Of a stretch of DNA of 64,000 nt, positions 1 to 64,000 are shown piece after piece (positions within the stretch are counted from its first letter, which is position 1; each line of letters begins with the position of its first letter). The position numbers were made by a program, and so were the translations under genes. The notes under the pieces are model-generated. The model was given only the letters and a program-made list of their open reading frames with translations, made no database searches and had not been told where the DNA came from. The DNA comes from Candidatus Saccharimonadales bacterium. GTDB lineage: Bacteria; Patescibacteriota; Saccharimonadia; Saccharimonadales; 2-12-FULL-41-12. The stretch spans positions 407,468 to 471,467 of the forward strand of contig JANWLD010000001.1 in NCBI GenBank assembly GCA_025451045.1. Direction: 5' to 3'.

Positions 1-1854
1 GCGGAAAAAGCTCAAAGCTCAAAGCTCAAAACTCAAAGCGATGAATTGCCGCTGGAGGTTGTGAATGAGATTCCAGAGCTGGTGCCGCGGTTTTGCATGG
101 CTACGGTTTCAGACGTGAAAGTCGCTACGAGTCCGGTATGGTTGCAGGCCGCACTTTCCAAGGCCGGGATCAAAGCTGTTAATAATATCGTCGATCTTAC
201 CAATTTCTATATGTACTACACCGGCCAGCCGCTACATGCTTATGACTACGACAAAGTGGCCAAGCTAAGCGGCAAAAACGCCCAAATCAAAGTCAGAAAA
301 GCCAAGCAAGGCGAAAAACTTAAACTGCTAAACGGCAAGGAAATAACCGCTGAAAATGGCGATATTATGATTGCCACCGACAAAGTACCGGTTGGCATCG
401 GCGGAGTAATCGGCGGCGCGGATACGGAAGTTGACGCTTCAACCAAAAACATCATATTGGAATGCGCCAATTTTGACAGCTACACGATCCGGCGGACCAG
501 TATGCATCATGGTATTTTTACCGAAGCCGTAACACGCTTTACCAAAGGCCAGAGCCCGCACCAAAACCTTGCGGTCTTGACCAAAGTCGTCGGCGATACG
601 GTAACATTTACCGGTGGCAAGATATCCGGCACTACCTTTGACTTAAAAGGCAGGCTCACTGGCAATAAAACGATAGAAACTTCACCGGAGTTCATAAATT
701 CGCGATTGGGGTTGAAACTGACTTCCGAGCAAATAAGTTCAATCCTGAAAAACGTTGAATTTATAGTAGACAGCTCAAAAGACGAGTTGGAAATAACTGC
801 ACCGTTTTGGCGGACTGATATTGAAATCCCGGAAGACATCGTCGAGGAAGTCGGCCGCCTTTACGGCTACGACCATCTGCCGCTAAATCTGCCTAAGAAA
901 ACCATGACAGCCTCAGTGGTAAGCGACGAGCTGCGTCTTAAACAAGAACTCCGCGGGAAACTGGCTGCGCTGGGGGCAAATGAAGTATTGAATTACAGTT
1001 TTGTGCGCAGCGAACTGCTTGAAAATGCCGGTCAGGACAAAAACGATTCATATAAGATTAAAAATGCTTTGAGCCCGGACCTGCAATATTACCGCCAAGC
1101 CCTGACTCCAAGCTTACTTGAAAAAGTTCATCCGAATATAAAAGCCGGCTTTTCTAACTTTGCATTATTTGAACTGGGTAAAGTCCATATCAACAACAAG
1201 ACGACGGGCGGATTGCCGGATGAATTCGGGCGGCTAAGTCTGGTAACGGCTTCCAAAAGCAAGCGCGTAGCGGCATTTTATACGGCTAAAAAATATTTGG
1301 TCGAATTGCTAGCTGGCTTGGATGTTGATGAAAGCGAACTTTCCTTTGAGCCGCTAGGTACGAAGAAAGACGCGTCAACAACGTACTATGAACCGGGCAG
1401 AGCGGCGAATATCAAACTCAATAATGAGCCTATCGGCTACATCGGCGAATATACTAAAAAAGCGGCGTCAGGCCTTAAACTGCCGGAATTTTGTGCCGGT
1501 TTTGAAATAGAGCTTGCTACTCTACTCAATCTTAACGCTGTAGCCTCTTCCTATAAACCGCTTTCCAGATATCCAAGTATTTCGCTGGATATCACTCTCC
1601 AAACCGATTCTAGTACCAGCTTTGCCGAGGTAAAAAACGCGTTGGTCGAAAGTATAGAAAGCAGTGCTCCGGAGGATTTAAGCGTGAAAATAGAATCTCT
1701 GGATGTATTCTCCAAAGATAGCAATCACAAGAATACTTCCTTTAGAATCGTAGCGACCAGCTATCAGCGGACACTGACCACGGACACATTGAATATCATT
1801 TTAGACAAGGCATCAGATCATCTGAACAAGACGATTAAAGCCAGCCGCGTATGA
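1..1854 (+). CDS. pheT: phenylalanine--tRNA ligase beta subunit, 5' end cut by window edge
   Basis: Frame 1 is open from nt 1 into the 46..1854 ORF. The translation resembles the B3/4-B5 core and C-terminal domain of bacterial PheT. TGA stop at 1852-1854. Confidence 0.9.
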   Translation, partial: AEKAQSSKLKTQSDELPLEVVNEIPELVPRFCMATVSDVKVATSPVWLQAALSKAGIKAVNNIVDLTNFYMYYTGQPLHAYDYDKVAKLSGKNAQIKVRKAKQGEKLKLLNGKEITAENGDIMIATDKVPVGIGGVIGGADTEVDASTKNIILECANFDSYTIRRTSMHHGIFTEAVTRFTKGQSPHQNLAVLTKVVGDTVTFTGGKISGTTFDLKGRLTGNKTIETSPEFINSRLGLKLTSEQISSILKNVEFIVDSSKDELEITAPFWRTDIEIPEDIVEEVGRLYGYDHLPLNLPKKTMTASVVSDELRLKQELRGKLAALGANEVLNYSFVRSELLENAGQDKNDSYKIKNALSPDLQYYRQALTPSLLEKVHPNIKAGFSNFALFELGKVHINNKTTGGLPDEFGRLSLVTASKSKRVAAFYTAKKYLVELLAGLDVDESELSFEPLGTKKDASTTYYEPGRAANIKLNNEPIGYIGEYTKKAASGLKLPEFCAGFEIELATLLNLNAVASSYKPLSRYPSISLDITLQTDSSTSFAEVKNALVESIESSAPEDLSVKIESLDVFSKDSNHKNTSFRIVATSYQRTLTTDTLNIILDKASDHLNKTIKASRV

Positions 1855-1919
1855 AATTGCCAATATCTTACGCCATAGCCTTGGGCGGCTGGCGAGCCGT
1901 GATATCATAGTTTTAGAAA

Positions 1920-2423
1920 ATGGGAGCAAAAAGCAAAGGTACCAGAATCTTTATCCTGACCATGGTCGGGGCTTTCGTGCTGTCATCGCTGGGTTTTTCA
2001 GCGCTGGTAATCTGGGACTTGGCGAAAAATAATGACGACCAGAACTCTTCCCAGACTGCCGATGTTCAGAAACAGCTGGAGGAACAATTGAACCAGCAAC
2101 AACAGAAACTAGAAACGACCGATATCAAAGTCGGCAAAGGCGCGGCGGCCAAAAGCGGCGATGAAGTAACGGTAGATTATGTTGGCAAACTTACCAACGG
2201 CAAGAAGTTCGATAGTTCATATGACCGCAATAAGCCGTTTTCTTTCATAATCGGCGAAGGGAAGGTCATAAAAGGTTGGGACCAGGGCATTGTCGGTATG
2301 AAGGTTGGCGGCGAGCGCAAACTGGTTATTCCGCCCTCTCTCGGCTATGGGGCCCAAGGTTCACCGCAAATACCAGCTAATTCCACCCTTGTTTTTGAAG
2401 TTAAGCTCCTAAAAATCCAATAA
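1920..2423 (+). CDS. membrane-anchored FKBP-type peptidyl-prolyl cis-trans isomerase
   Basis: N-terminal TM helix and Q-rich linker, followed by an FKBP domain (DSSYDRNKPFSFIIGEGKVIKGWDQGIVGMKVGGERKLVIPPSLGYG...LVFEVKLL). Confidence 0.9.
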   Translation: MGAKSKGTRIFILTMVGAFVLSSLGFSALVIWDLAKNNDDQNSSQTADVQKQLEEQLNQQQQKLETTDIKVGKGAAAKSGDEVTVDYVGKLTNGKKFDSSYDRNKPFSFIIGEGKVIKGWDQGIVGMKVGGERKLVIPPSLGYGAQGSPQIPANSTLVFEVKLLKIQ

Positions 2424-2692
2424 TAATTATTTGGGTCCTGTCACTTTTGGTATCCCATGAACTTCCACGATATTCGTTCATGGGAACCCTCCAAAAGAGC
2501 CGCCCAAACGGCCACAAGCATCCATTGAATGCAATATAAATAGGCTGGCTGGTGCGGAAATCGTGGGTAAAAACACAACATATAGTGTCTTGAAATATAT
2601 ATACCCGCTATATATACTAGTATTACCTCACTAATAAGTAGTTGAAAACTACTAAAAATCAACAATTAAACTAATAAAAAAGGAAAGAAACG

Positions 2693-2941
2693 ATGCCAAA
2701 GAATATCACCATCTTTACTACCAACACCTGTGCTTACTGCGTCATGGTCAAGAAATGGCTAGGCGCTAAGGGCTATAACTTTGAGGAGGTCAATATCGAC
2801 CAACAGCCAGAGCGCCAAAAAGACGCTTATGAACTTAGCGGCCAACTAGCTGTCCCGGTAACTGTTGTTACTAAAGAAGATGATACCCGCGAAGTTATTG
2901 TGGGGTATAACTTGGCTCGTCTCGCCCCCGCCGTCTCCTGA
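2693..2941 (+). CDS. glutaredoxin-like protein (NrdH/YruB type)
   Basis: 82 aa with a CAYC redox motif at residues 13-16 in a thioredoxin-fold context. SD AAAGGAAAG lies upstream. Confidence 0.8.
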   Translation: MPKNITIFTTNTCAYCVMVKKWLGAKGYNFEEVNIDQQPERQKDAYELSGQLAVPVTVVTKEDDTREVIVGYNLARLAPAVS

Positions 2942-2968
2942 GCACCACACCGTTTCGCCTGCTCAAGT

Positions 2969-2996
2969 GCGGAGCACCTGACTCCGCGAAACTTTT
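2969..2996 (+). terminator. putative intrinsic terminator after the glutaredoxin gene
   Basis: GCGGAG-7 nt loop-CTCCGC stem, followed by GAAACTTTT. Confidence 0.4.
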
Positions 2997-3151
2997 GGCA
3001 CAGTACGTTGTCAATTGCGTTACGATGCTCAATCAACGTATTACATATACGTTTCTTTCCGCTTCGCCGCACTTCCTAGTACTGTTCTCAAATGTGGCAC
3101 GCAGGAGAACTCTCTTAAAAAAGAAGAAATAATGTAAAATGGTAATTAACT

Positions 3152-4099
3152 GTGAATGAAAATGAAGTGCATGATGTGGTAACGATTGGCGCTGGTCCGA
3201 CGGCGTTGACCGCGGCTATTTATACTACCCGCGAAGATATCGAAACTTTGCTTTTAGACAAAGGTGCTATCGGCGGTTTGGCGGCTATAACCGATTGGGT
3301 GGACAATTATCCGGGCTTTCCGGAAGGCATTGCCGGCCTAGAGTTAGCCGATAGATTGCAAAAGCAAGCCGAACGATTCGGCGCGAAGATTGATTTTGCC
3401 GAAGTGAGTTCACTGGCCAAAAAAGGCAATGTAATAGAACTTGATACAACTGATGGCAAGATTGTCGCCAAAGCTGTGCTGATAGCTACCGGCAGTGACT
3501 ATAAACGCTTAGGGATCCCCGGCGAGGATGAATATTATGCCCGCGGCGTGCACTTCTGTGCTACCTGCGACGGGGCTTTTTATCGCGACAGAAAACTCGT
3601 AGTAGTAGGCGGAGGTAATTCGGCCGCCCAAGAAGCCGTTTTCCTTACCCGCTATGCCACGCATATAGACATGCTGGTCCGCGGCCCGAAGATGCGGGCA
3701 TCTGACGTACTGCAGAAAGAAGTTACCAAACATTCGGATAAGATTACAGTGCATTACAACACTTCGACAGATAAGATATTAGGCAAAGATTCCAAAGTCG
3801 TCGCTGTCGAAGGCACGGAAAATGCCAAAAAGAAAGTCACTTTTGAAACAGACGGGGTATTTATTTTTATCGGGCTGAAGCCGAACACCACGTTTTTAGC
3901 TGGCAGCGGCGTGGAGCTGGATGAGATAGGGCTAGTTAAAACGGACGAAGAGTTGCATACGAATGTAGCCGGAATCTTCTGTGCCGGTGATGTCAGATCC
4001 GGCGCGACTATGCAAATCGCCAGTGCCGCCGGCGAAGGCGCTACTGCGGCATTAAACATCCGCAAGTACCTCGAGGAATTGGAAAGAAACAACCCGTAG
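3152..4099 (+). CDS. trxB: thioredoxin-disulfide reductase
   Basis: GAGPTA FAD motif, CATC redox-active disulfide and GGGNSA NADPH motif. GTG start; an alternative in-frame GTG is at 3167. Confidence 0.9.
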   Translation: MNENEVHDVVTIGAGPTALTAAIYTTREDIETLLLDKGAIGGLAAITDWVDNYPGFPEGIAGLELADRLQKQAERFGAKIDFAEVSSLAKKGNVIELDTTDGKIVAKAVLIATGSDYKRLGIPGEDEYYARGVHFCATCDGAFYRDRKLVVVGGGNSAAQEAVFLTRYATHIDMLVRGPKMRASDVLQKEVTKHSDKITVHYNTSTDKILGKDSKVVAVEGTENAKKKVTFETDGVFIFIGLKPNTTFLAGSGVELDEIGLVKTDEELHTNVAGIFCAGDVRSGATMQIASAAGEGATAALNIRKYLEELERNNP

Positions 4100-4130
4100 T
4101 CCTATAATTAAAGGGCTAAGGAGGAAAGTT

Positions 4131-4598
4131 ATGAATAAAGTTGTTATTGCTATCGTCGCGGTTATAGTTGTCGCCGGAGGAGCATTTGTGCTTACAAAGA
4201 AGGACGATAAATCAACCCAGAGCCCTAATTCTTCCCAGCCGACAACAACCAATAGTGGCACTAACCCGCTTGACCCCAATAACTACACCGCGGGAGCAGA
4301 TATTGGCAACACGCTTGATGCGACGGATAAATCCAGCGTTAATGTAGTTATTGATGACTTTATCTTTCAAACTACCTATCTGAAGATAAAAAAAGGTACA
4401 AAAGTCACCTGGACCAACCAAGGACAAATCGGCCACACTGTTACATCGGATGACGGCAGTCCGCAAAAAGGCCTGGATAGCCAGCTGCTGAATAATGGCG
4501 ATAGCTATAGCTTTACATTCACCCAAGCCGGCACTTATGAATACTTCTGCACGCCGCACCCAACACAGATGAAAGCGGTCGTTACCGTAGTCGACTAA
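4131..4598 (+). CDS. membrane-anchored cupredoxin (plastocyanin/amicyanin-like blue copper protein)
   Basis: N-terminal TM helix and S/T/P-rich linker. Type-1 copper ligand pattern GHTVTS ... YEYFCTPHPTQM (H, C, H, M). Strong SD AAGGAGG. Confidence 0.8.
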   Translation: MNKVVIAIVAVIVVAGGAFVLTKKDDKSTQSPNSSQPTTTNSGTNPLDPNNYTAGADIGNTLDATDKSSVNVVIDDFIFQTTYLKIKKGTKVTWTNQGQIGHTVTSDDGSPQKGLDSQLLNNGDSYSFTFTQAGTYEYFCTPHPTQMKAVVTVVD

Positions 4599-5266
4599 AA
4601 CTTATCGTAATTTGGAAAGAAGTCGGTCCGGATTTTTGAACCGTCAATACCTCTTGTTTTTAAATCCTTTTCTATTGCCTCAGCCATCGGTTCCGGACCG
4701 GAAATATAAACCACTCGGTCTTTGATAGTTGTTTCGTAGCCTATGATGTCATCAGCGGTTAAACGGCCGATATGCTTTATAAATTTGGTCGCGCCTTTTT
4801 GCAAAATGTCTTCAAAAGCCAGTTCGCTTGCGTCAGCCAGGGCGTAAATCAAAGTTATATCTCGTTTTTCCCCGGTATCAATCAAAAATTTCAGAATACT
4901 GCGATACGGCGTGATGCCTATGCCGCCAGCTATAAATAGTAGAGGTATGGTCTTGTCCTTGGGTAAAACAAAATCCCCCATCGGCAGATGTCCCGATATT
5001 TTATCACCTATCTGGAGGTTTTTCAGGGCTGTCTTGAAAGTACTGCTGCGGTTTGTATTAAACTTAGTGGTTATAGCTAGAAATTCTTCGGTAGGCGAAT
5101 TGGACAAGGTGAACCAGCGTTTTTCTTTGCGATTGTCGGGATTATCATGCGGAATATAAAGTTCCGTGTACTGTCCGGCAATATTACGTACCTCAGACTC
5201 CGGTTGCCACCAAAACATGATGATATTTTTTGCTATTGGTTGTTTTTTGATAAGTTTAAATTTCAT
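4595..5266 (-). CDS. FNR-like FAD/NAD(P)-binding oxidoreductase
   Basis: RWFTLSNSP (RxYS-type FAD motif) and GGIGITP (NAD(P) motif), in a 223-aa two-domain layout. Confidence 0.7.
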   Translation of the reverse strand: MKFKLIKKQPIAKNIIMFWWQPESEVRNIAGQYTELYIPHDNPDNRKEKRWFTLSNSPTEEFLAITTKFNTNRSSTFKTALKNLQIGDKISGHLPMGDFVLPKDKTIPLLFIAGGIGITPYRSILKFLIDTGEKRDITLIYALADASELAFEDILQKGATKFIKHIGRLTADDIIGYETTIKDRVVYISGPEPMAEAIEKDLKTRGIDGSKIRTDFFPNYDKF

Positions 5267-5967
5267 TTTGATTTCTTTTTCTTTTTAAACCTTTGTTTTT
5301 TGACCTTCGGCGCGAAACGGTCGGGAAAATCGGTTGTTATCAGTACTTCCGGATAAAAAAAGTGTAGAAACCAGGCTGAAATAGGCCGGTTTACCGTGTA
5401 CATGGTCATTTTTAGTCCGGCTCGTTTGGCTAGAAAATACAACAGCGGATTATAGATAGGATAATGCAAGCATAGGCCGGAAAAACCTAGGGCTTTGGCT
5501 GTCTGCAGGGCGTCAAACGGTTTGGTAAGCTCGCTCAAAAAACAATCCGCCTCGGACCTCTTTTGAGAAAAAGCAAATAGCTGGCGGCTGTCAATCGAAG
5601 CCACTATCGGTTTCGGTCCGTTGAAACCTTCCAATGTCTTGGCCAGCGGGTCTTGCCAGCCGTCGCCTTTACAATCTATCAGAAGCGGTATTTTGTCGGC
5701 AGTTTTTAGGGCTTCTTCAAGCGTTGCTATCTTGTGCTGAGAGCTGCCGCTTTTTCTGATTTCGGCCAGGGTAGCGTCTTTGACTTTTACTTCTTTGCCG
5801 GATTTGGTATGAAATGTATCGTCATGAACCAACACCAGCCGGTTATCTTTTGTCCTCTGGGCATCGACTTCTATGTATTCCACCTGATAACGCAGGGCTA
5901 TTTTTATTCCAAGCAAGGTATTTTCCGGTGCCAGTCCGGCAGCGCCCCTGTGACTAATTATTTTCAT
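5263..5967 (-). CDS. glycerophosphodiester phosphodiesterase family protein
   Basis: HRGAAGLAPENT and EVDAQRTKDNRLVLVHDDT signatures of the GDPD family. Lys-rich C-terminal tail. Confidence 0.85.
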   Translation of the reverse strand: MKIISHRGAAGLAPENTLLGIKIALRYQVEYIEVDAQRTKDNRLVLVHDDTFHTKSGKEVKVKDATLAEIRKSGSSQHKIATLEEALKTADKIPLLIDCKGDGWQDPLAKTLEGFNGPKPIVASIDSRQLFAFSQKRSEADCFLSELTKPFDALQTAKALGFSGLCLHYPIYNPLLYFLAKRAGLKMTMYTVNRPISAWFLHFFYPEVLITTDFPDRFAPKVKKQRFKKKKKSK

Positions 5968-5991
5968 CTATGCTACATTATAAGGTATGCA

Positions 5992-6060
5992 AGGTTCTAG
6001 GTGATGGGTCTTAGGTTATAGAAAAATTCACTAGAACCTAGCCACTAAAACCTATAACCT
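5992..6060. promoter_or_regulatory. array of four 9-bp AGGTTMTAG motifs in a divergent promoter region
   Basis: AGGTTCTAG at 5992-6000 and AGGTTATAG at 6013-6021. Their reverse complements are CTAGAACCT at 6031-6039 and CTATAACCT at 6052-6060. Start-to-start spacings are 21, 18 and 21 nt. Confidence 0.4.
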
Positions 6061-6083
6061 GATTCGACAAAGGAGAATCTAAA

Positions 6084-6611
6084 ATGGCAGATTTTAATAA
6101 AGTTTTGACACCCGGCGACATTGATAATGGATTGGTAAACACAGTTGTTGAGATTCCGGAAGGCTCCATCAATAAAATTGAATGGGACAGAGAACGGGCA
6201 GTATTTATGTTGGACCGAGTTGAGCCGGCTATTTTTGCCAAGCCTTGCAGCTATGGCTTTATTCCTCAGACATTGGATGAAGATGGCGACGAGCTGGATA
6301 CGCTTATAGTTTGTGACGAGCCGTTGTCTACGGGAGTTTGGCTGGAGGCTAAAGTCTTGGGCGTTCTCAAGTTTGAAGACGACGGTGAAATGGATGACAA
6401 GATCGTAGTCGTGCCGGCTGATGACAGGAACACAGGCGATAGTATTCAGACATTGGATGATTTAGGCAAAAGATGGAAAGAAAAAATCGAATTTCACTTC
6501 AACCACGTCAAAGATTTGAAAAAACCCGGTTCAACGAAAGTACTTGGGTGGGGTGACACGGAAGAAGCCAAAAAAATCATCGGTGAATGTATAGCCAGAT
6601 ATAACAAATAA
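6084..6611 (+). CDS. ppa: inorganic pyrophosphatase (family I)
   Basis: EIPEGSINKIEWD, DEDGDELD and KIVVVPADD motifs. SD AAAGGAG. Confidence 0.9.
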   Translation: MADFNKVLTPGDIDNGLVNTVVEIPEGSINKIEWDRERAVFMLDRVEPAIFAKPCSYGFIPQTLDEDGDELDTLIVCDEPLSTGVWLEAKVLGVLKFEDDGEMDDKIVVVPADDRNTGDSIQTLDDLGKRWKEKIEFHFNHVKDLKKPGSTKVLGWGDTEEAKKIIGECIARYNK

Positions 6612-6675
6612 ATTGACCTTGAAAGGCGTTAAGCACAAACGCTATACTGTAGAAAAATCTAAACGAAGGATAAAG

Positions 6676-7698
6676 ATGAAGACACGTGTTGCAATCAATG
6701 GTTTTGGCCGCATCGGCCGAAGTGCTTTTAAGATAGCATATGAACGGCCAGACTTGGAGATAGTAGCTATAAATGATCTTTCCGACAGTGCTACTTTGGC
6801 GCATCTTTTGAAGCACGACAGCAATTATGGCAAATACGACAAAGAAGTAAAGTCCGATGAAAACGGTTTGATTGTAAGCGGCAAACATATAAAACTTTTA
6901 AGCGAAAAAGACCCAGCCGCGCTACCTTGGAAAGAGCTGAAGATTGACGTAGTGATTGAATGCACCGGCTTCTTTACCAAAAAAGAGGGAGCGGAACTTC
7001 ATATCAAAGCCGGAGCAAAACGGGTAGTTATATCCGCGCCGACCAAAAGCCCTGATCTTGAAACAATCGTGCTGGGTGCGAATGAAGACAAGCTGGAGTC
7101 TGCAGGAGAGATAATCAGCAATGCCAGCTGTACGACCAATTCGATAGCGATGGTGATGTCGATATTGGACGAAGCGTTTGGCATCGAAAAGGCCATGCTT
7201 ACGACAGTTCACAGCTATACTGCTAGCCAGAAGCTTCAGGATGCCCCGGCCAAGGACTTGCGCGAAGCACGCAATGCGGCTGAGAATATCGTACCAACCA
7301 CCACCGGCGCGGCAATCGCGGTCGGCTTGACTTTACCGCAGTTGCAGGGCAAGTTCGACGGATTAAGCGTCCGGGTACCGACACCGGTAGTATCACTTAG
7401 CGACGTGACTGTGGTACTCAAAAAAGACGCAACCAAAGAGCAAATAAATGATGTTTTCAAAAAAGCCGCTAAAGAGCCGTTCTATCAAGGAATCCTGGGA
7501 GTCAGCGAAGAACCGTTGGTCAGCGGCGATTATATCGGCAATAGCCATTCTGGAATCGTCGACCTGCTTTTGACCAACGTAGTTGGCGGCAATTTGGCAA
7601 AAGTGGTCGTTTGGTACGACAACGAGTGGGGATATTCCAACCGTCTGGTAGAAGTTGTTGCGGACGTCGGACGATTACTGCATAATAGCTCGAAGTGA
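6676..7698 (+). CDS. gap: type I glyceraldehyde-3-phosphate dehydrogenase
   Basis: Start moved from 6613 to ATG 6676 (SD AAGGA at 6666-6670). The protein then begins MKTRVAINGFGRIGR. Catalytic SCTTNS is present. Confidence 0.9.
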   Translation: MKTRVAINGFGRIGRSAFKIAYERPDLEIVAINDLSDSATLAHLLKHDSNYGKYDKEVKSDENGLIVSGKHIKLLSEKDPAALPWKELKIDVVIECTGFFTKKEGAELHIKAGAKRVVISAPTKSPDLETIVLGANEDKLESAGEIISNASCTTNSIAMVMSILDEAFGIEKAMLTTVHSYTASQKLQDAPAKDLREARNAAENIVPTTTGAAIAVGLTLPQLQGKFDGLSVRVPTPVVSLSDVTVVLKKDATKEQINDVFKKAAKEPFYQGILGVSEEPLVSGDYIGNSHSGIVDLLLTNVVGGNLAKVVVWYDNEWGYSNRLVEVVADVGRLLHNSSK

Positions 7699-8183
7699 GA
7701 ATAGCGCTTAGTACTGACCATGCAGGGTTTGAGCAGCTTAAACTGCTCAAAGAATTTTTAATATCCAAAGGCCATGAATCTGTGGATTTTGGACCAAAAG
7801 AATTTGACGCTGAAGACGATTACCCGGACTTTATTTTTCCTGCTGCCGAGGCCGTAGCTTCTGGTGAATGTGAAGCCGGGATTATCATGGGAGGTAGCGG
7901 ACAGGGCGAAGCGATGGCCGCTAACCGTATAAAAGGCGTGCGATGTATGGTTTATTACGGTCCGGCCAAAGCTGTGGGAGCCGTTGATGCTGACGGTAAA
8001 GAATCCGCTGATGAATATGAGATACTGCGACTTTCCAAACAGCACAATAATGCCAATATGATAAGTTTTGCCGCCCGTTTTGTATCCCAGCTTGAAATAG
8101 AAAAAGCCGTAGAAATCTGGTTGAATGAACAGTTCAGCGAAGTCGAACGCCATCAGCGCAGAATAGGAAAACTGGACAAATGA
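7695..8183 (+). CDS. rpiB: ribose-5-phosphate isomerase B
   Basis: RpiB/LacAB family N-terminus MRIALSTDHAGFE...GIIMGGSGQGEAMAANR. The GTG start overlaps the gap stop. Confidence 0.85.
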   Translation: MRIALSTDHAGFEQLKLLKEFLISKGHESVDFGPKEFDAEDDYPDFIFPAAEAVASGECEAGIIMGGSGQGEAMAANRIKGVRCMVYYGPAKAVGAVDADGKESADEYEILRLSKQHNNANMISFAARFVSQLEIEKAVEIWLNEQFSEVERHQRRIGKLDK

Positions 8184-8185
8184 GC

Positions 8186-8247
8186 CCCGTAGTGAGCCTC
8201 CTAGTTGCTTCGCAAAATAACCTAAGTTCTAGGAGGTCTACTACGGG
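8186..8247 (+). repeat. GTAGTGAGC-type palindromic element, copy 1 (MITE-like)
   Basis: Termini are CCCGTAGTGAGC ... GTCTACTACGGG. The 19-position stem has 16 Watson-Crick pairs, 2 G.U pairs and 1 A-C mismatch. Identical ATGAGC flanks it at 8180-8185 and 8248-8253. Confidence 0.75.
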
Positions 8248-8880
8248 ATGAGCATTGTTTGCCCGACAGTCCTGGCTACAACCGAAGAAGAATACAAGGA
8301 GCAGATGGATCGAATAGCGCCATTTGCCGCGCGAGTTCAGATAGACCTTATGGACGGTGATTTCGCCCAGCCTAAGTCAATTGATGTTGATAAAGTCTGG
8401 TGGCCGGAAGACGTAACAGCCGATATCCATATAATGTATCGCCGACCAGGGGAATATCTTGATACGCTTATTAAACTCAAACCAAGCTTGGTTATAATCC
8501 ATGCCGAAGCCGATGTAGACCACAAGTCATTTGCCGAAAAACTACATGTCGAAGCGATTTCTGCCGGTATTTGCCTGCTAGCCGATACGCCAATAAGCCA
8601 AATCAAAGATATTATTGATGAATTTGACCATGTATTGATCTTTGGCGGTACTTTGGGTAGCTTTGGCGGTAATGCCGATTTGGCCCAGCTGGAAAAGGCC
8701 CGTCAGGCCATAGAGCTGAAACCGACTCTTGAAATCGGTTGGGATGGCGGTGTTAACGACCAAATTGCCAAACAGTTGTCGGACGGTGGAATCGACGTGC
8801 TCAACGCAGGCGGTTTTATCCAAAAAGCCGAAGACCCCAAAGCCGCCTACGAAAAGCTATTGCAACTCATTGAACAATAA
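8248..8880 (+). CDS. ribulose-phosphate 3-epimerase family protein (divergent)
   Basis: Pattern PTVL...QIDLMDGDF...DIHIMY...VIIHAEA parallels Rpe PSIL...HvDvMDGhF...DvHLM...H.E. The first metal-binding His is replaced by Gln. Confidence 0.6.
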   Translation: MSIVCPTVLATTEEEYKEQMDRIAPFAARVQIDLMDGDFAQPKSIDVDKVWWPEDVTADIHIMYRRPGEYLDTLIKLKPSLVIIHAEADVDHKSFAEKLHVEAISAGICLLADTPISQIKDIIDEFDHVLIFGGTLGSFGGNADLAQLEKARQAIELKPTLEIGWDGGVNDQIAKQLSDGGIDVLNAGGFIQKAEDPKAAYEKLLQLIEQ

Positions 8881-8925
8881 AATACAATTTAGCTAGATAA
8901 TTAAAGCATAAGCTAAAAGGTAAAA

Positions 8926-9516
8926 ATGAAACTTTATAAAAACCAAAAAGGCTTTGGGGGAATCGAAGCCTTGATAATAGTAGTCATTATAGGGCTGATC
9001 GGAGGAGTTGGATATTATGTTTATAACAGACAGACCTCTAAAAATGAAGAACCACAAACAGCCGCGATAGTAAAAGAAGAAAATCCAAAAACAATAACAA
9101 AAGAGTCTCTCCCAGAACTTGTTGATTACGGAGAAGATGGCATTTCAGTTACTAAAAAATCGGACGCAAAAAAACTTTATGACACAAGCGAGTCGTTTAA
9201 GGCTTTTATAGCCTCCAGAGTTCCTGAAAAAGAAGCTCCCCTGGACCCTACTAAATGTAATGAAAGCCAAGGTTTCTATGTACGAAAAGTATACAAGGAT
9301 AAGTTTGCTATAGGAAATGCCTGCGCTGACAATATTGCCGGTTTTATTATATGGGCAAAAGAGGATGATCAATGGGGAAAGCTAATAGTAAGCTCCGAAC
9401 AACTGTCCTGTGAATTTATTAATAAGCATAATATTCCCGCTAAATTAGACAGTAATCTAGAAGCCTGTTATGTGGAAAAATCAGATGGTGATTTGGTCAA
9501 AAAGAACCTGAATTAA
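8926..9516 (+). CDS. type IV pilin-like (prepilin-type N-terminus) protein
   Basis: Class III signal KG|FGGIEALIIVVIIGLIGGVGYYVY: Gly-Phe cleavage site, Glu at +5 and a hydrophobic helix. Cys pairs occur in the C-terminal part. Confidence 0.7.
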   Translation: MKLYKNQKGFGGIEALIIVVIIGLIGGVGYYVYNRQTSKNEEPQTAAIVKEENPKTITKESLPELVDYGEDGISVTKKSDAKKLYDTSESFKAFIASRVPEKEAPLDPTKCNESQGFYVRKVYKDKFAIGNACADNIAGFIIWAKEDDQWGKLIVSSEQLSCEFINKHNIPAKLDSNLEACYVEKSDGDLVKKNLN

Positions 9517-9547
9517 AACCTGACTTCTTGGTATAATCATTAGCGTA

Positions 9548-10405
9548 ATGACGAAGAGTCTGAGTATTGCTGAATTGGAGCAAAAAGCGACCGAAATACG
9601 CGAAAGCATAATTCGGATGCTGGAACATGCCGGCAGCGGACACTCCGCTGGCTCGCTAGGACTAGCCGATATATTTACCGCGCTATATTTTGATATTTTA
9701 AAATGCGAACCGAAGAAACCGGACTGGGATGGGCGCGATATTTTGTTGCTTAGTAACGGCCACACCGTACCAGTCCAATATGCCGCTTTAGCTCACGCTG
9801 GCTATTTTCCCAAAGGAGAGTTGATTACCCTGCGCAGGTTTGGTTCACGCCTGCAAGGCCATCCCGAAAGAACCAAGCTGCCGGGGCTGGAAACTACCAG
9901 TGGCCCCTTGGGCTGCGGATTAAGCCAGGCAGCTGGGATGGCACTGGCGATGCGAATGGATAAAATTACTCATCGCTGGGTGTATGTAGTGATGGGCGAC
10001 GGCGAACTGGACGAAGGCAATATCTGGGAAGCGGCGATGCTGGCGGGCAAATATAAGCTCAGTAACGTTATAGGTATAATCGACAGAAATAATATTCAAA
10101 TAGACGGCCCTACGGAAAGCGTTATGCCGTTGGAGAACTTGCATGAAAAATGGGAAGCATTCGGCTGGCATGTACTGGAAATAGATGGAAACAATATGCA
10201 AGAAATCATTGATGCGTGTGCGCTGGCTCGTTCGATAATCGAAAAACCGGTTGTCATAATCGCCCATACTATTCCGGGCAAGGGCGTGGATTTTATGGAA
10301 TATGACTTTCACTGGCATGGCAAAGCGCCGAACAAAGAAGAAGCTAAGAAAGCTTTGAATGAACTACGTACGCTTAAGGGGAAAATACGAAGTGAACATG
10401 AGTAA
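9548..10405 (+). CDS. transketolase, N-terminal (TPP-binding) subunit
   Basis: GHSAGSLG and GDGELDEGNIWEA motifs. The 285-aa length is typical of split transketolases. Confidence 0.9.
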   Translation: MTKSLSIAELEQKATEIRESIIRMLEHAGSGHSAGSLGLADIFTALYFDILKCEPKKPDWDGRDILLLSNGHTVPVQYAALAHAGYFPKGELITLRRFGSRLQGHPERTKLPGLETTSGPLGCGLSQAAGMALAMRMDKITHRWVYVVMGDGELDEGNIWEAAMLAGKYKLSNVIGIIDRNNIQIDGPTESVMPLENLHEKWEAFGWHVLEIDGNNMQEIIDACALARSIIEKPVVIIAHTIPGKGVDFMEYDFHWHGKAPNKEEAKKALNELRTLKGKIRSEHE

Positions 10406-10411
10406 TCGTCC

Positions 10412-10510
10412 ATACTTTCATTCTAAAGGGCGCTCTTTCACCTATGAATTTCTTGCTTATGGCAGGAAATTCAAGGGAAGCGCTAGCAAACCCTTTAGAT
10501 TCGAAAGTAT
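10412..10510. repeat. 99-nt imperfect palindrome between the two transketolase subunit genes
   Basis: ATACTTTCATTCTAAAGGG...GAATTTC, a 13-nt loop, then GAAATTC...CCCTTTAGATTCGAAAGTAT. It is not related to the GTAGTGAGC family. Confidence 0.6.
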
Positions 10511-10532
10511 TCACTTTGGGAAGAGGCTATAA

Positions 10533-11504
10533 GTGAGGGAGCTTCATTTAGTTAAGGATGTATTGGCTAAGGACATCGTACTGGAGGCCAACCGAAAAGG
10601 TTTTGGCCGCGGCTTACTTGCCATAGGCAAAATTAATGAAAATATCGTCGCGGCTTGTGCCGATTTAACGGAATCAACCCAGATACACTTGTTTGCCGAG
10701 GCTTTTCCAGAGCGTTTTATAGAAGTAGGCGTAGCCGAACAAAATTTAGCGACTCTTGGTTCCGGTTTGAGCGCCATGGGTAAAATCCCATTTATCTCCA
10801 GCTACGCGGCTTTCAGTCCGGGTCGCAACTGGGAGCAGATAAGGACGACCATCTGCCTAAACGACCGGCCGGTAAAGATAGTCGGCGCCCATGCCGGACT
10901 TTACACCGGAGCTGACGGCGCGACGCATCAAGTGCTGGAGGATATCGCGCTGATGCGGGCTTTGCCAAACATGGCAGTTATCGTACCGGGCGATAGCGTT
11001 GAGGCTGAAAAGGCAGTTGCAGCGATGGCAAATGACCACCGCCCGAATTATCTTCGATTAACACGTGAGCCAACACCGGTACTGACCACAAGCAAAACAC
11101 CGTTTGAAATCGGTAAAGCCTACGTTTATGCCGAAGGAAAAGATTTGACTGTCATTTCTACCGGGGTAATGACTTATCAGGCTATGGTTGCGGCCGAGCA
11201 TCTGTTTAAAGAAGGGATTGACTTGGAGGTTATTCACGTACCAACGATAAAACCGCTGGATTCGCTTACTATTCTCCACAGTGTCCATAAGACTAAAAAA
11301 GTTATAACCGTCGAAGAACATCAAATAAATGGCGGGTTAGGCGGCGCGGTTGCTGAGCTTTTGGCCGAAGAATTTCCGGTACCTGTTAAACGAATCGGGG
11401 TGCGCGATAAATTCGGCCAATCCGGCAAACCCGATGAACTACTAGAACATTACGGGCTGACATCGAAACACATCATGGCACAGGCCCGCAAGATGGTAAA
11501 ATAA
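10533..11504 (+). CDS. transketolase, C-terminal (pyrimidine-binding) subunit
   Basis: EVGVAEQNLATLGSGLS and the C-terminal domain are present. GTG start with SD GGAAGAGG 6 nt upstream; the start position is uncertain. Confidence 0.85.
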   Translation: MRELHLVKDVLAKDIVLEANRKGFGRGLLAIGKINENIVAACADLTESTQIHLFAEAFPERFIEVGVAEQNLATLGSGLSAMGKIPFISSYAAFSPGRNWEQIRTTICLNDRPVKIVGAHAGLYTGADGATHQVLEDIALMRALPNMAVIVPGDSVEAEKAVAAMANDHRPNYLRLTREPTPVLTTSKTPFEIGKAYVYAEGKDLTVISTGVMTYQAMVAAEHLFKEGIDLEVIHVPTIKPLDSLTILHSVHKTKKVITVEEHQINGGLGGAVAELLAEEFPVPVKRIGVRDKFGQSGKPDELLEHYGLTSKHIMAQARKMVK

Positions 11505-11508
11505 CCAA

Positions 11509-12408
11509 ATGCCGCTTAGCATAAGAGAAATAAGAGAAAATACGGCCTCTGTCAGAAAACTGATGGAGCGCGCCCGGCGTGACAAATTCGCCGTTGGCGC
11601 GTTCAATCTGGATAATCAGGAGACGCTTAAAGCTGTTTGCCGCGCGGCATTGGCCAAGAAGTCACCGGTATTGGTCGAAGTCGGCCACGATGAAGTCCAG
11701 TCAATCGGCATAGAAAACATCCGTGATATGGTTGACAACTACAAACGAGAACTGGGAATTGAGATTTTTTTGAATCTTGACCACAGTCCTACGCTGGAAG
11801 CCGCTATAGCCGGGATTGAAAATGGCTTTGAGTTTATTCATATCGATATTTCAGGAGCCGATCCCAATGCCAGCGAGGAGGAAATAATTGGCAAAACCAA
11901 GATGGTCGCTGACTATGCCCGGTTAACTGGAGCAGTGGTTGAGAGTGAGCCGCATTACTACAACGCTAATAAGGCCAAAGTCGATTATGAAGAAATAAAA
12001 AAAACTTTTTCCAGTCCAAAAGACGCGAAAAGTTTCGTTCACGCTACAGGAATTGATACTTACGCCGCCTCAGTCGGTAACTTACATCACACGTACCCTG
12101 TGCCCAAGATTCTAGACTTGGAACTGCTCAAGCAGATTCGTGCCGCATTAGATTGCAATATCAGTCTGCATGGAGGCAGCGGCATACCGGCGCATTATTT
12201 CAAAGATGCAATCAGGCTGGGAGTGACAAAGATAAATGTTAACTCTGATATACGAACCGCTTTCCGACTCTCGCTAGAAAAAATACTTAAAGAAAATCCG
12301 GATGAGATTGCTGTTTCTAAGCTAATGGATGGAGTTATCAGCGCCGTACAAAAGATAGTGGAAGAGAAAATAGACTTATTCGGTTCCGTTGGCAAAGCAA
12401 AACCATGA
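11509..12408 (+). CDS. fba: class II fructose/ketose-bisphosphate aldolase
   Basis: AFNLDN, LNLDHS and LHGGSG motifs of the class II aldolase family. Confidence 0.85.
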   Translation: MPLSIREIRENTASVRKLMERARRDKFAVGAFNLDNQETLKAVCRAALAKKSPVLVEVGHDEVQSIGIENIRDMVDNYKRELGIEIFLNLDHSPTLEAAIAGIENGFEFIHIDISGADPNASEEEIIGKTKMVADYARLTGAVVESEPHYYNANKAKVDYEEIKKTFSSPKDAKSFVHATGIDTYAASVGNLHHTYPVPKILDLELLKQIRAALDCNISLHGGSGIPAHYFKDAIRLGVTKINVNSDIRTAFRLSLEKILKENPDEIAVSKLMDGVISAVQKIVEEKIDLFGSVGKAKP

Positions 12409-12477
12409 GCGTATTGCAATAAACAGTTGCCTTTGACAAAATATTAATGAATAACTAACAAACAGGTGGGCATTTGA

Positions 12478-13476
12478 ATGAGCCAAATTGATGTACTAAG
12501 TGTCGGGGATGTGGTAACGGATGCGTTTATCAAGCTTTTGAATGACCGGGCGGCCGTACAAAAGACCGAACGCGGACAATTGCTGACCATGCCGTTTGGT
12601 ACCAAAATTCCTTATGATCACACCGAAGTGTTGAACGCTGTCGGCAATGCGCCGAATGCGGCGGTAAATTTTGCCAAACTCGGGCTTAAATCCGGACTGG
12701 TTGCCAATGTCGGTGGAGATTCAGCCGGCCGGGATATCATCAACACTTTAGAACATGCCGATGTCGATACCCGCTACGTGCACATCAACCCGAAAAAGAA
12801 AAGCAACTACCACTACGTACTTTGGTATAAAGAGGAAAGAACTATTTTAATCAAGCACGAAGAATACGATTATCATTGGCCGCACCTGCCTGCAAAAGAA
12901 ATCCCAAAGTGGATTTACTTCAGTTCCATCAGTAAAAATGCTTTGGATTTTCATGATGATCTGGTTTCTTGGCTGGGAAAGTATCCTGAAGTAAAGATGG
13001 CCTTCCAGCCCGGTACTTTTCAGATGGAGGCTGGCGTAGAACGCATGAAGCGGGTTTATGCCCGCAGCGAACTGGTCGCCATGAACCGCGAGGAAGCGGT
13101 TTATGTGACCGGCGGTAAATATGAGGATATCAACGACCTGATGGATCAGTTGCACAGTCTGGGTCCAAAAATAGTAATGATAAGCGACGGGCCGAAGGGC
13201 AGTTATGCCAGTGACGGGAATAATCGTTTCAAGATGCCAATATATCCGGATCCTAAACCACCGGTTGAGAGGACAGGTGCAGGCGATGCTTTTACTTCAA
13301 CCTTTGTTGCCGCGATTGTAATGGGCAATACCGTGGATGGCGCGTTGCAATGGGCACCAATAAGCTCGATGAACGTAGTCCAGCACGTTGGAGCGCAGGC
13401 TGGCTTGCTCAGCGAAAGAGAACTGGCAGAATATCTTAAAAAAGCCCCGGCTCATTATAAACCGGAGCGATTGTAG
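12478..13476 (+). CDS. PfkB-family carbohydrate kinase
   Basis: Ribokinase-like fold signature with a C-terminal TGAGDAF motif. The substrate cannot be inferred. Confidence 0.8.
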   Translation: MSQIDVLSVGDVVTDAFIKLLNDRAAVQKTERGQLLTMPFGTKIPYDHTEVLNAVGNAPNAAVNFAKLGLKSGLVANVGGDSAGRDIINTLEHADVDTRYVHINPKKKSNYHYVLWYKEERTILIKHEEYDYHWPHLPAKEIPKWIYFSSISKNALDFHDDLVSWLGKYPEVKMAFQPGTFQMEAGVERMKRVYARSELVAMNREEAVYVTGGKYEDINDLMDQLHSLGPKIVMISDGPKGSYASDGNNRFKMPIYPDPKPPVERTGAGDAFTSTFVAAIVMGNTVDGALQWAPISSMNVVQHVGAQAGLLSERELAEYLKKAPAHYKPERL

Positions 13477-13488
13477 AAACCCTAAGCC

Positions 13489-14676
13489 ATGTCCAAACTA
13501 ATATCCGAAATACTGGGAATCTCCGGGCCTTCCTTCTTCTTGCAAATTGAGGAACTGGAACGTTTGAGCCATCGTCCCGGTGTGGATATCCGACTTTCCA
13601 GCGAGCTACAGCAACTTTTCAAAGAAAAGACCAGGCTCGTTGGATTGGACGAAAATGATACCACCGCCGAAGAACTATATTTTGCCACGGCCCGGCTTGC
13701 ACTTAAAGAATCCGACGAACTGGCCAAATCCATTGGAGTAGAGGAAAATGATTCATCCCGGCAAATGGTTGAGAAGTCAATCGGTTTCGTTGAAAAACGC
13801 CTTGGCACCAAAAACATATGGGCGCTCAAGCCAAGTGTGACCCGCAAACAATTGAAAGATAATCCGCCGAAGAAATTGATGAAAACTTTTGGCATACGTT
13901 CAATCGATTCGGTCTTAAAACGGGAACGCGTATCAATGCTTTACTGTTTCGCCAAATTCAGTGAACCGCCGTCTTGGTTTGCCAAATACTCAGCTCAGGC
14001 GGCAAAGCTTACTAACAGTGATTTTGACAACCAGATTCTGCAAATTTCTGTGGTGCCTGACGAGCGCTGTAACCAGTTATCCAAAACGGGTATAAAACTC
14101 AGCCAGATAATTTATTTTGACCAGGAATCGGCCGCTATAGAAGTGTGTCCGCCGTCGAAGCGGTTCAAAGGCGACGTGCTGTTTTTGATAGAGCATTTAT
14201 TTCAGCAAATTAAAGATATGCTCAGGCGCTCGGCTTACTATAAGACCCAAGGGTTAAAACCGGGGTTTTTTACCAAGCTTGGCAATATTCGCTCTAACGG
14301 CTTTGCGGCCGTGGAAACCGAGAACTATCCGTTTGACTGGCCAACAGTTGTATACGCAACTACCGAACTGGGAATTCCGGGTCTGATTCAGGCCGATGAA
14401 CCATTCTTGTCCAACGAGGAATTGATAGTACCCAGTCTGTCACAGCTTATCAATGCGGATTTTTGGAAACAACCCTTCGCTGTCTACAGGCAGTCTCCGG
14501 TTACCATACCTTTTAATCTTTCGGATATGGTCATCAACGCCATTAACAATACGCCGCCTGAACAAGCTTACATTGAAAATGCGAAAATAAATCTGAAAAA
14601 TGAACTTTTTGCCCGCTATTTGAAGCACGAACCGCTTCGCAACCACCTAGCTAATTTAAATGAATACGAAGCTTGA
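13489..14676 (+). CDS. hypothetical protein (395 aa)
   Basis: Long ORF tightly packed after the kinase gene (12-nt gap). No motif recognised. Confidence 0.6.
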   Translation: MSKLISEILGISGPSFFLQIEELERLSHRPGVDIRLSSELQQLFKEKTRLVGLDENDTTAEELYFATARLALKESDELAKSIGVEENDSSRQMVEKSIGFVEKRLGTKNIWALKPSVTRKQLKDNPPKKLMKTFGIRSIDSVLKRERVSMLYCFAKFSEPPSWFAKYSAQAAKLTNSDFDNQILQISVVPDERCNQLSKTGIKLSQIIYFDQESAAIEVCPPSKRFKGDVLFLIEHLFQQIKDMLRRSAYYKTQGLKPGFFTKLGNIRSNGFAAVETENYPFDWPTVVYATTELGIPGLIQADEPFLSNEELIVPSLSQLINADFWKQPFAVYRQSPVTIPFNLSDMVINAINNTPPEQAYIENAKINLKNELFARYLKHEPLRNHLANLNEYEA

Positions 14677-14677
14677 T

Positions 14678-15241
14678 ATGTATCAGATTTGCGTATCCGG
14701 ATCATCCCGCGGCAAGAGTGCTGAAGAAGGTAAAAAATTAGCTGCTGAAGCCGGGCAAGCAGTTGCAAAAACCGGCAATGGTTTGCTTACCGGCGCGACA
14801 ATCGGACTGCCTGAGCACGCCGCAAAAGCCTACATAAAAGCCGGCGGTAAAATATCGATAGGCATTAGCCCGGCGGCTTCCAAGATTGAGCACGTACTCA
14901 AATACAGGTTGCCGACCAAATCGTATCATTCCATCTTGTTTACCGGCTTGCATTACACCGGCCGCGATGTGTTGTTAATAAACTCATCGGATGCTGTAAT
15001 TTTTGTCGGTGGCCGGATAGGCACGCTGCATGAATTTACCATTGCCATGGAGCGGGACAAGCCAATAGCTTTTTTGCAGGGCGCAGGCGGAATTAGCGAC
15101 GATATCATGAACATTCTGCATGCCGCCGGCAAGCACCGATCGGACGACATATTGTTCGGCGAGGATGCCGATGAACTGACCCGCGCGCTGATAGATTTAT
15201 TGGATAAAAGACATAAAAAATACCTGAAGCTCTACGAATAA
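14678..15241 (+). CDS. TIGR00725/LOG-like Rossmann-fold protein
   Basis: ICVSGSSRG, LTGATIGLP and VIFVGGRIGTLHEF (GGxGTxxE-like) motifs. ATG 14678 lies just after the upstream TGA (TGATATG) and is preferred to 14660. Confidence 0.7.
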   Translation: MYQICVSGSSRGKSAEEGKKLAAEAGQAVAKTGNGLLTGATIGLPEHAAKAYIKAGGKISIGISPAASKIEHVLKYRLPTKSYHSILFTGLHYTGRDVLLINSSDAVIFVGGRIGTLHEFTIAMERDKPIAFLQGAGGISDDIMNILHAAGKHRSDDILFGEDADELTRALIDLLDKRHKKYLKLYE

Positions 15242-15276
15242 CGGATTGAAGATTTACCGACTGGTACAATTAATAG

Positions 15277-17235
15277 GTGAAGTTCGGACTTAAAAGTGAT
15301 TACAAGCCGACGGGTGACCAGCCGACGGCGATAAAAAAACTGATAGATGGATTGAAATCGGATAGAAAAGAACAGGTGCTACTTGGTGTGACAGGGTCGG
15401 GTAAGACCTTTACCATGGCCAATATTGTCGCTGAGTGCCAAAAACCGACCTTGGTACTTTGCCATAACAAAACTTTGGCGGCACAGCTATACAGTGAATT
15501 TAAATCGTTCTTTCCAAATAACGCTGTTCACTATTTTGTCAGTTATTTTGACTATTACCAGCCCGAAGCTTACATGGTTCGTTCTGATACGTATATAGAA
15601 AAAGATTCGCAGATAAACGAAGAAATCGATCGTTTGCGCCATGCGGCGACTTCGTCACTGCTTTCGCGCCGGGATGTCTTGATAGTAGCCAGCGTAAGCT
15701 GCATCTATGGCATCGGTTCGGTGGAAGATTACGGTGATTTGGCGGTAGAGATAAAAGCCGGAGAAACCCGAAAACGCGATAAATTGCTCCGGCATTTGAC
15801 AGATATCCAATACCAGCGCAACGATATCGATTTTCACCGCGGAACATTTCGTGTCCGGGGCGATGTCGTTGATATTTTTCCGGCTGGAGAAGAGACAGCA
15901 TACCGGATTGAACTTTTTGGCGACGAAATAGAAAAAATTACCAAAATAGAGCCGTTGACCGGAGAAATACTGGCTAATTTGAACAACATAAAGATCTATC
16001 CCAGTAGCCACTACGTCACACCCAACGAAAAGCTTAAAATGGCTTTAGGCAAAATAAGGACAGAGTTGGACGAACGGCTGGAATTTTTTAACAAAACCGG
16101 ACAATTACTCGAAGCACAGCGTATAGCCCAACGGACAAAATTTGACCTTGAGATGCTTGAGGAGACCGGTTTTGTTAAGGGAATTGAAAACTATAGCCGC
16201 TATTTGACCAATCGTGAGGCGGGGGAACAGCCAGCGACTTTGCTGGATTATTTCCCTGATGACTACCTGATGTTCATCGATGAAAGCCACATGACGATTC
16301 CGCAGGTCCGCGGCATGTACAACGGCGATAGGGCACGCAAGGAAGTACTGGTGGAACACGGCTTTAGACTGCCCAGCGCGCTGGATAACCGGCCGCTTAC
16401 CTTCAGCGAATTTGAAAAACATATTAATAAAGTAGTTTACGTCAGTGCCACACCGGCAGAGTATGAACTGACCCGCAGTCCAGAGCCAATACAGCAGATT
16501 ATCCGGCCAACCGGTCTGGTTGACCCGGAGATAGAAACCCGGCCTGTAAAAGATCAGGTAGATGATTTGATAGCCGAAATTCGTGCTACTGTGGAAAAAC
16601 ACCAGCGGGTTTTGGTTACGACGCTGACCAAACGCATGGCCGAGGATTTGAGTGAATATTTGCAGGAGCTGAATATGAAGGTCGCGTATCTACACAGCGA
16701 GATTGACACGCTAGAACGAACCGACATCTTGCGTGATTTGCGTTTGGGAGTATACGACGTTGTGGTTGGTATAAATTTACTTCGCGAAGGACTGGATTTG
16801 CCGGAAGTTTCACTGGTAGCGATTTTGGATGCCGACAAAGAAGGTTTTCTTCGCAGCGACCAGGCATTGATTCAGACCATCGGCCGTGCCGCCCGGCATC
16901 AAGAAGGAAGAGTTATAATGTACGCTGACAAAATTACCGGCAGTATGAAACGAGCGATTGATGAGACCGATAGGCGTCGCAAAATACAGGAAGACTACAA
17001 CAAGAAACATGGCATTACACCGAAAAGTATTGCCAAAAATATTGATAAAGGGCTAAGGCCGGACATGCCGGACAGCGAAAAATCAAAACTCGATTTGAAA
17101 AAAGTGCCGAAAGACGAGTACAAACACTTGATTCGTGATTTGAACAGGCAGATGGAATTAGCCGCGGCCAACTTACAATTCGAACGTGCTGCCGAACTGC
17201 GCGATATGATCAAAGAAATAGAGGCTAAGCTCTAG
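15277..17235 (+). CDS. uvrB: excinuclease ABC subunit B
   Basis: [15 protein letters not shown], helicase motifs and a C-terminal UVR domain ([11 protein letters not shown]). Confidence 0.95.
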
Positions 17236-18307
17236 CGGCAGCCAGACCGTAACCGGCTTTTATAATGGTGCTGAGACTTAGGTTGCCTAGCCTATTTGTT
17301 TTTTCACTTGGTGGCAAGTCAAGCTCTCTGACCTCTTGCAGCATGTCTTCATTAAAATCACCGTCGATTCCCCGCATTTCCGCCAGAGCATCAAACCTGT
17401 GGAATGGACCGGCCAATACTTTTGGATCCGGTATTCTCATATGCCGGCCTTTCATCATCTTGATAGTCATATTTGGCCTTTCATCTGTCATACCTTCCCA
17501 AATATCGGCCTGAGACCAGCCGTCTTTATCCAGCAGGGTAATATGGGTAGGTGTCTCATGATTGGTCCAAGACAGCCTGCCGGCATCGCCGTTCCAAAGT
17601 TTTGGAATCACTTTCAGGTAGTGTTGCCAGTCGGCCGGCTTTTTACTGAATGTTTTACGCTGGTTGGTTATTCCTCTAGGGCCTATACGAAGCAAGTGCC
17701 TGCCGAGTTCAACCGCTTCAAAACCGGCCTGAATGATAGTTTCCGGCAGTTCCTCGGCCTTGGGTGGACGGGGGAAACAAGGCGCAATGACATCAGTATA
17801 TTCCATGTTGCCTAGACCTAGAGCAATAGCTGCCGCTCGCGAAGACCCATAACCCAAAACCGATGGGCGCAAATCACTGTTTTTAAGAACATGACTGACA
17901 ATGTAGTCCATATTATGTACGGAATCGCGCAGGGTAGCGGCCAAGGCTTTATCAACCGGGCTGACAAAAATAGTTGGATAACCCATATCGTTGAATCGCC
18001 CGTTAACTTTGGCATTAAATCCTTCCCTGCCAACCAACCAGGGGGTGGTATCCACTATTGCGGTATCACTCCGCGGTTCACTCGGCTGGGTAAACTCCAT
18101 TTCATAAATGTTGCCGTCGGCCATGGTATAACGGTCAAGGCGTATCTGATGTCCATTTTGTAGGTTAGTATTAACTGGATCTATCACCACAATCCCACCG
18201 ACTAAAAAACCCTCAGATATCTGAGGGTCGGCTTCAAACTTCGGCTGCCCGGCTGTTATTTCCGGGCTTGCTACTCCTGTATGTAAGGTTGCAGCAGATC
18301 CTGCCAT
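17225..18307 (-). CDS. hypothetical protein, possible alpha/beta-hydrolase
   Basis: 360-aa [17 protein letters not shown] resembles a G-x-S-x-A nucleophile elbow. Its 3' end overlaps the uvrB 3' end by 11 nt (convergent). Confidence 0.5.
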
Positions 18308-18373
18308 TTCATTAACCTTTTTATTTAATAATTACTTAATCATAATGATATTGCTAAAACGAAGTGTTGTAAA

Positions 18374-18450
18374 CCCCGTAGTGAGCTTTCGAGACCGCCA
18401 CTTTGTGGCGCTTCGCTTCTTGAGCGAACAACTCGAAAGTCTACTACGGG
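18374..18450 (+). repeat. GTAGTGAGC-type palindromic element, copy 2
   Basis: CCCCGTAGTGAGCTTTCGAG ... CTCGAAAGTCTACTACGGG with two internal mini-hairpins. Flanked by GTAAA on both sides. Confidence 0.75.
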
Positions 18451-18663
18451 GTAAAGATAGATTATTAAGCTGTATCTTTGGTATACTTTTAACACTATAT
18501 GGCAAAAAGAACTCATCTGAACGCACTTTTTTATTTGCGAAACAATTATCTGACGCGAATAGCCAGCGTGTCAGGTGAAAAAGGCGTGTTAAGTAACACG
18601 CCGCTGAACAGCATATGCTGGATAACGTGTCAGAAATTGATGCAGCAGAAAGAGGTTGTTTAG

Positions 18664-18957
18664 ATGAGTTCTCTGACTAGAGAAGATGTCTTAAAATTGG
18701 CTCAATTATCTAAAATAAAGCTTACTGACGAAGAAATTGATAAGTTTGTCAGCGAGCTGGATGCCATAGTCAAGTATGTAAAGCAGATTGACTCGGTTGA
18801 TGTAAGCGGGCTTCGGCCCACTGACCAAGTTACCGGACTTACTAATGTCATGCGGCCGGATGAAAAAATTGATTACGCTACATCACCGAAAGAGCTTTTG
18901 AAAAACGCTCCGGCACTGGAAAAAGACCAGATTAAAGTGAAGAGAATACTTAATTAG
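18664..18957 (+). CDS. gatC: Asp/Glu-tRNA amidotransferase subunit C
   Basis: 97-aa GatC-like sequence directly upstream of gatA. SD AGAAAGAGG. Confidence 0.9.
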   Translation: MSSLTREDVLKLAQLSKIKLTDEEIDKFVSELDAIVKYVKQIDSVDVSGLRPTDQVTGLTNVMRPDEKIDYATSPKELLKNAPALEKDQIKVKRILN

Positions 18958-18960
18958 CTA

Positions 18961-20391
18961 ATGACAGACTTAACCTGGAAATCTATTGCTGAGCTTGCCG
19001 AAGAAGTAAGATCAGGCAAAACCAAAGCGATTGATTTAGTAGGGAAATCTCTCAAGCTTATAGATAAAGGTAAAGCATATAAACCGATAATCGCTACGCT
19101 GGAAAAAGCGGCCAAGAAACGGGCAGAGGAGATTGACGCTAACATATCAAAAGGGAAAGATCCTGGCAGATTAGCCGGTGTACCTTTCATCGCTAAAGAT
19201 AATTTCTTGGTATTTGGCGCCGACACTACCGCGGCCAGCAATATCCTAAAAGGTTTTGACGCGCCATACCAGTCTACGGCTATTAATAAACTGGAAGCCG
19301 AGGGAGCAATTTGCGTAGCCAAGGCCAACCTAGACGCTTTCGCCCATGGCAGCAGTACCGAAAACAGTGACTTTTTCACAACATTGAATCCGCACGACAA
19401 GACCCGAGTGCCGGGCGGTAGTTCCGGCGGGTCGACTGTTGCCGTTGCCTTATCCATGGCGCCTTTTGCTTTGGGGACGGACACCGGCGGCTCAATACGC
19501 TTCCCGGCTTCGCTCTGCGGAGTTGTCGGCTATAAGCCGACTTACGGGTTAGTTAGCCGAAGCGGGGTGATAGCGATGGGCTCTAGCCTGGATGTGATTG
19601 GCCCGATAACCAATGATGTCAATGATGCCGCGCTGGTACTGGATGTTATGGCTGGCAAGGATCCGATGGATATGACCACAATTGACAAGCCGGAAGAACT
19701 TTCTGATTTAGCTGACAGGGGAATCAAAGGCTTGAAAATCGGCATAGTCAAAGAATATTTAAGCGATGGCCTGGATGAGAAAGTTCGCGAAGTTACAGAA
19801 AATACAATTGCAAGGCTCAAAGACGCCGGAGCTGTAGTAAATGAAGTTTCCCTGCCCAGCTCCAAACTGGCCTTGGCTTGTTACTACATCTTGTGTCCGG
19901 CTGAAGTCAGTAGCAACCTCAGCCGTTACGATGGCCAGCGCTACGGCTATAACTACAAAGATGCCAAAGATTTGGACGAAAGCTATACGCTCAGTCGAGA
20001 CGTCGGCTTTGGCGATGAAGCCAAACGCCGCATCATGATAGGCACTTACGTACTCAGCAGCGGTTATTATGACGCTTATTACAAAAAAGCTCAGCTGGTC
20101 AGAACGAAACTAATAAAAGAAACGGCCGCCGCACTGTCGGACAATGATATATTGGTTGGGCCGACTTCGCCGATGACCGCATTTAAAATCGGCCAAAACG
20201 TCGGCAACCCTTTGCAGATGTATATGACAGATGTTCTCACGGTCAGCGCCAATCTATCCGGGAACCCGGCCATCAGTCTGCCGGCGGGCAAAGACGGCAA
20301 CCTGCCAATCGGCTTGCAGGTAATCGGTAAACAGGCCGGTGACAAAGAACTGCTTGATATTTCCAAGTCAATTGAAAGGATTTTAAAATGA
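18961..20391 (+). CDS. gatA: Asp/Glu-tRNA amidotransferase subunit A
   Basis: Amidase signature GGSSGGS and GTDTGGSIR. Confidence 0.95.
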   Translation: MTDLTWKSIAELAEEVRSGKTKAIDLVGKSLKLIDKGKAYKPIIATLEKAAKKRAEEIDANISKGKDPGRLAGVPFIAKDNFLVFGADTTAASNILKGFDAPYQSTAINKLEAEGAICVAKANLDAFAHGSSTENSDFFTTLNPHDKTRVPGGSSGGSTVAVALSMAPFALGTDTGGSIRFPASLCGVVGYKPTYGLVSRSGVIAMGSSLDVIGPITNDVNDAALVLDVMAGKDPMDMTTIDKPEELSDLADRGIKGLKIGIVKEYLSDGLDEKVREVTENTIARLKDAGAVVNEVSLPSSKLALACYYILCPAEVSSNLSRYDGQRYGYNYKDAKDLDESYTLSRDVGFGDEAKRRIMIGTYVLSSGYYDAYYKKAQLVRTKLIKETAAALSDNDILVGPTSPMTAFKIGQNVGNPLQMYMTDVLTVSANLSGNPAISLPAGKDGNLPIGLQVIGKQAGDKELLDISKSIERILK

Positions 20392-20819
20392 CGATTGCTT
20401 CAGCCCATGTTACCCCTGAGGCTCTGGTAGGCGCTATCGGCGGTATTTTAATACTGGTGTTGGTGGGAGGATTTATTATTCACAGGATTGTCCGCCATCG
20501 GGTAAAGCCAAAGAAATTTCAAGCCCGCTGGCGCAAATTGCAGAAAAAACTGCCGGATCAGGAAAATTGGCTGGAGGCACTAACCGAGGCCGACAATTTG
20601 CTAGACAGGGCAATGAAGAAAAAGGGGATAAAAGGTGACAGCATGGGGGAGCGGCTAGTCAACGCACAGGAACAATTCAAGGAAAACGACGAAGTCTGGT
20701 TCGGCCATAAGCTGTGCAAGAAACATCAGGAAAACCCCGAATTGAAATTGAAAAAAAATGATGTGAAACAGGCGCTTATCGCTCTGCGCCAAGCGTTGAG
20801 GGACTTAGGAGCCATATAG
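20388..20819 (+). CDS. hypothetical single-pass membrane protein inserted between gatA and gatB
   Basis: One TM helix (GAIGGILILVLVGGFII) followed by a basic helical domain. Start and stop both overlap the neighbouring genes (ATGA, TAGTG). Confidence 0.6.
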   Translation: MTIASAHVTPEALVGAIGGILILVLVGGFIIHRIVRHRVKPKKFQARWRKLQKKLPDQENWLEALTEADNLLDRAMKKKGIKGDSMGERLVNAQEQFKENDEVWFGHKLCKKHQENPELKLKKNDVKQALIALRQALRDLGAI

Positions 20820-22255
20820 TGAGTCAATATTTGCCGACGATTGGTATTGAATGCCATGTCCAGCTAAAGACCAAGACCAAGCTGTTCGCAGCTGTTTCCA
20901 ATGACGCTCGCGGCGCGGCGCCTAACACGCTTATTAGCCATATTTGCCTCGGCATGCCCGGCGCTTTGCCTGCTTTGAATGAAAAGGCGGTTGAGTTGTC
21001 CTGCAAAGCCGGTTTCGCGCTCGGCGTATCACCGCAGAAATTTTCCAAGTTTGACCGCAAGCATTATTTTTATCCGGATTTACCCAAAGGATATCAAATA
21101 AGCCAGTTTTCAGACCCCGTTGTCATCGGTGGTCATGTTGACATTGAGGTTGGCGGCGAAAAGAAAAAAATCGGCATCGTCAGGGCTCATCTGGAAGAAG
21201 ACGCCGGTAAAACCACCCATCCGGCTGGAGCTGACTACAGTCTGGTTGATTTGAACCGGGCCGGTACGCCCCTGCTTGAAATCGTTTCCGAGCCCGAGAT
21301 CCATAGTGCGCACGAAGCTAAGGCTTATGCCCAGAAACTTTATCTGCTGATGAAATATGCCGATATCAGCGACGTTGATTTGTATCACGGCAATATGCGC
21401 TTTGACGTTAATGTCAGCCTTAGCAAAGATGCCAAAAAACTTGGTACAAGAAGCGAAACCAAGAACCTAAACAGCTTTAAAGCCGTAGAAAAAGCCGTTG
21501 AGTATGAGATAAAACGCCAGGCTGAACTGCTTGAATCCGGTAAAGAGATAGTGCAGGAAACCCGCGGCTGGGATGATGCCAAGCAAAAAACTACTTCACA
21601 GCGAGGCAAGGAAGAGGCGCATGATTACCGCTACTTCCCCGACCCGGATATTCCACCGCTTAATCTATCCGATGAATATATCGACAAAGTTAAAAAAGAT
21701 TTTGAGAAAAAGAATTTCTACACCATTCGGGAAAAACTGGAAAAAGCCGGACATTTATCAGACGACGACTTAGACACGCTGTTTAATAATCCGGAAGCTG
21801 TCGATTTCGCCGTAGCTGTCATTGAGGGTGAAGATGCGAAGCCGGGCCCGGTTTCTAAATTATTCGACTGGCTGATTAATGTCATCCCAAGTTTCATTGA
21901 AGACTTTTCAGCATTAACCGAGGATAAAATAGATGGTTTGCTAGCGTTGGCCAAAGCGGTAGATGAAGATAAGCTGGTTTCAACTAAAGCTAAAGATGGC
22001 GTGAAACAATTGTTTCACGATACCTCTTTTAACGTTGAAAAGTTCATTTCGGACAATCAGACGCTCAGCGACGAGGGGGAGATTGAGGCGATAGTCAAAA
22101 AAGTAATTGAGAATAATCAAAAAGCGGCCCAAGATGTAGCGAACGGAGAGACAAAAGCCATAGGCTTTTTAGTTGGCCAAGTAATGAAAGAATCAAAAGG
22201 CAAAGCCAACCCTCAACTAGCTCAAAAACTTATAACTAAGCGGTTACAGGGCTAA
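20819..22255 (+). CDS. gatB: Asp/Glu-tRNA amidotransferase subunit B
   Basis: N-terminus IGIECHVQL, FDRKHYFYPDLPKGYQISQ, and a C-terminal GatB/YqeY domain. Confidence 0.95.
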   Translation: MSQYLPTIGIECHVQLKTKTKLFAAVSNDARGAAPNTLISHICLGMPGALPALNEKAVELSCKAGFALGVSPQKFSKFDRKHYFYPDLPKGYQISQFSDPVVIGGHVDIEVGGEKKKIGIVRAHLEEDAGKTTHPAGADYSLVDLNRAGTPLLEIVSEPEIHSAHEAKAYAQKLYLLMKYADISDVDLYHGNMRFDVNVSLSKDAKKLGTRSETKNLNSFKAVEKAVEYEIKRQAELLESGKEIVQETRGWDDAKQKTTSQRGKEEAHDYRYFPDPDIPPLNLSDEYIDKVKKDFEKKNFYTIREKLEKAGHLSDDDLDTLFNNPEAVDFAVAVIEGEDAKPGPVSKLFDWLINVIPSFIEDFSALTEDKIDGLLALAKAVDEDKLVSTKAKDGVKQLFHDTSFNVEKFISDNQTLSDEGEIEAIVKKVIENNQKAAQDVANGETKAIGFLVGQVMKESKGKANPQLAQKLITKRLQG

Positions 22256-22787
22256 CTTCTGTCTGGTCGTGTGTTGCAAGAACACCGAGATCCACAGCTT
22301 GTTTTTCTAGGCCTTCTAAAACGTCATCAATAAATTGAAATGCTTCGGTCTTAGATGATATAGCCATCTGCTCTGGCCCACGTAAACTATCTGGAAATAA
22401 AGATACTCCTTTTGCGGAACACTCGTTCTCGTCCTCGTTATGTAGGAATCTAACAAGCCCTATATCAGCAATATAAAAGTTTTGATGATTAGTTTTTGTA
22501 ATAAGTCCTAATTCTTTTATCTCTTCGCCGCCAATGTAGGTGCGGCCAGCTCTTCCTGTAAGCTGGTATTGAGGTTCATAAGTTGAGTCAACCTGATTAC
22601 CCTGCGGGTTTAACCAAGCATCCATGCCGGCTTTATCTAGTGCCTCAAATATACTCACAGCCCGGGCATGCACCTGCTCGTGGGCTCTGAGCTCAGTAGT
22701 TGTATCTCGCGCTTCCCAGCTTTCGCTTTTACTCATTACTTCTACTCGGTTTTTACCGATTAATGTTTCAGGAAATTTTAGGGCCAT
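22236..22787 (-). CDS. hypothetical protein (183 aa)
   Basis: ORF converging on gatB with a 20-nt 3' overlap. It contains HEQVH (HExxH-like), but no family was recognised. Confidence 0.5.
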   Translation of the reverse strand: MALKFPETLIGKNRVEVMSKSESWEARDTTTELRAHEQVHARAVSIFEALDKAGMDAWLNPQGNQVDSTYEPQYQLTGRAGRTYIGGEEIKELGLITKTNHQNFYIADIGLVRFLHNEDENECSAKGVSLFPDSLRGPEQMAISSKTEAFQFIDDVLEGLEKQAVDLGVLATHDQTEVSPVTA

Positions 22788-22885
22788 CAGATAACTCCTT
22801 AGTTCAATCTATATTTTATTTATATCACTGTAATAATTTTTTGTCAATATATCTATATCCAAAACTCGCGTGGTAATATCTTTGT

Positions 22886-23782
22886 ATGGCGAAAGTACGA
22901 AAAGCAGTTATCGCGGCGGCCGGTTTTGGTACGCGTTTCTTGCCGCAGACCAAGGCGATGCCCAAAGAAATGTTGCCTCTGGTGGACAAGCCGATAATTC
23001 AATATATCGTTGAAGAGCTGGTTGATGCCGGAATTGAGGACATCATAATGGTTACCGGCTATCACAAGCGCTCGATTGAAGACCATTTCGACCAGATGAG
23101 CGCTGATTTGCGTGAAAATTTGATACAGGGTAACAAAACCGAACTTTTGGAACAAACTAAGAAGATTTCAGATCTGGCTAACTTCACCTATATTCGGCAG
23201 AAAGGGCCATATGGCAACGCTACGCCACTTATAAACGCTGAACATCTGGTAGAGGGTGAACCTTTCATCTTTGCTTTCGCCGACGACTTTGTCGGGGCCC
23301 AACCCAGTCGGTTTAAGCAATTGGTTGAAGCCCACGAAAAAAATAGCGGCAGTATCTTGACATGTGTCGAGACGGACAACGAGGCCGACTATAGCAAATA
23401 CGCTTTTGTTACTGGCGAGGATAGGGGCGGTATTATTGCGGTTGATCAGATTATTGAAAAACCGGGCAATTATGAAGCGGTAAAATCCAAAGTCGCCTCT
23501 GTCAGCGGCTATCTGTTCGAACCTGCGCTTTTTAAGTATCTGCACGAAGATTTAACCAAGCTGGAAAAAGGCCGGGAATTTATCATGCAGCCGGCTTTGA
23601 ACCGGATGGCAACTGACGGCTTGAATGTCTGGGGCTTGATTATTAAAAACGGAAAATTTTATGATACTGGCAACAAACTGGAGTATATGAAAACGGTGAT
23701 TGACTTCGCGCTGGAACGAGACGATATGAAAGATGAGGTATTAGCACATATCCGCAAAAAGGTTAACAATTCTCAAGGATAG
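22886..23782 (+). CDS. galU: UTP--glucose-1-phosphate uridylyltransferase
   Basis: N-terminus KAVIAAAGFGTRFLPQTKAMPKEMLPLVDKP. Confidence 0.9.
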   Translation: MAKVRKAVIAAAGFGTRFLPQTKAMPKEMLPLVDKPIIQYIVEELVDAGIEDIIMVTGYHKRSIEDHFDQMSADLRENLIQGNKTELLEQTKKISDLANFTYIRQKGPYGNATPLINAEHLVEGEPFIFAFADDFVGAQPSRFKQLVEAHEKNSGSILTCVETDNEADYSKYAFVTGEDRGGIIAVDQIIEKPGNYEAVKSKVASVSGYLFEPALFKYLHEDLTKLEKGREFIMQPALNRMATDGLNVWGLIIKNGKFYDTGNKLEYMKTVIDFALERDDMKDEVLAHIRKKVNNSQG

Positions 23783-23797
23783 GCTATAATCTAAAAT

Positions 23798-24082
23798 ATG
23801 GACACCGTGTGGTTTGAGGTACTGGTTGTCATCTTGTCTGTGATGCTGGCTTTATTTCTGTTGCTCTCAATCATCCTGCTAGTCCGACTTATCCAAATCG
23901 CTAACAAGACTAAGCGAATCGTCGAACACGCCGAAGAAGCGGTCGACAAAGTCGAAGAGATAGCATCGTTCTTTGAAAAAACCGCAACACCGATCGCATT
24001 GATGAAACTAGTCGCCAATATAAGCGAGAAGGTCACTAGTGCCGCGGACAATATTAATAAACGGAAAAAGGGTAAGAAATGA
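23798..24082 (+). CDS. small membrane protein (DUF948-like)
   Basis: N-terminal TM helix followed by a helical domain. The family call is tentative. Confidence 0.5.
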   Translation: MDTVWFEVLVVILSVMLALFLLLSIILLVRLIQIANKTKRIVEHAEEAVDKVEEIASFFEKTATPIALMKLVANISEKVTSAADNINKRKKGKK

Positions 24083-24477
24083 GAAAAGAAGGCAAATGGA
24101 TAATCGGCGCGTCCCTCGCGGCGGGTATAGGTTATGTTGCGGGTATTTTGACAGCCCCGCGCAGTGGTTGGCGTACACGAAAAAAGATTGCTAAATCAGC
24201 CAGTAAAGCTCGGATTGACGGAGAGAAACAATTGAAAAAACTTTATAGTGAGCTTAGCGTCCAGTTGGCTGAAGCTGAAAAAAAACTTCAAAGCGCCAAA
24301 AAAGGCGCGGATAAAGAGTTGAGAAAACAAGTTGAATCGGCAAAAAAAACCAAGGAAAAGACCAAACTCCTGCTTAGTGCCTTGCACGACGGCGATGCCG
24401 AAGACCCGGATCTTAAGAAAATGCTGGCTGAGGCCAAAAATGCCAAAGCCAATCTAGCCAAGTTTTACAAAAAATAA
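24079..24477 (+). CDS. YtxH domain-containing protein
   Basis: GASLAAGIGYVAGILTAPRSGWRTRKKI matches the YtxH N-terminal pattern. Lys/Ala-rich coiled tail. Confidence 0.65.
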   Translation: MRKEGKWIIGASLAAGIGYVAGILTAPRSGWRTRKKIAKSASKARIDGEKQLKKLYSELSVQLAEAEKKLQSAKKGADKELRKQVESAKKTKEKTKLLLSALHDGDAEDPDLKKMLAEAKNAKANLAKFYKK

Positions 24478-24494
24478 AGCGCCAGGCTGAAGAA

Positions 24495-25205
24495 ATGACG
24501 GATAAAGAGCAACATCCTAACTTTCATAGTACTAATCAGAGTTCCAGGCTCAATTGGCTGAGAGCGGCAGTACTAGGCGCCAATGACGGTATCGTATCAG
24601 TTGCCGGCTTGGTAGTCGGTGTGGCAAGCGCGACAGCTAACAAAGGGATAATCGCTACGGCCGGGCTAGCCGGTTTGATTGCCGGCGCGATGTCAATGGC
24701 CGCCGGTGAATATGTCTCGGTCAGTTCACAGCGAGATAGCGAAAAAGCCCTTTTGGCCTTGGAAAAGTATGAGTTAAAACATTTCCCCAAAGAAGAGCTT
24801 GCCGAACTCGAAAATATATACAAAAACAAAGGTTTGAGCAATAAAACGGCTAAACAGGTTGCGAAAGAGCTCACCCGTCACGATCCATTCCGGGCGCATG
24901 TCGAGGCGGAGCTGGGCATCAACCCCGATGAACTGACAAATCCTTGGCATGCGGCTTTGGCATCGGCCGCGGCCTTTACGGTCGGCGCGACTATCCCTCT
25001 GGTGATGATACTATTGCCGCCAGAATCAATCCGGATATGGATAACTTTCATTTCCGTGATTTTTGCGCTGATGGTGACAGGTTATCTGAGTGCAAGGGCC
25101 GGCCGCGCTAAAGCCCGGAAAGCTATGCTCAGAGTAGTTATTGGCGGTGCTCTGGCGATGTCTATTACCTATCTGATTGGCAGGATTTTTGGAGTTTCGG
25201 TCTGA
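24495..25205 (+). CDS. VIT1/CCC1-family iron/manganese transporter
   Basis: LRAAVLGANDGIVSVAGLVVGVA signature and a multi-TM C-terminus. Confidence 0.8.
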   Translation: MTDKEQHPNFHSTNQSSRLNWLRAAVLGANDGIVSVAGLVVGVASATANKGIIATAGLAGLIAGAMSMAAGEYVSVSSQRDSEKALLALEKYELKHFPKEELAELENIYKNKGLSNKTAKQVAKELTRHDPFRAHVEAELGINPDELTNPWHAALASAAAFTVGATIPLVMILLPPESIRIWITFISVIFALMVTGYLSARAGRAKARKAMLRVVIGGALAMSITYLIGRIFGVSV

Positions 25206-25287
25206 CACTTCACAACTTTTTAACAACAGCCAAAATCCATTGGTTTAGCTATAATTAAGTTTATAAGCAACGAGGTTCGAGGTTATC

Positions 25288-28200
25288 TTGTCAGGCAAGA
25301 AAGATTTAAACAAAAAGTCTAAAAAAAGCACAGCGGCCAAACTAAGTCCGTCTGACTTCGTGCACTTGCACAACCACACCCAATATTCCTTACTCGACGG
25401 GCTGACAAAAGTACCTAAGCTGATATCTCAGGTCAAGAACCTGGGGATGGAAGCAGTCGCCATGACTGACCACGGTACGCTTTCCGGAGCGATTGAGTTT
25501 TATACCAAAGCAACGGAAAACGGCATCAAACCGATTATTGGCATAGAGGCTTATATAGCCCCAAGGAAACACACCGAAAAAGATCCGGCCAAGGACAAAC
25601 AGTATTTTCATCTGACAATACTGGCGATGAACAACCAAGGCTACGGGAACCTGATGCGTCTTTCCACTATTTCCAACCTTGAAGGTTTTTATTACAAACC
25701 TCGGATTGACCGCGATCTGCTAAAGAAATATAACGAAGGGCTAATAATATTGTCTGGCTGTATCAACGGAGAGTTTAGTGACGCGTTGCGCCAAGGCCAG
25801 ATTGAGCAGGCCAAAAAAACCGCTCGCTGGTACAAAGAAACTTTTGGCGATCGGTATTACATAGAGATACAGGACCACGGCCATCCGCACCATACCAGCG
25901 CCTGGGACGAACAGATAAGAGTGACTGATCTGAGCTTTGAAATAGCCAAAACTTTGGATATCCCGACAGTAATTACCGGCGATGCGCATTATCTGACCGC
26001 TGACGACCAGGATGCCCATGAGATATTGCTCTGTGTCCAGACTGGTGCTTTTTTGGCCGATGAGGACAGGATGTCGTTGAAAGAATTCGAACTGTATGTT
26101 GCAGACCCGAAAGACATTATCAAACGCTGGGGCAAACAACATCCGGACTCCATAACCAATACCAAGGCTATTGCCGACCGTTGTGATGTCAAGATTAAAC
26201 TGGGCGAATATTTGATACCGAAGTTTCCGGTCCCAAAAAACGAAACCGAAAAAAGCTATCTTGAGCTCCTTACTTTTCAGGGATTGATTCAACGCTATTT
26301 GCCGGATGTTAAGGCCAAATCGGATGTAGCGGGTATGAAAAAGCAGCTTGATGATGAGATTCTCAAACGCGCTGAGTACGAACTTGGCGTAATAGAGAGT
26401 ATGGGCTTTGACGGTTATTTCTTGATAGTCCAGGATTTTATTAATTGGGGCAAAGACCAGGGCATTGTCTTTGGACCGGGCAGGGGAAGCGGCGCCGGTT
26501 CGATAGTTGCCTACGGTCTGCGCATAACCGAAATTGATCCCCTGAAATACGATTTACTATTTGAACGGTTTTTGAACCCGGACCGTATCAGCATGCCGGA
26601 TTTCGATATCGATATCCAAGACACCCGCCGCGATGAGGTCATAAAATACTGTGTTGAAAAATACGGCGAGGACAGGGTGGCCAACATCGTGACTTTCGGT
26701 ACCATGGCGGCTCGTAATGCCGTTCGCGATGTGGCTCGGGTTCTGCAAGTCCCTTACGCTGAAGCTGACCGGCTGGCCAAGATGATTCCCCCGCCAATCC
26801 AGGGGCGGCATATCCCGCTTTCCGAGTCTCTTAAGAACAATACCGATTTGAAGCGCGAATACAAAGACAGTGAAGACGCAAAAAAAGTGTTTGATTTGGC
26901 TATGGATTTGGAAGGCACTATCCGAAGCCATGGCGTGCACGCCGCCGGCGTGGTTATTGCGCCGGATGACATAGTCAAGTTCACGCCGCTCGAAAAAGCC
27001 CAGAAAGGCGTTATCGCTACCCAATATTCAATGGGACCGATAGAAAAAATCGGCTTGCTGAAAATGGACTTTTTAGGACTTTCCAACTTGACCATTATCA
27101 ACAATACGCAGCGGATAGTAAAAAGGGTTTACGACAAAGATATCGACATCAGCCAAATACCACTGGATGATGAAAAAACTTTCAAACTATTACAGCGTGG
27201 CGACACCACTGGTGTTTTCCAGCTGGAATCGGCTGGCATGAAACGTTATCTCAAAGATTTGAAGCCGACAATATTCGCTGACATCATCGCTATGGTGGCG
27301 CTGTATCGTCCCGGCCCGATGGCGGAATTTCCACGTTTCATCGCCGGAAAAAATAATCCCAGTTCCATATCTTATCCGCATCCTTCGCTGAAAGAAGTGT
27401 TGAAAGGCACTTACGGCGTGATTGTCTTTCAGGAGCAGATTATCGAACTACTTCAGCTGTTGGCCGGCTACATGCCCGGTGAAGCTGATCTGGTGCGTAA
27501 GGCTATCGGCAAGAAAGACAGAAGTATCATGGAAGCGGAAAAGCCGCGCTTCATCCAAGGTTGCGCGCGCAAGGGCCTAAGCAAAGCCGAGGCTGAGAAA
27601 ATCTGGACGTTAATCCAGCCATTTGCAGACTATTCATTCAACAAGGCCCATGCCGCTTGTTACGGCCTGATAGCTTATCAGACTGCTTATTTAAAGGCTA
27701 ATTTTCCCACCGCTTTTATGGCGGCGCTGATGACCAGCGACTATGATGACACCGACCGGCTAGCTATAGAGATTTCCGAATGCAAGGCTATGGGCATCGA
27801 GGTTTTGCCGCCCGATGTTAACCAATCGTTCGGTGAATTCGCGGTGATAAAGGAAAATAAAGACGAAAAGATACGTTTCGGAATGAATGCCATTAAGAAT
27901 GTCGGTACCGGTACGGTCGAAGAGATTGTCAATACACGGCAAACCTTGGGCGGCTTTGCAGATTTGGAGACTTTTCTTTCAAATACCAATTTAAGAGCGA
28001 TTAACCGCAAGACCTTGGAAAGCCTTGCCAAAGCCGGTGCACTGGACGGCTTTGCCACCCGCGAAACAGTTGTTGAAAACATCGACGGCATATTGGCTTT
28101 TGCCGGCCGTCGCCAGAAAGATATGCTCAGTGGCCAGACGGATTTGTTCGGGGCGAAGGGCGATAATAGCCAATTAAAAGTCAAGCTCAACCTAGCGCCG

Positions 28201-28881
28201 GCTACGCAAGAACTGACGCCTCGGCAAAAAGTAGCATGGGAACGCGAACTGTTGGGGATATATCTATCCAGCCATCCTTTAGCTGATTACGAAGACCTGT
28301 TAAACGAGAGGACAGTCAAGATAGCGGCTGTCTTAAATGAAAAAGATGATAAGCGGGTAACTATCGGCGGTTCAATAACCGATGTTCGTGAAATAACAAC
28401 CAAAAACGGCCGGCATATGGCTTTTGTAAAACTAGCTGATGCATCCGGCGATATCGAGCTGGTTATCTTTCCTGGGGTTATGGATTCTACCTCTGGGCTA
28501 TGGAAACGTGATTCAGTGCTGATTATAAACGGCAAGATTTCAAAAAAAGGCAGAAATGGGCAGGAAAGCGAGGCAAAAATTATTGTCGATAGCGCCGAAG
28601 AAATCAACTTGGACGACGCGGATAGAGCAATCAAGACAGCGTCTGATAAAAAGGCCGAAGCGCGGGTATATGTACGTATTCCTAATACCGAAGATCAAAA
28701 TGCCTTGGCAAAACTTAAAAATGCTATCGACAAAACACCGGGGCTAGTGCCGGTAGTGCTAGTAGTGGGTCCGGATGATGACAAGCAGGTTATAAAGATA
28801 CCGACACTGGTTGAACCCAGTGATGAATTTTTGAGCGAAACCAAAGAAATATTCGGCGAAGCCAGTATAAGATTCCAATAA
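25288..28881 (+). CDS. dnaE: DNA polymerase III subunit alpha
   Basis: PHP domain (FVHLHNHTQYSLLDG), polymerase core and OB fold; 1197 aa. TTG start with tandem GAGGT SD. Confidence 0.95.
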   Translation: MSGKKDLNKKSKKSTAAKLSPSDFVHLHNHTQYSLLDGLTKVPKLISQVKNLGMEAVAMTDHGTLSGAIEFYTKATENGIKPIIGIEAYIAPRKHTEKDPAKDKQYFHLTILAMNNQGYGNLMRLSTISNLEGFYYKPRIDRDLLKKYNEGLIILSGCINGEFSDALRQGQIEQAKKTARWYKETFGDRYYIEIQDHGHPHHTSAWDEQIRVTDLSFEIAKTLDIPTVITGDAHYLTADDQDAHEILLCVQTGAFLADEDRMSLKEFELYVADPKDIIKRWGKQHPDSITNTKAIADRCDVKIKLGEYLIPKFPVPKNETEKSYLELLTFQGLIQRYLPDVKAKSDVAGMKKQLDDEILKRAEYELGVIESMGFDGYFLIVQDFINWGKDQGIVFGPGRGSGAGSIVAYGLRITEIDPLKYDLLFERFLNPDRISMPDFDIDIQDTRRDEVIKYCVEKYGEDRVANIVTFGTMAARNAVRDVARVLQVPYAEADRLAKMIPPPIQGRHIPLSESLKNNTDLKREYKDSEDAKKVFDLAMDLEGTIRSHGVHAAGVVIAPDDIVKFTPLEKAQKGVIATQYSMGPIEKIGLLKMDFLGLSNLTIINNTQRIVKRVYDKDIDISQIPLDDEKTFKLLQRGDTTGVFQLESAGMKRYLKDLKPTIFADIIAMVALYRPGPMAEFPRFIAGKNNPSSISYPHPSLKEVLKGTYGVIVFQEQIIELLQLLAGYMPGEADLVRKAIGKKDRSIMEAEKPRFIQGCARKGLSKAEAEKIWTLIQPFADYSFNKAHAACYGLIAYQTAYLKANFPTAFMAALMTSDYDDTDRLAIEISECKAMGIEVLPPDVNQSFGEFAVIKENKDEKIRFGMNAIKNVGTGTVEEIVNTRQTLGGFADLETFLSNTNLRAINRKTLESLAKAGALDGFATRETVVENIDGILAFAGRRQKDMLSGQTDLFGAKGDNSQLKVKLNLAPATQELTPRQKVAWERELLGIYLSSHPLADYEDLLNERTVKIAAVLNEKDDKRVTIGGSITDVREITTKNGRHMAFVKLADASGDIELVIFPGVMDSTSGLWKRDSVLIINGKISKKGRNGQESEAKIIVDSAEEINLDDADRAIKTASDKKAEARVYVRIPNTEDQNALAKLKNAIDKTPGLVPVVLVVGPDDDKQVIKIPTLVEPSDEFLSETKEIFGEASIRFQ

Positions 28882-28882
28882 T

Positions 28883-29758
28883 CTATAGGGTAAAACCGAC
28901 TGTGGTCGAAAGGGCTATCATCAGCACAAGCAAGGCCATCAAAGTTACATCCAATACCGGATGGGCCATTATATAATTCTCGCCCCGCTTGATTTTTTTT
29001 CGCAGTTTCAATGAATGGGTAGTAGCCAAATACATCGCGATTATACCTATGGCAGCGCCTAGAATAAAGTTTATCCAAGGCGAGTTGCCTTCTGTCAGTA
29101 ATTGTCCGCGGCTTATGCCGCTGGCCTGCCGCTCGGAGAAAGAAGAATTTACTTTAGCCAGATTCGGCGCGGCGGGACTAGCGTAAAGCGCGACAACGAC
29201 AGTTTCCGGCCCGTGGCCTTGATAATCGGGTGAGTTAGTGATACCGAAGCCGACTTCGGAGAAAGCTTTGCCCAGCATGGCTGCTTTGTGTTCCGGGCTG
29301 TTCATCCAGCCATTGATGGTATCTTTGCTTGAAGTAAAGCCATAAGCCAGGTTTTCGGCGGCGGCGCTGTAGCTATAGCCTGATTTTTGAATGAAATACC
29401 AGGGCTGTTTACCATCCGGCGTGACATGGGACCAATAGTTCTTTGAAACCATGTCATCGGCCTTCAGCTGGGCCGCTTTTGACAGCTCGCTATCAGACTG
29501 AAGGGCAGGTATATTATTTTCGGATCGGCGTTCATTGGTCGCAGAAAGCAGACTGTCAGGAGTTGATGTGCCGTAACTGAGGACTGATTTGGACGGCTGC
29601 GAAGAACCGGACAGCAATATGCTGGCCCCTGCTATCAGCCCGATGACAGCCGGCAAATACGGCGCGTACACTTTGGCGTAATGTTTAGGGTGGCTTTTAA
29701 AAGTAGTTCGCCGTTTAAGCGGATATTTGCTGACTATCTTGGTTTTTTGTTTTGTCAT
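28883..29758 (-). CDS. CAP (SCP/PR1-like) domain membrane protein
   Basis: NYWSHVTPDGK and GWMNSPEHKAAML CAP motifs, between an N-terminal TM helix and C-terminal TM helices. Confidence 0.75.
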   Translation of the reverse strand: MTKQKTKIVSKYPLKRRTTFKSHPKHYAKVYAPYLPAVIGLIAGASILLSGSSQPSKSVLSYGTSTPDSLLSATNERRSENNIPALQSDSELSKAAQLKADDMVSKNYWSHVTPDGKQPWYFIQKSGYSYSAAAENLAYGFTSSKDTINGWMNSPEHKAAMLGKAFSEVGFGITNSPDYQGHGPETVVVALYASPAAPNLAKVNSSFSERQASGISRGQLLTEGNSPWINFILGAAIGIIAMYLATTHSLKLRKKIKRGENYIMAHPVLDVTLMALLVLMIALSTTVGFTL

Positions 29759-29792
29759 TGCCGGTTAAATATTAACGCTTATATTTTAACAT

Positions 29793-30296
29793 TTATCCGC
29801 TTCCGAAGCGAAAGCTGTATAACGCCATTGCTGCCGCTTGGACAACGTTGAACGATTCTTTTTTACCGAGCATCGGTATTTCCAGGATATATTTGACGCT
29901 AGAAAGCACTTCCTCATCTATACCGCCTACCTCACTGCCGATTATAAGCGCTACTTTATCAGGTGCTTTGAACTCTTCCAGCCGGATGCTTTTCTTTGAT
30001 TGTTCCAGCGCGCAGACGGTGTATCCTCTGGCGCTCAAATTTTGCAAAACCGTATTTATATCGGCCTGAGTTTGCCATTTTTGGAATTTTTGGGCGCCCA
30101 GCGCCGTTTTATCTATCTGTTTGTCAAGCTTTCGGGCTAAATGCGGTAGCCGCGGGTCATTTGCTTTGCTTGGGTAAGGCGTGTAGCCGCTGAAAATTAC
30201 TTCGCTTACTCCCAGGCCTTCACAGGTACGCAGTAAAGAGCCGACATTATGGGCGCTTCTTAAGTTATGTGCCACTATAATTATTTTTCGCCTCAT
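29793..30296 (-). CDS. SpoU/TrmH-family RNA 2'-O-methyltransferase
   Basis: HNVGSLLRTCEGLGV, ALIIGSEVGGI and LNVVQAAAMALY motifs. Confidence 0.85.
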   Translation of the reverse strand: MRRKIIIVAHNLRSAHNVGSLLRTCEGLGVSEVIFSGYTPYPSKANDPRLPHLARKLDKQIDKTALGAQKFQKWQTQADINTVLQNLSARGYTVCALEQSKKSIRLEEFKAPDKVALIIGSEVGGIDEEVLSSVKYILEIPMLGKKESFNVVQAAAMALYSFRFGSG

Positions 30297-30342
30297 AAGA
30301 ATAAGTATACAAGGCCATAATCCTTGTGTTTAAATAGTATGG

Positions 30343-31941
30343 ATGAGCGAAGACGCACGTGCCGACGAAGAGCGCGCAACCCAACGCCGCGCCCAGATAC
30401 TGGGCATGAGTTATACCGATACCTCGGGTTCTGAAAAGCCGCTTTATAAGGAATTGCTGGTCCCCGATGAAATGCGCGAGAACCATTCTATTCCGATTTA
30501 TGCCGATGAACACCATATAAATTTTGGGGTAACGAACACTACTTCCCAGCAGACGATGCAGGAATTGCGCAACCGTTTCTTGGACCAGCGGGTCTCATTC
30601 ACGCTTATTTCCGACACGGGCTTTAAAGATTACATGTTGCTTTATGACCCTCCGAAAAAGATTGAATATCAAGATGTGGAATTATCCAAAGAAGGCGACA
30701 TTGACTTATTTTCAGAGGTCAGTGAAACGCTTGAAAAAGTCCTGGCTGATGACATCTTGGCTTATCTGGTAAAACAGACCTACCAGCTGAAAGGCTCCGA
30801 CATCCACTTGGAGAACCAGAAAGAAGGCGTGCGGGTCAGGATAAGGGTTGATGGCGTACTCCATCCGGTAGCGGCGCTTAGCCATGAGAAATATCATCAG
30901 TTGCTTTCATCTATCGCCATTGCCGCAAATGTATCAACTGCCGACCCCAATCCGCAGACCGGGCATATCAACAACCAGTATAAGCTGGCTACCGGCGAAG
31001 AAGTAACTGTAAACTTGCGTGTCGAGACCGTCCCGACAGTCTATGGCCAAGACGTGGTCATGCGGCTTTTCAACCTGAAGATGGAACTGCTTAATTTGGA
31101 CAAACTGGGGCTTTCCGAGCGTGAAAGAGCTCCGGTTGACGATATCATTACCCACCCCAGCGGTATGGTGCTGGTGGTCGGGCCGACCGGTTCAGGAAAG
31201 ACAACCACGCTTTATTCGCTGATAAATACCTTGAATTCATCAGAGCGCAAGATAATAACCTTGGAAGACCCGGTAGAGTATTTTCTGCCCGGTATCGTAC
31301 AGATTCCGGTAGCCGGCGATCAGGATGCCACTGGCTTTGCTGACCATTTAAGGGCGGTGCTGAGGCTGGACCCGGATGTCGTCATGGTCGGTGAAATCCG
31401 TGATCAAGATACTGCTCGCACAGCGCTTCAGGCCGCTTTGACCGGACATTTAGTACTGTCGACTTTCCACGCTTCATCCGCCGCGGCCGCTTTGACCAGG
31501 ATGCTGGATGCCATCGGCATAAACCCGCTGTTTGCCAGCGCCATGCATCTGGTGATGGCCCAGCGTCTGATTAGAAAACTGGATGACGAAACTAAAGAAG
31601 CGTTCAAGCCGGACAAAGAACTTAAAGACCAGTTAAAAGCCGTAGTCGACACGCTGCCGCCGAATATGAAGAAACCCGATTTAAGTAAATTAACCCTGTA
31701 TCGGGCTAAGCCGAACGCCAAAAACCCCTTTGGCTTCAAAGGCCAGTTAGCTATCCGCGAGCAACTGGTAATGACCCCGGGTGTTCAACAGCTTCTGCGG
31801 TTGCCGCCGAATGAGATAACTACGGATATATTGGAAAAGAAGGCTGTTGAAGACGGAATGTTAACCATGCTTCAAGACGGCGTACTGAAAATAATCAACG
31901 GCGAAACTACTTTAGAAGAAGTTTACCGTGTAGTAAGTTGA
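30343..31941 (+). CDS. pilB: type IV pilus assembly / GspE-family secretion ATPase
   Basis: Walker A GPTGSGKTTT and Walker B/Asp and His boxes (DPDVVMVGEIRD, GHLVLSTFH). Confidence 0.9.
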   Translation: MSEDARADEERATQRRAQILGMSYTDTSGSEKPLYKELLVPDEMRENHSIPIYADEHHINFGVTNTTSQQTMQELRNRFLDQRVSFTLISDTGFKDYMLLYDPPKKIEYQDVELSKEGDIDLFSEVSETLEKVLADDILAYLVKQTYQLKGSDIHLENQKEGVRVRIRVDGVLHPVAALSHEKYHQLLSSIAIAANVSTADPNPQTGHINNQYKLATGEEVTVNLRVETVPTVYGQDVVMRLFNLKMELLNLDKLGLSERERAPVDDIITHPSGMVLVVGPTGSGKTTTLYSLINTLNSSERKIITLEDPVEYFLPGIVQIPVAGDQDATGFADHLRAVLRLDPDVVMVGEIRDQDTARTALQAALTGHLVLSTFHASSAAAALTRMLDAIGINPLFASAMHLVMAQRLIRKLDDETKEAFKPDKELKDQLKAVVDTLPPNMKKPDLSKLTLYRAKPNAKNPFGFKGQLAIREQLVMTPGVQQLLRLPPNEITTDILEKKAVEDGMLTMLQDGVLKIINGETTLEEVYRVVS

Positions 31942-31957
31942 AAACTTTACTACTGCG
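31927..31957 (+). repeat. 31-nt mini-hairpin related to the GTAGT element family, overlapping the pilB stop
   Basis: CGTGTAGTAAGTT-GAA-AACTTTACTACTGCG, flanked by GTTTAC(CG) at 31921-31928 and 31958-31965. Confidence 0.5.
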
Positions 31958-32051
31958 GTTTACCGCGTCGTCAGCTAACCTTCACTTTTCTAACAGATGT
32001 GGTATACTTAAATTTAACTTTCAATAATAAATTAAGGTTATATAGAATCAA

Positions 32052-32600
32052 ATGTCTGTTATTCACGCTATTGAAAAGAAGTACAAAAAGCCGCATGTCG
32101 TAGATGTGAGAAGCGGCGATACGGTTAAGGTTCACCAGAAAATCCGCGAAGGCAATAAAGAGCGTGTCCAGATATTTGAAGGATTGGTAATCAGAACATC
32201 CCGAAAAGACTCGCTTTCCGCTTCAATTACCGTACGGCGCATTGCCAGCGGGGTAGGGGTGGAAAAGACTTACCTTATCCATAGTCCGCTTATTACCAAA
32301 ATACAAGTGGTGAAACGAAGCAAAGTCCGTCGTAACTACCTAAGCTATATGCGGGAAAGAACCGGCAAGTCAGCCCGGCTGTCGAGCGTTGATTTTGACC
32401 AGGAAGAAGTAAACAAAGTACCTGAAGAAGCTAAACCCAAACCAGAGCCAAAAGCCGAAAATAAGGCTGATACAAATGACAGTGCCGAAGAACTAAAAAC
32501 AGAGGCTAAAGAGCCAAAACAAACCGAAGAAGAAAAGCCGGACAAAAAGAAAGAAGAGCCGCAAAAAAGCGACTCTTCCGAAGAGAAAACAAAAGCTTAG
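32052..32600 (+). CDS. rplS: 50S ribosomal protein L19 with K/E/P-rich C-terminal extension
   Basis: L19 core (VRSGDTVKVHQKIREGNKERVQIFEGLVI...GVGVEKTYLIHSP) plus a low-complexity tail of about 65 aa. Confidence 0.9.
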   Translation: MSVIHAIEKKYKKPHVVDVRSGDTVKVHQKIREGNKERVQIFEGLVIRTSRKDSLSASITVRRIASGVGVEKTYLIHSPLITKIQVVKRSKVRRNYLSYMRERTGKSARLSSVDFDQEEVNKVPEEAKPKPEPKAENKADTNDSAEELKTEAKEPKQTEEEKPDKKKEEPQKSDSSEEKTKA

Positions 32601-33061
32601 TTAACCGTACCTAAAATAGCCCCGATAGCAAGCAGCGTAATTAACTGATTGCCTAAGTTGATTTTTAGCAGTTCCATTGAACCTTTTTCGAAAATCGCTT
32701 TGGAAACAAGCGCCGGAACTATTAAACCGACAAAAGTCCAAAGCCCGGTAAGCAAACCGACTGAAAGACCGCTGTAGTCAGGGTAAAAATAACCTACATA
32801 AACGATGAAATGAGCTACCACGAAAGCTTGGATTATCGCCAGACCTAGCATTACCAGCATCGGTCCGGTAGGGCTTGATTCGCCGCGTTTTAATCCGACC
32901 AGCTTCATCCATTTTTTGCCGAACAACGGTCCGTACCAGATTGAGCCGATGGCCATGGCGGCGACTACGGCCAGGAAGATTCCCAACCAACTGACCGACA
33001 CGCTAAGACTGCCGGATGAGTCTATGGCAATTTTGTCCATATGTGCAAAAATATTTAACAT
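32597..33061 (-). CDS. DUF1761-like membrane protein
   Basis: Four predicted TM helices and IGSIWYGPLFGKKW. Confidence 0.6.
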   Translation of the reverse strand: MLNIFAHMDKIAIDSSGSLSVSVSWLGIFLAVVAAMAIGSIWYGPLFGKKWMKLVGLKRGESSPTGPMLVMLGLAIIQAFVVAHFIVYVGYFYPDYSGLSVGLLTGLWTFVGLIVPALVSKAIFEKGSMELLKINLGNQLITLLAIGAILGTVN

Positions 33062-33144
33062 TTTTATTCCCCCGCTTAATTAATGCTTTGATAATACTCC
33101 CACCGGCTTGTTTTTGGCAATCACTATTTTGCTACAATAAGCTT

Positions 33145-33714
33145 ATGGCAACGATGCAGGGAATCTTGGGGATTGATGAGGTTGGCAGAGGCGCATGGGC
33201 CGGACCGTTGGTCATCGGCGCAGTTATACTCAGCGATCACAATATAAAAGGACTGACCGATTCCAAGCTGCTCTCAAAGCCACAGCGCGAAAATCTAGCC
33301 GCTGAAATACATAAAAGCAGCGTCTTTGCCGGACTGGGCTGGGTGACGTCTCTCGAGATAGACCAGCTGGGTTTGACTAAATCAACGGTTTTAGGCATAA
33401 AACGCGCGATTACAAGTCTAAAATATAAAGAAATAGAGATAATAATCGACGGAAACATCAATTATCTAAAGAACTATAAGAATTCACGCTGTCTTATAAA
33501 GGCTGACCAGACGGTTCCGGCAGTCAGCGCCGCCGGGATAATAGCCAAGGTAGCCCGCGATGAATATATGGCAAAATTGGCCGTGAAGTTCCCCAGTTTC
33601 GGCTTTGACAGCCATGTCGGATATGGGACAAAGCGCCACGCTGATAATTTAAATGAATACGGTATCTGCGCTGAACACAGAATTTCATTTAAGCCGGTTT
33701 CAGTTTTCGCCTGA
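33145..33714 (+). CDS. rnhB: ribonuclease HII
   Basis: Start moved to ATG 33145, giving GIDEVGRGAWAGPLV near the N-terminus. The upstream 43 codons of the ORF overlap the divergent gene and look non-coding. Confidence 0.9.
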   Translation: MATMQGILGIDEVGRGAWAGPLVIGAVILSDHNIKGLTDSKLLSKPQRENLAAEIHKSSVFAGLGWVTSLEIDQLGLTKSTVLGIKRAITSLKYKEIEIIIDGNINYLKNYKNSRCLIKADQTVPAVSAAGIIAKVARDEYMAKLAVKFPSFGFDSHVGYGTKRHADNLNEYGICAEHRISFKPVSVFA

Positions 33715-34055
33715 TGGCACAACATAATCAAAGCGGCTCCGAGGCGGAAGAACGCGTCGCCGGTTATTTAAGGCAAAACGACTATAAGATTATTGGCCAA
33801 AACTGGAAGACCAAGTGGTGCGAAATAGATATAATCGCCAAAAAAGACAATTGTATGCATTTTATCGAGGTAAAATACCGAACTTCAGATACACAAGGCG
33901 GAGGTTATGACTACATAACACCGCAAAAATTGCGCAAAATGGATTTGGCGGCTCGTAGTTGGGTTGAAATGAACGACTGGAATAAGGAATATGTTTTATC
34001 TGCCGCAGAAGTATCCGGACCGGATTTTGACATTGAATTTATTGAGCAAGTTTAA
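33714..34055 (+). CDS. yraN: YraN-family (UPF0102) endonuclease-like protein
   Basis: EIDIIAKKDNCMHFIEVKYR core. TGATG overlap with rnhB, a commonly observed gene pair. Confidence 0.8.
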   Translation: MAQHNQSGSEAEERVAGYLRQNDYKIIGQNWKTKWCEIDIIAKKDNCMHFIEVKYRTSDTQGGGYDYITPQKLRKMDLAARSWVEMNDWNKEYVLSAAEVSGPDFDIEFIEQV

Positions 34056-34102
34056 GCTTAAGTAGCATAAATCTATTAATTATTTTATAATTTATTTGAA
34101 AT

Positions 34103-35077
34103 ATGGATTTAGGACCAAGAATAAATTCTCCTATGTCACCTGAAGCTTGGAGCGAAGTGCGCGGGCTTAGCCAGCGTCTGGCTGACACAGCCGGCGGCCG
34201 GTTTAGGTTGATGAACGAGACTGCAACAAATCAAGAAGCCATGACATCTCTTTATGTGCCTTGTCCTGAGTTTGAGGCTGCACTCGTTGATAATCTGGCT
34301 GCCAGCCTGGAAGATAAATACAAACCGGGCAGATACCAGGAAATGGTCGAGGAAATGCATAGCGGCGGCAGGGAAATTGTCGTGAATAACATTGCTAACG
34401 ATTTGGAATCAGGCAAAAACATAGCCGTTAATATGAACCACGCCAGTTTAGTCCGCTCTGGCATTGGTTTTAGATTATTAAGCAGGGCGCTGGAAGATAA
34501 AGGAGTTGCTTTTGACAAAGCTATTATCGGCGGCGCCGCACTATTAAACGTTGAAGTCAGACTTGATGATGACGAGGTTTCTCAAAGCAGTTCGGAGCCT
34601 GAGAACGAAGAAGGCTTTATGCCTGCTTATGATGCAATCGGACTGGTCAGCAACCATTTTTTTGTCAGCGTACCTAATACTAAACGAGCCGAAAATCTTC
34701 GTGAAGATTACGGCGAAGAAGTTAAACAGCACAACGAACAAATGAAACAAACGTTAGCAAAGTTATTAGAAAGCGATGAAGGCGTTCTATTAATGATGCT
34801 CGGCAGCGGCACTCACGATAGGCCGCGCGAGGGAGATCCTACTACCATTGAGATGTCTGCTATTAGTGACGGTACCATTGAGATGATTATTGAAAATAAA
34901 TTAGGTACAGTTCAGGCTGCCTTATTGGACCTACCCGGCAAACCAATGGAATTTTACTTATTAAGCGGTCCCGGTTCTTTGAGCAGCAAAGATCAGATGC
35001 ATAGCGAGATGGGCCGTACTGCTCGCTTTTTAAGCCAACATGCTCCGGGCGCATTTTATATCTATCAGAAGCCTTAA
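34103..35077 (+). CDS. hypothetical protein (324 aa)
   Basis: Long ORF with an acidic central segment. No motif recognised. Confidence 0.5.
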   Translation: MDLGPRINSPMSPEAWSEVRGLSQRLADTAGGRFRLMNETATNQEAMTSLYVPCPEFEAALVDNLAASLEDKYKPGRYQEMVEEMHSGGREIVVNNIANDLESGKNIAVNMNHASLVRSGIGFRLLSRALEDKGVAFDKAIIGGAALLNVEVRLDDDEVSQSSSEPENEEGFMPAYDAIGLVSNHFFVSVPNTKRAENLREDYGEEVKQHNEQMKQTLAKLLESDEGVLLMMLGSGTHDRPREGDPTTIEMSAISDGTIEMIIENKLGTVQAALLDLPGKPMEFYLLSGPGSLSSKDQMHSEMGRTARFLSQHAPGAFYIYQKP

Positions 35078-35078
35078 T

Positions 35079-37793
35079 TTAGTCTAAAAAATATTTTTTA
35101 AGCTTTGGTTCTTCGCGTTTGCGCCATTCTATACGCGCGCCTATTTCGGAAAAACCTATCTTGATATTGCGCTCCAACGCTAGGTTTGACAGCATCGGCG
35201 TGAAAAATTCTTTATATTTTTTCTCCCACGCAGCAGTTGATAGGGGCGCAGCGGAATAAACCGGCATGTAATCCAATGTCTTGCTGCCGCCAAACACTTC
35301 GCTTATCCGGTCCCAATCCGCTGTCAGCCAACTCCAAGCCAGGTGTCGGGTATATTGGTTGCGCATCAGATACGCGAACCAGCGGAAGATGTCCTGCGGC
35401 CGTACAAAACCGCCATCGCCTATGGAGCTTTTAATTATTTTCTTGCCAACCGCTTCATCGCGCACCTCGGTTACGCCGCCGCAGATGGAGCTTTTCAGGT
35501 CGGCGTTGTTCGTCTTTTCATAGATGTTTAATAGTTTGTCCACTTCTTTAACGTCCCCGAACCTGACTACGGCGGCCAGGATTGTGGTACGCAGTTCTGC
35601 CGGCAAATCGGCCAAGTCCTTCACCGATTTATACAGCTCAAGCAGTTTGTCGATAGTTTCTTTGTCTTCGCCGGCCAAGGAGACACTAATGATGGTTTGT
35701 CTCAACAGAGTGTCGTTTGGGTCCTCGTCCGGTTTTTTCTCCCAGCCCAGACGCGCTAGTGTAGGTTTTGCCAAACCGCGTTGGAATTTTCTGATATTTT
35801 CCTCAGCCTGTTTATCACCCTCGACGAGCATTTTTGCCAGTCCGATTACCCGGCTCATCATGCTCCATACCGCTTCGCGCGGCTCAGCTTGGCATTTTTT
35901 GACTATGTCCAAGGCTTCGCTCAGCGAACTTCTGTCGGCTTTGGCCAGCAGGATTATGTCATTAAGCCGGATAATCCGGCCTTCGGTTGGAATGGATTGT
36001 TGGGCGATAGCCTTTGCTAGTTTTTCCCTAGTAGCCTTGTCGTTATAGTCCACTAGGTAGTGTCCGCTGCCATGGGTGTTGAATAGCACCGGTTCTTTTG
36101 ATTCTATTTCAACTGATTTTTTGTCAAATAATTTGACTGGCAATTTTTTATCGGCTAGCAAAGCTATCGGCCAGATTGGTTCTTCATCTTCTCCGTCGAG
36201 CAGAAACCGTTCTTGGCTCAGCTTAATTTTGCCACCTTCTTTGGCAACTGATAAAACCGGCATGCCAGCCCGTTCAATCCAAGGCGTCATCAGGCTGGAA
36301 ACATCCGATTTACTACTGGCCGACAATGCTTCCCACAAATCACCCCGCTCAGCGTTTTTATAAGCATTTTTGGCAAAATACTCTTTGACACCGCTTCGAA
36401 AAGCCTCTTCGCCGATAAATTCACGCATCATTTTGAGTAAGCGGCCGCCTTTGGCATAGACTATTGCCGGGTCGAAAAGCGTTATGATTTCGTCCGGATG
36501 CCGAACACCTGTGCCGACTGGCTGAACGTCTTTATATATGTCGCGGTTGGCACATGCCAACACGTCGGAAATCACGTAATGTTCCCACCAATGCCAATCC
36601 GGATGAAGGGCATTGAGCGCGATATGTTCGACGAAGCTGGCAAAACTCTCGTTCAGCCACAAATCATCCCACCATTTCATTGTCACCAAGTTGCCGAACC
36701 ATTGATGCGATAGTTCGTGGGCAATTATCATCGAAATATATTGCTCGCTGCTTAGCGAGCGGTTGTCCGGGTCGGTCAGCAGAGCTACCTCGCGGTAGGT
36801 TATAAGCCCCCAGTTTTCCATGGCGCCTACTTCAAAATCCGGCAAGGCAACTTGGTCGCACTTGCTTAGTGGATAAGGAGTTTGGAAATACTCGGTGAAA
36901 AATTCCAACGTTTTTACGGCTTCGGCATTGGCATACTCCATAAATTTCTTCGGCTGGGCGACCGTAGCCCAAGTGTTTATGACAGTTCCATCTTTGGTCT
37001 TGGCTGAGATATTATGGAGTTCTCCGGCGACAAAAGATAATAGATAGGTACTCATTATCGGCGTTTCCTCAAATGATGTAACCAAACGATTACCCGTTTT
37101 TTCCTGTTTTTCAGATGGCGTATTGGACAATACCGTCAGGCCGCTTGGAGTATCAAGCTCCAATTTGAAAGTAGCTTTAGCTTCCGGTTCGTCAACGCAA
37201 GGGAACACTTCACGGGCATAGTGGCTTTCGAACTGCGTTGCCAGCATCACAGCGTCACGCATCGCAACGTCCTGCTTTCCGGCTGAGCCGGAAACTCCGT
37301 CGCTGCTCTCAGCGGATTGCTGTGTTGACGGCTCCGCTACTCGTTCATCGTATGCCTGATACGACTCACTCCGTTGCTCGCCGTCGCCTTGCACTCCATC
37401 TGAGTGCGTGAGCTGTGCAGTTACTGGAACTTTAAAGTAGCAGGGATAAAGGCCGTGCATCGGCTTGGTAATTTTGGCGTTAAATGAAATCTCCGCTTCG
37501 TACTCACCCGGATAAATCATTTCATCACTATGCAAACGTAGTTCATCCAAGCTCTTTTGGCTGTTAATCCGCGCCAGTTTAACTTCTTGATTTTTTGACA
37601 AGTTGGTTAGCTTAGCAGTTTTAATATTTAAATCTTTTTGATGAAACGTTACGCGCTTGCTCGGCCGGCCGGTTTTATTGAATTTTATTTTTACCGTTCC
37701 GGAAAAAGCCAATTTGTCGATGTTCAGCTCAAACCTCAAGTCGTAATGGCTTGGTCTTATCTCCTCAAACAATCTCTTAACATTTTTACCCAT
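35079..37793 (-). CDS. pepN: M1-family aminopeptidase N
   Basis: GAMENWG and HELSHQWFGNLVTMKWWDDLWLNESFA (HEXXH-X18-E). Contains an extra segment of about 55 aa in the N-terminal domain. Confidence 0.9.
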   Translation of the reverse strand: MGKNVKRLFEEIRPSHYDLRFELNIDKLAFSGTVKIKFNKTGRPSKRVTFHQKDLNIKTAKLTNLSKNQEVKLARINSQKSLDELRLHSDEMIYPGEYEAEISFNAKITKPMHGLYPCYFKVPVTAQLTHSDGVQGDGEQRSESYQAYDERVAEPSTQQSAESSDGVSGSAGKQDVAMRDAVMLATQFESHYAREVFPCVDEPEAKATFKLELDTPSGLTVLSNTPSEKQEKTGNRLVTSFEETPIMSTYLLSFVAGELHNISAKTKDGTVINTWATVAQPKKFMEYANAEAVKTLEFFTEYFQTPYPLSKCDQVALPDFEVGAMENWGLITYREVALLTDPDNRSLSSEQYISMIIAHELSHQWFGNLVTMKWWDDLWLNESFASFVEHIALNALHPDWHWWEHYVISDVLACANRDIYKDVQPVGTGVRHPDEIITLFDPAIVYAKGGRLLKMMREFIGEEAFRSGVKEYFAKNAYKNAERGDLWEALSASSKSDVSSLMTPWIERAGMPVLSVAKEGGKIKLSQERFLLDGEDEEPIWPIALLADKKLPVKLFDKKSVEIESKEPVLFNTHGSGHYLVDYNDKATREKLAKAIAQQSIPTEGRIIRLNDIILLAKADRSSLSEALDIVKKCQAEPREAVWSMMSRVIGLAKMLVEGDKQAEENIRKFQRGLAKPTLARLGWEKKPDEDPNDTLLRQTIISVSLAGEDKETIDKLLELYKSVKDLADLPAELRTTILAAVVRFGDVKEVDKLLNIYEKTNNADLKSSICGGVTEVRDEAVGKKIIKSSIGDGGFVRPQDIFRWFAYLMRNQYTRHLAWSWLTADWDRISEVFGGSKTLDYMPVYSAAPLSTAAWEKKYKEFFTPMLSNLALERNIKIGFSEIGARIEWRKREEPKLKKYFLD

Positions 37794-37823
37794 AGATACC
37801 TATTGTATAGCAAATACCGGGGC

Positions 37824-37852
37824 TTTACATATATATGAATCTGCGATAAAAT
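37824..37852 (+). promoter_or_regulatory. candidate sigma70-type promoter upstream of nusA
   Basis: TTTACA (37824-37829), a 17-nt spacer, then TAAAAT (37847-37852). Confidence 0.35.
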
Positions 37853-37915
37853 TAATTAGTATTAGTCGGCCGGCAGGTCGGCTTTTTTCATGAACAGCCT
37901 AGCGGCTGAAGTTAC

Positions 37916-37978
37916 TAGTCGTTAGTGATGAGTGATTAGCATACTGGTTACGATAGGTGAACTAACTACTAACGACTA
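37916..37978 (+). repeat. diverged GTAGT-type hairpin in the nusA leader
   Basis: TAGTCGTTAGTGATGAG ... CTAACTACTAACGACTA. It has the same GTNAGTGA / CTACTA core with G.U and A-C at equivalent positions. No clear flanking repeat. Confidence 0.45.
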
Positions 37979-38015
37979 AACACTAACAACTATTTTCAAC
38001 GAAGGAGAAAAAACA

Positions 38016-39245
38016 GTGGAGTTGGATTTTAAGCAACTAGCACAGGTAATCAAATCGATTGCCGAAGAAAAAAACTTACCGGAAGATTCGGTTAAAGAAG
38101 TGGTCGAACAGGCCTTGGCTGCCGCATATCGCAAAGATTTTGGCGACCGCGAGCAGGAGATAAGGACCGAAATGAACCTAAATACTGGCACTATAGATAT
38201 ATACATATCTAAAGACGTTGTCGAAGAAGTAGGCGATGAACGCTTTGAGATAAGTCTTGAGGACGCCAAAAAGAAGAAAAAAGATGCCAAAATTGATGAT
38301 GTAATTGAAATCCTGGAAAAACCGGAGACTTTCGGCCGTGTAGCCGCCCAAACTGCCAAGCAAGTGATTTTGCAAAGACTTCGTGAAGCCGAGCGTGAAA
38401 TCATTATGAATGAATACCAGGATAAAATTGGCACCGTAATTAACGGAGTAGTTTCCCGCGTGGAAGGCCGGCTTATCCGGTTTGAACTTGGGAAGGCTCA
38501 GGCGATAATGCCGGCCAGCGAGCAGATTCAAAACGAAAGATACCACCCCGGCCAACGGCTAAAGGTATTTTTAAAAGATGTTGAACGCGGTTTTCGCGGC
38601 CCGCAACTGGTCGTATCTCGCGGTAATACCGAGTTTATGGAATGGCTGTTTCGCGCTGAAGTGCCGGAAATGGAAAGCGACGCAGTGACTATAAAAGCAA
38701 TATCCCGTGAAGCTGGTGTCCGTAGCAAGATTGCCGTAGCCAGCACTGTGCCCGGAGTTGATCCGGTCGGCACATTTGTCGGCGGCCATGGCACCAGAGT
38801 CAATGCGGTAATGAGCGAAATCGGCGACCAGGAAAAGATAGACATTGTTGTTTGGGACGAAGACTCCAAACAGTTTATCGAAAACGCTCTAAGCCCGACC
38901 AAGGTTACAGCCGTTGAATTAGACGAGGCTAACAAAAAGGCAGTTATCAAAGTACCGGAAGACCAGCTGAGTATTGCTATCGGCAAGAACGGACAGAATG
39001 TCCGGTTGGCTAGTAAATTAACCGGTTACGAGCTGGATATAGTTTCAGAAGAAGGCGGCGATAAAACCAAACCTGAACCTGAAACAAAGGAACCGCAAGT
39101 CAGTACCAGCAAACCTTTAGGCGGCCAGAAGTTGAAGAAAAAAGAACAGCTTGAGTCAAGCTTGCTGGAAGCGATTGAAGAACACGGCGACGAAGGCGGG
39201 GAAGAAAAACCTGCCGAAGAAACTTCTGATAAAAAAGAGGACTAA
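38016..39245 (+). CDS. nusA: transcription termination/antitermination factor NusA
   Basis: N-terminal, S1 and KH1-KH2 domain order with an acidic/Lys-rich tail. GTG start with SD AAGGAG. Confidence 0.9.
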   Translation: MELDFKQLAQVIKSIAEEKNLPEDSVKEVVEQALAAAYRKDFGDREQEIRTEMNLNTGTIDIYISKDVVEEVGDERFEISLEDAKKKKKDAKIDDVIEILEKPETFGRVAAQTAKQVILQRLREAEREIIMNEYQDKIGTVINGVVSRVEGRLIRFELGKAQAIMPASEQIQNERYHPGQRLKVFLKDVERGFRGPQLVVSRGNTEFMEWLFRAEVPEMESDAVTIKAISREAGVRSKIAVASTVPGVDPVGTFVGGHGTRVNAVMSEIGDQEKIDIVVWDEDSKQFIENALSPTKVTAVELDEANKKAVIKVPEDQLSIAIGKNGQNVRLASKLTGYELDIVSEEGGDKTKPEPETKEPQVSTSKPLGGQKLKKKEQLESSLLEAIEEHGDEGGEEKPAEETSDKKED

Positions 39246-39494
39246 ATGGTCTGGCAAGATTATGTTATTGCGCTGGTCCAGATAGGGTTGGTCATTGCGC
39301 TTATTCCGACGCTTCGCGGCAAAGATAAGCCAGCCTTATCTACCAGTATCATGAACACTCTGTTGCTGGGCATCATAACATTCTGCTTTTTTACTCTTGA
39401 GTTATATTTTGCAACTTGCACAGTTCTCGCTACCGCTTTAGCATGGGCTGTCTTGGCAGTTCAGAAGATGAAACAAGAAAAGACAGAAAACTAA
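39246..39494 (+). CDS. small hydrophobic protein (82 aa)
   Basis: Starts one nt after the nusA stop. Three predicted TM segments. Confidence 0.5.
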   Translation: MVWQDYVIALVQIGLVIALIPTLRGKDKPALSTSIMNTLLLGIITFCFFTLELYFATCTVLATALAWAVLAVQKMKQEKTEN

Positions 39495-39573
39495 TATTAA
39501 GTTATATGATTGACTAAAACACAATTGTCACGTACATTAAATTAATTATAGATTTTAGGATTAACGGGGTTTT

Positions 39574-40236
39574 ATGAAGACATTTGAAAAAGCGAAGTCG
39601 GGAGCAGAGAAAATACTTAAAAATGGCGGTTTGGCCAAGGCTGGCGTGGTCGGAGCATTAATGTTGGCAGGTTGCGGCGAAGCTTCCGAGCTGGCTCAGC
39701 AGCCGCTTAAAGCAGAGAATCCTCTATCCCAATCACTGAATGATTATAGGGATAGGGTGAACCTTAGTAAAAAGGCTCGAGTAGTTCTTAACACCTGCGT
39801 GGCATGGGGGAATGTTAGCGGAGGTATAACTGTTACCCGGAATCCGGGAATTGATACTGTTCGGTCAACCGAGGGAACTTACTCGTATTTTGTGTTTGCA
39901 TATCCCGATAATGATAAGAAGTTTCCATTAATCCAGCAAAATAATGGACCCCAAGCAAGAGTGACTGAAAACGGAGATGTTTATGGGGGCGGGCCTTCAG
40001 GGTCTCTGCTAACGATTGATCTGGAAAAACAGAAAGGCTATTTAGCACACGCCACCAACCGTGCTTTGGCTGACCAACCGACTTTTGCTGATAACGGGCA
40101 GGTTTACCATACGGATGCGCAGACTGGCGTTCCGGTGATGAATACCGCAATAACAGACGGACCGTTTACCGACAAAAGAGTCAATTCTGTATGTGATGCG
40201 CTTAAAACTGGCGCTCCTATAGACCCCTTCGGTTAA
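39574..40236 (+). CDS. putative lipoprotein
   Basis: Signal peptide with lipobox LMLAGC. No other motif recognised. Confidence 0.6.
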   Translation: MKTFEKAKSGAEKILKNGGLAKAGVVGALMLAGCGEASELAQQPLKAENPLSQSLNDYRDRVNLSKKARVVLNTCVAWGNVSGGITVTRNPGIDTVRSTEGTYSYFVFAYPDNDKKFPLIQQNNGPQARVTENGDVYGGGPSGSLLTIDLEKQKGYLAHATNRALADQPTFADNGQVYHTDAQTGVPVMNTAITDGPFTDKRVNSVCDALKTGAPIDPFG

Positions 40237-40257
40237 ACCGTTAACTTAGAAACAAAG

Positions 40258-40284
40258 TTAGCACTCTTGACCATTGAGTGCTAA
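40258..40284. promoter_or_regulatory. CIRCE operator (HrcA binding site) upstream of clpC
   Basis: TTAGCACTC-TTGACCATT-GAGTGCTAA matches the consensus TTAGCACTC-N9-GAGTGCTAA exactly. TTGACC in the spacer, a 16-nt gap and TGCTATAAT (40286-40294) form a promoter. Confidence 0.85.
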
Positions 40285-40333
40285 TTGCTATAATAGTTTT
40301 AGTGTATTAAAAACCACTAGATTGGAATAATCC

Positions 40334-42817
40334 ATGCCCCCTTCAGCAGATTTTCAAGACTTTTTGAATCACTTAACTGAGAATGCTCTGGCCAGTCTGC
40401 GCCATGCGGACGGTATTGCGCGAACCAGCGGCAGTCCATATGTAGGCACTGAACATCTGTTATTGGGATTGTTGGCTCAGGAGTCATCTATCGGCGCGAA
40501 AATGCTGGATGGCGCTGGCGTAACACTCCAAAAAGCCAAACTGGCTTTGAACGTTAACCCTGCCCCAATCAGTTCGGTCGGTTCAAAGGGCCTTAGCGAA
40601 GTCGCGAAACTTACGCTTAATATGGCTTATGAGATAGCCCAGGACTTCAACCAAGAATACTGTGGAACAGAACACATATTATTCAGTATCTTAAGTCAGA
40701 AGAATGCCCGGGCCAGCGAAATTCTGCGTTCAATGGGCGTAGCGATTGAACCGTTGATTAACGAACTTGAACAGTTCCTCAATCGGCAGCAAGGCAGCGG
40801 CGGACAGCTGGGTGCCAGCCGCCGGCAAAAAAAGGGCCGCAAGACCGCGCTTGATTTTTTTGGAACCGACCTTACCGCCAAAGCCCGTCAAGGCGGGTTG
40901 GACCCGGTTATCGGCCGTGACGCACAACTTGCTAGAGTCATAACTATACTGAGCCGCAGAACCAAGAATAACCCTGTACTTATAGGAGAACCCGGTGTCG
41001 GTAAAACCGCTATAGTTGAAGGTTTGGCCGCCCGTATTATCGCCGAAGACGTACCAGACAACCTTATTGGTAAGCGGCTTATTATGCTTGATTTGGCCGG
41101 TATGATTGCCGGTACTAAATACCGCGGTGAATTCGAAGACCGGCTAAAAAAAGTCATGACCGAACTTGAACAAGACAAGAAAGCTATCGTCTTTGTTGAT
41201 GAAATTCACTTGGTAGTCGGTGCCGGTGCCGCTGAAGGCGCGATGGACGCCGGTAATATGCTCAAGCCGGCCTTGGCAAGAGGCAAAATCCAGCTTATCG
41301 GTGCAACGACTACTGTTGAATACAGCAAACATGTCGAAAAAGATGCGGCCTTGGAGCGGCGTTTCCAGCCGGTGATTGTACCGGAAGCAACCAAGACCGA
41401 AACCGTCAGTATCCTGCGCGGGCTTAGAAAACATTATGAATCATTCCATAATGTCAAAATCAGCGACGAAGTGATTGATGACACAGTCCGCTTTGCTAAG
41501 CGTTATATCAACGACCGGTATATGCCCGATAAAGCGATAGACTTGATTGATGAAGCTTCAGCGCATGTGCGTGTTGGGAAAGGCAAAACACCGCCGGAAC
41601 TAAGAAAAGCCCAAAAAGAGCTACGCTTGCTTCAAGTACGGATTGAAGATGCCGCAACCGCTGAAGATTATGAAACAGCGGCTACTCTCAAGACCAAGGC
41701 CAGTCGCTTGAGCGAAGAAATTATCAAGCTTCAAGCCAAATACAACGACGGCAAAATTATCAAGCTAACCAGCGATGACGTAGCCGAGGTAGTGGCTAGG
41801 ATTACCGGCGTGCCGGTAACCAAAGTTATCCGCAGCGAAGCCAAATATCTTTTGAATCTTGAAAAGACTTTGAGCAAATACATTATTGGCCAAAAAGAAG
41901 CAATCAAAGCTGTCGCCACGGCCGTTCGGCGCAGTCGAAGCGGTATCAGCGACAGCCGCCGGCCTATCGGCTCGTTTGTTTTCTTGGGCCCGACGGGCGT
42001 GGGCAAGACCGAATTAGCCCGGATTTTGGCCAGAGAATTCTTCGGGAGTGAAGATAATCTGGTGAAAATCGATATGTCCGAATTTGGCGAGCATCACAAC
42101 GTTTCACGATTAATGGGGGCGCCAGCTGGCTATGTCGGTTATGATGATGGCGGCCAACTGACAGACAAGATACGACGCCAACCGTACAGCTTGGTGCTAT
42201 TTGATGAGATTGAAAAGGCCCACCCGGACGTGTTTAACATGATGTTGCAAATACTTGAAGATGGCCGGCTGACCGACGGCAAAGGCCGGGCGATTGATTT
42301 TAGTAACACCATCGTGATAATGACCAGCAATATCGGCGCTGAGAAATTACAAAAAGAATCGCAGTTTGGTTTTTCTGTCAGCTCGGCCAAAGAGAAGGAA
42401 GATCTGGCCGAACTTCATGAAACCAACAAACAGAACGTATTGGATAGTTTGAAAAAAATGATGCGGCCTGAACTGCTCAATAGAATTGATAAGACAATTG
42501 TTTTTAGGGCTTTGACCAAAGCCGAAATAGCCGAAATCCTGGAATTGCAGATTAATGAGTTAAATGAACGCCTAGTCCGCCAAGGGCTGGTAGTTAAGCT
42601 TAGCGGCACTGCTAAAGACTGGTTGGTCAAAGAGGGCTATGACCCGCAAAACGGCGTACGGCCGATGCGCCGTTTGCTTCAGGAGACATTGGAAGACAGT
42701 ATCTCCGACGGTTTGCTGTCCGGTGAATATACCAAAGGCACCGTAATAAATGTTGGTGTTCGAAACGGCAAGCTGACTTTTGAGGGCAAAAAAGAAGCCG
42801 CAGCAACCATAGCTTAA
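40334..42817 (+). CDS. clpC: ATP-dependent Clp protease ATP-binding subunit ClpC
   Basis: Two Clp_N repeats, two AAA+ modules ([16 protein letters not shown]) and a UVR-like linker. Confidence 0.9.
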
Positions 42818-42850
42818 GACGCTTGTCTTGTTTATACTGTTAAGTAATTT

Positions 42851-43822
42851 ATGAAAAGTAGAAGTGCCATACGTTTGTTGGTTTTTACGGTGTTAATAGC
42901 CGGTTTGGCCGTGATTGTAGCAAATATGCAGGCTGTCAGCGATTGGTGGATGTTGCATAGTTACACTCCCGACCAGAGGGTAGTCCAGCTAGCTGACGAA
43001 ACCACCATGAAAAGCGACACGCGGCGGGTGTTTTACATCAATCATCCGCAGCTTGATGATAAATCGGAATTCAACGGACATTGCCGGACAGTGGAACAAA
43101 CCATTGTGCTGGGCTGTTTTATCGACCATGATGGGATATATTTGCTCAATGTTACTGACCCTAGGCTGGATGGAGTTGTCGAAGTAACCGCGGCTCACGA
43201 GACTTTACATGCTATGTACGCCCGCCTGGATGATGCTGAGCGGGCTAAAGTAGACAAAATGACCGCAAGTTTCTTTGCTACGCTTAATAATGAACGGATA
43301 AAAAAGACGATTGCCGGTTATAGGGCGAAAGATCCTTCTGTAGTGCCGAACGAGCTTCATTCTATTTTAGGGACTGAGGTTCGCAACCTAAGCCCGGAGC
43401 TGGAGAATTATTATAAGCAATATTTTAGCGACAGGACAAAGATAGTCGACTACTCTGATAAGTACGAACAAGTCTTCACCAGCATTGAAGTAAAAGCCAA
43501 AAGTTTTGACGACAGGCTGACCGCTTTAAAGCGCACTATAGACGCGAATGAGGCTGAAATTGAATCAAAGACCGCGGCTTTGGACAATAAACAACGGGAA
43601 CTTAACGGGCTGCGTTCAGCCGGCAATATAGATGAGTATAACCGGCAGGTACCGGTATATAATGCAATGATAAGAGATTATAACGGATTGATAAACCAGA
43701 CCAAGCTACAGATAGATGAATATAATGCGCTGCTAAATCAGCGCAATCAGCTGGTTATTCAGCAACAGCAACTGCATAAGTCTATAGACAGTAACAGTAT
43801 TAACGAAAAAAGCAGCAGATAA
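42851..43822 (+). CDS. membrane-anchored HExxH protein with C-terminal coiled coil
   Basis: N-terminal TM helix, AAHETLHAMY motif, and a Q/N-rich heptad-like C-terminus. Confidence 0.55.
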   Translation: MKSRSAIRLLVFTVLIAGLAVIVANMQAVSDWWMLHSYTPDQRVVQLADETTMKSDTRRVFYINHPQLDDKSEFNGHCRTVEQTIVLGCFIDHDGIYLLNVTDPRLDGVVEVTAAHETLHAMYARLDDAERAKVDKMTASFFATLNNERIKKTIAGYRAKDPSVVPNELHSILGTEVRNLSPELENYYKQYFSDRTKIVDYSDKYEQVFTSIEVKAKSFDDRLTALKRTIDANEAEIESKTAALDNKQRELNGLRSAGNIDEYNRQVPVYNAMIRDYNGLINQTKLQIDEYNALLNQRNQLVIQQQQLHKSIDSNSINEKSSR

Positions 43823-45169
43823 ATGCCTAAAATGAAACAAAGATATATATGCACAAACTGCGCGGCGCAGTATCCGGTTTGGTCAGGCCGTTGCAATAGT
43901 TGCGGGGAATGGAATACGCTGGAAGAAGAACCGGAAATCGTAGTCGGTAGCGGCAAGTTGAGCACAGGCAAGGCGCTTAAAGCTGTCACTACAAAAAATA
44001 TTAAACTAAAAGACCGCCAAAAAAGATTGCCGGCAGGAATCGATGATGTCGACAATGTTTTGGGCGGCGGCTTCGTGCCCGGCAGTATAACGCTGATTGC
44101 CGGACAGCCCGGAATCGGCAAAAGCACCCTATTGCTTCAGGTCGCGGCTAATGTCGCGAAAAATCAGTCAGTGCTTTATGTCAGCGGCGAAGAATCGGCG
44201 CATCAGATAGGTCTGCGCGCCCAGCGGCTGGGCGTGGCCGACTCCAAGTTAGATCTCGCTACTTCTACCAGCGCTGATGACATAGCTTCGACCATTTCTG
44301 GCGGTAAATACTCAGTTGTATTTGTTGATTCTATCCAAACCATGACAGCCAGCGCCGTTTCATCCGCGGCTGGCAGCGTAAGCCAGATTACCAATAGTAC
44401 CCACCTTATAATGAATGCCGGCAAACATACGGATACAGCAGTGATTTTGGTCGGTCATGTAACTAAAGAAGGCTCAATTGCCGGACCGAAGATATTGGAA
44501 CATGTGGTTGATGTCGTACTGAACCTGGAAGGCGATCGTTATGGCGGTTTTAAGTTACTGCGCAGTGTCAAAAATCGTTTTGGTTCCACTAACGAGGCTG
44601 GTATCTTTGAAATGCAAAATGAAGGCTTAGTCCAGGTTGAAAATCCATCTGCCAGCTTGCTGGCTGAGCGCCAAGAAAGCGACGGCTCCGTAGTACTGGC
44701 TACCATGGAAGGCATGCGGCCGATATTGGTTGAGGTCCAGGCGCTGGTCAACAAGACTTCATACGGTTATCCCAAACGTGCCGCTAGCGGCATAGATCTT
44801 AATCGCGTTAACCTGCTGGTTGCCATGCTGGAGCGCCGGACTAGATTGAATTTAGCTGACCAGGATATTTATATCAACATAGTCGGCGGTATAAAAATCA
44901 GCGAGCCGGCAGCCGATTTAGCCATTTGTATGGCAATAGGCTCGGCGGCCAAAGGCCTTCAGCTGAAAGGCAATGCCGTGGTTTACGGCGAAGTAGGCTT
45001 ATCGGGCGAAATCCGCCGGGTGAATTTCGCAGAAAAACGCATCGCCGAGGCAAAGAAGCTTGGTTTTGACACTGTTATAGGGCCAAAATCGGCTGGTAAA
45101 CCAACAGATAAACTACTAAAACCGGTTACTAATATTAAAGATGCCCTTAATTTATATTTAAAGAAATAG
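43823..45169 (+). CDS. radA: DNA repair protein RadA
   Basis: C4 zinc finger CTNCAAQYPVWSGRCNSCGEW, Walker A GQPGIGKST, KNRFG motif and a Lon-like C-terminal domain. Confidence 0.95.
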   Translation: MPKMKQRYICTNCAAQYPVWSGRCNSCGEWNTLEEEPEIVVGSGKLSTGKALKAVTTKNIKLKDRQKRLPAGIDDVDNVLGGGFVPGSITLIAGQPGIGKSTLLLQVAANVAKNQSVLYVSGEESAHQIGLRAQRLGVADSKLDLATSTSADDIASTISGGKYSVVFVDSIQTMTASAVSSAAGSVSQITNSTHLIMNAGKHTDTAVILVGHVTKEGSIAGPKILEHVVDVVLNLEGDRYGGFKLLRSVKNRFGSTNEAGIFEMQNEGLVQVENPSASLLAERQESDGSVVLATMEGMRPILVEVQALVNKTSYGYPKRAASGIDLNRVNLLVAMLERRTRLNLADQDIYINIVGGIKISEPAADLAICMAIGSAAKGLQLKGNAVVYGEVGLSGEIRRVNFAEKRIAEAKKLGFDTVIGPKSAGKPTDKLLKPVTNIKDALNLYLKK

Positions 45170-45176
45170 GATAAAC

Positions 45177-45866
45177 ATGAAAACTATAGATATTATTCAA
45201 ACTATACTGTTGCTGGCTATAGCTATGCTGGTAATTTTCAAACAATCGGCAGTTAACTTCGGGCGAAAAAGTAAAAAACTTATTTTGGACAGCTGCGCAT
45301 TGATTGACGGCCGGATAGTCGAGCTGGTAAATGCCGGATTTATCCAGAGAGAGCTTGTTATACCGCGCTTTGTATTAAAGGAATTACAATTACTGGCCGA
45401 CGGCAGCGATTCCCAGAAACGCGAACGGGCCCGTTTTGGCCTTGATATTGCCAACGCCCTGCAAGCTAATAACAACTGCAAGGTCACTATAAATACCCAG
45501 AGTTTTTCAGAAGTTAAAGCAACTGATGACAAGCTGGTGTTACTCGCCAAAAAGATTTCAGCGGACCTATATACTACTGATTACAATCTTAACAAAGTCG
45601 CCACCGTAGAAGGCGTGAAAGTGCTGAATATAAACGAATTGGCGCTCACCATGCGCCCGCAGATTTTGCCGGGAGAAAAAAAGAAGGTAAAGATAGTTCA
45701 AAAGGGCAGCGGGCGGAACCAAGGCGTCGGTTATCTTGAAGACGGCACAATGGTGGTCGTCGAAAATGCTATACGATTAATCGGTAAAACGGTTGAAGTA
45801 GAAGTCAGCCGTTATCATCAGACCGAATCCGGCAAGATGTTATTCGCTGGCCTAGCCAAAGAATAG
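45177..45866 (+). CDS. PIN/TRAM domain protein (YacL-like)
   Basis: N-terminal TM helix, PIN domain (LDSCALIDGR) and C-terminal TRAM (GKTVEVEVSRY). Confidence 0.75.
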   Translation: MKTIDIIQTILLLAIAMLVIFKQSAVNFGRKSKKLILDSCALIDGRIVELVNAGFIQRELVIPRFVLKELQLLADGSDSQKRERARFGLDIANALQANNNCKVTINTQSFSEVKATDDKLVLLAKKISADLYTTDYNLNKVATVEGVKVLNINELALTMRPQILPGEKKKVKIVQKGSGRNQGVGYLEDGTMVVVENAIRLIGKTVEVEVSRYHQTESGKMLFAGLAKE

Positions 45867-45877
45867 TTTTCAAAAAC

Positions 45878-48800
45878 CTAAGGGCCGCTTACGGTAGCAG
45901 TAGATGATTTTTTACCGTTATCGTTGTTTTGCACGTAAACCGTAGTTCCCAGAGGAGCTTCCGCCGCACTTGTGGAGCAGGAACTGTTGCCGCTGCAGAG
46001 AAATGTTCCATCGGTCTTATAAACGCTCGCTGAGCCAGAGCTGCCACTCCACTTGAATTTCGTATTGCCGCCGTTGACTTGGGCTGAAGTAATACTTGGT
46101 TTTGATCCGCCGCCAAATGATATAGTTTTACTGCCGCTAGTGTAGTCATATAACACGCTATCGATAATTTGGACTTTGACTGATTGATTACCCGAACCCC
46201 CGCTATAGCTAAACGTTTTTGAACCGTCGCCGGAAACGTGTATAGACTGAACGACATTACCGCCAATTAACAAATTAAGCGTACCGGGGAATTGCGGATA
46301 GTCGCTGCTGGAAAGCGGGTGGGTACCGGCCTTGAACGATACCTTAATCTTACATGAGCCGTCGCAACTGGATGGCGCGCTGATTATCTGGGCAAATGGT
46401 TTGGCATCCTCACAACGGTGTACATCATCTTTCTCTTTACTGCTCGTCCCCGTAGTGCGTGTACCACCTCCGCCGTGGAAGATGTCCCCTGAGAATTGAT
46501 TCGCTTGGGCGTTGTTGGCATTCTGCCGAGCCAATGGCGGCGTACAGTCAGTAGCCAGTTTGTTAGATACCTTATCAATCACCGCATTGCTGTTGGTATT
46601 GCCTTTTTTGTACCATGATGGGAACAAGTCAACTGACGGGCTTGGTTCTTGCGAACCAAAACCGACATGGTTTCTTACCACAAAAGCCGGTAGGGTTTGG
46701 ATACCTGATGGCCGCGGCCGCTCCTCCGGTGTCAGACTGTCATGAACAGTATCCATGTATTCATCCCAAATCGGCTGGGTCATCGAACCGGTGTCAGTAG
46801 TAAAAGGCCGGCTGCGATTATGGTAACCAACCCAAACCCCGGTCGCGTAACGGGTGGAGAAGCCCATCATCCAACCGTCCTTGTTATCGTTGGTGGTACC
46901 GGTTTTCATGGAAAATTTCCAACCTTTATAGCGCTGGGATTTTTTGCTGAAATAGCTGGCTCGCGGGTCACTCATCATATCGGCTACGATATAGGCTGCT
47001 TCCGCACGGACGGCTTGTTTGCCAGGTGAAGGCTTCCAGGTCATATCCTTTATCTCTTTGCCTGCGGCATTTTCTACTTTCAATATGTAAGTCTGGGGGA
47101 TTAATTTTCCGTTCCGGGACAGGGTGGTATAGGCATGAACATGCTCATTAAGCTTCAAATAGGCACCGTCGCCAATAGCTGATGATGAATAACAGGGTTT
47201 TTCTTGCGTAAGTGCATTGTCAACATAGCATTTATAACCAGCGCCCTTTATCTGAGGGTCACCCGTGTCTTCCAGCCCCATCTTATCAGCAGTACCGATT
47301 GTTTTATCAATGCCGGCTATCAGCATGGCTTTAACAGCCGGAATGTTACGCGAACCGCCCAAAGCGTAGCGGATAGTTTCCGGCCCCGGTTGGCGGAAAT
47401 CATAATCATGCAGACAATTTCCGCCTACGCGAGACTTGTTGGTACACGGATAGCCGGGCAGCGGATCCTGGGTGTCATAAAGCACCGAACCGGCGCCAAA
47501 CTGGTCGGTATTGTCAATCAAGGAAGTATAGTCATATGGCTTAAAGCTGGAGCCAGGCGGTAATTTTAAGTTAGCGTAATTATTTTCACCGTAAACCGGG
47601 TTTCTGAAATCCGGTCCGCCGACTAGTGCGACCACCTGTCCGGTCTTAACATCTTCAGAAACCATGGATGCCACATCACCTCCTCGGGCAGTAACACCGT
47701 ACATGCCGTCTTTTATAGACTTTTCTGCTAATTTTTGTTTGTCCATATCAAGCGTGGTGATGACTTTCATCCCGCCGACTTTCACGGTCTGTGAAGTCAT
47801 TTTCTCGATCAGTTTTTCTTTGGCCGTTAGGACAAACCAAGGGGCGGTGATACCGGAGTATTTCGGTTTTCGCGGCTTGATTTTTTTAAGGGTATTTACT
47901 TTCTTGGCCTTGTCCCGCTGGGCCGCGGTTATATAGCCTTGTTGTTCCATCAGGTCCAAAACGTAATGCTGGCGGCCCACTAGCTCTTTTTTACTGTATC
48001 GGGCGCCATAAGGCGAGTAAAGTGTCGGCGATTTTGGCATTGCCGCTAAAAATGCCGCTTCGTCCAGCGTGGCGTCCTTAGCGCTTTTTTGGAAATAATC
48101 CCGCATAGCGGCTTCTACGCCATATTGGATGTCACCGTAGGGGGCAGTGTTAAGGTAACCGGTTAAAATCTGCTGTTTGGAGTATGTCCGTTCCAGCTCT
48201 ACGGAAATTATCAGCTCTTTGATTTTACGGGCGTAAGTACGCTCTTTTGTCCAGTCCTGGGTAAGTTTGACCAACTGCTGGGTTATTGTCGAACCGCCCT
48301 GCTGGCCGCCGTGTCCTAAGTAGTTGTTAACGCCGGCCCGGGCAATAGCCCTGACGTCGAAACCGCCATGTTTGTAAAAATCCTTATCCTCGACAGCGAT
48401 AGTCGCATCTTTAACATTTTGCGCAATGTCTTTGTCGTCAACCGGGTTGCGCTTGACGGCGTCATAATCTTCCCACAGCAGGGTCTTGCCGGTACGGTCA
48501 TAGTACCTGATTGAACCGCCGATGTTATTGCCTGATATATCGCGCAGGTTTGGCAGGTCTTTTCGGAAATAAGCAAAAACGCCGATAAGTAGCAGGAAAA
48601 CAGCCAAAATACCTATACCCATTAGTTTGAGCGCCATCAGGCCGCCTTCGCGGCTAAACCAATAGTGATAAAGCCGTTTCGGATGCATGCGGTAAAGAAA
48701 CCGTTTGACTGGATTTTTTGGCAAAGTTGCCAGATATGCTGCCCTATGCCGCGACCTAGCGTCTCGCTTGGCTTGCCACCTGCTCTGCAGGTTGCTGTTA

Positions 48801-48898
48801 AGCTTTATCCGATTGCCCTTTTTGGTTACATAGTGGCTGCGCGGTTGGTTGGAAGACTTGTTTATTCTCAGGCGTATCTTTTTTTTAGGTCCCGGCAT
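45878..48898 (-). CDS. bifunctional class A penicillin-binding protein (PBP1A type)
   Basis: GT51 motifs EDKDFYKHGG and GGSTITQQ. Transpeptidase motifs SSFKP and KTGTT. Basic N-terminal tail, TM helix and a Gly/Ser-rich beta-type C-terminal extension. Confidence 0.9.
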   Translation of the reverse strand: MPGPKKKIRLRINKSSNQPRSHYVTKKGNRIKLNSNLQSRWQAKRDARSRHRAAYLATLPKNPVKRFLYRMHPKRLYHYWFSREGGLMALKLMGIGILAVFLLLIGVFAYFRKDLPNLRDISGNNIGGSIRYYDRTGKTLLWEDYDAVKRNPVDDKDIAQNVKDATIAVEDKDFYKHGGFDVRAIARAGVNNYLGHGGQQGGSTITQQLVKLTQDWTKERTYARKIKELIISVELERTYSKQQILTGYLNTAPYGDIQYGVEAAMRDYFQKSAKDATLDEAAFLAAMPKSPTLYSPYGARYSKKELVGRQHYVLDLMEQQGYITAAQRDKAKKVNTLKKIKPRKPKYSGITAPWFVLTAKEKLIEKMTSQTVKVGGMKVITTLDMDKQKLAEKSIKDGMYGVTARGGDVASMVSEDVKTGQVVALVGGPDFRNPVYGENNYANLKLPPGSSFKPYDYTSLIDNTDQFGAGSVLYDTQDPLPGYPCTNKSRVGGNCLHDYDFRQPGPETIRYALGGSRNIPAVKAMLIAGIDKTIGTADKMGLEDTGDPQIKGAGYKCYVDNALTQEKPCYSSSAIGDGAYLKLNEHVHAYTTLSRNGKLIPQTYILKVENAAGKEIKDMTWKPSPGKQAVRAEAAYIVADMMSDPRASYFSKKSQRYKGWKFSMKTGTTNDNKDGWMMGFSTRYATGVWVGYHNRSRPFTTDTGSMTQPIWDEYMDTVHDSLTPEERPRPSGIQTLPAFVVRNHVGFGSQEPSPSVDLFPSWYKKGNTNSNAVIDKVSNKLATDCTPPLARQNANNAQANQFSGDIFHGGGGTRTTGTSSKEKDDVHRCEDAKPFAQIISAPSSCDGSCKIKVSFKAGTHPLSSSDYPQFPGTLNLLIGGNVVQSIHVSGDGSKTFSYSGGSGNQSVKVQIIDSVLYDYTSGSKTISFGGGSKPSITSAQVNGGNTKFKWSGSSGSASVYKTDGTFLCSGNSSCSTSAAEAPLGTTVYVQNNDNGKKSSTATVSGP

Positions 48899-49007
48899 AT
48901 CGGTTTACGAATTACTCCTTAGAAGCGATAAATTCATCATAAATAATGGCTTATATTATAGCATTTTTAACTAAGCACAACATTTATTTTCCGTTATACT
49001 GTCCATT

Positions 49008-50228
49008 ATGGATAAAAGCTTAACAGATGAGCTTAAGTGGCGCGGATTTGCATATCAGACCACGCTACAGCCGGGTGATTTGGATAAACAGAAGTTTACT
49101 TTTTACTTTGGTGTTGATCCCAGCGCGGATTCAATGACTATTGGTAATCTAGCGGCGGCGATGATGGTCAGGCATTTTATTGCACATGGCCATAAAGCGT
49201 TTCTCTTGGTTGGCGGTGCGACCGGTGTCATAGGTGACCCTGACGGCAAAAACCGCGAACGGGAACTTTTAAGCCAAGAAGAGCTGGAACGCAACAAAAA
49301 AGCCATAGCCGATCAGTATAAAACGATTTTTGCCGGCCAAGAGTTTGAAGTAGTTGATAATGCGGACTGGTTCAAAGATGTGAATTATATTGATTTTCTG
49401 CGTGATGTCGGCAAGCATGTGCCGATGCGCCAAATGCTAAATCGCGAATTCGTCCAAAGCCGGCTTGGCGAAGACAGCAGTGGCATAAGCTACGCGGAGT
49501 TCAGCTATTCATTGATACAGGGTTATGATTTTTTGCATCTGTTTAAAACCAAAGGGGCCACCCTACAAGTATGCGGTTCCGACCAGTGGGGTAATTCCAT
49601 CGCTGGTGTTGAGCTGATTCGACGGATAGAAAATAAAGAAGCCCACGTTTGGTCTGCTCCTTTGATAATTAATAAAACAACAGGCGAAAAATTCGGTAAA
49701 ACAGAGGATGGTGCCGTCTGGCTTGACGGCCAAAAGACCACGCCCTATAAGTTTTATCAGTTCTGGCTTAATGTCGAGGACGAAAATGTAGAACAATATT
49801 TAAAAATCTATACACTACTTTCTAAACCCGAAATAGAGAAAGTAATCGCTGAGTTCAAGGGTAACCCCGGCCAGCGCAAAGCCCAAAAAACACTAGCGGG
49901 GGAAGTTACGAAGTTAATTCATGGGGATGAAGCATTAAAATCAGTCAAGGAACACACTGAATATCTGTCAGTATCTCCAAGCCCGTCAGCGGCTCCTGGC
50001 ATTGAAGCGCGCTTAGGAGATAATTTAGTAGATCTATTAGCCCAGACAGAGTTAGCTGGCTCAAAATCAGACGCGCGTCGGCTCCTAGAAAGCGGCGGCA
50101 TATATATAAACGATAAACAAGTAAAAAAAGATAAATTAGATGAATCAGACTTTATTGATGGATATTTGAAACTGCGCCGAGGTAAAACGTTGCAAAATAC
50201 AGTATTTGTCGCCTTAAAAAAATCCTAG
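49008..50228 (+). CDS. tyrS: tyrosine--tRNA ligase
   Basis: Class I signature region PSADSMTIGN, KFGKT (KMSKS-type) motif and a C-terminal S4 domain. Confidence 0.9.
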   Translation: MDKSLTDELKWRGFAYQTTLQPGDLDKQKFTFYFGVDPSADSMTIGNLAAAMMVRHFIAHGHKAFLLVGGATGVIGDPDGKNRERELLSQEELERNKKAIADQYKTIFAGQEFEVVDNADWFKDVNYIDFLRDVGKHVPMRQMLNREFVQSRLGEDSSGISYAEFSYSLIQGYDFLHLFKTKGATLQVCGSDQWGNSIAGVELIRRIENKEAHVWSAPLIINKTTGEKFGKTEDGAVWLDGQKTTPYKFYQFWLNVEDENVEQYLKIYTLLSKPEIEKVIAEFKGNPGQRKAQKTLAGEVTKLIHGDEALKSVKEHTEYLSVSPSPSAAPGIEARLGDNLVDLLAQTELAGSKSDARRLLESGGIYINDKQVKKDKLDESDFIDGYLKLRRGKTLQNTVFVALKKS

Positions 50229-52259
50229 ATGGATCAAAAAGTTTCATCATTAAAAGGAGTGGGTGATAATGTCGCAAGCAAACTTCAGATATTGGGAATA
50301 GAGACCAAAGATGATTTGATTTGGAATTTTCCGCGCAAATACGAGGATTATTCCGAAGTTACTCCGATAAACCGGCTTAAGCCCGGCCAAGTAACCGTCA
50401 AGGTTAAGATAAAACAAGCTACGGGCCGCTATGTACGCCGCGGCATGCACATCACCGAGGCCGTTGCCTCTGATGAAACTGACAGCGTACGTCTCATATG
50501 GTTCAACCAACCGTATCGAGCAAAAGCGATAAAAAATAATCAAGAGTATTTCATTTCGGGCAACTACGAATTGTCTCGCGGGCGTTTTTCAATCATGAAC
50601 CCTAGCGCTGAACTAGCCAGTAATTTTCCGGTGAATACAGCCAGAATTATCCCAATCTACAAAGAGACAAAAGGCCTGAAGTCCTTCACTATTCGCAAGC
50701 TTATTGCCGGCTTGCAAGATGATATAAAACAAATTGACGAAGGCCTGCCAAAGTTCATAACCAAAGAGCAAAAGCTTATACCTCGCTTCAAAGCCCTGCT
50801 TAATATACATTTTCCGCCAAGCGCGGAAGCATTGGATGAGGCAAAAAAGCGTCTGGCATTCGAAGAAGTATTTACGCTCGTTTTGACATCGCTTATCAAC
50901 AAACAGGAAAATATACGCGCTAAATCCATCAAAATTCCTTTCAAGGAAAATTTAGCAAAAGAGTTCGTCGGCAAACTTCCATATAAATTAACTGACGCTC
51001 AGCGCAAAGCCGCATGGCAGATTTATAAGGACATCGAAAAGGACATCCCCGCCAACCGTCTAGTCCAGGGTGATGTTGGTTCCGGCAAGACTGTGGTTGC
51101 CGCGATGGCTGCCCTTATGGTCATGGAGGCTGGTTACCAGACAGCTTTTATGGCGCCTACGGAGATATTAGCCCGCCAGCATGCAAAGAGCCTTAGCGAG
51201 ATGCTCAAACCTCTTGGTATGGCAGACAAAGTGGTGCTTCTGCTAGGTTCCATGAAGCCGGCTCAGAAAAAAAACGCCCATGCGTCTATCAAATCCGGCC
51301 AAGCCAGCTTGATTATTGGTACCCATGCGCTTATCAGTGAGAAAGTAGACATGCACAAACTGGGCTTGGTTATCATTGACGAACAACACCGTTTCGGGGT
51401 TGAGCAGCGCAAACAGCTGCTTAAAAAGGCTGGTCATGTGCCTCATCTGGTGTCGATGACCGCCACGCCGATTCCGAGGTCCTTGGCCCTGACGGTTTAC
51501 GGCGAACTGGACGTTTCGGTGATTGACGAGATGCCGCCGGGCAGAAAGCCTGCCATTACCAAAATCGTTTCGCCCAATTCCAAAAAACAACTATACGAGA
51601 AAATCGATAAAGAGATAGCAACCGGACGGCAGATGTTCGTTGTTTGCCCGCTGATTTCCGAATCTGACAAATTTGATTATCTCTCAGCCGAGGAAGTATA
51701 CAAGGAACTGTCGAAAAAAGTTTTTAAACACCGAAAGGTCAGCCTGATACACGGCAAGCTCAAAACCGACCAGAAAGAAAAGATAATGTCTGATTTTGCT
51801 GCCGGCAAGATTGATGTTTTAGTTTCTACCACCGTTATCGAAGTCGGAGTAGACGTGCCAAATGCTACAGTCATGCTCATAGAAGGGGTTGAGCGGTTCG
51901 GTTTAGCCCAGATACACCAGCTACGCGGCCGTATTGGGCGTGGTCAACACCAGGGTTACTGCTACCTGATGACTGGCGATAGCAAAGCCCCTGGTAAACG
52001 CATCAGGGCACTAGAGCAGACCAATGACGGCTTTAAGCTGGCCGAACTGGACTTGGAACTGCGCGGTCCCGGTGCAATTTATGGAATTTCTCAGCACGGC
52101 GAGCTGGATCTTCGACTGGCTAATATCAGCGATACAAAGTTGATTGCTTCTGCCCGTACTTCTGCTCAGGAATTTCTGGACAAAGGTGAAAAACTTTCGA
52201 ATTACTCTTGGCTTGAAAAAGAAGTAGCAAAAAACCGCCTCATAACCACCCTTAACTAG
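50229..52259 (+). CDS. recG: ATP-dependent DNA helicase RecG
   Basis: Wedge domain plus helicase motifs GDVGSGKT and DEQHRFG. Confidence 0.95.
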   Translation: MDQKVSSLKGVGDNVASKLQILGIETKDDLIWNFPRKYEDYSEVTPINRLKPGQVTVKVKIKQATGRYVRRGMHITEAVASDETDSVRLIWFNQPYRAKAIKNNQEYFISGNYELSRGRFSIMNPSAELASNFPVNTARIIPIYKETKGLKSFTIRKLIAGLQDDIKQIDEGLPKFITKEQKLIPRFKALLNIHFPPSAEALDEAKKRLAFEEVFTLVLTSLINKQENIRAKSIKIPFKENLAKEFVGKLPYKLTDAQRKAAWQIYKDIEKDIPANRLVQGDVGSGKTVVAAMAALMVMEAGYQTAFMAPTEILARQHAKSLSEMLKPLGMADKVVLLLGSMKPAQKKNAHASIKSGQASLIIGTHALISEKVDMHKLGLVIIDEQHRFGVEQRKQLLKKAGHVPHLVSMTATPIPRSLALTVYGELDVSVIDEMPPGRKPAITKIVSPNSKKQLYEKIDKEIATGRQMFVVCPLISESDKFDYLSAEEVYKELSKKVFKHRKVSLIHGKLKTDQKEKIMSDFAAGKIDVLVSTTVIEVGVDVPNATVMLIEGVERFGLAQIHQLRGRIGRGQHQGYCYLMTGDSKAPGKRIRALEQTNDGFKLAELDLELRGPGAIYGISQHGELDLRLANISDTKLIASARTSAQEFLDKGEKLSNYSWLEKEVAKNRLITTLN

Positions 52260-52339
52260 CTCTAATGTCAATTTTCCGTCAAAATTTTGACGGCCGTTGG
52301 AAAATTGGCGGGGATTTTTTGCTGATATAATTTGGGATT

Positions 52340-52873
52340 ATGAGAATAATTGCAGGAAGTTTGGGTGGCAGGCAGTTTGACGCGCCGAAAGGGCATCGGA
52401 CGCATCCGATGAGCGAAAAAGCCCGCGGCGGGCTATTTTCCGCTTTGGGTGATGTTGAAGGATTGACGCTGTTGGACGCGTTTGCTGGCAGCGGGGCGCT
52501 TTCTTTTGAAGCTGTCAGCCAGGGCGTGAAACATGCGACCGCCATAGATATTGACATAAGTGCTATTACCACCGTTGTCAATAGTGCTGTAAAACTTGGA
52601 ATTAAGCCTCAAGTTAAGGCTATCCGAGCCAATGTTTCCGGCTGGAGCGACAATAACCCGGATGTGAAATTCGATATCATAATCTGCGATCCGCCATTTG
52701 ACCAGTTTAAGGTACAGCTTATCCAAAAATTAGTTAAACATCTGGTCAAAAACGGTGTTTTTGTCGTTAATATGCCGAGTTCCTCAGGCGAATCAGAGAT
52801 ACAAGGCTTAAAAATGGTTAAAACCAAAGTTTACGGAGACACAACTTTGGTTTTTTACAAAAGACTATCTTAG
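52340..52873 (+). CDS. rsmD: 16S rRNA (guanine966-N2)-methyltransferase
   Basis: MRIIAGSLGGR, DAFAGSGA and CDPPF motifs. Confidence 0.85.
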   Translation: MRIIAGSLGGRQFDAPKGHRTHPMSEKARGGLFSALGDVEGLTLLDAFAGSGALSFEAVSQGVKHATAIDIDISAITTVVNSAVKLGIKPQVKAIRANVSGWSDNNPDVKFDIIICDPPFDQFKVQLIQKLVKHLVKNGVFVVNMPSSSGESEIQGLKMVKTKVYGDTTLVFYKRLS

Positions 52874-53836
52874 TTTTTGGAAGCGGCGTATCAGTGGCAA
52901 TGACGTTCGGTAAGCCTTGAACCGGGCTTGATTGACGGGCAACTGCCAGGTGCCGCCAAGGGCTATTTCACCTCCGCCAAATTTGCGCTTAAAAGTGCTA
53001 AAACCGCTCCATGGGTGTGACGGCGATGCATCGGGCGGAGCCACGCCGAACAGGTCAAACCATCTCACCTTCCTATCTTTTGCATGTTGCATAGCCTGCC
53101 AGAGCAGGACGGTGCCGGCTTCTAGCTTGCGTGCTTCGGGATACGAACCGGCGTATGCATAATGGGCCACTTTATCATTTTGCAAAATTACTGCACCTGC
53201 TATCGGTTTATTCTCAAAATAAGCCAGTTCAAGCACTGCCGACTTTTGGGGCATCAGCACTTTGGCCTGGGCTTCAAAATATTTCCTGTCGTGAAGATTG
53301 ATTTTTTTTCGGTTTGCTACTTTATCAATCATGTCGGTAAACAGCTTGATATCATCCGGATTAGTACTGCTTTTAAAGCTCAGCCCGCGCCGCGCAGCTC
53401 TATTTATAAGATTGCGAAAAGTCGGCGATAAGGCGCTCCAGCGTTTGGTATCGTCAATTTTCAGGTCATTTACCACGGTATGCGAAGGGTTATAGGATTT
53501 CTCAGCCTGTTTTAATCCTAGCTTTTTTGAGTCGAATTTGAGGTTTCGGCCGAAAGGCTCAACCGTCACCCATGCCAGTCCTGCCTTTTTGGCTTCATCG
53601 GCGATTGTTTTAAGCGCCTTTGGCAAAGCTTTTTTATCGGTCAGAAATGGTCCGTAAGGCGCTAGCCAATAATCTCCCAATTTGGTCTGCTGGCGTATTA
53701 GCAGACAGTGCCAGCCGCTACCCTCTAGCCAAGTAACTTCTTTGCCGAGAGTTTTTTGAAACTCAGCCCATGCTTTGGTTTGGGTAATTGGATAATTATC
53801 CAAAAAGGGGTGGTTACTGGAGTTAAGCATTTCCAT
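52865..53836 (-). CDS. FemAB-family peptidoglycan interpeptide-bridge aminoacyltransferase
   Basis: Its length and sequence pattern (FLQ..WA.F, GAPRF-like C-terminal half) fit the FemAB/FemX family. Confidence 0.7.
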   Translation of the reverse strand: MEMLNSSNHPFLDNYPITQTKAWAEFQKTLGKEVTWLEGSGWHCLLIRQQTKLGDYWLAPYGPFLTDKKALPKALKTIADEAKKAGLAWVTVEPFGRNLKFDSKKLGLKQAEKSYNPSHTVVNDLKIDDTKRWSALSPTFRNLINRAARRGLSFKSSTNPDDIKLFTDMIDKVANRKKINLHDRKYFEAQAKVLMPQKSAVLELAYFENKPIAGAVILQNDKVAHYAYAGSYPEARKLEAGTVLLWQAMQHAKDRKVRWFDLFGVAPPDASPSHPWSGFSTFKRKFGGGEIALGGTWQLPVNQARFKAYRTSLPLIRRFQKLR

Positions 53837-53877
53837 AATTGTAGCAAATACGCTAGAATAGCCTAACCAAACTCTAT

Positions 53878-54135
53878 GGGGATGTGGTGGAATTGGTAGA
53901 CATTTACCTGGTAGTAAAGTTCTGGAGGCGCGGTGGTGGAATTGGTAGACACGCTAGTTTTAGGAACTAGTGCCGCAAGGTGTGAGAGTTCGAGTCTCTC
54001 CCGCGCCACCAAAACTTTTACTACTGGGCGCTAGTCCCAGCACTAAAGCAAAGCTTAGTGCTGGACTTTGCTTAGGAACTAGCGTGAAGGTTAGCTTGGT
54101 GCGATAGCCCAAGCGCTGTCCTTTCATCCCCACCA
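53878..54135 (+). pseudogene. disrupted tRNA-Leu-like gene enclosing the intact tRNA-Leu
   Basis: Acceptor 5' strand plus D-arm lie at 53878-53903. CGCTAGT (54029-54035) and TTAGGAACTAG (54072-54082) are anticodon-arm pieces. CATCCCC+ACCA (54125-54135) is complementary to GGGGATG at the 5' end. No T-arm is present. Confidence 0.45.
53927..54011 (+). tRNA. tRNA-Leu (anticodon UAG), type II, CCA encoded
   Basis: Manual cloverleaf: acceptor GGCGCGG/CCGCGCC, D-arm GTG-GAATTGGTAGA-CAC, anticodon arm CTAGT-TTTAGGA-ACTAG, 13-nt variable arm, T-arm GAGAG-TTCGAGT-CTCTC, then ACCA. Confidence 0.9.
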
Positions 54136-54137
54136 AA

Positions 54138-54167
54138 TTGACATAAGCGGATTAAGTGTGTTATAAT
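54138..54167 (+). promoter_or_regulatory. near-consensus promoter of the hisS/his operon leader
   Basis: TTGACA (54138-54143), an 18-nt spacer ending in TGT, then TATAAT (54162-54167). The predicted TSS coincides with the A of ATG 54174. Confidence 0.65.
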
Positions 54168-54173
54168 AAAATC

Positions 54174-54236
54174 ATGGTTATAAAGCTAACTAATCAGCAT
54201 CATATACATCTATCGCCGGAGCTGTCGGTTAGTTAA
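54174..54236 (+). CDS. candidate his leader peptide MVIKLTNQHHIHLSPELSVS (20 aa, leaderless)
   Basis: ATG lies 7 nt after the -10 box. Three His codons fall within four positions (54198-54209). TAA stop at 54234-54236, followed by a terminator. Confidence 0.55.
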   Translation: MVIKLTNQHHIHLSPELSVS

Positions 54237-54259
54237 CTTTTGTCTTAATAAAAACACAT

Positions 54260-54286
54260 AACGCCGGACACGCTCCGGCGTTTTTT
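54260..54286 (+). terminator. intrinsic terminator (attenuator) in the hisS leader
   Basis: AACGCCGGA-CACGC-TCCGGCGTT followed by TTTTTT. The upstream CGCCGGAGC (54214-54222) can alternatively pair with the 3' arm GCTCCGGCG (54272-54280). Confidence 0.75.
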
Positions 54287-54331
54287 ATAGATTTAATAAA
54301 TATTAGAATATACTTTAACGAAAGGAAAGTT

Positions 54332-55624
54332 ATGAAAAAGGGAGTTGAACCCGCAATTTTGAAAGGAACCAGGGATTTTCTGCCCGCTGATATGGCGCAG
54401 AGGAATGAGGTTTTGGCCAAAATAAAAAACACTTTTGAAAAATTTGGTTACCAACAGATAGAAACACCTATCTTAAGCTATGCCGAAACGATATTAGGCA
54501 AAGAAAAAGAGAACAGTCAGAAGATGGCTTATTCGTTCAAAGATTATGGCGAGCGCGATATTGCCTTGCCGTTTGACTTGACCATGCCTTTTTCCCGGTT
54601 TGTTGCGGCTAACTGGCGGGATCTGCCGATACCGTTCAAGCGCTTCCAAATCCAGCGGGTATGGCGCGCCGAACGGCCGCAACGCGGGCGTCTGCGTGAA
54701 TTTTACCAATGCGACGTAGATATCATCGGTTCAAACGAGCTGGTCTGCGAGGCTGAAATTGCCAAATTGATTACTCAGGTTTTCGATGAGCTAAAAATCA
54801 AAGATATAAAAATACGCGTAAATTCGCGGAAACTACTAAATGAAATATTGACTGGGTTCGGTGTCGAAAAAGATAACCTGATACCAGCTATACGGCTGAT
54901 AGATAAACTGGACAAAATCGACAACACGGCGGTAGTAGAAGGGCTAAAGAAGCTAGGTATAAAAAACGCCGCCGAGATTATCGGGGTACTCAAAACGGAT
55001 AAAGACAACCAAGCCACCCTGAAACAGCTTGAAGCATACGATACGACGGACTTGCAGGAATTTTTGCGTTTGAGCCGTGAATTCGGAGTTGATGAAACGC
55101 GATTGGTACTTGATCCCGGCCTGGCACGAGGGCTGGATTATTACACCGGAATAATCTTTGAAGTTGTTTCAAGCGATGAAAGCCTTGGTACTATCTGCGC
55201 CGGCGGCCGTTATGATGATTTGTCGGCGATGTTCTCAAGCAAGGAATTCTCCGGTATCGGCGTATCCTTTGGCTTCGAGCGAATCATGCTGTTTATGCAG
55301 GAAAACGGGCTTATTGCCGACGGCAAGCCAAGTTCCAGAGTATTGATAACGGTTTTTGACGAAGGTTCGCTGGATGGGTCGATAAAAATCTACAAATCAC
55401 TGCTCAAAGCCAGTGTTCCGGCGGAGATTTATCTGGATGAAACCAACCTCTCCAAACAGTTTAAATATGCTGATAAAAAGAATATACCGTTTGTCGTAGT
55501 GCAAGGCCCGGATGAGCTTCGCGACAACGAGGTGATTGTACGAAGAATGAGTAATGGCAACCAAAAGAAAATTCCTGCCAGCCAGCTTGCTTCCTACATA
55601 GCAGGTTATTATGAAGCGAACTAA
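54332..55624 (+). CDS. hisS: histidine--tRNA ligase
   Basis: Class II motif 2 (RVWRAERPQRGRLREFYQCDVDIIG), GGRYDDL, motif 3 (GVSFGFERI) and a complete C-terminal anticodon-binding domain. Confidence 0.85.
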   Translation: MKKGVEPAILKGTRDFLPADMAQRNEVLAKIKNTFEKFGYQQIETPILSYAETILGKEKENSQKMAYSFKDYGERDIALPFDLTMPFSRFVAANWRDLPIPFKRFQIQRVWRAERPQRGRLREFYQCDVDIIGSNELVCEAEIAKLITQVFDELKIKDIKIRVNSRKLLNEILTGFGVEKDNLIPAIRLIDKLDKIDNTAVVEGLKKLGIKNAAEIIGVLKTDKDNQATLKQLEAYDTTDLQEFLRLSREFGVDETRLVLDPGLARGLDYYTGIIFEVVSSDESLGTICAGGRYDDLSAMFSSKEFSGIGVSFGFERIMLFMQENGLIADGKPSSRVLITVFDEGSLDGSIKIYKSLLKASVPAEIYLDETNLSKQFKYADKKNIPFVVVQGPDELRDNEVIVRRMSNGNQKKIPASQLASYIAGYYEAN

Positions 55625-56237
55625 TATCCGAATAGCCATCCAAAAATCCGGCCGGTTGAGAGCAAAGAGCGAGAAGCTGTTAAATGAATGGGGCATTGAC
55701 TGTGAAGCCGATAATAAAGGCCGGTTGGTCATTCCCTGCAACGGAGGCGAATTTGAGATTTTGTTTGTACGTTATGGCGATATTCCGGAGTATGTAGCCA
55801 GCGGGGTGGCTGATTTCGGTATCGTCGGCCAGAATATCTTGTATGAAGACCGGTTTAATGTTGGCGTGGTCAAGCAGTTGGGCTTTGGCGAATGCCGTTT
55901 GATTGTTGCCGCTCCAAAGCGTTCATCGATAAAAACGGTGGCGGATTTGGAAGGCGAACGCATAGCGACATCTTACCCGAACAGCTTGCGAAAATTCCTG
56001 AAAAAAGAGCGTTTGGGCGCGACTATCATCAAAATCCGCGGCGGAGTGGAAGCCGCTCCGGCCATAGGCTTGGCTGACGCCGTGTGCGACCTTACCCAGA
56101 CGGGTAAGACTTTGGACGCCAACGGACTGAAAATAATCGCTACAGTGCTGGAATCCCAGGCTGTATTGATTGAATCCAAATTCTTATCGGCCAAAGCCGA
56201 AAAGTTCAAAGAAAAAGTGTTACAGGCCGCATCATGA
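55611..56237 (+). CDS. hisG: ATP phosphoribosyltransferase, short form
   Basis: 208-aa HisG catalytic core without the C-terminal regulatory domain. The ATG overlaps the hisS 3' end by 14 nt. Confidence 0.9.
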   Translation: MKRTNIRIAIQKSGRLRAKSEKLLNEWGIDCEADNKGRLVIPCNGGEFEILFVRYGDIPEYVASGVADFGIVGQNILYEDRFNVGVVKQLGFGECRLIVAAPKRSSIKTVADLEGERIATSYPNSLRKFLKKERLGATIIKIRGGVEAAPAIGLADAVCDLTQTGKTLDANGLKIIATVLESQAVLIESKFLSAKAEKFKEKVLQAAS

Positions 56238-56833
56238 TAGCCGTTGTTGATTATGACGCCGGTAATATCGGCTCGGTTGCCAATGCCTTAAAGCGTTTGG
56301 GGGCTAAGTTTGAAGTTACTTCCGATACCGACACAATACGCAAAGCCGACGGAGTAATCTTCCCCGGCCAAGGCAGAGCTGGGCCGGCTTTGAAGTCGCT
56401 TCAAAAATCCGGCCTGGACAAGCTGTTGCCAAGTTTAAAACAACCGTTTCTTGGAATTTGCCTAGGGATGCAGTTAATGGTTGAAAAACTGGAAGAAGAT
56501 AATCAAACCGGGCTGGGAATCGTTCCGGGCAAGTGCGAACTTTTTAAAGATATCAGTCCGGTGCCGCACATGGGCTGGAACAAAGTTAATATTGTGCAGG
56601 ACTCCAAGCTCCTTGCTGGCCTTAAAAGCGGTTCTTACCAGTATTTTGTGCACAGTTACGCTGTTAAAACCGATAAGGAGTTCACTGTTGCGGTTACCGA
56701 TTATGGCGGAGAATTTGCCAGCGCGGTTAACAGAGATAACTTTTATGGCGTCCAATTTCACCCTGAGAAGTCAGCAGAAGCCGGCGAGCAGATACTTAAT
56801 AATTTTTTAATAATCTGTGGAGAGAAAAGGTGA
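56234..56833 (+). CDS. hisH: imidazole glycerol phosphate synthase, glutaminase subunit
   Basis: Class I GATase with GICLGMQL and HSY..., then FHPEKS. Confidence 0.9.
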   Translation: MIAVVDYDAGNIGSVANALKRLGAKFEVTSDTDTIRKADGVIFPGQGRAGPALKSLQKSGLDKLLPSLKQPFLGICLGMQLMVEKLEEDNQTGLGIVPGKCELFKDISPVPHMGWNKVNIVQDSKLLAGLKSGSYQYFVHSYAVKTDKEFTVAVTDYGGEFASAVNRDNFYGVQFHPEKSAEAGEQILNNFLIICGEKR

Positions 56834-57540
56834 TCGTTTATCCCGCTATTGATTTGATAAATCGTAAAGCTGTGCGTTTGGAGCAAGGCAATTACGACAA
56901 AAAGACAGAATACTCTGATAACCCTATTGAGATAGCCCAAAAATTTGAGTCTGAAGGCGCTGAGTATATCCACATTGTTGACTTGGACGGCGCCAAAACC
57001 AAACGGCCCGTTAATATGGACGTGATTAAAGACATTGCAAAATCCATTAACATTCCTGTTCAGGTTGGCGGCGGTATCCGTACGCTACGCTCGGTCGAAG
57101 AGTTGCTTGAATATGCCAAAAGAGTGATTATCGGTACGATTGCGGTGACCGAACCGGAGGTGTTAGAACAGATGGTTAAAAAAATCGGCTCCGACAAGAT
57201 AGTCGTATCTGTTGACTACAAGAATGGATCGCCAGCTATAAACGGCTGGTTGGAAGAAGTTAAGTTAACCACAGAGGCCTTGCAGGTCCGTCTGAGCGGT
57301 TTAGGTATCCGAACAGTCATAGTTACCGATACGGATAAAGACGGCATCTTAAGCGGTCCTAACATTAAACTGATGAAACAGTGGAAACAAGCCGGGTTTG
57401 ATACGATCTGCGCCGGAGGGGTAACAACTGTCAATGATATAGCAGAACTTGCTGCAGCCAATATCGATGGTGCGATAATTGGCAAGGCGCTTTATGAAGA
57501 TAGGATAACTTTAAAGGAAGCTATAGATGCTGGCGAATAG
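56830..57540 (+). CDS. hisA: ProFAR isomerase
   Basis: YPAIDL...VRL.QG, HIVDLDGA and GGGIR motifs. GTG start overlaps the hisH stop. Confidence 0.9.
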   Translation: MIVYPAIDLINRKAVRLEQGNYDKKTEYSDNPIEIAQKFESEGAEYIHIVDLDGAKTKRPVNMDVIKDIAKSINIPVQVGGGIRTLRSVEELLEYAKRVIIGTIAVTEPEVLEQMVKKIGSDKIVVSVDYKNGSPAINGWLEEVKLTTEALQVRLSGLGIRTVIVTDTDKDGILSGPNIKLMKQWKQAGFDTICAGGVTTVNDIAELAAANIDGAIIGKALYEDRITLKEAIDAGE

Positions 57541-58384
57541 GATCATACCGTGCATGGACATCAAAGACGGCCGGGTGGTCAAGGGCACCCATTTCAAAGA
57601 TTTGGTTGATAGCGGCGATCCGCTAGAGCTTGCTAAGAAATATGCTGACCAAGGCGCCGATGAGCTAGTACTTCTGGATATCGTCGCTACTGTCGAGGAG
57701 CGCAAAAATCGGGCCGGATTGGTCCGGGCTGTTGCCGAGGCCATTGCCATTCCTTTTAGCGTTGGCGGCGGCGTAAGCGAGCTATCCCACATCAACGAAC
57801 TTTTAAATGCCGGGGCAGATAAAGTATCTATCGGCTCGGCCGCAGTGACTGATGCGGGCTTTGTTAAAAAAGCCTGTGACAGATTCGGCTCCCAAGCGAT
57901 AATTATCTCCCTTGACCCGAAAAGAGTTATTGATAGCGGCAATCCATTTGCTTCAACAGAGCGCTCTACAGGTGAGCCTACGGCTCAGCCTGTGGCGCTA
58001 GCAGACTCAATTGAAACAAACAGATTACCGCTTTTAAAGTGGGATGTTTATATAAAAGGCGGCCGTGAAAATACCGGAGTTGATGTGATAGAATTTGCCA
58101 AAAAAATGGAAAAATTGGGCGTAGGCGAACTTTTAGTCAATAGCCTTGACCGCGACGGTACTAAAAAAGGCTTTGACATAGAGCTTTTAGATAAAATATC
58201 AAAATCTGTGAATATTCCGGTGATTGCCAGTAGTGGTGCCGGCAGGATCGATGATTTTGTGGAAGTCTTTAAAAGAACCGGTGTCACGGCGGCATTGGGC
58301 GCGTCTGTGTTTCACGGGCGGCAATTTACAGTTGGGGACGTAAAGGCTAGACTAAAACTAGAGGGAATAGAGGTCAGACAATGA
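57527..58384 (+). CDS. hisF: imidazole glycerol phosphate synthase, cyclase subunit
   Basis: RIIPCMDIKDGRVVKG, DRDGTKKGFD and ASSGAG motifs. It has a loop about 30 aa longer than compact HisF proteins. Confidence 0.9.
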   Translation: MLANRIIPCMDIKDGRVVKGTHFKDLVDSGDPLELAKKYADQGADELVLLDIVATVEERKNRAGLVRAVAEAIAIPFSVGGGVSELSHINELLNAGADKVSIGSAAVTDAGFVKKACDRFGSQAIIISLDPKRVIDSGNPFASTERSTGEPTAQPVALADSIETNRLPLLKWDVYIKGGRENTGVDVIEFAKKMEKLGVGELLVNSLDRDGTKKGFDIELLDKISKSVNIPVIASSGAGRIDDFVEVFKRTGVTAALGASVFHGRQFTVGDVKARLKLEGIEVRQ

Positions 58385-58710
58385 GCCAAAAAACGAATAA
58401 ATTGGATTTTGCTAAAAACGGCGGATTGGTACCGGCAATTATCCAGGACAACGAATCCGACATGGTTTATATGCTGGGATACATGAACGAGGAAGCGTAC
58501 GCCAAAACTAAACAGTCTGACTGGGTACATTTCTGGAGCCGCAGTAAAAACCGAATTTGGATGAAGGGCGAAGAGTCCGGCAACAAACTAAAAGTCGTTT
58601 CTATATTTGAAGATTGCGACCAAGACACATTGCTTATAAAAGTAAAACTACACGGCGAAGCGGTTTGCCATACCGGACATCTGAGTTGTTTTTATGAAGA
58701 AATTAAATAA
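58381..58710 (+). CDS. hisI: phosphoribosyl-AMP cyclohydrolase
   Basis: GLVPAIIQD, WSRSKNRIWMKGEESGN and DCDQDTLL...CHTG motifs. Confidence 0.9.
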   Translation: MSQKTNKLDFAKNGGLVPAIIQDNESDMVYMLGYMNEEAYAKTKQSDWVHFWSRSKNRIWMKGEESGNKLKVVSIFEDCDQDTLLIKVKLHGEAVCHTGHLSCFYEEIK

Positions 58711-58719
58711 GGAGAAAGC

Positions 58720-58995
58720 ATGACATTGGACGAACTGTATAACCTAATTGAAGATAGAAAAAAGAATAAACCAACAGGCTCATATGTGGCATCTTTGTTT
58801 GAAGAAGGGCAAGACCGCATAACCCAGAAAGTCGGCGAAGAAGCGGTTGAAGTAGTGATTGCCGCTAACAGAGGCCAAAAAACCGAACTCGTAGCGGAAA
58901 TGGCCGACCTTTGGTTCCACTGCTTGATTTTATTATCATCCGCAGGTATTAAGCCCGAAGAAGTATTGGCTGAACTCGAAAAACGCAAGAAGTAA
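58720..58995 (+). CDS. hisE: phosphoribosyl-ATP pyrophosphatase
   Basis: SYVASLFEEG...KVGEEAVEVVIA...ELVAEMADLWFHCLILL (MazG-like HisE). Confidence 0.9.
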   Translation: MTLDELYNLIEDRKKNKPTGSYVASLFEEGQDRITQKVGEEAVEVVIAANRGQKTELVAEMADLWFHCLILLSSAGIKPEEVLAELEKRKK

Positions 58996-59034
58996 CACTG
59001 GTTTATCTGAGCCCATCTGTTATACTGGTTTGCT

Positions 59035-60321
59035 ATGCAAACGAGTATAACTAAGATTTCTGAGACTAAAGTAAAGTTGGTTATCAAAGCTACGGCGGAA
59101 GAGTTGTTGCCTGCCAAAAATAAAGTCTTGGCCAAACTCGGCAAAGAAGTTAAGCTAGCCGGTTTTAGAGCTGGCAAAGCTCCGCTGGAACTTCTTGAAA
59201 AAAACATCGACCAAAACCGACTGCAAACTGAATTTTTGGACGAAGCCATGACCGCGCTTTATACCCAAGCCGCTGAAGCTGAAAAAATCCGGCCGGTTGC
59301 CGGGCCGCAGGTAACGGTCAAAAAATTTGTGCCGTTCACTACGCTCGAATTTGAAATCACTACAGATGTTGTCGGAAAGATAAAATTAGCTAATTATAAG
59401 AGTATAAAGCTTGCCAAAACCAAGCCGGAAGTGGCAGCCAAAGACGTAAACGGCGTTTTAGATTCGCTAAAGCTCCGGCTGGCTGAGAAGACTGACGTGG
59501 ACCGGGCCGCTAAAGCCGACGACGAAGCGTTAATAGATTTCAAGGGCGTGGACGACAAAGGCGCGCCGATAAACGGCGCGGACGGCAAAGATTATCCGCT
59601 AGTTCTTGGCAGTAACAAATTCATACCGGGCTTTGAGGACAACCTAATCGGGCTTAAAGCAGGCGATGAAAAGACATTTGAACTGACTTTTCCAAAAGAT
59701 TACGGCGTAAAGGCTCTGGCGAATAAAAAGGTCAAATTTAGCGTTAACGTCAAGAAAATCCAGGAAATGAGCGAACCAAAGCTGGATGATGCTTTCGCGG
59801 CTAAAGTCGGTCCTTTCAAAACGCTCAAAGACCTCAAAGACGATATCAAAAAACAGCTTCTCACTGAAAAGCAAAGCGAAGTTAATCGAGATTTTGCAAA
59901 TAATCTGATAGAAAAAATTATCGATAAAAGCATATTGTCCCTACCGGATTCAATGATTGAACATCAGGCCGAACATAATTTTGAAGAGTTGAAGCGCAAT
60001 CTTGTTTATCGCGGGCAGACCCTTCAGGAGTTCTTGCAAGCCGAAGGTACCACCGAAGAAAAGTATAAAAAAGACATTCTATGGCCGCAGGCCGAAAAAC
60101 AAGTAAAAGGCAGCTTGGTTTTAGCTGAAATCGCTGAAGCCGAAGTGATATCGGTTACACCGGAGGAATTGGAAATCCGCCTCCAGATATTAAAGGGGCA
60201 GTACAAAGATCCGCAGATGCAGGCCGAACTTGATAAACCCGAATCCCGCCAGGATATCGCGTCTCGAATGCTTACCGAAAAAGTGCTTATAAAACTAGAA
60301 TCTTACACAGCCATACATTAG
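59035..60321 (+). CDS. tig: trigger factor
   Basis: N-terminal ribosome-binding GFRAGKAP motif, central FKBP domain and a C-terminal helical domain. Confidence 0.9.
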   Translation: MQTSITKISETKVKLVIKATAEELLPAKNKVLAKLGKEVKLAGFRAGKAPLELLEKNIDQNRLQTEFLDEAMTALYTQAAEAEKIRPVAGPQVTVKKFVPFTTLEFEITTDVVGKIKLANYKSIKLAKTKPEVAAKDVNGVLDSLKLRLAEKTDVDRAAKADDEALIDFKGVDDKGAPINGADGKDYPLVLGSNKFIPGFEDNLIGLKAGDEKTFELTFPKDYGVKALANKKVKFSVNVKKIQEMSEPKLDDAFAAKVGPFKTLKDLKDDIKKQLLTEKQSEVNRDFANNLIEKIIDKSILSLPDSMIEHQAEHNFEELKRNLVYRGQTLQEFLQAEGTTEEKYKKDILWPQAEKQVKGSLVLAEIAEAEVISVTPEELEIRLQILKGQYKDPQMQAELDKPESRQDIASRMLTEKVLIKLESYTAIH

Positions 60322-60377
60322 TTTAGACAAAAATATAAATATATGGTAATATAGGTTAGGTAAATTAATAAAATATC

Positions 60378-60731
60378 ATGGACGATTCACCTTCCCCGGA
60401 ACAAGATCCATTCCATCGCAGTATTAGGCTGCTTCACATTTGCCCTAAGTGTGACAGTAAATTAGTACAGCCGGAAAAATGGGAGCCTGCAGGTAGTAGT
60501 AAGGGTAGCTGGCAGATATGGCTAAGGTGTCCGGATTGTGAACATAGGACCGAAGGCGTGTTCGGCGCAGAGGTCATTGATGCCTACGACGAAGAGTTGG
60601 ATGATGGTACCGCCGAGCTTAACTACGTGCTAAAAGACCTTGAGAGGAAAAGTATGACTAACCTTGTTGAGGTTTTTGCGGTAGCTCTTGAAACAGACTT
60701 GATTCAGGCGGATGACTTTCGGCCTCGTTAA
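60378..60731 (+). CDS. hypothetical C4 zinc-ribbon protein (117 aa)
   Basis: CPKC...(26 aa)...CPDC followed by an acidic C-terminal half. Confidence 0.5.
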   Translation: MDDSPSPEQDPFHRSIRLLHICPKCDSKLVQPEKWEPAGSSKGSWQIWLRCPDCEHRTEGVFGAEVIDAYDEELDDGTAELNYVLKDLERKSMTNLVEVFAVALETDLIQADDFRPR

Positions 60732-60843
60732 AATTTATTTGACAGGACAGAGTACTTTTAAGTATAAAAGACAGCCAATGGCAATAGGAGAAATCGAAAA
60801 ACAAGACGGACACAGAAAAGTGGAAGTTGTCCGATAATTAATC

Positions 60844-61185
60844 ATGAAACTTGGTAAAACTAGCGAAACCGAATCAGGGCACAGATGTTTTTCGGTAAAT
60901 GCCGATAAAGGCATGGAGTTTGTTGGAGTCAACCTTGAAGGTATTAAAGTTACGACTGACTCTATTACTTTATCCGGCCGGGCTATCGGCCACCCGCCAA
61001 AAACCGCAAACATTGACACCCGCCAGGTTGGTCGGATAACCCGCAAAGCTCTTGAAGGATGGCTCAAGCAAGTGCCAAATAACGAATTGCATGTCTCAGA
61101 AGACGTAATCGTCGATTTGGGTAACGGCCATTATATCTGCGGCTCAGGCGACGGTTCCCTGCACGAAGCTCCAAAAGCCGATTAG
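60844..61185 (+). CDS. hypothetical protein (113 aa)
   Basis: ORF whose TAG stop (61183-61185) lies inside the left arm of the clpP CIRCE. No motif recognised. Confidence 0.4.
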   Translation: MKLGKTSETESGHRCFSVNADKGMEFVGVNLEGIKVTTDSITLSGRAIGHPPKTANIDTRQVGRITRKALEGWLKQVPNNELHVSEDVIVDLGNGHYICGSGDGSLHEAPKAD

Positions 61186-61208
61186 CACTCAACCTTGACG
61201 AGTGCTAA
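61182..61208. promoter_or_regulatory. CIRCE operator (HrcA binding site) upstream of clpP
   Basis: TTAGCACTC-AACCTTGAC-GAGTGCTAA is a perfect consensus. TTGACG (61195-61200), a 17-nt gap and TAAAAT (61218-61223) place the TSS at about the clpP ATG. Confidence 0.85.
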
Positions 61209-61230
61209 TTCGTTATATAAAATAAAGAAC

Positions 61231-61860
61231 ATGAGTGAACCGAAAAAATCTATTCTTATCCCGACCGTTATTGAGCAGGAAGGTCGGGTTGAGCGGGCTT
61301 ATGATATCTATAGCCGCCTGCTGAAAGACAATATTATTTTCCTCGGCACCGATGTAAACGAGCATACAGCTAATTTGGTTGTCGCCCAGTTGTTGTTTTT
61401 GGCTAATGAAAACCCGAATAAAGACATCAAGCTTTATATCAATAGTCCCGGCGGCAGTGTTTATGACGCCTTGGCGATTTATGACACTATGCAGTTTGTT
61501 AAAAATGACATCCAGACTGTCGGTATCGGTATCCAGGCCAGCGCGGCGGCATTTTTGCTAAGCAGCGGCACAAAGGGTAAACGCTCAATCTTGGAACACG
61601 CCTCGGTGATGATACACCAGCCGTCCAGCGGTACCCGTGGTAAAGTCACCGACCAGGAAATCGATTTGCGTGAAGCTCTTCGAGTTAAAAAACTGCTTGA
61701 AGAAATAATGGCCAAAAACACCGGCCAAAAACCTGACAAGATTCACCATGATATGGAACGCGACCTTTGGATGACAGCCGATGAGGCCAAGAAGTATGGC
61801 CTTGTCGACGAAATCATCACCACGAGCCCAGCAGCACGGCCAAAAACCTCCAAAAAATAA
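61231..61860 (+). CDS. clpP: ATP-dependent Clp protease proteolytic subunit
   Basis: Start moved to ATG 61231. [21 protein letters not shown], a [11 protein letters not shown] Ser site and MIHQP are present. Confidence 0.9.
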
Positions 61861-61940
61861 TCCATTTACAATAAAATCCTTACGCTTGCAAACAGACTGT
61901 CTTGATGATATTGTCGGAAGAATTAAGGAGTAATTATTTA

Positions 61941-63374
61941 ATGGCAGATTTAAACCCTGGTGAAGTTTTAGAACGTTTTAGAGAAGATTTGGACAGAGTA
62001 CACCAGGTCGAAGATAGTTGCGGCACAATCGAAGCGGATGCGCTAAATGCTGCTAGTGCTGCTTCCGAATTTGCTGAAAGTGCTAAAAGTATAATGGATA
62101 GCGCTACGAGAGATACGGAATCCGTTGTAAAACCGGCATTAGCAGCTATAGAAGAAGCTGCTGGCCGAAATCCCAGTAGCGATGAAGCGATAAGGGCTAT
62201 CATGTCCGTCAAAGGCAAGACAGATGAAGAGATAGAAGCCCATTTTGAGCATTTCGAGGCAACCAGTGAAGAAGAACAGCCGGTAATCGTCATAGGCGGC
62301 AGCGAGAAAGGACTTGGACTTGAAGGACTAATATCAGTTACTTATGGGCGCACAGCTACCAAAAACGAAATCAGATCTTTTCTCAAGACCTATACGGGTC
62401 ACGGAACGCATGTTGATAGCAGGAAAAGGGGGCTAGGGGAGCGTTATATTGGTATACTGGCGAAATCCCAAAGGGCATTCTCAGTCAGTACATCAGATGA
62501 GTATCCTATTGATTTATTTGCGGATCAACCAACTGCTGAGAGATTTTCTTTGATTTCAGCAAATTCTAATATGGCTGCCCATCCTTTTGAAGAGATACAT
62601 TTTGCTGGAAATGCGGTAGAGGTCAGAGATATGACTGAATCAATAGTAGGCGCTTATAGGAAACCGTCTGTAGCGGATGCTATGGCAGTCCAAAGTCTTG
62701 GCCTTCCAACCATGGTGGCATATGGAGAAGATGCCGTTTTAGAACTTTCGGCAAGAATAGGCGAAACAAATCCTCAGAGCAGAATTCTTGCCAGACGATG
62801 CATAGAAGGACTTGGCATAGACATGGAATATATTGCCGATGAGTTACCTGATGAAGACATTCCTAATCTATCTGAAAAGATAGTTTCAGACTTTGGTAAC
62901 CATTTGTTCGTAAAGTTTGACGAAGCTTTAACCGAGTTTTTGCGCCATGGCGGAACTCCCGCTGCTGATCATATTAGAACGTTGGCTTTTTTGGCTCCTA
63001 TGCAAAAGGCGATAGGTTATGCGCCGCCTACTGTACTTGATAAAATGGTTGGAGAATTGTCATCTCAAATAAACGTGAACTATTCTTTTGTAGAAGGTGT
63101 AGAAGTGACGGTTGCGGCAGTTAAGCCTTTGTCACCAACTGAAGCATCGGAGACTAAGTCAGTAAAAAGTGAATTGGAAAAGTTAATGGATAGAATGGAA
63201 GAATTAGGTATAGCCTATGTCCCTAAAGATGGCCTTGATATGGAAATGTTAGCAAGAAGGGTAGAAAGACCAGCAGTAAGAAAAGAGCTGGCAAATACAT
63301 CAAAAATACACTTTGCGAAAAGAGATGATCTTAAGGTATGTGTACGAGCCTTAACTCAAGAAGACCAAAATTAA
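61941..63374 (+). CDS. hypothetical acidic protein (477 aa)
   Basis: Start moved to ATG 61941 (SD AAGGAG at 61925-61930). No P-loop or other recognisable motif. Confidence 0.6.
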   Translation: MADLNPGEVLERFREDLDRVHQVEDSCGTIEADALNAASAASEFAESAKSIMDSATRDTESVVKPALAAIEEAAGRNPSSDEAIRAIMSVKGKTDEEIEAHFEHFEATSEEEQPVIVIGGSEKGLGLEGLISVTYGRTATKNEIRSFLKTYTGHGTHVDSRKRGLGERYIGILAKSQRAFSVSTSDEYPIDLFADQPTAERFSLISANSNMAAHPFEEIHFAGNAVEVRDMTESIVGAYRKPSVADAMAVQSLGLPTMVAYGEDAVLELSARIGETNPQSRILARRCIEGLGIDMEYIADELPDEDIPNLSEKIVSDFGNHLFVKFDEALTEFLRHGGTPAADHIRTLAFLAPMQKAIGYAPPTVLDKMVGELSSQINVNYSFVEGVEVTVAAVKPLSPTEASETKSVKSELEKLMDRMEELGIAYVPKDGLDMEMLARRVERPAVRKELANTSKIHFAKRDDLKVCVRALTQEDQN

Positions 63375-63527
63375 AGAATAATATTGAGACCTATGTTGCA
63401 ATGTAGTTGACACTTTGAATTTAGTGATATAAACTATAATTTAAGAAGTAGTGGTCGGCACTGTTGTATTGGCTCAAAATTTAAGACAATTTCACAACAC
63501 TGCACGCAGTAATCTTCGCGCGCTAAC

Positions 63528-63605
63528 CCTGTAGTGAGCTCTCTCTAGCATCGTACATAACGATGCATAATCTGCCAAAGGCAGATGAGAGAGATCTACT
63601 ACGGG
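63528..63605 (+). repeat. GTAGTGAGC-type palindromic element, copy 3
   Basis: CCTGTAGTGAGCTCTCTC ... GAGAGAGATCTACTACGGG with two internal hairpins. Flanked by GCTAAC at 63522-63527 and 63606-63611. Confidence 0.75.
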
Positions 63606-63715
63606 GCTAACAGATTAAACTAATGAAAAGCTAAAGCGTATTAAAGTACTGATACGTTTGCTAATTTTATAAAACATAAAATCTAAGTTCATAAGGGAGC
63701 AACACTACAAGTTCT

Positions 63716-64000
63716 ATGGCAAAGACCTCAACCTCAAGTAAGAAGACAAATACTAATAACAACAATCGAGTTTATTTCAGCGATACTAACCATAGCGTTG
63801 ATTTGCCTAATTTGGTCGACCACCAGAACCGTTCTTGGCAATGGTTCGTCGACGAAGGTTTGGGCGAATTACTGGCTGAAATCAGTCCGATTGATGATTA
63901 TACCGGCACAAAGCTAAGCCTTAAATTCAAAAAATATCACTTCGAAAAGCCAAAAATGAGCGAAGATGAAGCCCGCGAGAACAACGTCAGTTATGAGGCG
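63716..64000 (+). CDS. rpoB: DNA-directed RNA polymerase subunit beta, 3' end cut by window edge
   Basis: ATG 63716 (SD AAGGGAG) opens a frame that runs to the window end. The sequence ...LPNLVDHQNRSWQWFVDEGLGELLAEISPIDDYTG... is a typical RpoB N-terminus. It is absent from the ORF track because no stop falls in the window. Confidence 0.85.
   Translation, partial: MAKTSTSSKKTNTNNNNRVYFSDTNHSVDLPNLVDHQNRSWQWFVDEGLGELLAEISPIDDYTGTKLSLKFKKYHFEKPKMSEDEARENNVSYEA

Follow-up and report, generated by a model that had tools for sequence, protein, structure and literature searches.

Histidine leader peptides are classical in enterobacteria, the hisL peptide of Escherichia coli having seven His codons in a row, and in E. 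coli pheST the synthetase gene is placed under the pheM leader peptide, which is rich in the cognate amino acid. In Firmicutes, His leaders have been predicted in the Bacillus cereus group, where they stand before hisZ and before the hisS paralogue hisS*, and in Peptostreptococcaceae and Erysipelotrichales (PMC2965389, PMC9413887). These Firmicutes leaders contain 3-5 His codons; in evolution, T-boxes and the TrpR-family repressor HisR alternate with them (PMC2965389, PMC9413887). Among the Actinobacteria, leaderless short ORFs coding for polycysteine were described as amino-acid-responsive attenuators in mycobacteria (bioRxiv 10.1101/834739), and leaderless leader peptides were found in the transcriptome of Corynebacterium glutamicum (PMC3890552). 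Full-text literature searches returned no report of leader peptides or of attenuation in Patescibacteria/CPR. Saccharibacteria are described as being without de novo amino-acid synthesis (PMC7427843); they and other CPR are usually seen as epibionts, and gene regulation in these organisms is almost unstudied.

The locus described here belongs to a 64-kb stretch of DNA (hereafter the window, i.e. the whole stretch that was analysed) from Candidatus Saccharimonadales. Its hisS-hisGHAFIE genes are preceded by a leader of approximately 113 nt, counted from the predicted transcript start to the T-run, which is very likely a His-specific ribosome-mediated transcription attenuator of the trpL/hisL type for P1 transcripts running into these genes, as judged from conservation and from folding models. 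This reading, already put forward in the initial annotation, is supported by ten further loci that keep the frame of the ORF, the (Q/H)HHxH motif, the placement of the stop codon and both alternative helices. In common with enterobacterial hisL (RF00514), the element consists of a short ORF with clustered His codons and of mutually exclusive antiterminator and terminator helices, histidine biosynthesis genes would be the controlled genes, and a stalled ribosome is predicted to select the antiterminator. It differs from hisL in having 3-4 His codons in an HHxH pattern, in showing no sequence or structure match in Rfam, in its probably leaderless mRNA, whereas hisL is translated from a Shine-Dalgarno-led leader, in an antiterminator strand that lies wholly inside the ORF, and in hisS as the predicted first regulated gene. 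With the Firmicutes leaders, to which it is likened by description, it shares a His peptide, a terminator and an antiterminator before a HisRS-family gene heading his genes, as well as an alternation with TrpR-family control (see below for L208 and L211); it differs from them by its lineage (Patescibacteria/Saccharimonadales), by its predicted leaderless layout and by the gene that follows, which protein models identify as a bona fide HisRS and not as a HisZ or a spare paralogue. The leaderless attenuators of Actinobacteria resemble it in layout, with a short ORF placed at the 5' end of the transcript and cognate codons that sense amino-acid supply (both predicted here), but the amino acid and the lineage are others and a clear intrinsic terminator is present here. 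With pheST it shares an aminoacyl-tRNA synthetase gene that would be controlled by a cognate-rich leader peptide; in contrast to pheST, the synthetase gene stands in a biosynthetic operon, and one attenuator would thus control both tRNA charging and histidine synthesis. The initial annotation had described attenuation of the enterobacterial type in a lineage not known for control of amino acid biosynthesis. The lineage is indeed new; since His leaders were already known outside enterobacteria (PMC2965389, PMC9413887), the mechanism is not. The element is a new sequence family with a predicted mode of action that is itself known, mostly leaderless in its predicted layout and new for its lineage. 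As this mode of action is textbook knowledge, the value of the element lies in the lineage and its biology and not in a new principle.

Table 1. Coordinates of the leader elements and of the downstream genes in the window.
Feature	Start	End	Strand	Description
Promoter P1	54138	54167	+	-35 TTGACA 54138-54143, 18-nt spacer, extended -10 TGTTATAAT 54159-54167
Leader ORF	54174	54236	+	20 codons and TAA (54234-54236), peptide MVIKLTNQHHIHLSPELSVS
Putative regulatory His codons	54198	54209	+	CAT CAT ATA CAT; His codons 9, 10 and 12
Region 1	54187	54195	+	TAACTAATC; 5' strand of possible protector helix, immediately before the His codons, partner 54227-54235
Region 2	54214	54235	+	putative antiterminator 5' strand CGCCGGAGCTGTCGGT 54214-54229, in ORF codons 14-19; GGTTAGTTA 54227-54235 pairs region 1
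Intrinsic terminator (regions 3 and 4)	54260	54286	+	AACGCCGGA-CACGC-TCCGGCGTT, then TTTTTT
-10-like element	54304	54314	+	TAGAATATACT, 17 nt before the hisS ATG
hisS	54332	55624	+	histidine--tRNA ligase, 430 aa, predicted first regulated gene
hisG	55611	56237	+	short form; NCBIfam/Pfam above cut-off
hisH	56234	56833	+	NCBIfam/Pfam above cut-off
hisA	56830	57540	+	NCBIfam/Pfam above cut-off
hisF	57527	58384	+	NCBIfam/Pfam above cut-off
hisI	58381	58710	+	NCBIfam/Pfam above cut-off
hisE	58720	58995	+	NCBIfam/Pfam above cut-off

The promoter, the 20-codon ORF with its three His codons and the terminator that had been annotated initially are all present in the window (Table 1). The promoter P1 scores 12/12, with a TG before the TATAAT that ends at 54167, and is the sole perfect site in the 3 kb scanned; the ATG of the ORF lies 6 nt past its -10, a spacing from which the leader mRNA is predicted to be leaderless. 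The terminator stem (54260-54282) comprises 9 pairs, of which 6 are G-C, and its T6 run extends to 54286. Its position and the distance of 45 nt to the hisS ATG (54332) agree with the initial description, and the gap from the ORF stop amounts to 23 nt instead of the 24 nt given at first. The complementarity that had been noticed between 54214-54222 (CGCCGGAGC, the antiterminator core) and 54272-54280 is perfect, and the pairing is longer than first noted. In the 3 kb scanned, promoter-like and terminator-like matches are as frequent as in shuffles. Furthermore, the pattern CAYCAYNNNCAY has 3 matches in the 64-kb window against 2.63 expected, no fewer than by chance; one sequence by itself therefore does not carry the claim, and the significance comes from the combination of the elements and from their conservation in relatives.

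Eleven loci were chosen by their HisS proteins, and one more (L103) came from a pattern scan of metagenomes, which gave at least 120 stretches, 119 of them chance matches without a terminator and L103 a real one. The search upstream of related hisS and hisG genes that had been suggested at the outset was thus productive: an ORF with clustered His codons followed by a terminator, i.e. the same leader, precedes hisS-hisG in nine loci (L081, L082, L083, L204, L205, L206, L207, L209 and L210), whose HisS identities range from 61 to 78%, and the tenth copy is that of L103, on a metagenome contig. The ORF and its His codons are kept in all ten relatives. Close homologues of HisS were found only in metagenome assemblies, the named ones being Candidatus Saccharimonadales; the gene order recG-rsmD-...-hisS is common to the window and to the metagenome assemblies with a close HisS, and the next-nearest homologues are general Patescibacteria HisRS with 55-57% identity. 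In 10 of 11 cases the element is tied to hisS-hisG although its upstream neighbours change; these are a tRNA-Leu gene in the window, a UPF0259 gene on the other strand in L081, L082, L083, L207 and L210, and unrelated genes in L205 and L206. Because these neighbours differ among loci, the element goes along with hisS and does not represent an upstream gene's terminator. In the remaining case, L103, the same leader precedes an orphan ORF without a recognisable link to histidine, for which searches of Pfam, NCBIfam, PDB and protein databases gave no homologue. A covariance model of the element (R1) scores 93-126 bits on all members and detects no additional copies when run on the window and on 92 loci (0.79 Mb). 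In a HisS-based scan of contigs, the best loci listed were at most 40% identical, and none of these has a leader with a cluster of His codons upstream of hisS. Three regular-expression matches (L037, L065 and L071) were rejected as leaders, as they sit in coding or repeat sequence.

The leader ORF has 18-20 codons and is in frame in all 11 sequences, in which the other two frames are closed. The peptides are MVIKLTNQHHIHLSPELSVS in the window, MVKQLTDQHHTHLLPERVG in L081, MVKQLINQHHTHLLPELVG in L082, MFYITDQHHAHTSPERVG in L083, MVYQLTNHHHVHMLPELVG in L204, MVIQLTNQHHSHPLPERVG in L205, MFKTYSNQHHLHLSPERLG in L206, MIYLTNHHHDHICPELVG in L207, MNTFNYTNHHHLHLSPELVG in L209, MNLLNLTNQHHAHILPERVG in L103 and MYLSNLTNQHHSHLSPELVG in L210, with the consensus M..(L)T(N/D)(Q/H)HHxH..PE(L/R)(V/L)G* and 3-4 His residues. 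An HHxH or HHHxH motif occurs in every one of them (11/11). In the alignment of the leaders (A2), the first and second positions of the His codons are invariant and their third positions change from T to C only, the codon before the cluster is CAG or CAT (Gln or a fourth His), and the x codon between the His codons is hypervariable, all three of its positions being subject to change. Ahead of the His codons, indels comprise entire codons (multiples of three). The window has only three His codons, and these are non-contiguous, which was counted against the attenuator reading. The stop codon lies directly 3' of the antiterminator strand in the window and in the ten relatives. In region 2 of the window, a 1-nt deletion shifts the stop from the usual TAG to a TAA 4 bases further on, and the conserved GGTTAGTTAA gives stops in two frames. 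Since the PE(L/R)VG residues, encoded by the antiterminator strand, and the LTN residues, encoded by region 1, are explained by RNA pairing, the His codons are the codon-constrained part of the peptide.

The segment 54174-54295 folds with a minimum free energy (MFE) of -33.5 kcal/mol (z = -4.75 against shuffles, none of which folds as well). In this fold, 54214-54229 (CGCCGGAGCUGUCGGU) pairs with nearly the whole terminator hairpin, beyond its 3' arm; as modelled, the antiterminator strand nearly reproduces the terminator in reverse complement. When the terminator is forced, the best structure of the ribosome-free window RNA reaches -27.8 kcal/mol, against -32.1 kcal/mol for the antiterminator state. 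As the free RNA favours the antiterminator by about 4 kcal/mol, termination would hang on tight timing within a transcript of 113 nt. The RNAalifold consensus across the relatives is likewise the antiterminator. For the terminator, 96.7% of the cells are paired and 2 pairs are changed on both sides (slid controls, 38-52%), and for the antiterminator, 95.3% of the cells are paired in 10 sequences and 3 pairs are changed on both sides (slid controls, 26-48%). In L207, GCCCGG/CCCCGA/TCGGGG replace CGCCGG/GCCGGA/TCCGGC in region 2 and in both terminator arms, and both structures are kept. These joint changes are the signature expected of a switch, as read from one sequence that is also the source of most compensatory changes. 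The effective number of sequences being only 2.1, the evidence is mainly one of conservation and the covariation is thin.

A second pairing, initially placed at 54184-54193 and 54229-54238, was also considered. Nine of its ten positions pair, and the conserved register is another one, 54187-54195 with 54227-54235, by which the former was replaced; the new register is itself without significant covariation. This region 1 helix is formed by TTAACTAACC, immediately before the His codons, and by GGTTAGTTAA, which comprises the end of region 2 and the stop codon. It is paired in 85.5% of cells (slid controls, at most 49%), a pairing reached by 62 of 500 shuffles. It appears, together with the terminator, in the free-RNA MFE structure of three of the ten folded sequences (L204, L205 and L103), and the free RNA of the other seven adopts the antiterminator. 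A protector role of the region 1 helix is put forward tentatively on this basis.

Constrained folding of the leader, proposed initially as a check, gave both alternative outcomes according to the position of the ribosome. Each leader was folded up to the T-run with the ribosome footprint masked; counted from the first base in the A site, the mask reached 15 nt upstream and 11 nt downstream. For a ribosome that has the first or the second His codon (or the third, where present) in its A site, the MFE structure is the antiterminator in 10/10 leaders, and for one that has the stop codon there, it is the terminator, again in 10/10. A ribosome at the last His codon, after the x codon, mostly gives the terminator, in a footprint-dependent manner. 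In the window, the probability of the terminator is 0.00 for a ribosome stalled at His9 or His10 and 1.00 for one at the stop, with leading edges from +9 to +13, and the outcome of a stall at His12 switches between edges +9 and +11. In these models, sensing in effect falls to the first two His codons. The concern raised initially, that stalling at the last His codon would make the ribosome cover part of the antiterminator strand, holds in part: such a stall is borderline and may occlude the strand, whereas the strand stays fully free when the ribosome halts at the first His codon or the second.

From this layout we infer where the transcript starts, that the ORF is translated, that ribosome and polymerase are coupled and that the system responds to histidine, which it could do in the following way. 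The transcript would begin with the A of ATG 54174 or a few bases away from it, and would immediately be taken up by a ribosome translating the 20-codon leader. When charged tRNA-His is plentiful, the ribosome would reach the stop at 54234 and cover 54214-54229, so that the hairpin 54260-54282 could form and RNA polymerase would terminate at the T-run. When charged tRNA-His is scarce, the ribosome would stall with His codon 9 or 10 in its A site and its leading edge short of 54214, covering region 1 as well; region 2, left free, would then pair with the whole terminator segment as it emerges, allowing read-through into hisS and the his genes.

Three other explanations were weighed against the attenuator. 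The best surviving of them, which is nevertheless improbable, holds that the promoter, the ORF and the terminator form an independent small gene (an sRNA, or a His-rich micropeptide such as a metal binder) and that the operon is transcribed from the -10-like element at 54304-54314. The strength of the terminator and the different, orphan ORF behind the element of L103 are consistent with it, as is the -10-like motif that all relatives have in the interval from terminator to hisS. Indeed, the core ATATA(C/A)T is invariant in 10/10 relatives, 13-22 nt before the hisS ATG, with diverged flanks, and in the window the element has this one occurrence and one other site with 1 mismatch; no good -35 is present for it. 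We infer that 54304-54314 is probably a weak second promoter, giving basal transcription of the essential hisS downstream of the attenuator. The TATACT at 54309-54314 had been seen at first as a possible bypass of the terminator; it does belong to a -10-like motif common to all relatives, but a basal transcription of hisS from it would not invalidate the attenuator. Strong promoter activity of the element would leave only a part of hisS expression under the attenuator. Against an independent gene speaks the conserved and co-varying antiterminator over the entire hairpin, which a plain terminator does not need. Moreover, the antiterminator strand is always followed at once by the stop codon, RNA pairing accounts for the C-terminal and LTN residues and only the His codons are constrained as codons, and the linkage to hisS-hisG persists in all but one of the 11 cases although the upstream neighbours change.

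Less probable still is an RNA switch that works without a ribosome, either a mini T-box-like element in which the CAU codons would be read by the tRNA-His anticodon or a TRAP/HutP-like protein bound to the CAU repeats. A terminator/antiterminator pair would suit any effector, CAU would be the His codon of a T-box specifier, and hisS is T-box-regulated in many Firmicutes (PMC2965389). The histidine T-box (RF00230) likewise controls hisS and his genes by a choice between terminator and antiterminator, in answer to uncharged tRNA-His. In contrast to a T-box, the leader of the window, with its roughly 113 nt, is too short, has neither a Stem I nor a T-box sequence and carries a coding signature. 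At gathering thresholds, Rfam models found no His_leader (RF00514) and no T-box in the whole window, where the tRNA-Leu gene (53927-54008) was the only match, and a search of 53700-54450 with E-values up to 10 gave nothing credible in the leader: no His_leader, no T-box (RF00230) and no match to another family. The triplets and the stop codon keep the frame of an ATG situated 6-8 nt past the -10, indels are whole codons, and the changes from CAT to CAC and from CAG to CAT make sense only as codons, all of which speaks against such a switch.

Finally, a promoter-like site, a short ORF and the terminator that ends the upstream tRNA-Leu gene might lie together by accident, and the chance frequencies of CAYCAYNNNCAY in the window and of promoter-like and terminator-like matches in the 3 kb scanned are compatible with this. 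Conservation effectively refutes it, as the arrangement recurs in ten other loci with diverged flanks, most of them without an upstream tRNA gene, and as the R1 model scores all members at 93-126 bits and nothing else in 0.79 Mb.

In two of the loci chosen by HisS, L208 and L211, the leader is absent and a TrpR-family (HisR-like) gene is located directly upstream of hisS-hisG instead. The presence of a leader peptide or of a HisR-like repressor on one and the same operon is, as far as gene content tells, a clean case of regulator swapping. No TrpR-family gene was detected in the 64-kb window by tblastn with the TrpR-like proteins of L208 and L211. A HisR operator in the leader was considered and dropped, as the window is without a TrpR-family gene and no TTTAnnnnnnTAAA-type site is visible by eye.

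Downstream of the leader, the hisS-hisGHAFIE genes of the initial annotation were all identified (seven genes, Table 1). HisS scores 385 bits against TIGR00442 (cut-off 287) and stays below the cut-off of the hisZ model; it carries the HisRS motifs 2 and 3 and LARGLDYY, and its gene is preceded by an AAGGAA Shine-Dalgarno sequence. Most genes of the hisG-hisE block (55611-58995) overlap or abut, which suggests translational coupling among them. If the attenuator reading is true, some environmental Saccharimonadales retain the histidine pathway, or no fewer than seven of its genes, tuned to the charging of tRNA-His, and ribosomes follow RNA polymerase closely in these organisms. The approximately 113-nt element would also offer a compact and well-defined object for in vitro work on organisms that do not grow by themselves. 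A broader reading, possible but doubtful when taken as a whole, is that of an independently evolved, CPR-specific family of leaderless attenuators in Saccharimonadales that couple translation to transcription and make and regulate their own histidine, and whose HisRS may serve as HisZ. Were this joint reading true, it would provide the first evidence in Saccharimonadales of a transcription-translation coupling tight enough for attenuation. Its HisZ part draws on an attenuated hisS that is translationally coupled to a hisG of the short form, no hisZ being seen; the housekeeping HisRS may thus double as the HisZ regulatory subunit of ATP phosphoribosyltransferase.

As regards the leaderless layout, a TTGnnn-17/18-TAnnnT promoter, often with an extended TG, is present at the equivalent place in 10/10 relatives. 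The distance from the -10 to the ATG is 6-8 nt in 8 of the 11 sequences, 11 nt in L206, and 17 nt including an AGG in L103 and L210. The apparently leaderless arrangement described at first therefore extends to these eight sequences and not to L103 and L210; a predicted leaderless or near-leaderless start is the rule without being universal. Leaderless initiation is probably in use in these organisms. A like spacing between promoter and ATG is seen at two other genes of the window, rsmD (52340) and an ORF at 61231, which makes leaderless initiation plausible in this organism.

The histidine operon of the window (54332-58995) has the order hisS-hisG-hisH-hisA-hisF-hisI-hisE, and no hisD, hisC or hisB is encoded anywhere in the 64 kb. 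Gene order behind hisG varies among the related loci: hisH lies directly 3' of hisG in L081, L083 and L207, as in the window, and hisD does so in L082, L204-L206, L209 and L211, followed by hisC in L082, L204-L206 and L211, while L208 has the order hisS-hisG-hisC-hisD. The hisS-hisG coupling is common to all relatives fetched by HisS (11/11), and in the window hisS and the short-form hisG overlap by 14 nt. The hisS product carries all the catalytic motifs of histidyl-tRNA synthetase (HisRS), and in a profile comparison it passed the hisS model and failed the hisZ model. HisG of the short-form type normally requires HisZ, a HisRS-like subunit; no hisZ was found across the 64-kb window, and the role of HisZ may also be filled by the housekeeping HisRS.

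The histidine leader is absent in two related lineages, L208 and L211 (HisS 63% and 58% identical, respectively), in which a TrpR-family gene stands in place of the leader; this is a swap of regulator on the same operon. In L211, the TrpR-family gene has a G+C-rich hairpin and T-run of its own downstream. The leader is also found, together with a terminator, on the metagenome contig L103 (MNLLNLTNQHHAHILPERVG). The ORF downstream of it there, 148 aa or longer, had no match in Pfam, NCBIfam or PDB and no homologue among a collection of 5.8 billion proteins.

Features in the window and in related loci
Feature	Sequence	Positions	Remark
-10-like motif TAGAATATACT	window	54304-54314	alignment A3
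hisS and short-form hisG	window	54332-56237	hisS bona fide; hisG product 208 aa
rsmD, ATG 52340	window	52300-52342	promoter-to-ATG spacing
209-aa ORF, ATG 61231	window	61195-61233	promoter-to-ATG spacing
tRNA-Leu	window	53927-54011	within repeat-bearing region 53884-54086
TrpR-family gene (PF01371, HisR-like)	L208	2197-2508	directly upstream of hisS-hisG
TrpR-family gene (PF01371, HisR-like)	L211	2075-2371	directly upstream of hisS-hisG
ORF of at least 148 aa behind histidine leader	L103	1-444	minus strand

Between the terminator and hisS, the ATATA(C/A)T core of TAGAATATACT, 13-22 nt upstream of the hisS ATG, is invariant in 10/10 relatives; the motif probably serves as a second promoter on the hisS side of the attenuator. 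Furthermore, in two other window genes, rsmD and the 209-aa ORF, the ATG lies 7-8 nt downstream of a TTGnnn-17-TAnnnT promoter, a spacing which suggests that leaderless mRNAs are in wider use across this genome.

Upstream of the leader, the tRNA-Leu gene, whose place is occupied in relatives by a UPF0259 gene, is flanked by repeats of itself: 19 nt of its 5' part recur without mismatch ahead of the gene (53884-53902), and behind it lie a 10-bp hairpin (54037-54064) and, at 54072-54082, 11 nt that repeat its anticodon-arm sequence (TTAGGAACTAG). These repeats and the hairpin look like remnants of rearrangement or integration at a tRNA gene. A 16-nt direct repeat, 81% identical, links the -10/start region of the leader (54159-54174, TGTTATAATAAAATCA) with the spacer between leader stop and terminator (54241-54256, TGTCTTAATAAAAACA); this A+T-rich likeness is probably fortuitous.

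Follow-up and report, generated by a model that had tools for sequence, protein, structure and literature searches.

In the hetero-octameric HisZ-HisGS ATP phosphoribosyltransferases of Lactococcus lactis, Thermotoga maritima, Psychrobacter arcticus and Acinetobacter baumannii, a HisG of about 210 aa without the C-terminal histidine-binding domain is co-expressed with a gene of the histidyl-tRNA synthetase (HisRS) family lying directly upstream. The product of that gene, HisZ, is the standard textbook example of how amino-acid biosynthesis has co-opted a paralogue of an aminoacyl-tRNA synthetase, and to our knowledge no intermediate on the path leading to it has been described. The long-form enzymes, HisGL, are homohexamers (PDB 4yb5, 1h3d, 2vd3, 1nh7), and their engineered core is reportedly dimeric, active and insensitive to histidine. 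Synthetase genes are also subject to xenologous displacement in situ, a comparative-genomics concept whereby a distant gene of the same function is found in the same chromosomal slot of syntenic genomes. As for regulation, the enterobacterial hisL attenuators (Rfam RF00514) place a short His-codon ORF, alternative hairpins and an intrinsic terminator before the his genes, and His-codon leaders have been reported for some Gram-positive lineages (PMC9413887).

A locus with likenesses to each of these systems is present in a 64-kb stretch of Saccharimonadales (Patescibacteria) DNA, hereafter the window (Table 1). Judging from gene content and neighbourhood, it represents a widespread and horizontally mobile module, i.e., an intact HisRS translationally coupled to a HisG devoid of its regulatory domain, with no hisZ. 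The literature on hisS, hisG and hisZ, on short forms and on Saccharibacteria yielded no description of hisG coupled to a hisS of full length.

Table 1 Features of the hisS-hisG locus, with coordinates counted from the first nucleotide of the window
Feature	Coordinates	Strand	Description
Promoter-like site	54138..54167	+	TTGACA-18-TATAAT, 12/12 matches, TG-extended
Leader ORF	54174..54236	+	20 codons, MVIKLTNQHHIHLSPELSVS followed by stop; His at 3/4 consecutive codons
Intrinsic terminator	54260..54290	+	9-bp stem (6 GC pairs) followed by a T-run; lies 45 nt upstream of hisS; proposed attenuator terminator
hisS	54332..55624	+	ATG, 430 aa; histidyl-tRNA synthetase, full-length, motifs intact; type nearest PDB 6nhi and eukaryotic cytoplasmic HisRS
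hisS/hisG overlap	55611..55624	+	14 nt, ATGAAGCGAACTAA; hisG start within the last hisS codons
hisG	55611..56237	+	ATG, 208 aa; ATP phosphoribosyltransferase catalytic core without C-terminal regulatory domain; long-form-like by sequence
hisH	56234..56833	+	TIGR01855, 222.8 bits (cut-off 105.4); ATGA junction with hisG
hisA	56830..57540	+	TIGR00007, 261.5 bits (cut-off 228.95)
hisF	57527..58384	+	285 aa; TIGR00735, 324 bits (cut-off 294.55)
hisI (PRA-CH)	58381..58710	+	NF000768, 134.1 bits (cut-off 126)
hisE (PRA-PH)	58720..58995	+	Last operon gene; NF001611, 115.9 bits (cut-off 99)

A full-length HisRS overlapping hisG

The 430-aa hisS product scores above the cut-off of the NCBIfam hisS model (TIGR00442, 385.2 bits against 286.75) and below that of the hisZ model (TIGR00443, 189.3 bits against 271.65), and stays far under the cut-offs of all NF0089xx HisZ models. 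The Pfam domains tRNA-synt_His (residues 12-318) and HGTP_anticodon (residues 346-424, 56.3 bits) are both present, and alignment to PDB 6nhi recovers motif 2 (WRAERPQRGRLREFYQCD), LARGLDYYTG, GGRYD and motif 3 (GFER), the motif residues being conserved at 98% or more among 119 homologues. This scoring against the HisRS and HisZ families, proposed in the first-pass annotation, bears out its description of a full-length HisRS with class II motifs 2 and 3 and a complete anticodon-binding domain in the position of hisZ. HisZ is marked by the absence of the anticodon-binding domain and the loss of the aminoacylation motifs, whereas the hisS product keeps both and shares with HisZ its adjacency to, and co-expression with, a short hisG. 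Its sequence is that of a bona fide full-length HisRS, and it is probably a working histidyl-tRNA synthetase.

The 14-nt overlap that places the hisG ATG inside the 3' end of hisS is likewise confirmed, and an overlap of equal length and near-identical sequence is found in all nine other loci examined (10/10 with the window), which belong to Saccharimonadales and three other lineages. It is retained down to 55% HisRS identity, while the remainder of the operon has been reshuffled through fusions and losses. Because length and sequence recur in this way in 9/9 other loci, the overlap is not due to chance.

Such constancy could mean that the full-length HisRS, besides charging tRNA(His), binds the truncated HisG and activates it and/or confers histidine sensitivity on it by means of the synthetase's histidine pocket. 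This would amount to a HisZ-like role attained with no gene duplication, and could be convergent with HisZ or similar to its precursor. The gene order is that of hisZ-hisG, the translational coupling is invariant across lineages, the HisGs linked to hisS form one clade in a neighbour-joining (NJ) tree, this type of hisS occurs in exactly those of the Saccharimonadales loci compared that have hisG, and both hisZ and HisG_C are absent from every cassette. However, this co-occurrence is fully explicable in cis: promoter, attenuator and the start of hisG translation are all located within hisS or ahead of it, which makes gain or loss of one gene entail that of the other. The same HisRS type also exists unlinked, as an enzyme 55% identical to that of the window and standing alone with no his genes nearby (locus L086), and a residue comparison of 63 HisRS homologues carrying the overlap-pattern C-terminus with 40 lacking it found only two differing residues, both encoded by the overlap, a weak negative since some of the 40 are themselves linked to hisG. 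No clean HisRS-HisG fusion was found either: the sole fused ORF (P0417, 933 aa, with HisRS-like, HisG and HisD parts), considered as a fusion that might support an interaction, is without some 45 residues at the start of HisG and without the distal anticodon domain, and looks like a deletion, a pseudogene or a miscalled ORF. A HisRS-HisG complex would at this stage be purely hypothetical, and we regard a dual role of this kind as doubtful, if worth keeping in view. We also think it unlikely that a catalytically active, full-length HisRS doubles as the histidine-sensing and/or activating partner of HisG within a welded hisS-hisG module that moves between phyla and can displace the resident HisRS; if real, such a pairing of synthetase and ATP phosphoribosyltransferase would have originated independently, given that HisG derives from the long-form lineage, or would serve as a living model of the pre-HisZ state.

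The first-pass annotation offered two options, a hisZ encoded elsewhere or a moonlighting HisRS, and thereby left out the simplest case, a stand-alone HisG under a His leader-peptide attenuator. The explanation towards which we lean is of this kind: an ordinary HisRS, laterally acquired in a his cassette, may be co-regulated by attenuation with a stand-alone truncated HisG, with no hisZ needed. Against it, the overlap is conserved in 10/10 loci more strongly than co-regulation alone obviously needs. Pro80 of HisRS (in ALPFDLT; Arg in canonical HisRS) was considered as a marker of hisG linkage and ruled out, as the unlinked L086 protein also has it.

A short HisG of long-form type

The 208-aa HisG scores 196.7 bits against TIGR00070 (cut-off 75.75), lies within the short-form size of about 200-230 aa, and matches Pfam HisG alone, HisG_C (PF08029) being absent; hisH begins at its stop codon, and the earlier statement that the regulatory domain is lacking therefore holds. 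In contrast with the HisG of HisZ-HisGS systems, its sequence is nearer to long-form chains in the PDB (101-139 bits) than to short ones (74-89 bits), the exception among the short chains being 5ub9 (226 aa), an engineered core with the 4yb5 sequence. The catalytic domains I and II of HisGL are its closest solved relatives, from which it differs by the missing HisG_C, and it ends where this engineered core ends. Long-form length is seen in 64 of the 150 nearest HisG cluster representatives, and beyond Patescibacteria the closest natural relatives found are Bacteroidota HisGL of 285-300 aa (41-50% identical). The NJ tree nests HisG among long forms, and short Patescibacteria HisGs that are unlinked (L002, L003, L007) branch off outside it; the sister short HisGs have no adjoining hisS or hisZ within 10 kb.

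In terms of sequence, this is not the classical HisZ-dependent short form but a long-form-type catalytic core minus its tail, probably from a clade of Patescibacteria ATP phosphoribosyltransferases of long-form type whose C-terminal histidine-binding domain has been lost. Such a HisG may well act alone and be insensitive to feedback, although stand-alone activity is something we infer for this clade, and no cassette encodes another histidine-sensing partner for the sensor-less enzyme. The long-form affinity and the sister HisGs without a neighbouring synthetase gene speak against a HisRS that acts on HisG. Two points of the first-pass annotation also lack support. Its premise of a HisZ-dependent HisG is not borne out by sequence type, and a low activity by itself is known even for classical HisGS (PMC10795190). 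Its comparison with the ancestral state of HisZ gains nothing specific from the data, given a HisG clade nested in long forms, short HisGs that have no adjoining hisS, and a HisRS type that stands alone in L086.

Should HisRS and HisG interact, the module would be a natural system for testing how synthetase recruitment begins. Should they not, short HisG would have arisen at least twice and could exist without HisZ, and a biosynthetic operon could carry, and swap in, a synthetase for its own amino acid.

Replacement of hisS between rsmD and tig

In 28 his-less Saccharimonadales loci the gene order is tyrS-recG-rsmD…hisS-tig-clpP, and their hisS is of a different type, with a median identity of 28.9% to the HisRS of the window, as against 61.7% for RecG, 54.6% for Tig and 77.8% for ClpP. 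In the window and six other Saccharimonadales loci, the rsmD-tig slot is filled by the other HisRS type together with hisG, and the closest relatives of this HisRS outside Saccharimonadales (55-57% identical) are hisG-linked HisRSs of other lineages. Since a distinct type (about 29% identical) occupies the equivalent slot of 28 loci, the hisS of the window arrived horizontally with the his cassette and displaced the native gene. Unlike other cases of xenologous displacement, the incoming synthetase is welded to the biosynthetic operon for its own amino acid. The locus with the closest RecG (L084, 77%) has kept the native hisS, lacks hisG and carries cassette-type hisD-C-N, from which the two HisRS types would seem interchangeable as the housekeeping enzyme. 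That the cassette brings its own HisRS type, which is kept over the native type of the host, would also fit a HisRS with a role in HisG function.

Classical short HisG systems possess a hisZ, and the hisG-linked gene could share its roles with another member of the HisRS family encoded at a distance, be it a hisZ or a further canonical hisS. The search for one, by tblastn with both HisRS types, reached over the 64-kb window of a 538,338-bp contig, a scope that also bounds the explanation we prefer, and found no second HisRS- or HisZ-like sequence there. The absence of hisZ from the cluster, as first annotated, extends to the window and to nine related cassette loci (fetched parts, with up to 10 kb of flank), and native-type hisS was found neither in the window nor in the fetched parts of related cassette loci. 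Because the gene fills the slot in which 28 relatives keep their own hisS, and because the native type was not found, another canonical hisS elsewhere in the genome is unlikely, and this hisS is very probably the only HisRS gene of the cell. A division of roles also agrees poorly with the strong conservation of catalytic and anticodon-domain residues, with L084, which indicates one hisS per locus, of either type, and with a HisG that is not of HisZ-dependent sequence type. Redundant synthetases are, moreover, rarely retained in small Patescibacteria genomes. A second HisRS-family partner is thus very improbable.

Leader peptide, terminator and operon content

The third element of the favoured explanation, attenuation, would act upstream of hisS. 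The promoter-like site, which is conserved, puts the predicted transcription start at or beside the ATG of the leader ORF, and the leader stop codon lies just 3' of a GTCGG segment able to pair with the 5' arm of the terminator. Homologous leader peptides (N/Q-HH-x-H...SPE) are found in six other loci (L001, L009, L012, L014, L083 and L085; seven with the window), and the terminator is nearly invariant in five aligned relatives. A further locus has its own HHH leader (L015), and two have a gene of the TrpR/HisR family upstream instead of a leader (L010 and L013; cf. PMC9413887). In contrast with the hisL attenuators, the leader has only 3-4 His codons and an ATG at the predicted transcription start, is unmatched by Rfam His_leader (RF00514) at the gathering threshold and at E up to 10, and lies ahead of both hisS and the his genes; the host, too, is different, a member of the Patescibacteria, and an attenuator of this type would add to the few regulatory devices known in that group.

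In the proposed course of events, the cassette that came in by horizontal transfer began with a promoter, a His leader peptide and a terminator, followed by hisS as its first gene, then hisG and other his genes, and this hisS supplanted the native one between rsmD and tig. When His-tRNA(His) is scarce, ribosomes would stall at the HHxH codons of the leader, leaving GTCGG available for base pairing with the terminator's 5' arm, so that transcription would continue into hisS-hisG; when charging is good, a ribosome at the stop codon would cover GTCGG and the terminator would form. A single sensor of tRNA(His) charging for hisS and hisG, together with the 14-nt translational coupling, could keep the gene pair linked, and control of HisG would be transcriptional and not by histidine feedback. 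RNA folding gives a nested 1:4 / 2:3 pairing in the free RNA, and masked folds mostly give the terminator. Against this mechanism, the local terminator hairpin, at about -15 kcal/mol, exceeds the proposed antiterminator pairing in stability, and covariation lends no support because the stems are nearly invariant.

Downstream, the operon ends shortly before tig (at 59035) and lacks hisD-hisC-hisN-hisB, which in L012 and L009 are located between hisG and hisH; with these genes missing, histidine is not clearly the product of the operon, which also counts against the favoured explanation. The same four genes are missing in L083 and L014, a complementary remnant with hisD-C-N only is present in L084, and a search of the protein database with the HisD of L012 returned no close match attributable to the source assembly. 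These absences would suit an operon in decay, in which the remaining his genes, including hisG, are on their way out and the essential nature of hisS is the sole reason why the hisS-hisG overlap is still there. Yet all six remaining genes are intact and above their equivalog cut-offs, and between the window, L083 and L014 they are as well conserved (65-84%) as tig or recG. The identical, precise loss has arisen at least twice, and decay strikes us as a most unlikely account. The halving of the his operon in Saccharimonadales is both repeated and precise, which points to a retained function for the hisG-H-A-F-I-E half, presumably the conversion of PRPP and ATP to IGP and AICAR.

HisRS and HisG in the window and in related genomes

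The overlap of a full-length HisRS ORF with a short HisG by 14 nt, which the first-pass annotation had reported, is borne out by the ORFs, the NCBIfam scores and the Pfam domains. The two reading frames share ATGAAGCGAACTAA, and the HisRS scores 385.2 bits on TIGR00442 (hisS; cut-off 286.75) versus only 189.3 bits on TIGR00443 (hisZ; cut-off 271.65), carries the Pfam domains tRNA-synt_His and HGTP anticodon-binding and, in alignment with PDB 6nhi, the solved structure that it matches best (277 bits), keeps motif 2, RGLDYYTG, GGRYD and motif 3. HisG scores 196.7 bits on TIGR00070 and has no C-terminal regulatory domain (HisG_C). The hisG stop codon is the start point of hisH, followed by hisA, hisF, hisI and hisE (all five above their NCBIfam equivalog cut-offs), then tig and clpP, while tyrS, recG, rsmD, a minus-strand FemAB-family gene and tRNA-Leu lie 5' of hisS; gene content and best database relatives place the window in Candidatus Saccharimonadales (Patescibacteria).

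Coordinates of the features discussed
Feature	Locus	Position	Strand	Description
Partial tRNA copy	window	about 53884-53902		first ~20 nt of tRNA-Leu(TAG), preceding it
tRNA-Leu(TAG)	window	53927-54011
Degenerate tRNA-like stretch	window	about 54070-54137		3' of the tRNA; anticodon arm repeated, ends in CCACCAAA
Candidate attenuator	window	54138-54290		promoter, leader and terminator
Promoter	window	54138-54167		sigma-70-type, perfect TTGACA-18-TATAAT, between tRNA and hisS
Leader ORF	window	from 54174		20 codons, MVIKLTNQHHIHLSPELSVS then stop; begins at predicted transcription start
Terminator	window	54260-54290		GC-rich, 45 nt 5' of hisS
Conserved TAGAAT/TATAAT box	window	about 54303-54316		between terminator and hisS start
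hisS	window	54332-55624	+	ATG-initiated ORF, 430 aa
ALP(Y/F)DLT motif	window	54569-54586		HisRS residues 78-84
hisG	window	55611-56237	+	ORF, 208 aa
hisG/hisH junction	window	56234-56237		ATGA
117-aa ORF	window	60378-60731		two CxxC pairs; flanks clpP
490-aa ORF	window	61902-63374		flanks clpP
417-418-aa protein and HAD hydrolase after hisD	L001	7077-8974
417-418-aa protein and HAD hydrolase after hisD	L085	9916-11813
Native-type hisS, hisD-hisC-hisN	L084	6761-10806
HisG-like ORF	L060/L076	18103-18597		164 aa, truncated
HisG-like ORF, weaker copy	L029	14720-15139		5' of hisS

The best 120 HisRS homologues are 53-78% identical to the window protein and, where named, are HisRS of Saccharimonadales, Pacebacteria, Gracilibacteria or 'Patescibacteria group'; about 30 of them lie on contigs identical in size to that of one of the best 120 HisG homologues. 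Gene context was compared at ten loci of close HisRS or HisG homologues. In nine, hisG comes directly after hisS and overlaps it by 14 nt, ATGA(A/G)GCnnnnTA(A/G), as in the window: the Saccharimonadales loci L001, L009, L012, L014, L083 and L085, a MAG labelled Deltaproteobacteria RIFCSPLOWO2_01_44_7 (L010/L011), assembly GCA_040960375.1 (L013) and ACD_51C (L015). The tenth (L086, a 1.05-Mb contig) encodes a HisRS of the window type, 55% identical, with no his gene nearby. The remaining genes of these hisS-hisG-led operons (cassettes) vary, with hisA-hisF, hisI-hisE and hisC-hisN fusions, entire blocks absent in some and, in others, a 417-aa gene without assigned identity in place of hisC. In one Saccharimonadales subgroup (L001, L085), the stretch after hisD that contains hisC, hisN and hisB in other cassettes is taken up by this protein of 417-418 aa, for which Pfam gave no match, and a HAD hydrolase of 214 aa; the two may be non-orthologous replacements of these genes. 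Two fusions were also seen. In P0365 (312 aa), a complete short HisG carries a TrpR/HisR-family domain, so that a histidine-binding repressor domain is attached to a HisG without sensor. P0417 (933 aa), probably a pseudogene or the product of a deletion, combines in a single ORF the HisRS catalytic part, a HisG missing ~45 residues at its N-terminus, and HisD.

Within the HisRS motif ALP(Y/F)DLT, Pro80 is present in at least 98% of 119 family sequences, the place being taken by Arg in other HisRS (ALRYDLT in PDB 6nhi; A(L/I)RPEMT in native-type HisRS of Saccharimonadales). Pro80 was discarded as a marker of hisG linkage, being a family trait found also in the unlinked L086 protein.

A candidate attenuator and the case for co-regulation

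The promoter, leader ORF and terminator preceding hisS form a candidate conserved His leader-peptide attenuator. All six Saccharimonadales sister loci have a version of the leader ORF (MNTFNYTNHHHLHLSPELVG, MFKTYSNQHHLHLSPERLG, MVKQLINQHHTHLLPELVG, MFYITDQHHAHTSPERVG, MVKQLTDQHHTHLLPERVG, MKTLNVSDHHHIHISPELVG) and share the downstream arrangement CGCCGGAGC…GTCGG…terminator, while in L015 the leader is another one, containing HHH, and L010 and L013 have in place of the His leader a closely 5' gene of the TrpR family, which includes the histidine repressor HisR (PMC9413887). Rfam gave no match to the leader region. RNA folding predicts pairing of CGCCGGAGC with the terminator 3' arm and of GTCGG with the 5' arm. 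Classical logic would fit: a ribosome stalled at HHxH would cover the first segment and leave GTCGG free, and one at the leader stop codon would cover GTCGG. As the terminator hairpin is predicted to be more stable than the alternative pairing and the stems are almost invariant among relatives, we can only infer an attenuation mechanism. The TAGAAT/TATAAT box could be a second, basal hisS promoter.

On balance, it is rather more likely than not that the linkage is explained purely in cis, by co-regulation of hisS and hisG with no need for new biochemistry. Promoter, candidate attenuator and hisG translational start all lie in or 5' of hisS, so that the two genes would be inherited, transferred and deleted together, and tRNA(His) charging would be a sensible common signal for both. 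Every co-occurrence datum is compatible with this explanation.

The type of HisG and a possible second role of HisRS

Three lines of evidence indicate that the window HisG is a long-form-type core minus its tail, distinct from the classical short-form, HisZ-dependent HisG (HisGS). First, it matches long chains of solved structures (286-310 aa: 4yb5, 1h3d, 7dah, 2vd3, 1nh7, 5lht, 5u99) at 101-139 bits, as it does 5ub9, a 226-aa engineered core of 4yb5 sequence, as opposed to only 74-89 bits for all other short chains (206-232 aa), including the catalytic chains co-deposited with HisZ (1z7m_E, 5m8h_E, 8oy0_E, 1usy). The engineered 4yb5 core is reportedly an active dimer. Second, outside Patescibacteria its closest relatives in the genome collection are 285-300-aa proteins of Bacteroidota, a phylum reported with long-form HisG only and without hisZ (PMC8305728); by length, its nearest 150 among 1.84 billion cluster representatives include 64 long and 47 short forms. 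Third, in a rough neighbour-joining tree without support values, hisS-linked HisGs group in a single clade whose sisters are short HisGs of Patescibacteria (L002, L003; L007 further out), and this entire short clade sits among long forms. L002, L003 and L007 have no hisS or hisZ inside 10 kb of hisG, and the tail truncation seems to precede linkage to hisS.

A HisZ-like second role of HisRS is unlikely, and is kept in play by two observations: the overlap is invariant across large divergence while other operon parts change, which is more than co-regulation would strictly require, and the window HisG has neither sensor nor HisZ. No marker of such a role was found in the HisRS sequence, and the sole ORF that fuses HisRS with HisG (P0417) is defective. 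Short hisG and hisZ have been treated as each implying the other (PMC8305728), and a full-length hisS coupled to hisG did not turn up in our literature search; in the ATP-PRT/his-operon arrangement seen here, an intact synthetase takes the place of HisZ.

The chromosomal slot and the reduced pathway

A RecG-anchored scan of metagenome contigs yielded 67 Saccharimonadales loci, and the 28 reaching far enough have the order tyrS-recG-rsmD…hisS-tig-clpP, placing hisS immediately 5' of tig, as in the window. Their median identity to the window is 28.9% for hisS, versus 61.7% for RecG, 54.6% for Tig and 77.8% for ClpP. This native-type hisS encodes a full HisRS (350.5 bits on TIGR00442 in L084; Pfam tRNA-synt_His and anticodon domain in L060). 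Since hisG-linked HisRS of other lineages are 55-57% identical to the window protein, the slot hisS is foreign-type in the window and six sister loci, and no native-type copy was found in the window or the retrieved parts of these loci. L084 (GCA_036276755.1), whose RecG is closest to that of the window (77%), has native hisS directly followed by cassette-type hisD-hisC-hisN, with tig next; it lacks hisG, hisB, hisH, hisA, hisF and hisIE, and is a remnant complementary to the reduced operon of the window. Synteny thus suggests that the cassette was acquired by horizontal transfer, that one of the two hisS genes was subsequently lost and that either HisRS type can serve as housekeeping enzyme, in which case the window HisRS is very probably the only one of its genome. 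A hidden hisZ or second hisS elsewhere is accordingly rated quite improbable: tblastn with both HisRS types found no other HisRS/HisZ-like gene within the 64-kb window, and none of the cassettes holds a second HisRS-family gene.

In L012 and L009 the operon begins hisS-hisG-hisD-hisC-hisN-hisB-hisH-…; the window, L083 and L014 lack hisD-hisC-hisN-hisB owing to a precise deletion between two ATGA stop/start junctions, which leaves hisG stop, ATGA and hisH start. Pairwise identities separate {window, L083, L012} from {L014, L009}, so these genes were lost at least twice. Simple decay of the operon is a doubtful account, with little probability; hisG-H-A-F-I-E are intact and conserved to the same degree as housekeeping neighbours. 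With L012 HisD as the query, no database match could be assigned to the window's genome. From PRPP and ATP, the six retained enzymes would make IGP and AICAR, not histidine, and one may speculate that AICAR is the useful product. This bears on the hisS-hisG pair, as this genome may have no use for histidine feedback on HisG.

In the his-less L060/L076, the start codon of native-type hisS coincides exactly with the end of a HisG-like ORF (Pfam HisG 72.8 bits, covering positions 9-125 of the 158-position profile), and L029 has a weaker copy. The ORF may be left over from an earlier his operon at this slot or may encode a HisRS-associated protein. Neither ORF flanking clpP in the window has a Pfam match. 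The tRNA-like repeats at 53880-54137 could be the scar of a rearrangement or integration beside the cassette.

Follow-up and report, generated by a model that had tools for sequence, protein, structure and literature searches.

The locus analysed here lies near the end of a 64,000-nucleotide stretch of genomic DNA (the window), in which the gene for the ClpP peptidase is preceded by the trigger factor gene tig, by two small open reading frames (ORFs) and by a CIRCE inverted repeat. The following features were located between the tig promoter and the end of clpP:

59018-59026, plus strand: extended −10 element TGtTATACT, 8 nt before the tig ATG, a predicted leaderless-type promoter
59035-60321, plus strand: tig (trigger factor), with Pfam domains Trigger_N, FKBP_C and Trigger_C
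60378-60731: small ORF of 117 aa between tig and clpP, with coding-like codon usage
60844-61185, plus strand: lineage-specific ORF of 113 aa, codon usage best in its own frame, TAG stop in the left arm of CIRCE
61182-61208, no strand assigned: CIRCE operator, presumed HrcA binding site, TTAGCACTC-AACCTTGAC-GAGTGCTAA, perfect consensus
61195-61200, plus strand: predicted −35 hexamer TTGACG from the promoter scan, on spacer positions 5-9 and the first base of the right arm (register A, see below)
61218-61223, plus strand: predicted −10 hexamer TAAAAT from the promoter scan, 17 nt past the −35
61229-61231, plus strand: predicted transcription start from promoter geometry, 6-8 nt past the −10, giving a 5' UTR of 0-2 nt
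61231-61860, plus strand: clpP coding sequence, 209 aa, ATG start, no Shine-Dalgarno (SD) sequence, ClpP by Pfam and NCBIfam

The ORF at 61231-61860 was identified as ClpP by its matches to Pfam CLP_protease (4.8e-75) and to NCBIfam NF001368 (289 bits vs. a cutoff of 249), and its N-terminus, read from the ATG at 61231, aligns with those of relatives. A longer 221-aa frame opening with the TTG at 61195 was rejected as the clpP start, as this TTG is part of the −35 hexamer, and in relatives the added N-terminal stretch shows no conservation and contains stop codons. Neither of the two small ORFs between tig and clpP (60378-60731 and 60844-61185) has a homologue in 80 related loci, and no Pfam or NCBIfam family was found for them or for the 477-aa ORF that follows clpP. 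An earlier note on this DNA had pointed out that the 113-aa ORF stops inside the left arm of the operator. This is correct (TAG at 61183-61185) but trivial: the CIRCE consensus itself contains TAG, and unrelated ORFs of three relatives (L001, L002 and L006) end at the same TAG, so that the position of the stop carries no significance.

The operator is composed of TTAGCACTC (61182-61190), the spacer AACCTTGAC (61191-61199) and GAGTGCTAA (61200-61208), and lies 22 nt from the clpP ATG. Compared with TTAGCACTC-N9-GAGTGCTAA, its arms match at 18 of 18 bases around a spacer of exactly 9 nt, which bears out the perfect CIRCE that the earlier note had described. A search of the whole window with up to three mismatches returned two CIRCE matches, this one and another at 40258-40284, vs. 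an expectation by chance of 0 (100 shuffles). As RNA, the palindrome folds at −15.9 kcal/mol (z = −3.2), and an Rfam scan of positions 60200-62000 (E ≤ 1) yielded no known structured RNA. The hairpin was also considered as an intrinsic terminator of the upstream ORF and was ruled out, being without a U-tract and with no plus-strand terminator listed; likewise, the terminator scan returned no plus-strand intrinsic terminator anywhere between tig and clpP.

Among the 3.2 kb scanned for promoters (58900-62100), the top sigma-70-like match was TTGACG-17 nt-TAAAAT, with 10 of 12 positions matched. Its −35 hexamer crosses the junction between the spacer and the right arm of CIRCE and its −10 hexamer follows 17 nt further on, both at the coordinates assigned to them previously. 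The −10 is followed by aaagaac and then directly by the ATG, a gap of 7 nt, so that operator, −35 and −10 up to the clpP start form one compact unit of 49 bp. None of the tetramers GGAG, GAGG, AGGA or AAGG occurs in the 20 nt preceding the ATG, and the absence of an SD sequence that had been claimed for clpP was confirmed, with no SD-like tetramer at −20 to −4.

For comparison, we used the 80 closest ClpP-encoding loci from a species-representative genome collection. Nearly all of these are metagenome-assembled genomes of Saccharibacteria/Saccharimonadales, with ClpP proteins of 74-92% amino-acid identity, which assigns the window to a member of the CPR phylum Saccharibacteria (TM7). The trigger factor gene is the conserved upstream neighbour of clpP (synteny in 76 of 80 loci), and CIRCE precedes clpP in 79 of the 79 related loci having upstream DNA. 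Over the resulting 80 sites (these 79 and the window), 30 are perfect, 28 carry one mismatch, 21 carry two and a single one carries three. Nearly all of the differences are symmetric changes at the outer positions, giving YTRGCACTC...GAGTGCYAR, and the inner arm bases, GCACTC and GAGTGC, show no change in 76-80 of the 80 loci. The 10 nt upstream of CIRCE are random-like, with 0.25 bit or less across the 80 loci. An operator bound by a protein and kept under strong selection should show just this contrast of near-invariant arms and a random flank, and this comparison supports the earlier proposal that the clpP CIRCE is a genuine, selected operator. The genes between tig and clpP vary among relatives; the CIRCE-promoter unit is constant.

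The same alignment bears on the promoter, which the earlier note had placed with its −35 in the CIRCE spacer. In all 80 loci the spacer contains TTGAC, read on the clpP strand, if four loci with the close variants TTGCA or TTGAT are counted, and the alignment thus favours the proposed placement. The motif occupies one of two registers. In register A, found in 41 loci including the window, TTGAC lies at spacer positions 5-9 and is followed by G; in register B, found in 39 loci (among them the four with variant motifs), it lies at spacer positions 1-5. The remaining four spacer positions vary freely across the 80 loci. When the −10 was located as the best TAnnnT past CIRCE, blind to the position of the −35, it began 9 nt past the right arm in 32 of the 41 register-A loci and 5-6 nt past it in 33 of the 39 register-B loci. 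The −35 and the −10 thus shift jointly by about 4 nt, which is good evidence that both are functional promoter elements, and on this basis we predict that TTGACG/TAAAAT is the functional promoter of clpP.

The distance from the −10 to the start codon follows a similarly regular pattern, as the length of the clpP leader is bimodal across the 80 loci. An in-frame clpP ATG lies 6-10 nt past the −10 in 50 of the 80 loci (in a first pass, 7 nt in 24 loci, 6 in 12, 8 in 9, 9 in 4 and 10 in 1), and merely four of these 50 short-gap loci have an SD-like tetramer. Leaders of more than 14 nt occur in 27 loci, all 27 of which carry AAGG, GAGG or GGAG at the right distance. Loci L040 and L070 were classed as SD-led by eye. 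The start-codon script favoured ATG, so that the presence of an in-frame ATG after a short gap is in itself a weak test; the split into loci with an SD sequence and loci with a short gap is what two alternative modes of initiation would predict. We conclude that the clpP mRNA is probably leaderless, in agreement with the earlier claim, for which the pattern of gaps and SD sequences over the 80 loci provides support at the level of probability. The 7-nt gap in the window is compatible with a leader of 0-2 nt and with a start that is strictly leaderless. A rough neighbour-joining tree built from Tig and ClpP (73 taxa) requires about 18 changes each for register and leader state, which indicates that both have been switched repeatedly.

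The leaderless design appears not to be peculiar to clpP in Saccharibacteria, as it is also seen at tig, where 60 of 63 loci, the window included, have a TGnTAnnnT that ends 8-9 nt short of the ATG. Across the window, a looser scan for the −10 alone placed a −10-like hexamer 6-9 nt before the start in 10 of 59 genes, vs. about 2.3 expected; this enrichment is moderate and suggestive only, with the AT-rich composition of intergenic DNA as a confounder. A strict scan (TTGNNN, 16-18 nt, TANNNT, 5-9 nt, then the ATG of an ORF of 80 aa or more) matched only clpP and the gene at 52340. Leaderless genes in bacteria have a published signature, TANNNT some 12 bp ahead of the start codon (PMC3160421), and genes of this type have been described in Actinobacteria and Deinococcus-Thermus (PMC3160421, PMC3898074). 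The clpP gene of the window resembles them in having its −10 6-8 nt before the ATG, with the first T of the hexamer 13 nt before the ATG, and in having no SD sequence. It differs from them in its lineage, Saccharibacteria, and in that the predicted leaderless promoter is merged with a repressor operator. Full-text literature searches returned no report of leaderless genes in Saccharibacteria.

The second CIRCE of the window lies in front of the gene for the unfoldase ClpC:

40258-40284, no strand assigned: second perfect CIRCE, before clpC, with TTGACC at spacer positions 1-6 (register B), followed by TATAAT
40334-42817, plus strand: clpC, 827 aa, ClpC-type AAA+ unfoldase, with Pfam domains Clp_N, AAA, AAA_lid_9, AAA_2 and ClpB_D2-small

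Against the ClpB profile the protein gives a two-piece match in which part of the middle domain is missing, and it carries an FGF tripeptide at about residues 678-680, presumably the position at which ClpC proteins carry the loop that docks to ClpP. Upstream of clpC, CIRCE is found again in metagenome contigs of Saccharibacteria-like type whose gene order, nusA-clpC-unknown-radA-PIN/TRAM, is that of the window. The earlier note had credited the two clp genes with an identical operator design. Both sites are perfect CIRCE elements with an embedded promoter; the register differs between clpC (TTGAC at positions 1-5) and clpP (5-9), and the design is not special to clp genes.

In Firmicutes, clpP and clpC are usually controlled by CtsR (class III heat shock), and we therefore considered it as an alternative regulator of both genes. 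With the CtsR box sought as tandem RGTCADN heptads, no box was found near clpP or clpC, and the whole window held just two matches with one mismatch, at 44846 and 53639, which both lie inside genes and are at chance level. No ctsR, mcsA or mcsB was found upstream of clpC, where the window has an ORF without a Pfam or NCBIfam family and relatives have nusA directly upstream. CtsR control of the two genes was rejected given that neither has a CtsR box nearby, and HrcA appears to act alone, without CtsR, at clpP and clpC of Saccharibacteria.

The repressor gene itself was sought in the window by Pfam and NCBIfam scans of 38 larger ORFs, including all of those of 315-361 aa, and hrcA was absent from this set; about 20 other ORFs, several of them of about 236 aa, lay outside the scan. 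We infer from relatives that the genome carries hrcA. Saccharibacterial HrcA forms a family of about 236 aa with thousands of homologues, some of them named Candidatus Saccharibacteria at NCBI. One member, encoded at locus L176 from the metagenome scan described below, matches Pfam HrcA and HrcA_DNA-bdg, and its winged helix-turn-helix (wHTH) aligns with residues 14-92 of Thermotoga maritima HrcA (1STZ). This domain, including QPHTSAGRVPTDKGYRFY, is conserved between the Saccharibacterial HrcA and the crystallised T. maritima protein. The short form has about 90-100 internal residues fewer than the canonical HrcA of 353 aa, owing to two internal deletions.

Further CIRCE elements in Saccharibacteria define a wider set of candidate targets. 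On one Saccharibacterial contig (L201), two CIRCE elements, one perfect and in register B, the other degenerate, lie upstream of the operon hrcA-grpE-dnaK-dnaJ; a CIRCE before hrcA is the classical autoregulatory layout. At locus L186, a perfect register-A CIRCE lies upstream of groES, whose product is 100% identical to an NCBI Saccharibacteria GroES. The earlier note had proposed an HrcA regulon centred on proteolysis. That wording finds no support, as hrcA-grpE-dnaK-dnaJ and groES carry the same promoter-embedded CIRCE, and the predicted regulon is rather the classical chaperone set extended to clpC and clpP. RNA-seq of TM7x in co-culture has shown that clpB and clpP change together (bioRxiv 10.1101/2022.03.25.485537), which is no more than a hint of such regulation; that paper makes no mention of transcription start sites, leaderless mRNAs or HrcA for TM7x.

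We also searched metagenomes for CIRCE elements whose spacer, allowed to be 5-13 nt long, contained TTGAC at any position. All of the 120 sites recovered have a spacer of 9 nt, with TTGAC in the registers (4,0) at 51 sites, (0,4) at 39, (2,2) at 20, (1,3) at six and (3,1) at four. The gene downstream is hsp20 at 29 of the 120 sites, hrcA at 18, groES/EL at 12, dnaK at 11, clpC at 9, clpB at 7, clpP at 4, rpoH at 3 and dnaJ at 2; at the other 25 it was unassigned or too short. From this range of downstream genes, the promoter-in-operator design is common, both beyond clp genes and beyond Saccharibacteria.

Taken together, these patterns point to a mechanism that we regard as likely. HrcA would bind the palindrome, occlude the embedded −35 and repress clpP, and loss of its activity under proteotoxic stress would allow clpP to be transcribed as a leaderless mRNA, concurrently with clpC and the chaperones. 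Specifically, folded and active HrcA sitting on both arms would cover the −35 and exclude RNA polymerase, keeping clpP repressed. The activity of HrcA in other bacteria depends on free GroEL. Assuming the same dependence on GroEL here, heat or misfolding would induce clpP in that unfolded proteins would titrate the chaperones, HrcA would leave the operator and the clpP promoter would fire. The transcript would then begin with the A of the clpP ATG or no more than 2 nt away from it, and the resulting leaderless mRNA would be translated without a Shine-Dalgarno sequence. With the same repressor acting on clpC, hrcA-grpE-dnaK-dnaJ and groES, the unfoldase, the peptidase and the chaperones would be expected to rise jointly.

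An alternative source of clpP transcripts is read-through from tig and the small ORFs, in which case CIRCE would be a roadblock, or else a hairpin within a leadered mRNA, like the CIRCE in the 5' UTR of Bacillus heat-shock operons, and TTGACG/TAAAAT would not be the functional promoter. The path from tig to clpP is free of plus-strand terminator-like sites, the palindrome has a stable fold as RNA (−15.9 kcal/mol, z = −3.2), and in Mycoplasma pneumoniae a CIRCE separates lon from the tig promoter that drives it (PMC7737663). Such a scheme, however, would leave the clpP AUG of the read-through mRNA without an SD sequence. It also does not account for the presence of TTGAC on the clpP strand in all 80 spacers and the movement of the −10 with its register, for the ATG 6-10 nt past the −10 in 50 loci and the confinement of SD sequences to long leaders, or for the fixed CIRCE-promoter unit downstream of intervening genes that differ between relatives. 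We consider main supply of clpP by read-through quite improbable. The binding of the palindrome by a regulator other than HrcA, or its service as a structural DNA element without any role in stress, is more improbable by far. The unusual short form of Saccharibacterial HrcA, with its two internal deletions, speaks in favour of such a reading, but the site matches the CIRCE consensus exactly, the wHTH with its QPHTSAGRVPTDKGYRFY is conserved between this HrcA and the T. maritima protein, hrcA is preceded by the same element in an autoregulatory layout, and the remaining targets are all heat-shock genes.

A further possibility accepts the promoter and operator as described and concerns the transcript only: with a slightly earlier transcription start or another start codon, the mRNA would functionally not be leaderless, and initiation would occur independently of SD on a short A-rich leader. 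The 7-nt gap permits a leader of 1-2 nt, the close relative L006 has a gap of 11 nt and no SD sequence, and the usual gap at tig, 8 nt, makes a leader of 1-3 nt possible there. A leader of 0-3 nt is nonetheless too small for an SD sequence and would behave as leaderless. Every short-gap locus has an in-frame ATG, although this is a weak test given that the script favoured ATG, the N-terminal residues align from the ATG at 61231, and the strict either-or of short gaps and SD sequences fits two alternative initiation modes. Initiation on a short leader is in our view unlikely.

By its sequence, position and conservation, the clpP element belongs to the HrcA-CIRCE family, and binding and regulation by HrcA are predicted on the same grounds. 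This type of class I heat-shock regulation was reportedly described for the dnaK and groE operons of Bacillus subtilis by Zuber & Schumann (1994) and Mogk et al. (1997), both cited in PMC3192767 and PMC7737663. CIRCE in B. subtilis lies downstream of the promoter, between the transcription start and the start codon, and is transcribed. Unlike in B. subtilis, the operator at Saccharibacterial clpP contains the −35 and lies outside the predicted mRNA, which would exclude a role of CIRCE at the RNA level for a leaderless clpP transcript. The targets differ as well: clpP and clpC are CtsR targets in Bacillus, whereas those of CIRCE in Saccharibacteria include both genes. A third difference lies in the repressor, which at about 236 aa is without some 90-100 internal residues of canonical HrcA. 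What the two systems share is the identical 9-N9-9 inverted repeat consensus and, on the Saccharibacterial side, an HrcA with a conserved wHTH, an apparently autoregulated hrcA-grpE-dnaK-dnaJ layout and groES as a target.

Closer parallels are found in the Mollicutes, where the HrcA regulon of M. pneumoniae and Mycoplasma gallisepticum comprises lon, clpB, dnaK, dnaJ and groESL (PMC7737663, PMC4245973). In these genome-reduced bacteria HrcA is nearly the sole stress regulator and controls an AAA+ protease together with chaperones, as may also hold for Saccharibacteria, and the gene order tig-CIRCE-lon of M. pneumoniae (PMC7737663) parallels tig-CIRCE-clpP. The protease, however, is Lon in Mollicutes and ClpP/ClpC here, and unlike lon of M. 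pneumoniae, which reportedly uses the tig promoter, clpP has its own predicted promoter in the operator and a predicted leaderless mRNA. Control of clpP by HrcA and CIRCE, predicted here, also has a likeness in Streptococcus salivarius. There clpP was reportedly found by Chastanet & Msadek (2003, J Bacteriol 185:683; cited in PMC3842655) to be regulated dually by CtsR and HrcA. In the window no CtsR box accompanies the operator at clpP, and the CIRCE arrangement is phylum-wide.

HrcA control of proteases is therefore already known from Mollicutes (lon) and some streptococci (clpP), and the understanding of HrcA and CIRCE as such is unchanged. What appears to be new is the phylum, the universal presence of CIRCE at clpP (79/79) and its recurrence at clpC, the apparent absence of CtsR, and the fusion of operator, promoter and predicted leaderless start within 49 bp. 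Full-text literature searches returned no paper on HrcA or CIRCE in Saccharibacteria.

How genes are regulated in Saccharibacteria and other CPR bacteria has hardly been studied, and the present comparison yields a concrete, testable regulon consisting of hrcA-grpE-dnaK-dnaJ, groES, clpC and clpP. As some Saccharibacteria are now genetically tractable, the minimal promoter-operator unit could become a stress-inducible expression cassette. The leaderless and SD-led versions of orthologous clpP genes, which share the same operator-promoter, provide a natural series for the study of interconverting modes of initiation. More broadly, and as a tentative proposal towards which our expectation falls a little short of even, the short HrcA may by itself govern protein quality control as a whole (DnaK/GrpE/DnaJ, GroES/EL and ClpC-ClpP) as a master regulator in Saccharibacteria and perhaps across the CPR, where it would replace CtsR in the role the latter has in Firmicutes and would act through a module of about 49 bp that joins operator, −35, −10 and leaderless AUG. 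Leaderless initiation would then be a major, phylum-wide mode that has been switched many times to and from SD-led initiation at the same gene.

Beyond clpC and clpP, perfect copies of CIRCE (a 9-N9-9 inverted repeat, the presumed HrcA operator) that carry TTGAC in the spacer precede several other heat-shock genes in metagenome contigs. In gut and fermentation metagenomes, TTGACG straddles the spacer end in register A (TTGAC at spacer positions 5–9) before hsp20 (29 sites) and clpB (7 sites), on contigs L082, L104, L105, L107, L109–L111, L114, L116, L121, L125, L127 and others, and L103, L129, L130, L166 and L170. There the CIRCE is followed by TATAAC or TATAAT and then by long, Shine-Dalgarno (SD)-led leaders. 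Tandem CIRCEs were found at dnaK or hrcA operons (contigs L083, L134, L135, L144, L146, L150, L162 and L180, and positions 9923–9999 of the Saccharibacterial contig L201). In these pairs the first copy is perfect and promoter-embedded, and a weaker second copy, TTGGCACTC-N9-GAGTGCTAA or more degenerate, lies in the leader ~20–25 nt further on. On contigs L118, L120 and L199, TTGAC sits mid-spacer, in register (2,2), of a perfect CIRCE. The gene that follows encodes a member of the sigma-70 family resembling RpoH, in agreement with the CIRCE known at rpoH of some proteobacteria (PMC545781).

In Saccharibacteria, as in other CPR lineages, HrcA is short, at ~228–245 aa (L176, L172, L088 and L201 10001–10708). 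It retains the wHTH and the C-terminal motifs but, relative to the canonical 353-aa HrcA, lacks two internal stretches of ~90–100 residues in total (alignment A1).

Within the window, the following features surround clpC, tig and clpP:

38016–45866: nusA, 220-aa ORF, CIRCE, clpC, 323-aa ORF, radA and PIN/TRAM (YacL-like) gene, in this order
59018–59037: tig promoter and start, with an extended -10 (TGtTATACT) and 8 nt between its end and the ATG
tig-clpP gap, small ORF 1: 117 aa, lineage-specific, with CxxC...CxxC motifs
tig-clpP gap, small ORF 2: 113 aa, lineage-specific
61861–63374: 477-aa ORF, next after clpP, with a good SD (AAGGAG)

The clpC neighbourhood resembles the clpC-radA-...-yacL cluster of Firmicutes but, unlike it, contains no ctsR, mcsA or mcsB; its order from nusA to the PIN/TRAM gene is kept in the Saccharibacteria-like metagenome contigs L085, L168, L177 and L196. 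The gene following clpP in the window is not clpX, and the ORF found there matches no family in Pfam or NCBIfam. Homologues with ~30% identity also sit after clpP in the related loci L001, L004 and L005. Since no terminator was seen between clpP and this ORF in the window, the two may be co-transcribed. On its other side, clpP is separated from tig by a variable slot (60322–61181 in the window) that ranges from ~80 nt to 1.6 kb among the loci compared and that in the relatives L001–L007 holds either ORFs unrelated to those of the window or none.

Judging from its sequence, tig itself looks leaderless. The motif TGnTAnnnT lies 8–9 nt before the tig ATG in 60 of 63 Saccharibacteria loci, and an SD is almost never present (closest ClpP-encoding loci, L001–L080). 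Further genes of the window have a -10-like hexamer 6–9 nt 5' of their starts, at 5263 (minus strand), 11509, 15277, 22886, 29793 (minus strand), 35079 (minus strand), 49008 (tyrS) and 52340.

Directly upstream of tig lie seven tightly packed ORFs on the same strand (54332–58995), the final two of which (58381–58710 and 58720–58995) appear by eye to be HisI- and HisE-like. Among related clpP loci, parts of this run are shared only with L001 and L005. Judged by eye, the run looks like a histidine-biosynthesis operon, which, if true, would be unusual for a Saccharibacterium.
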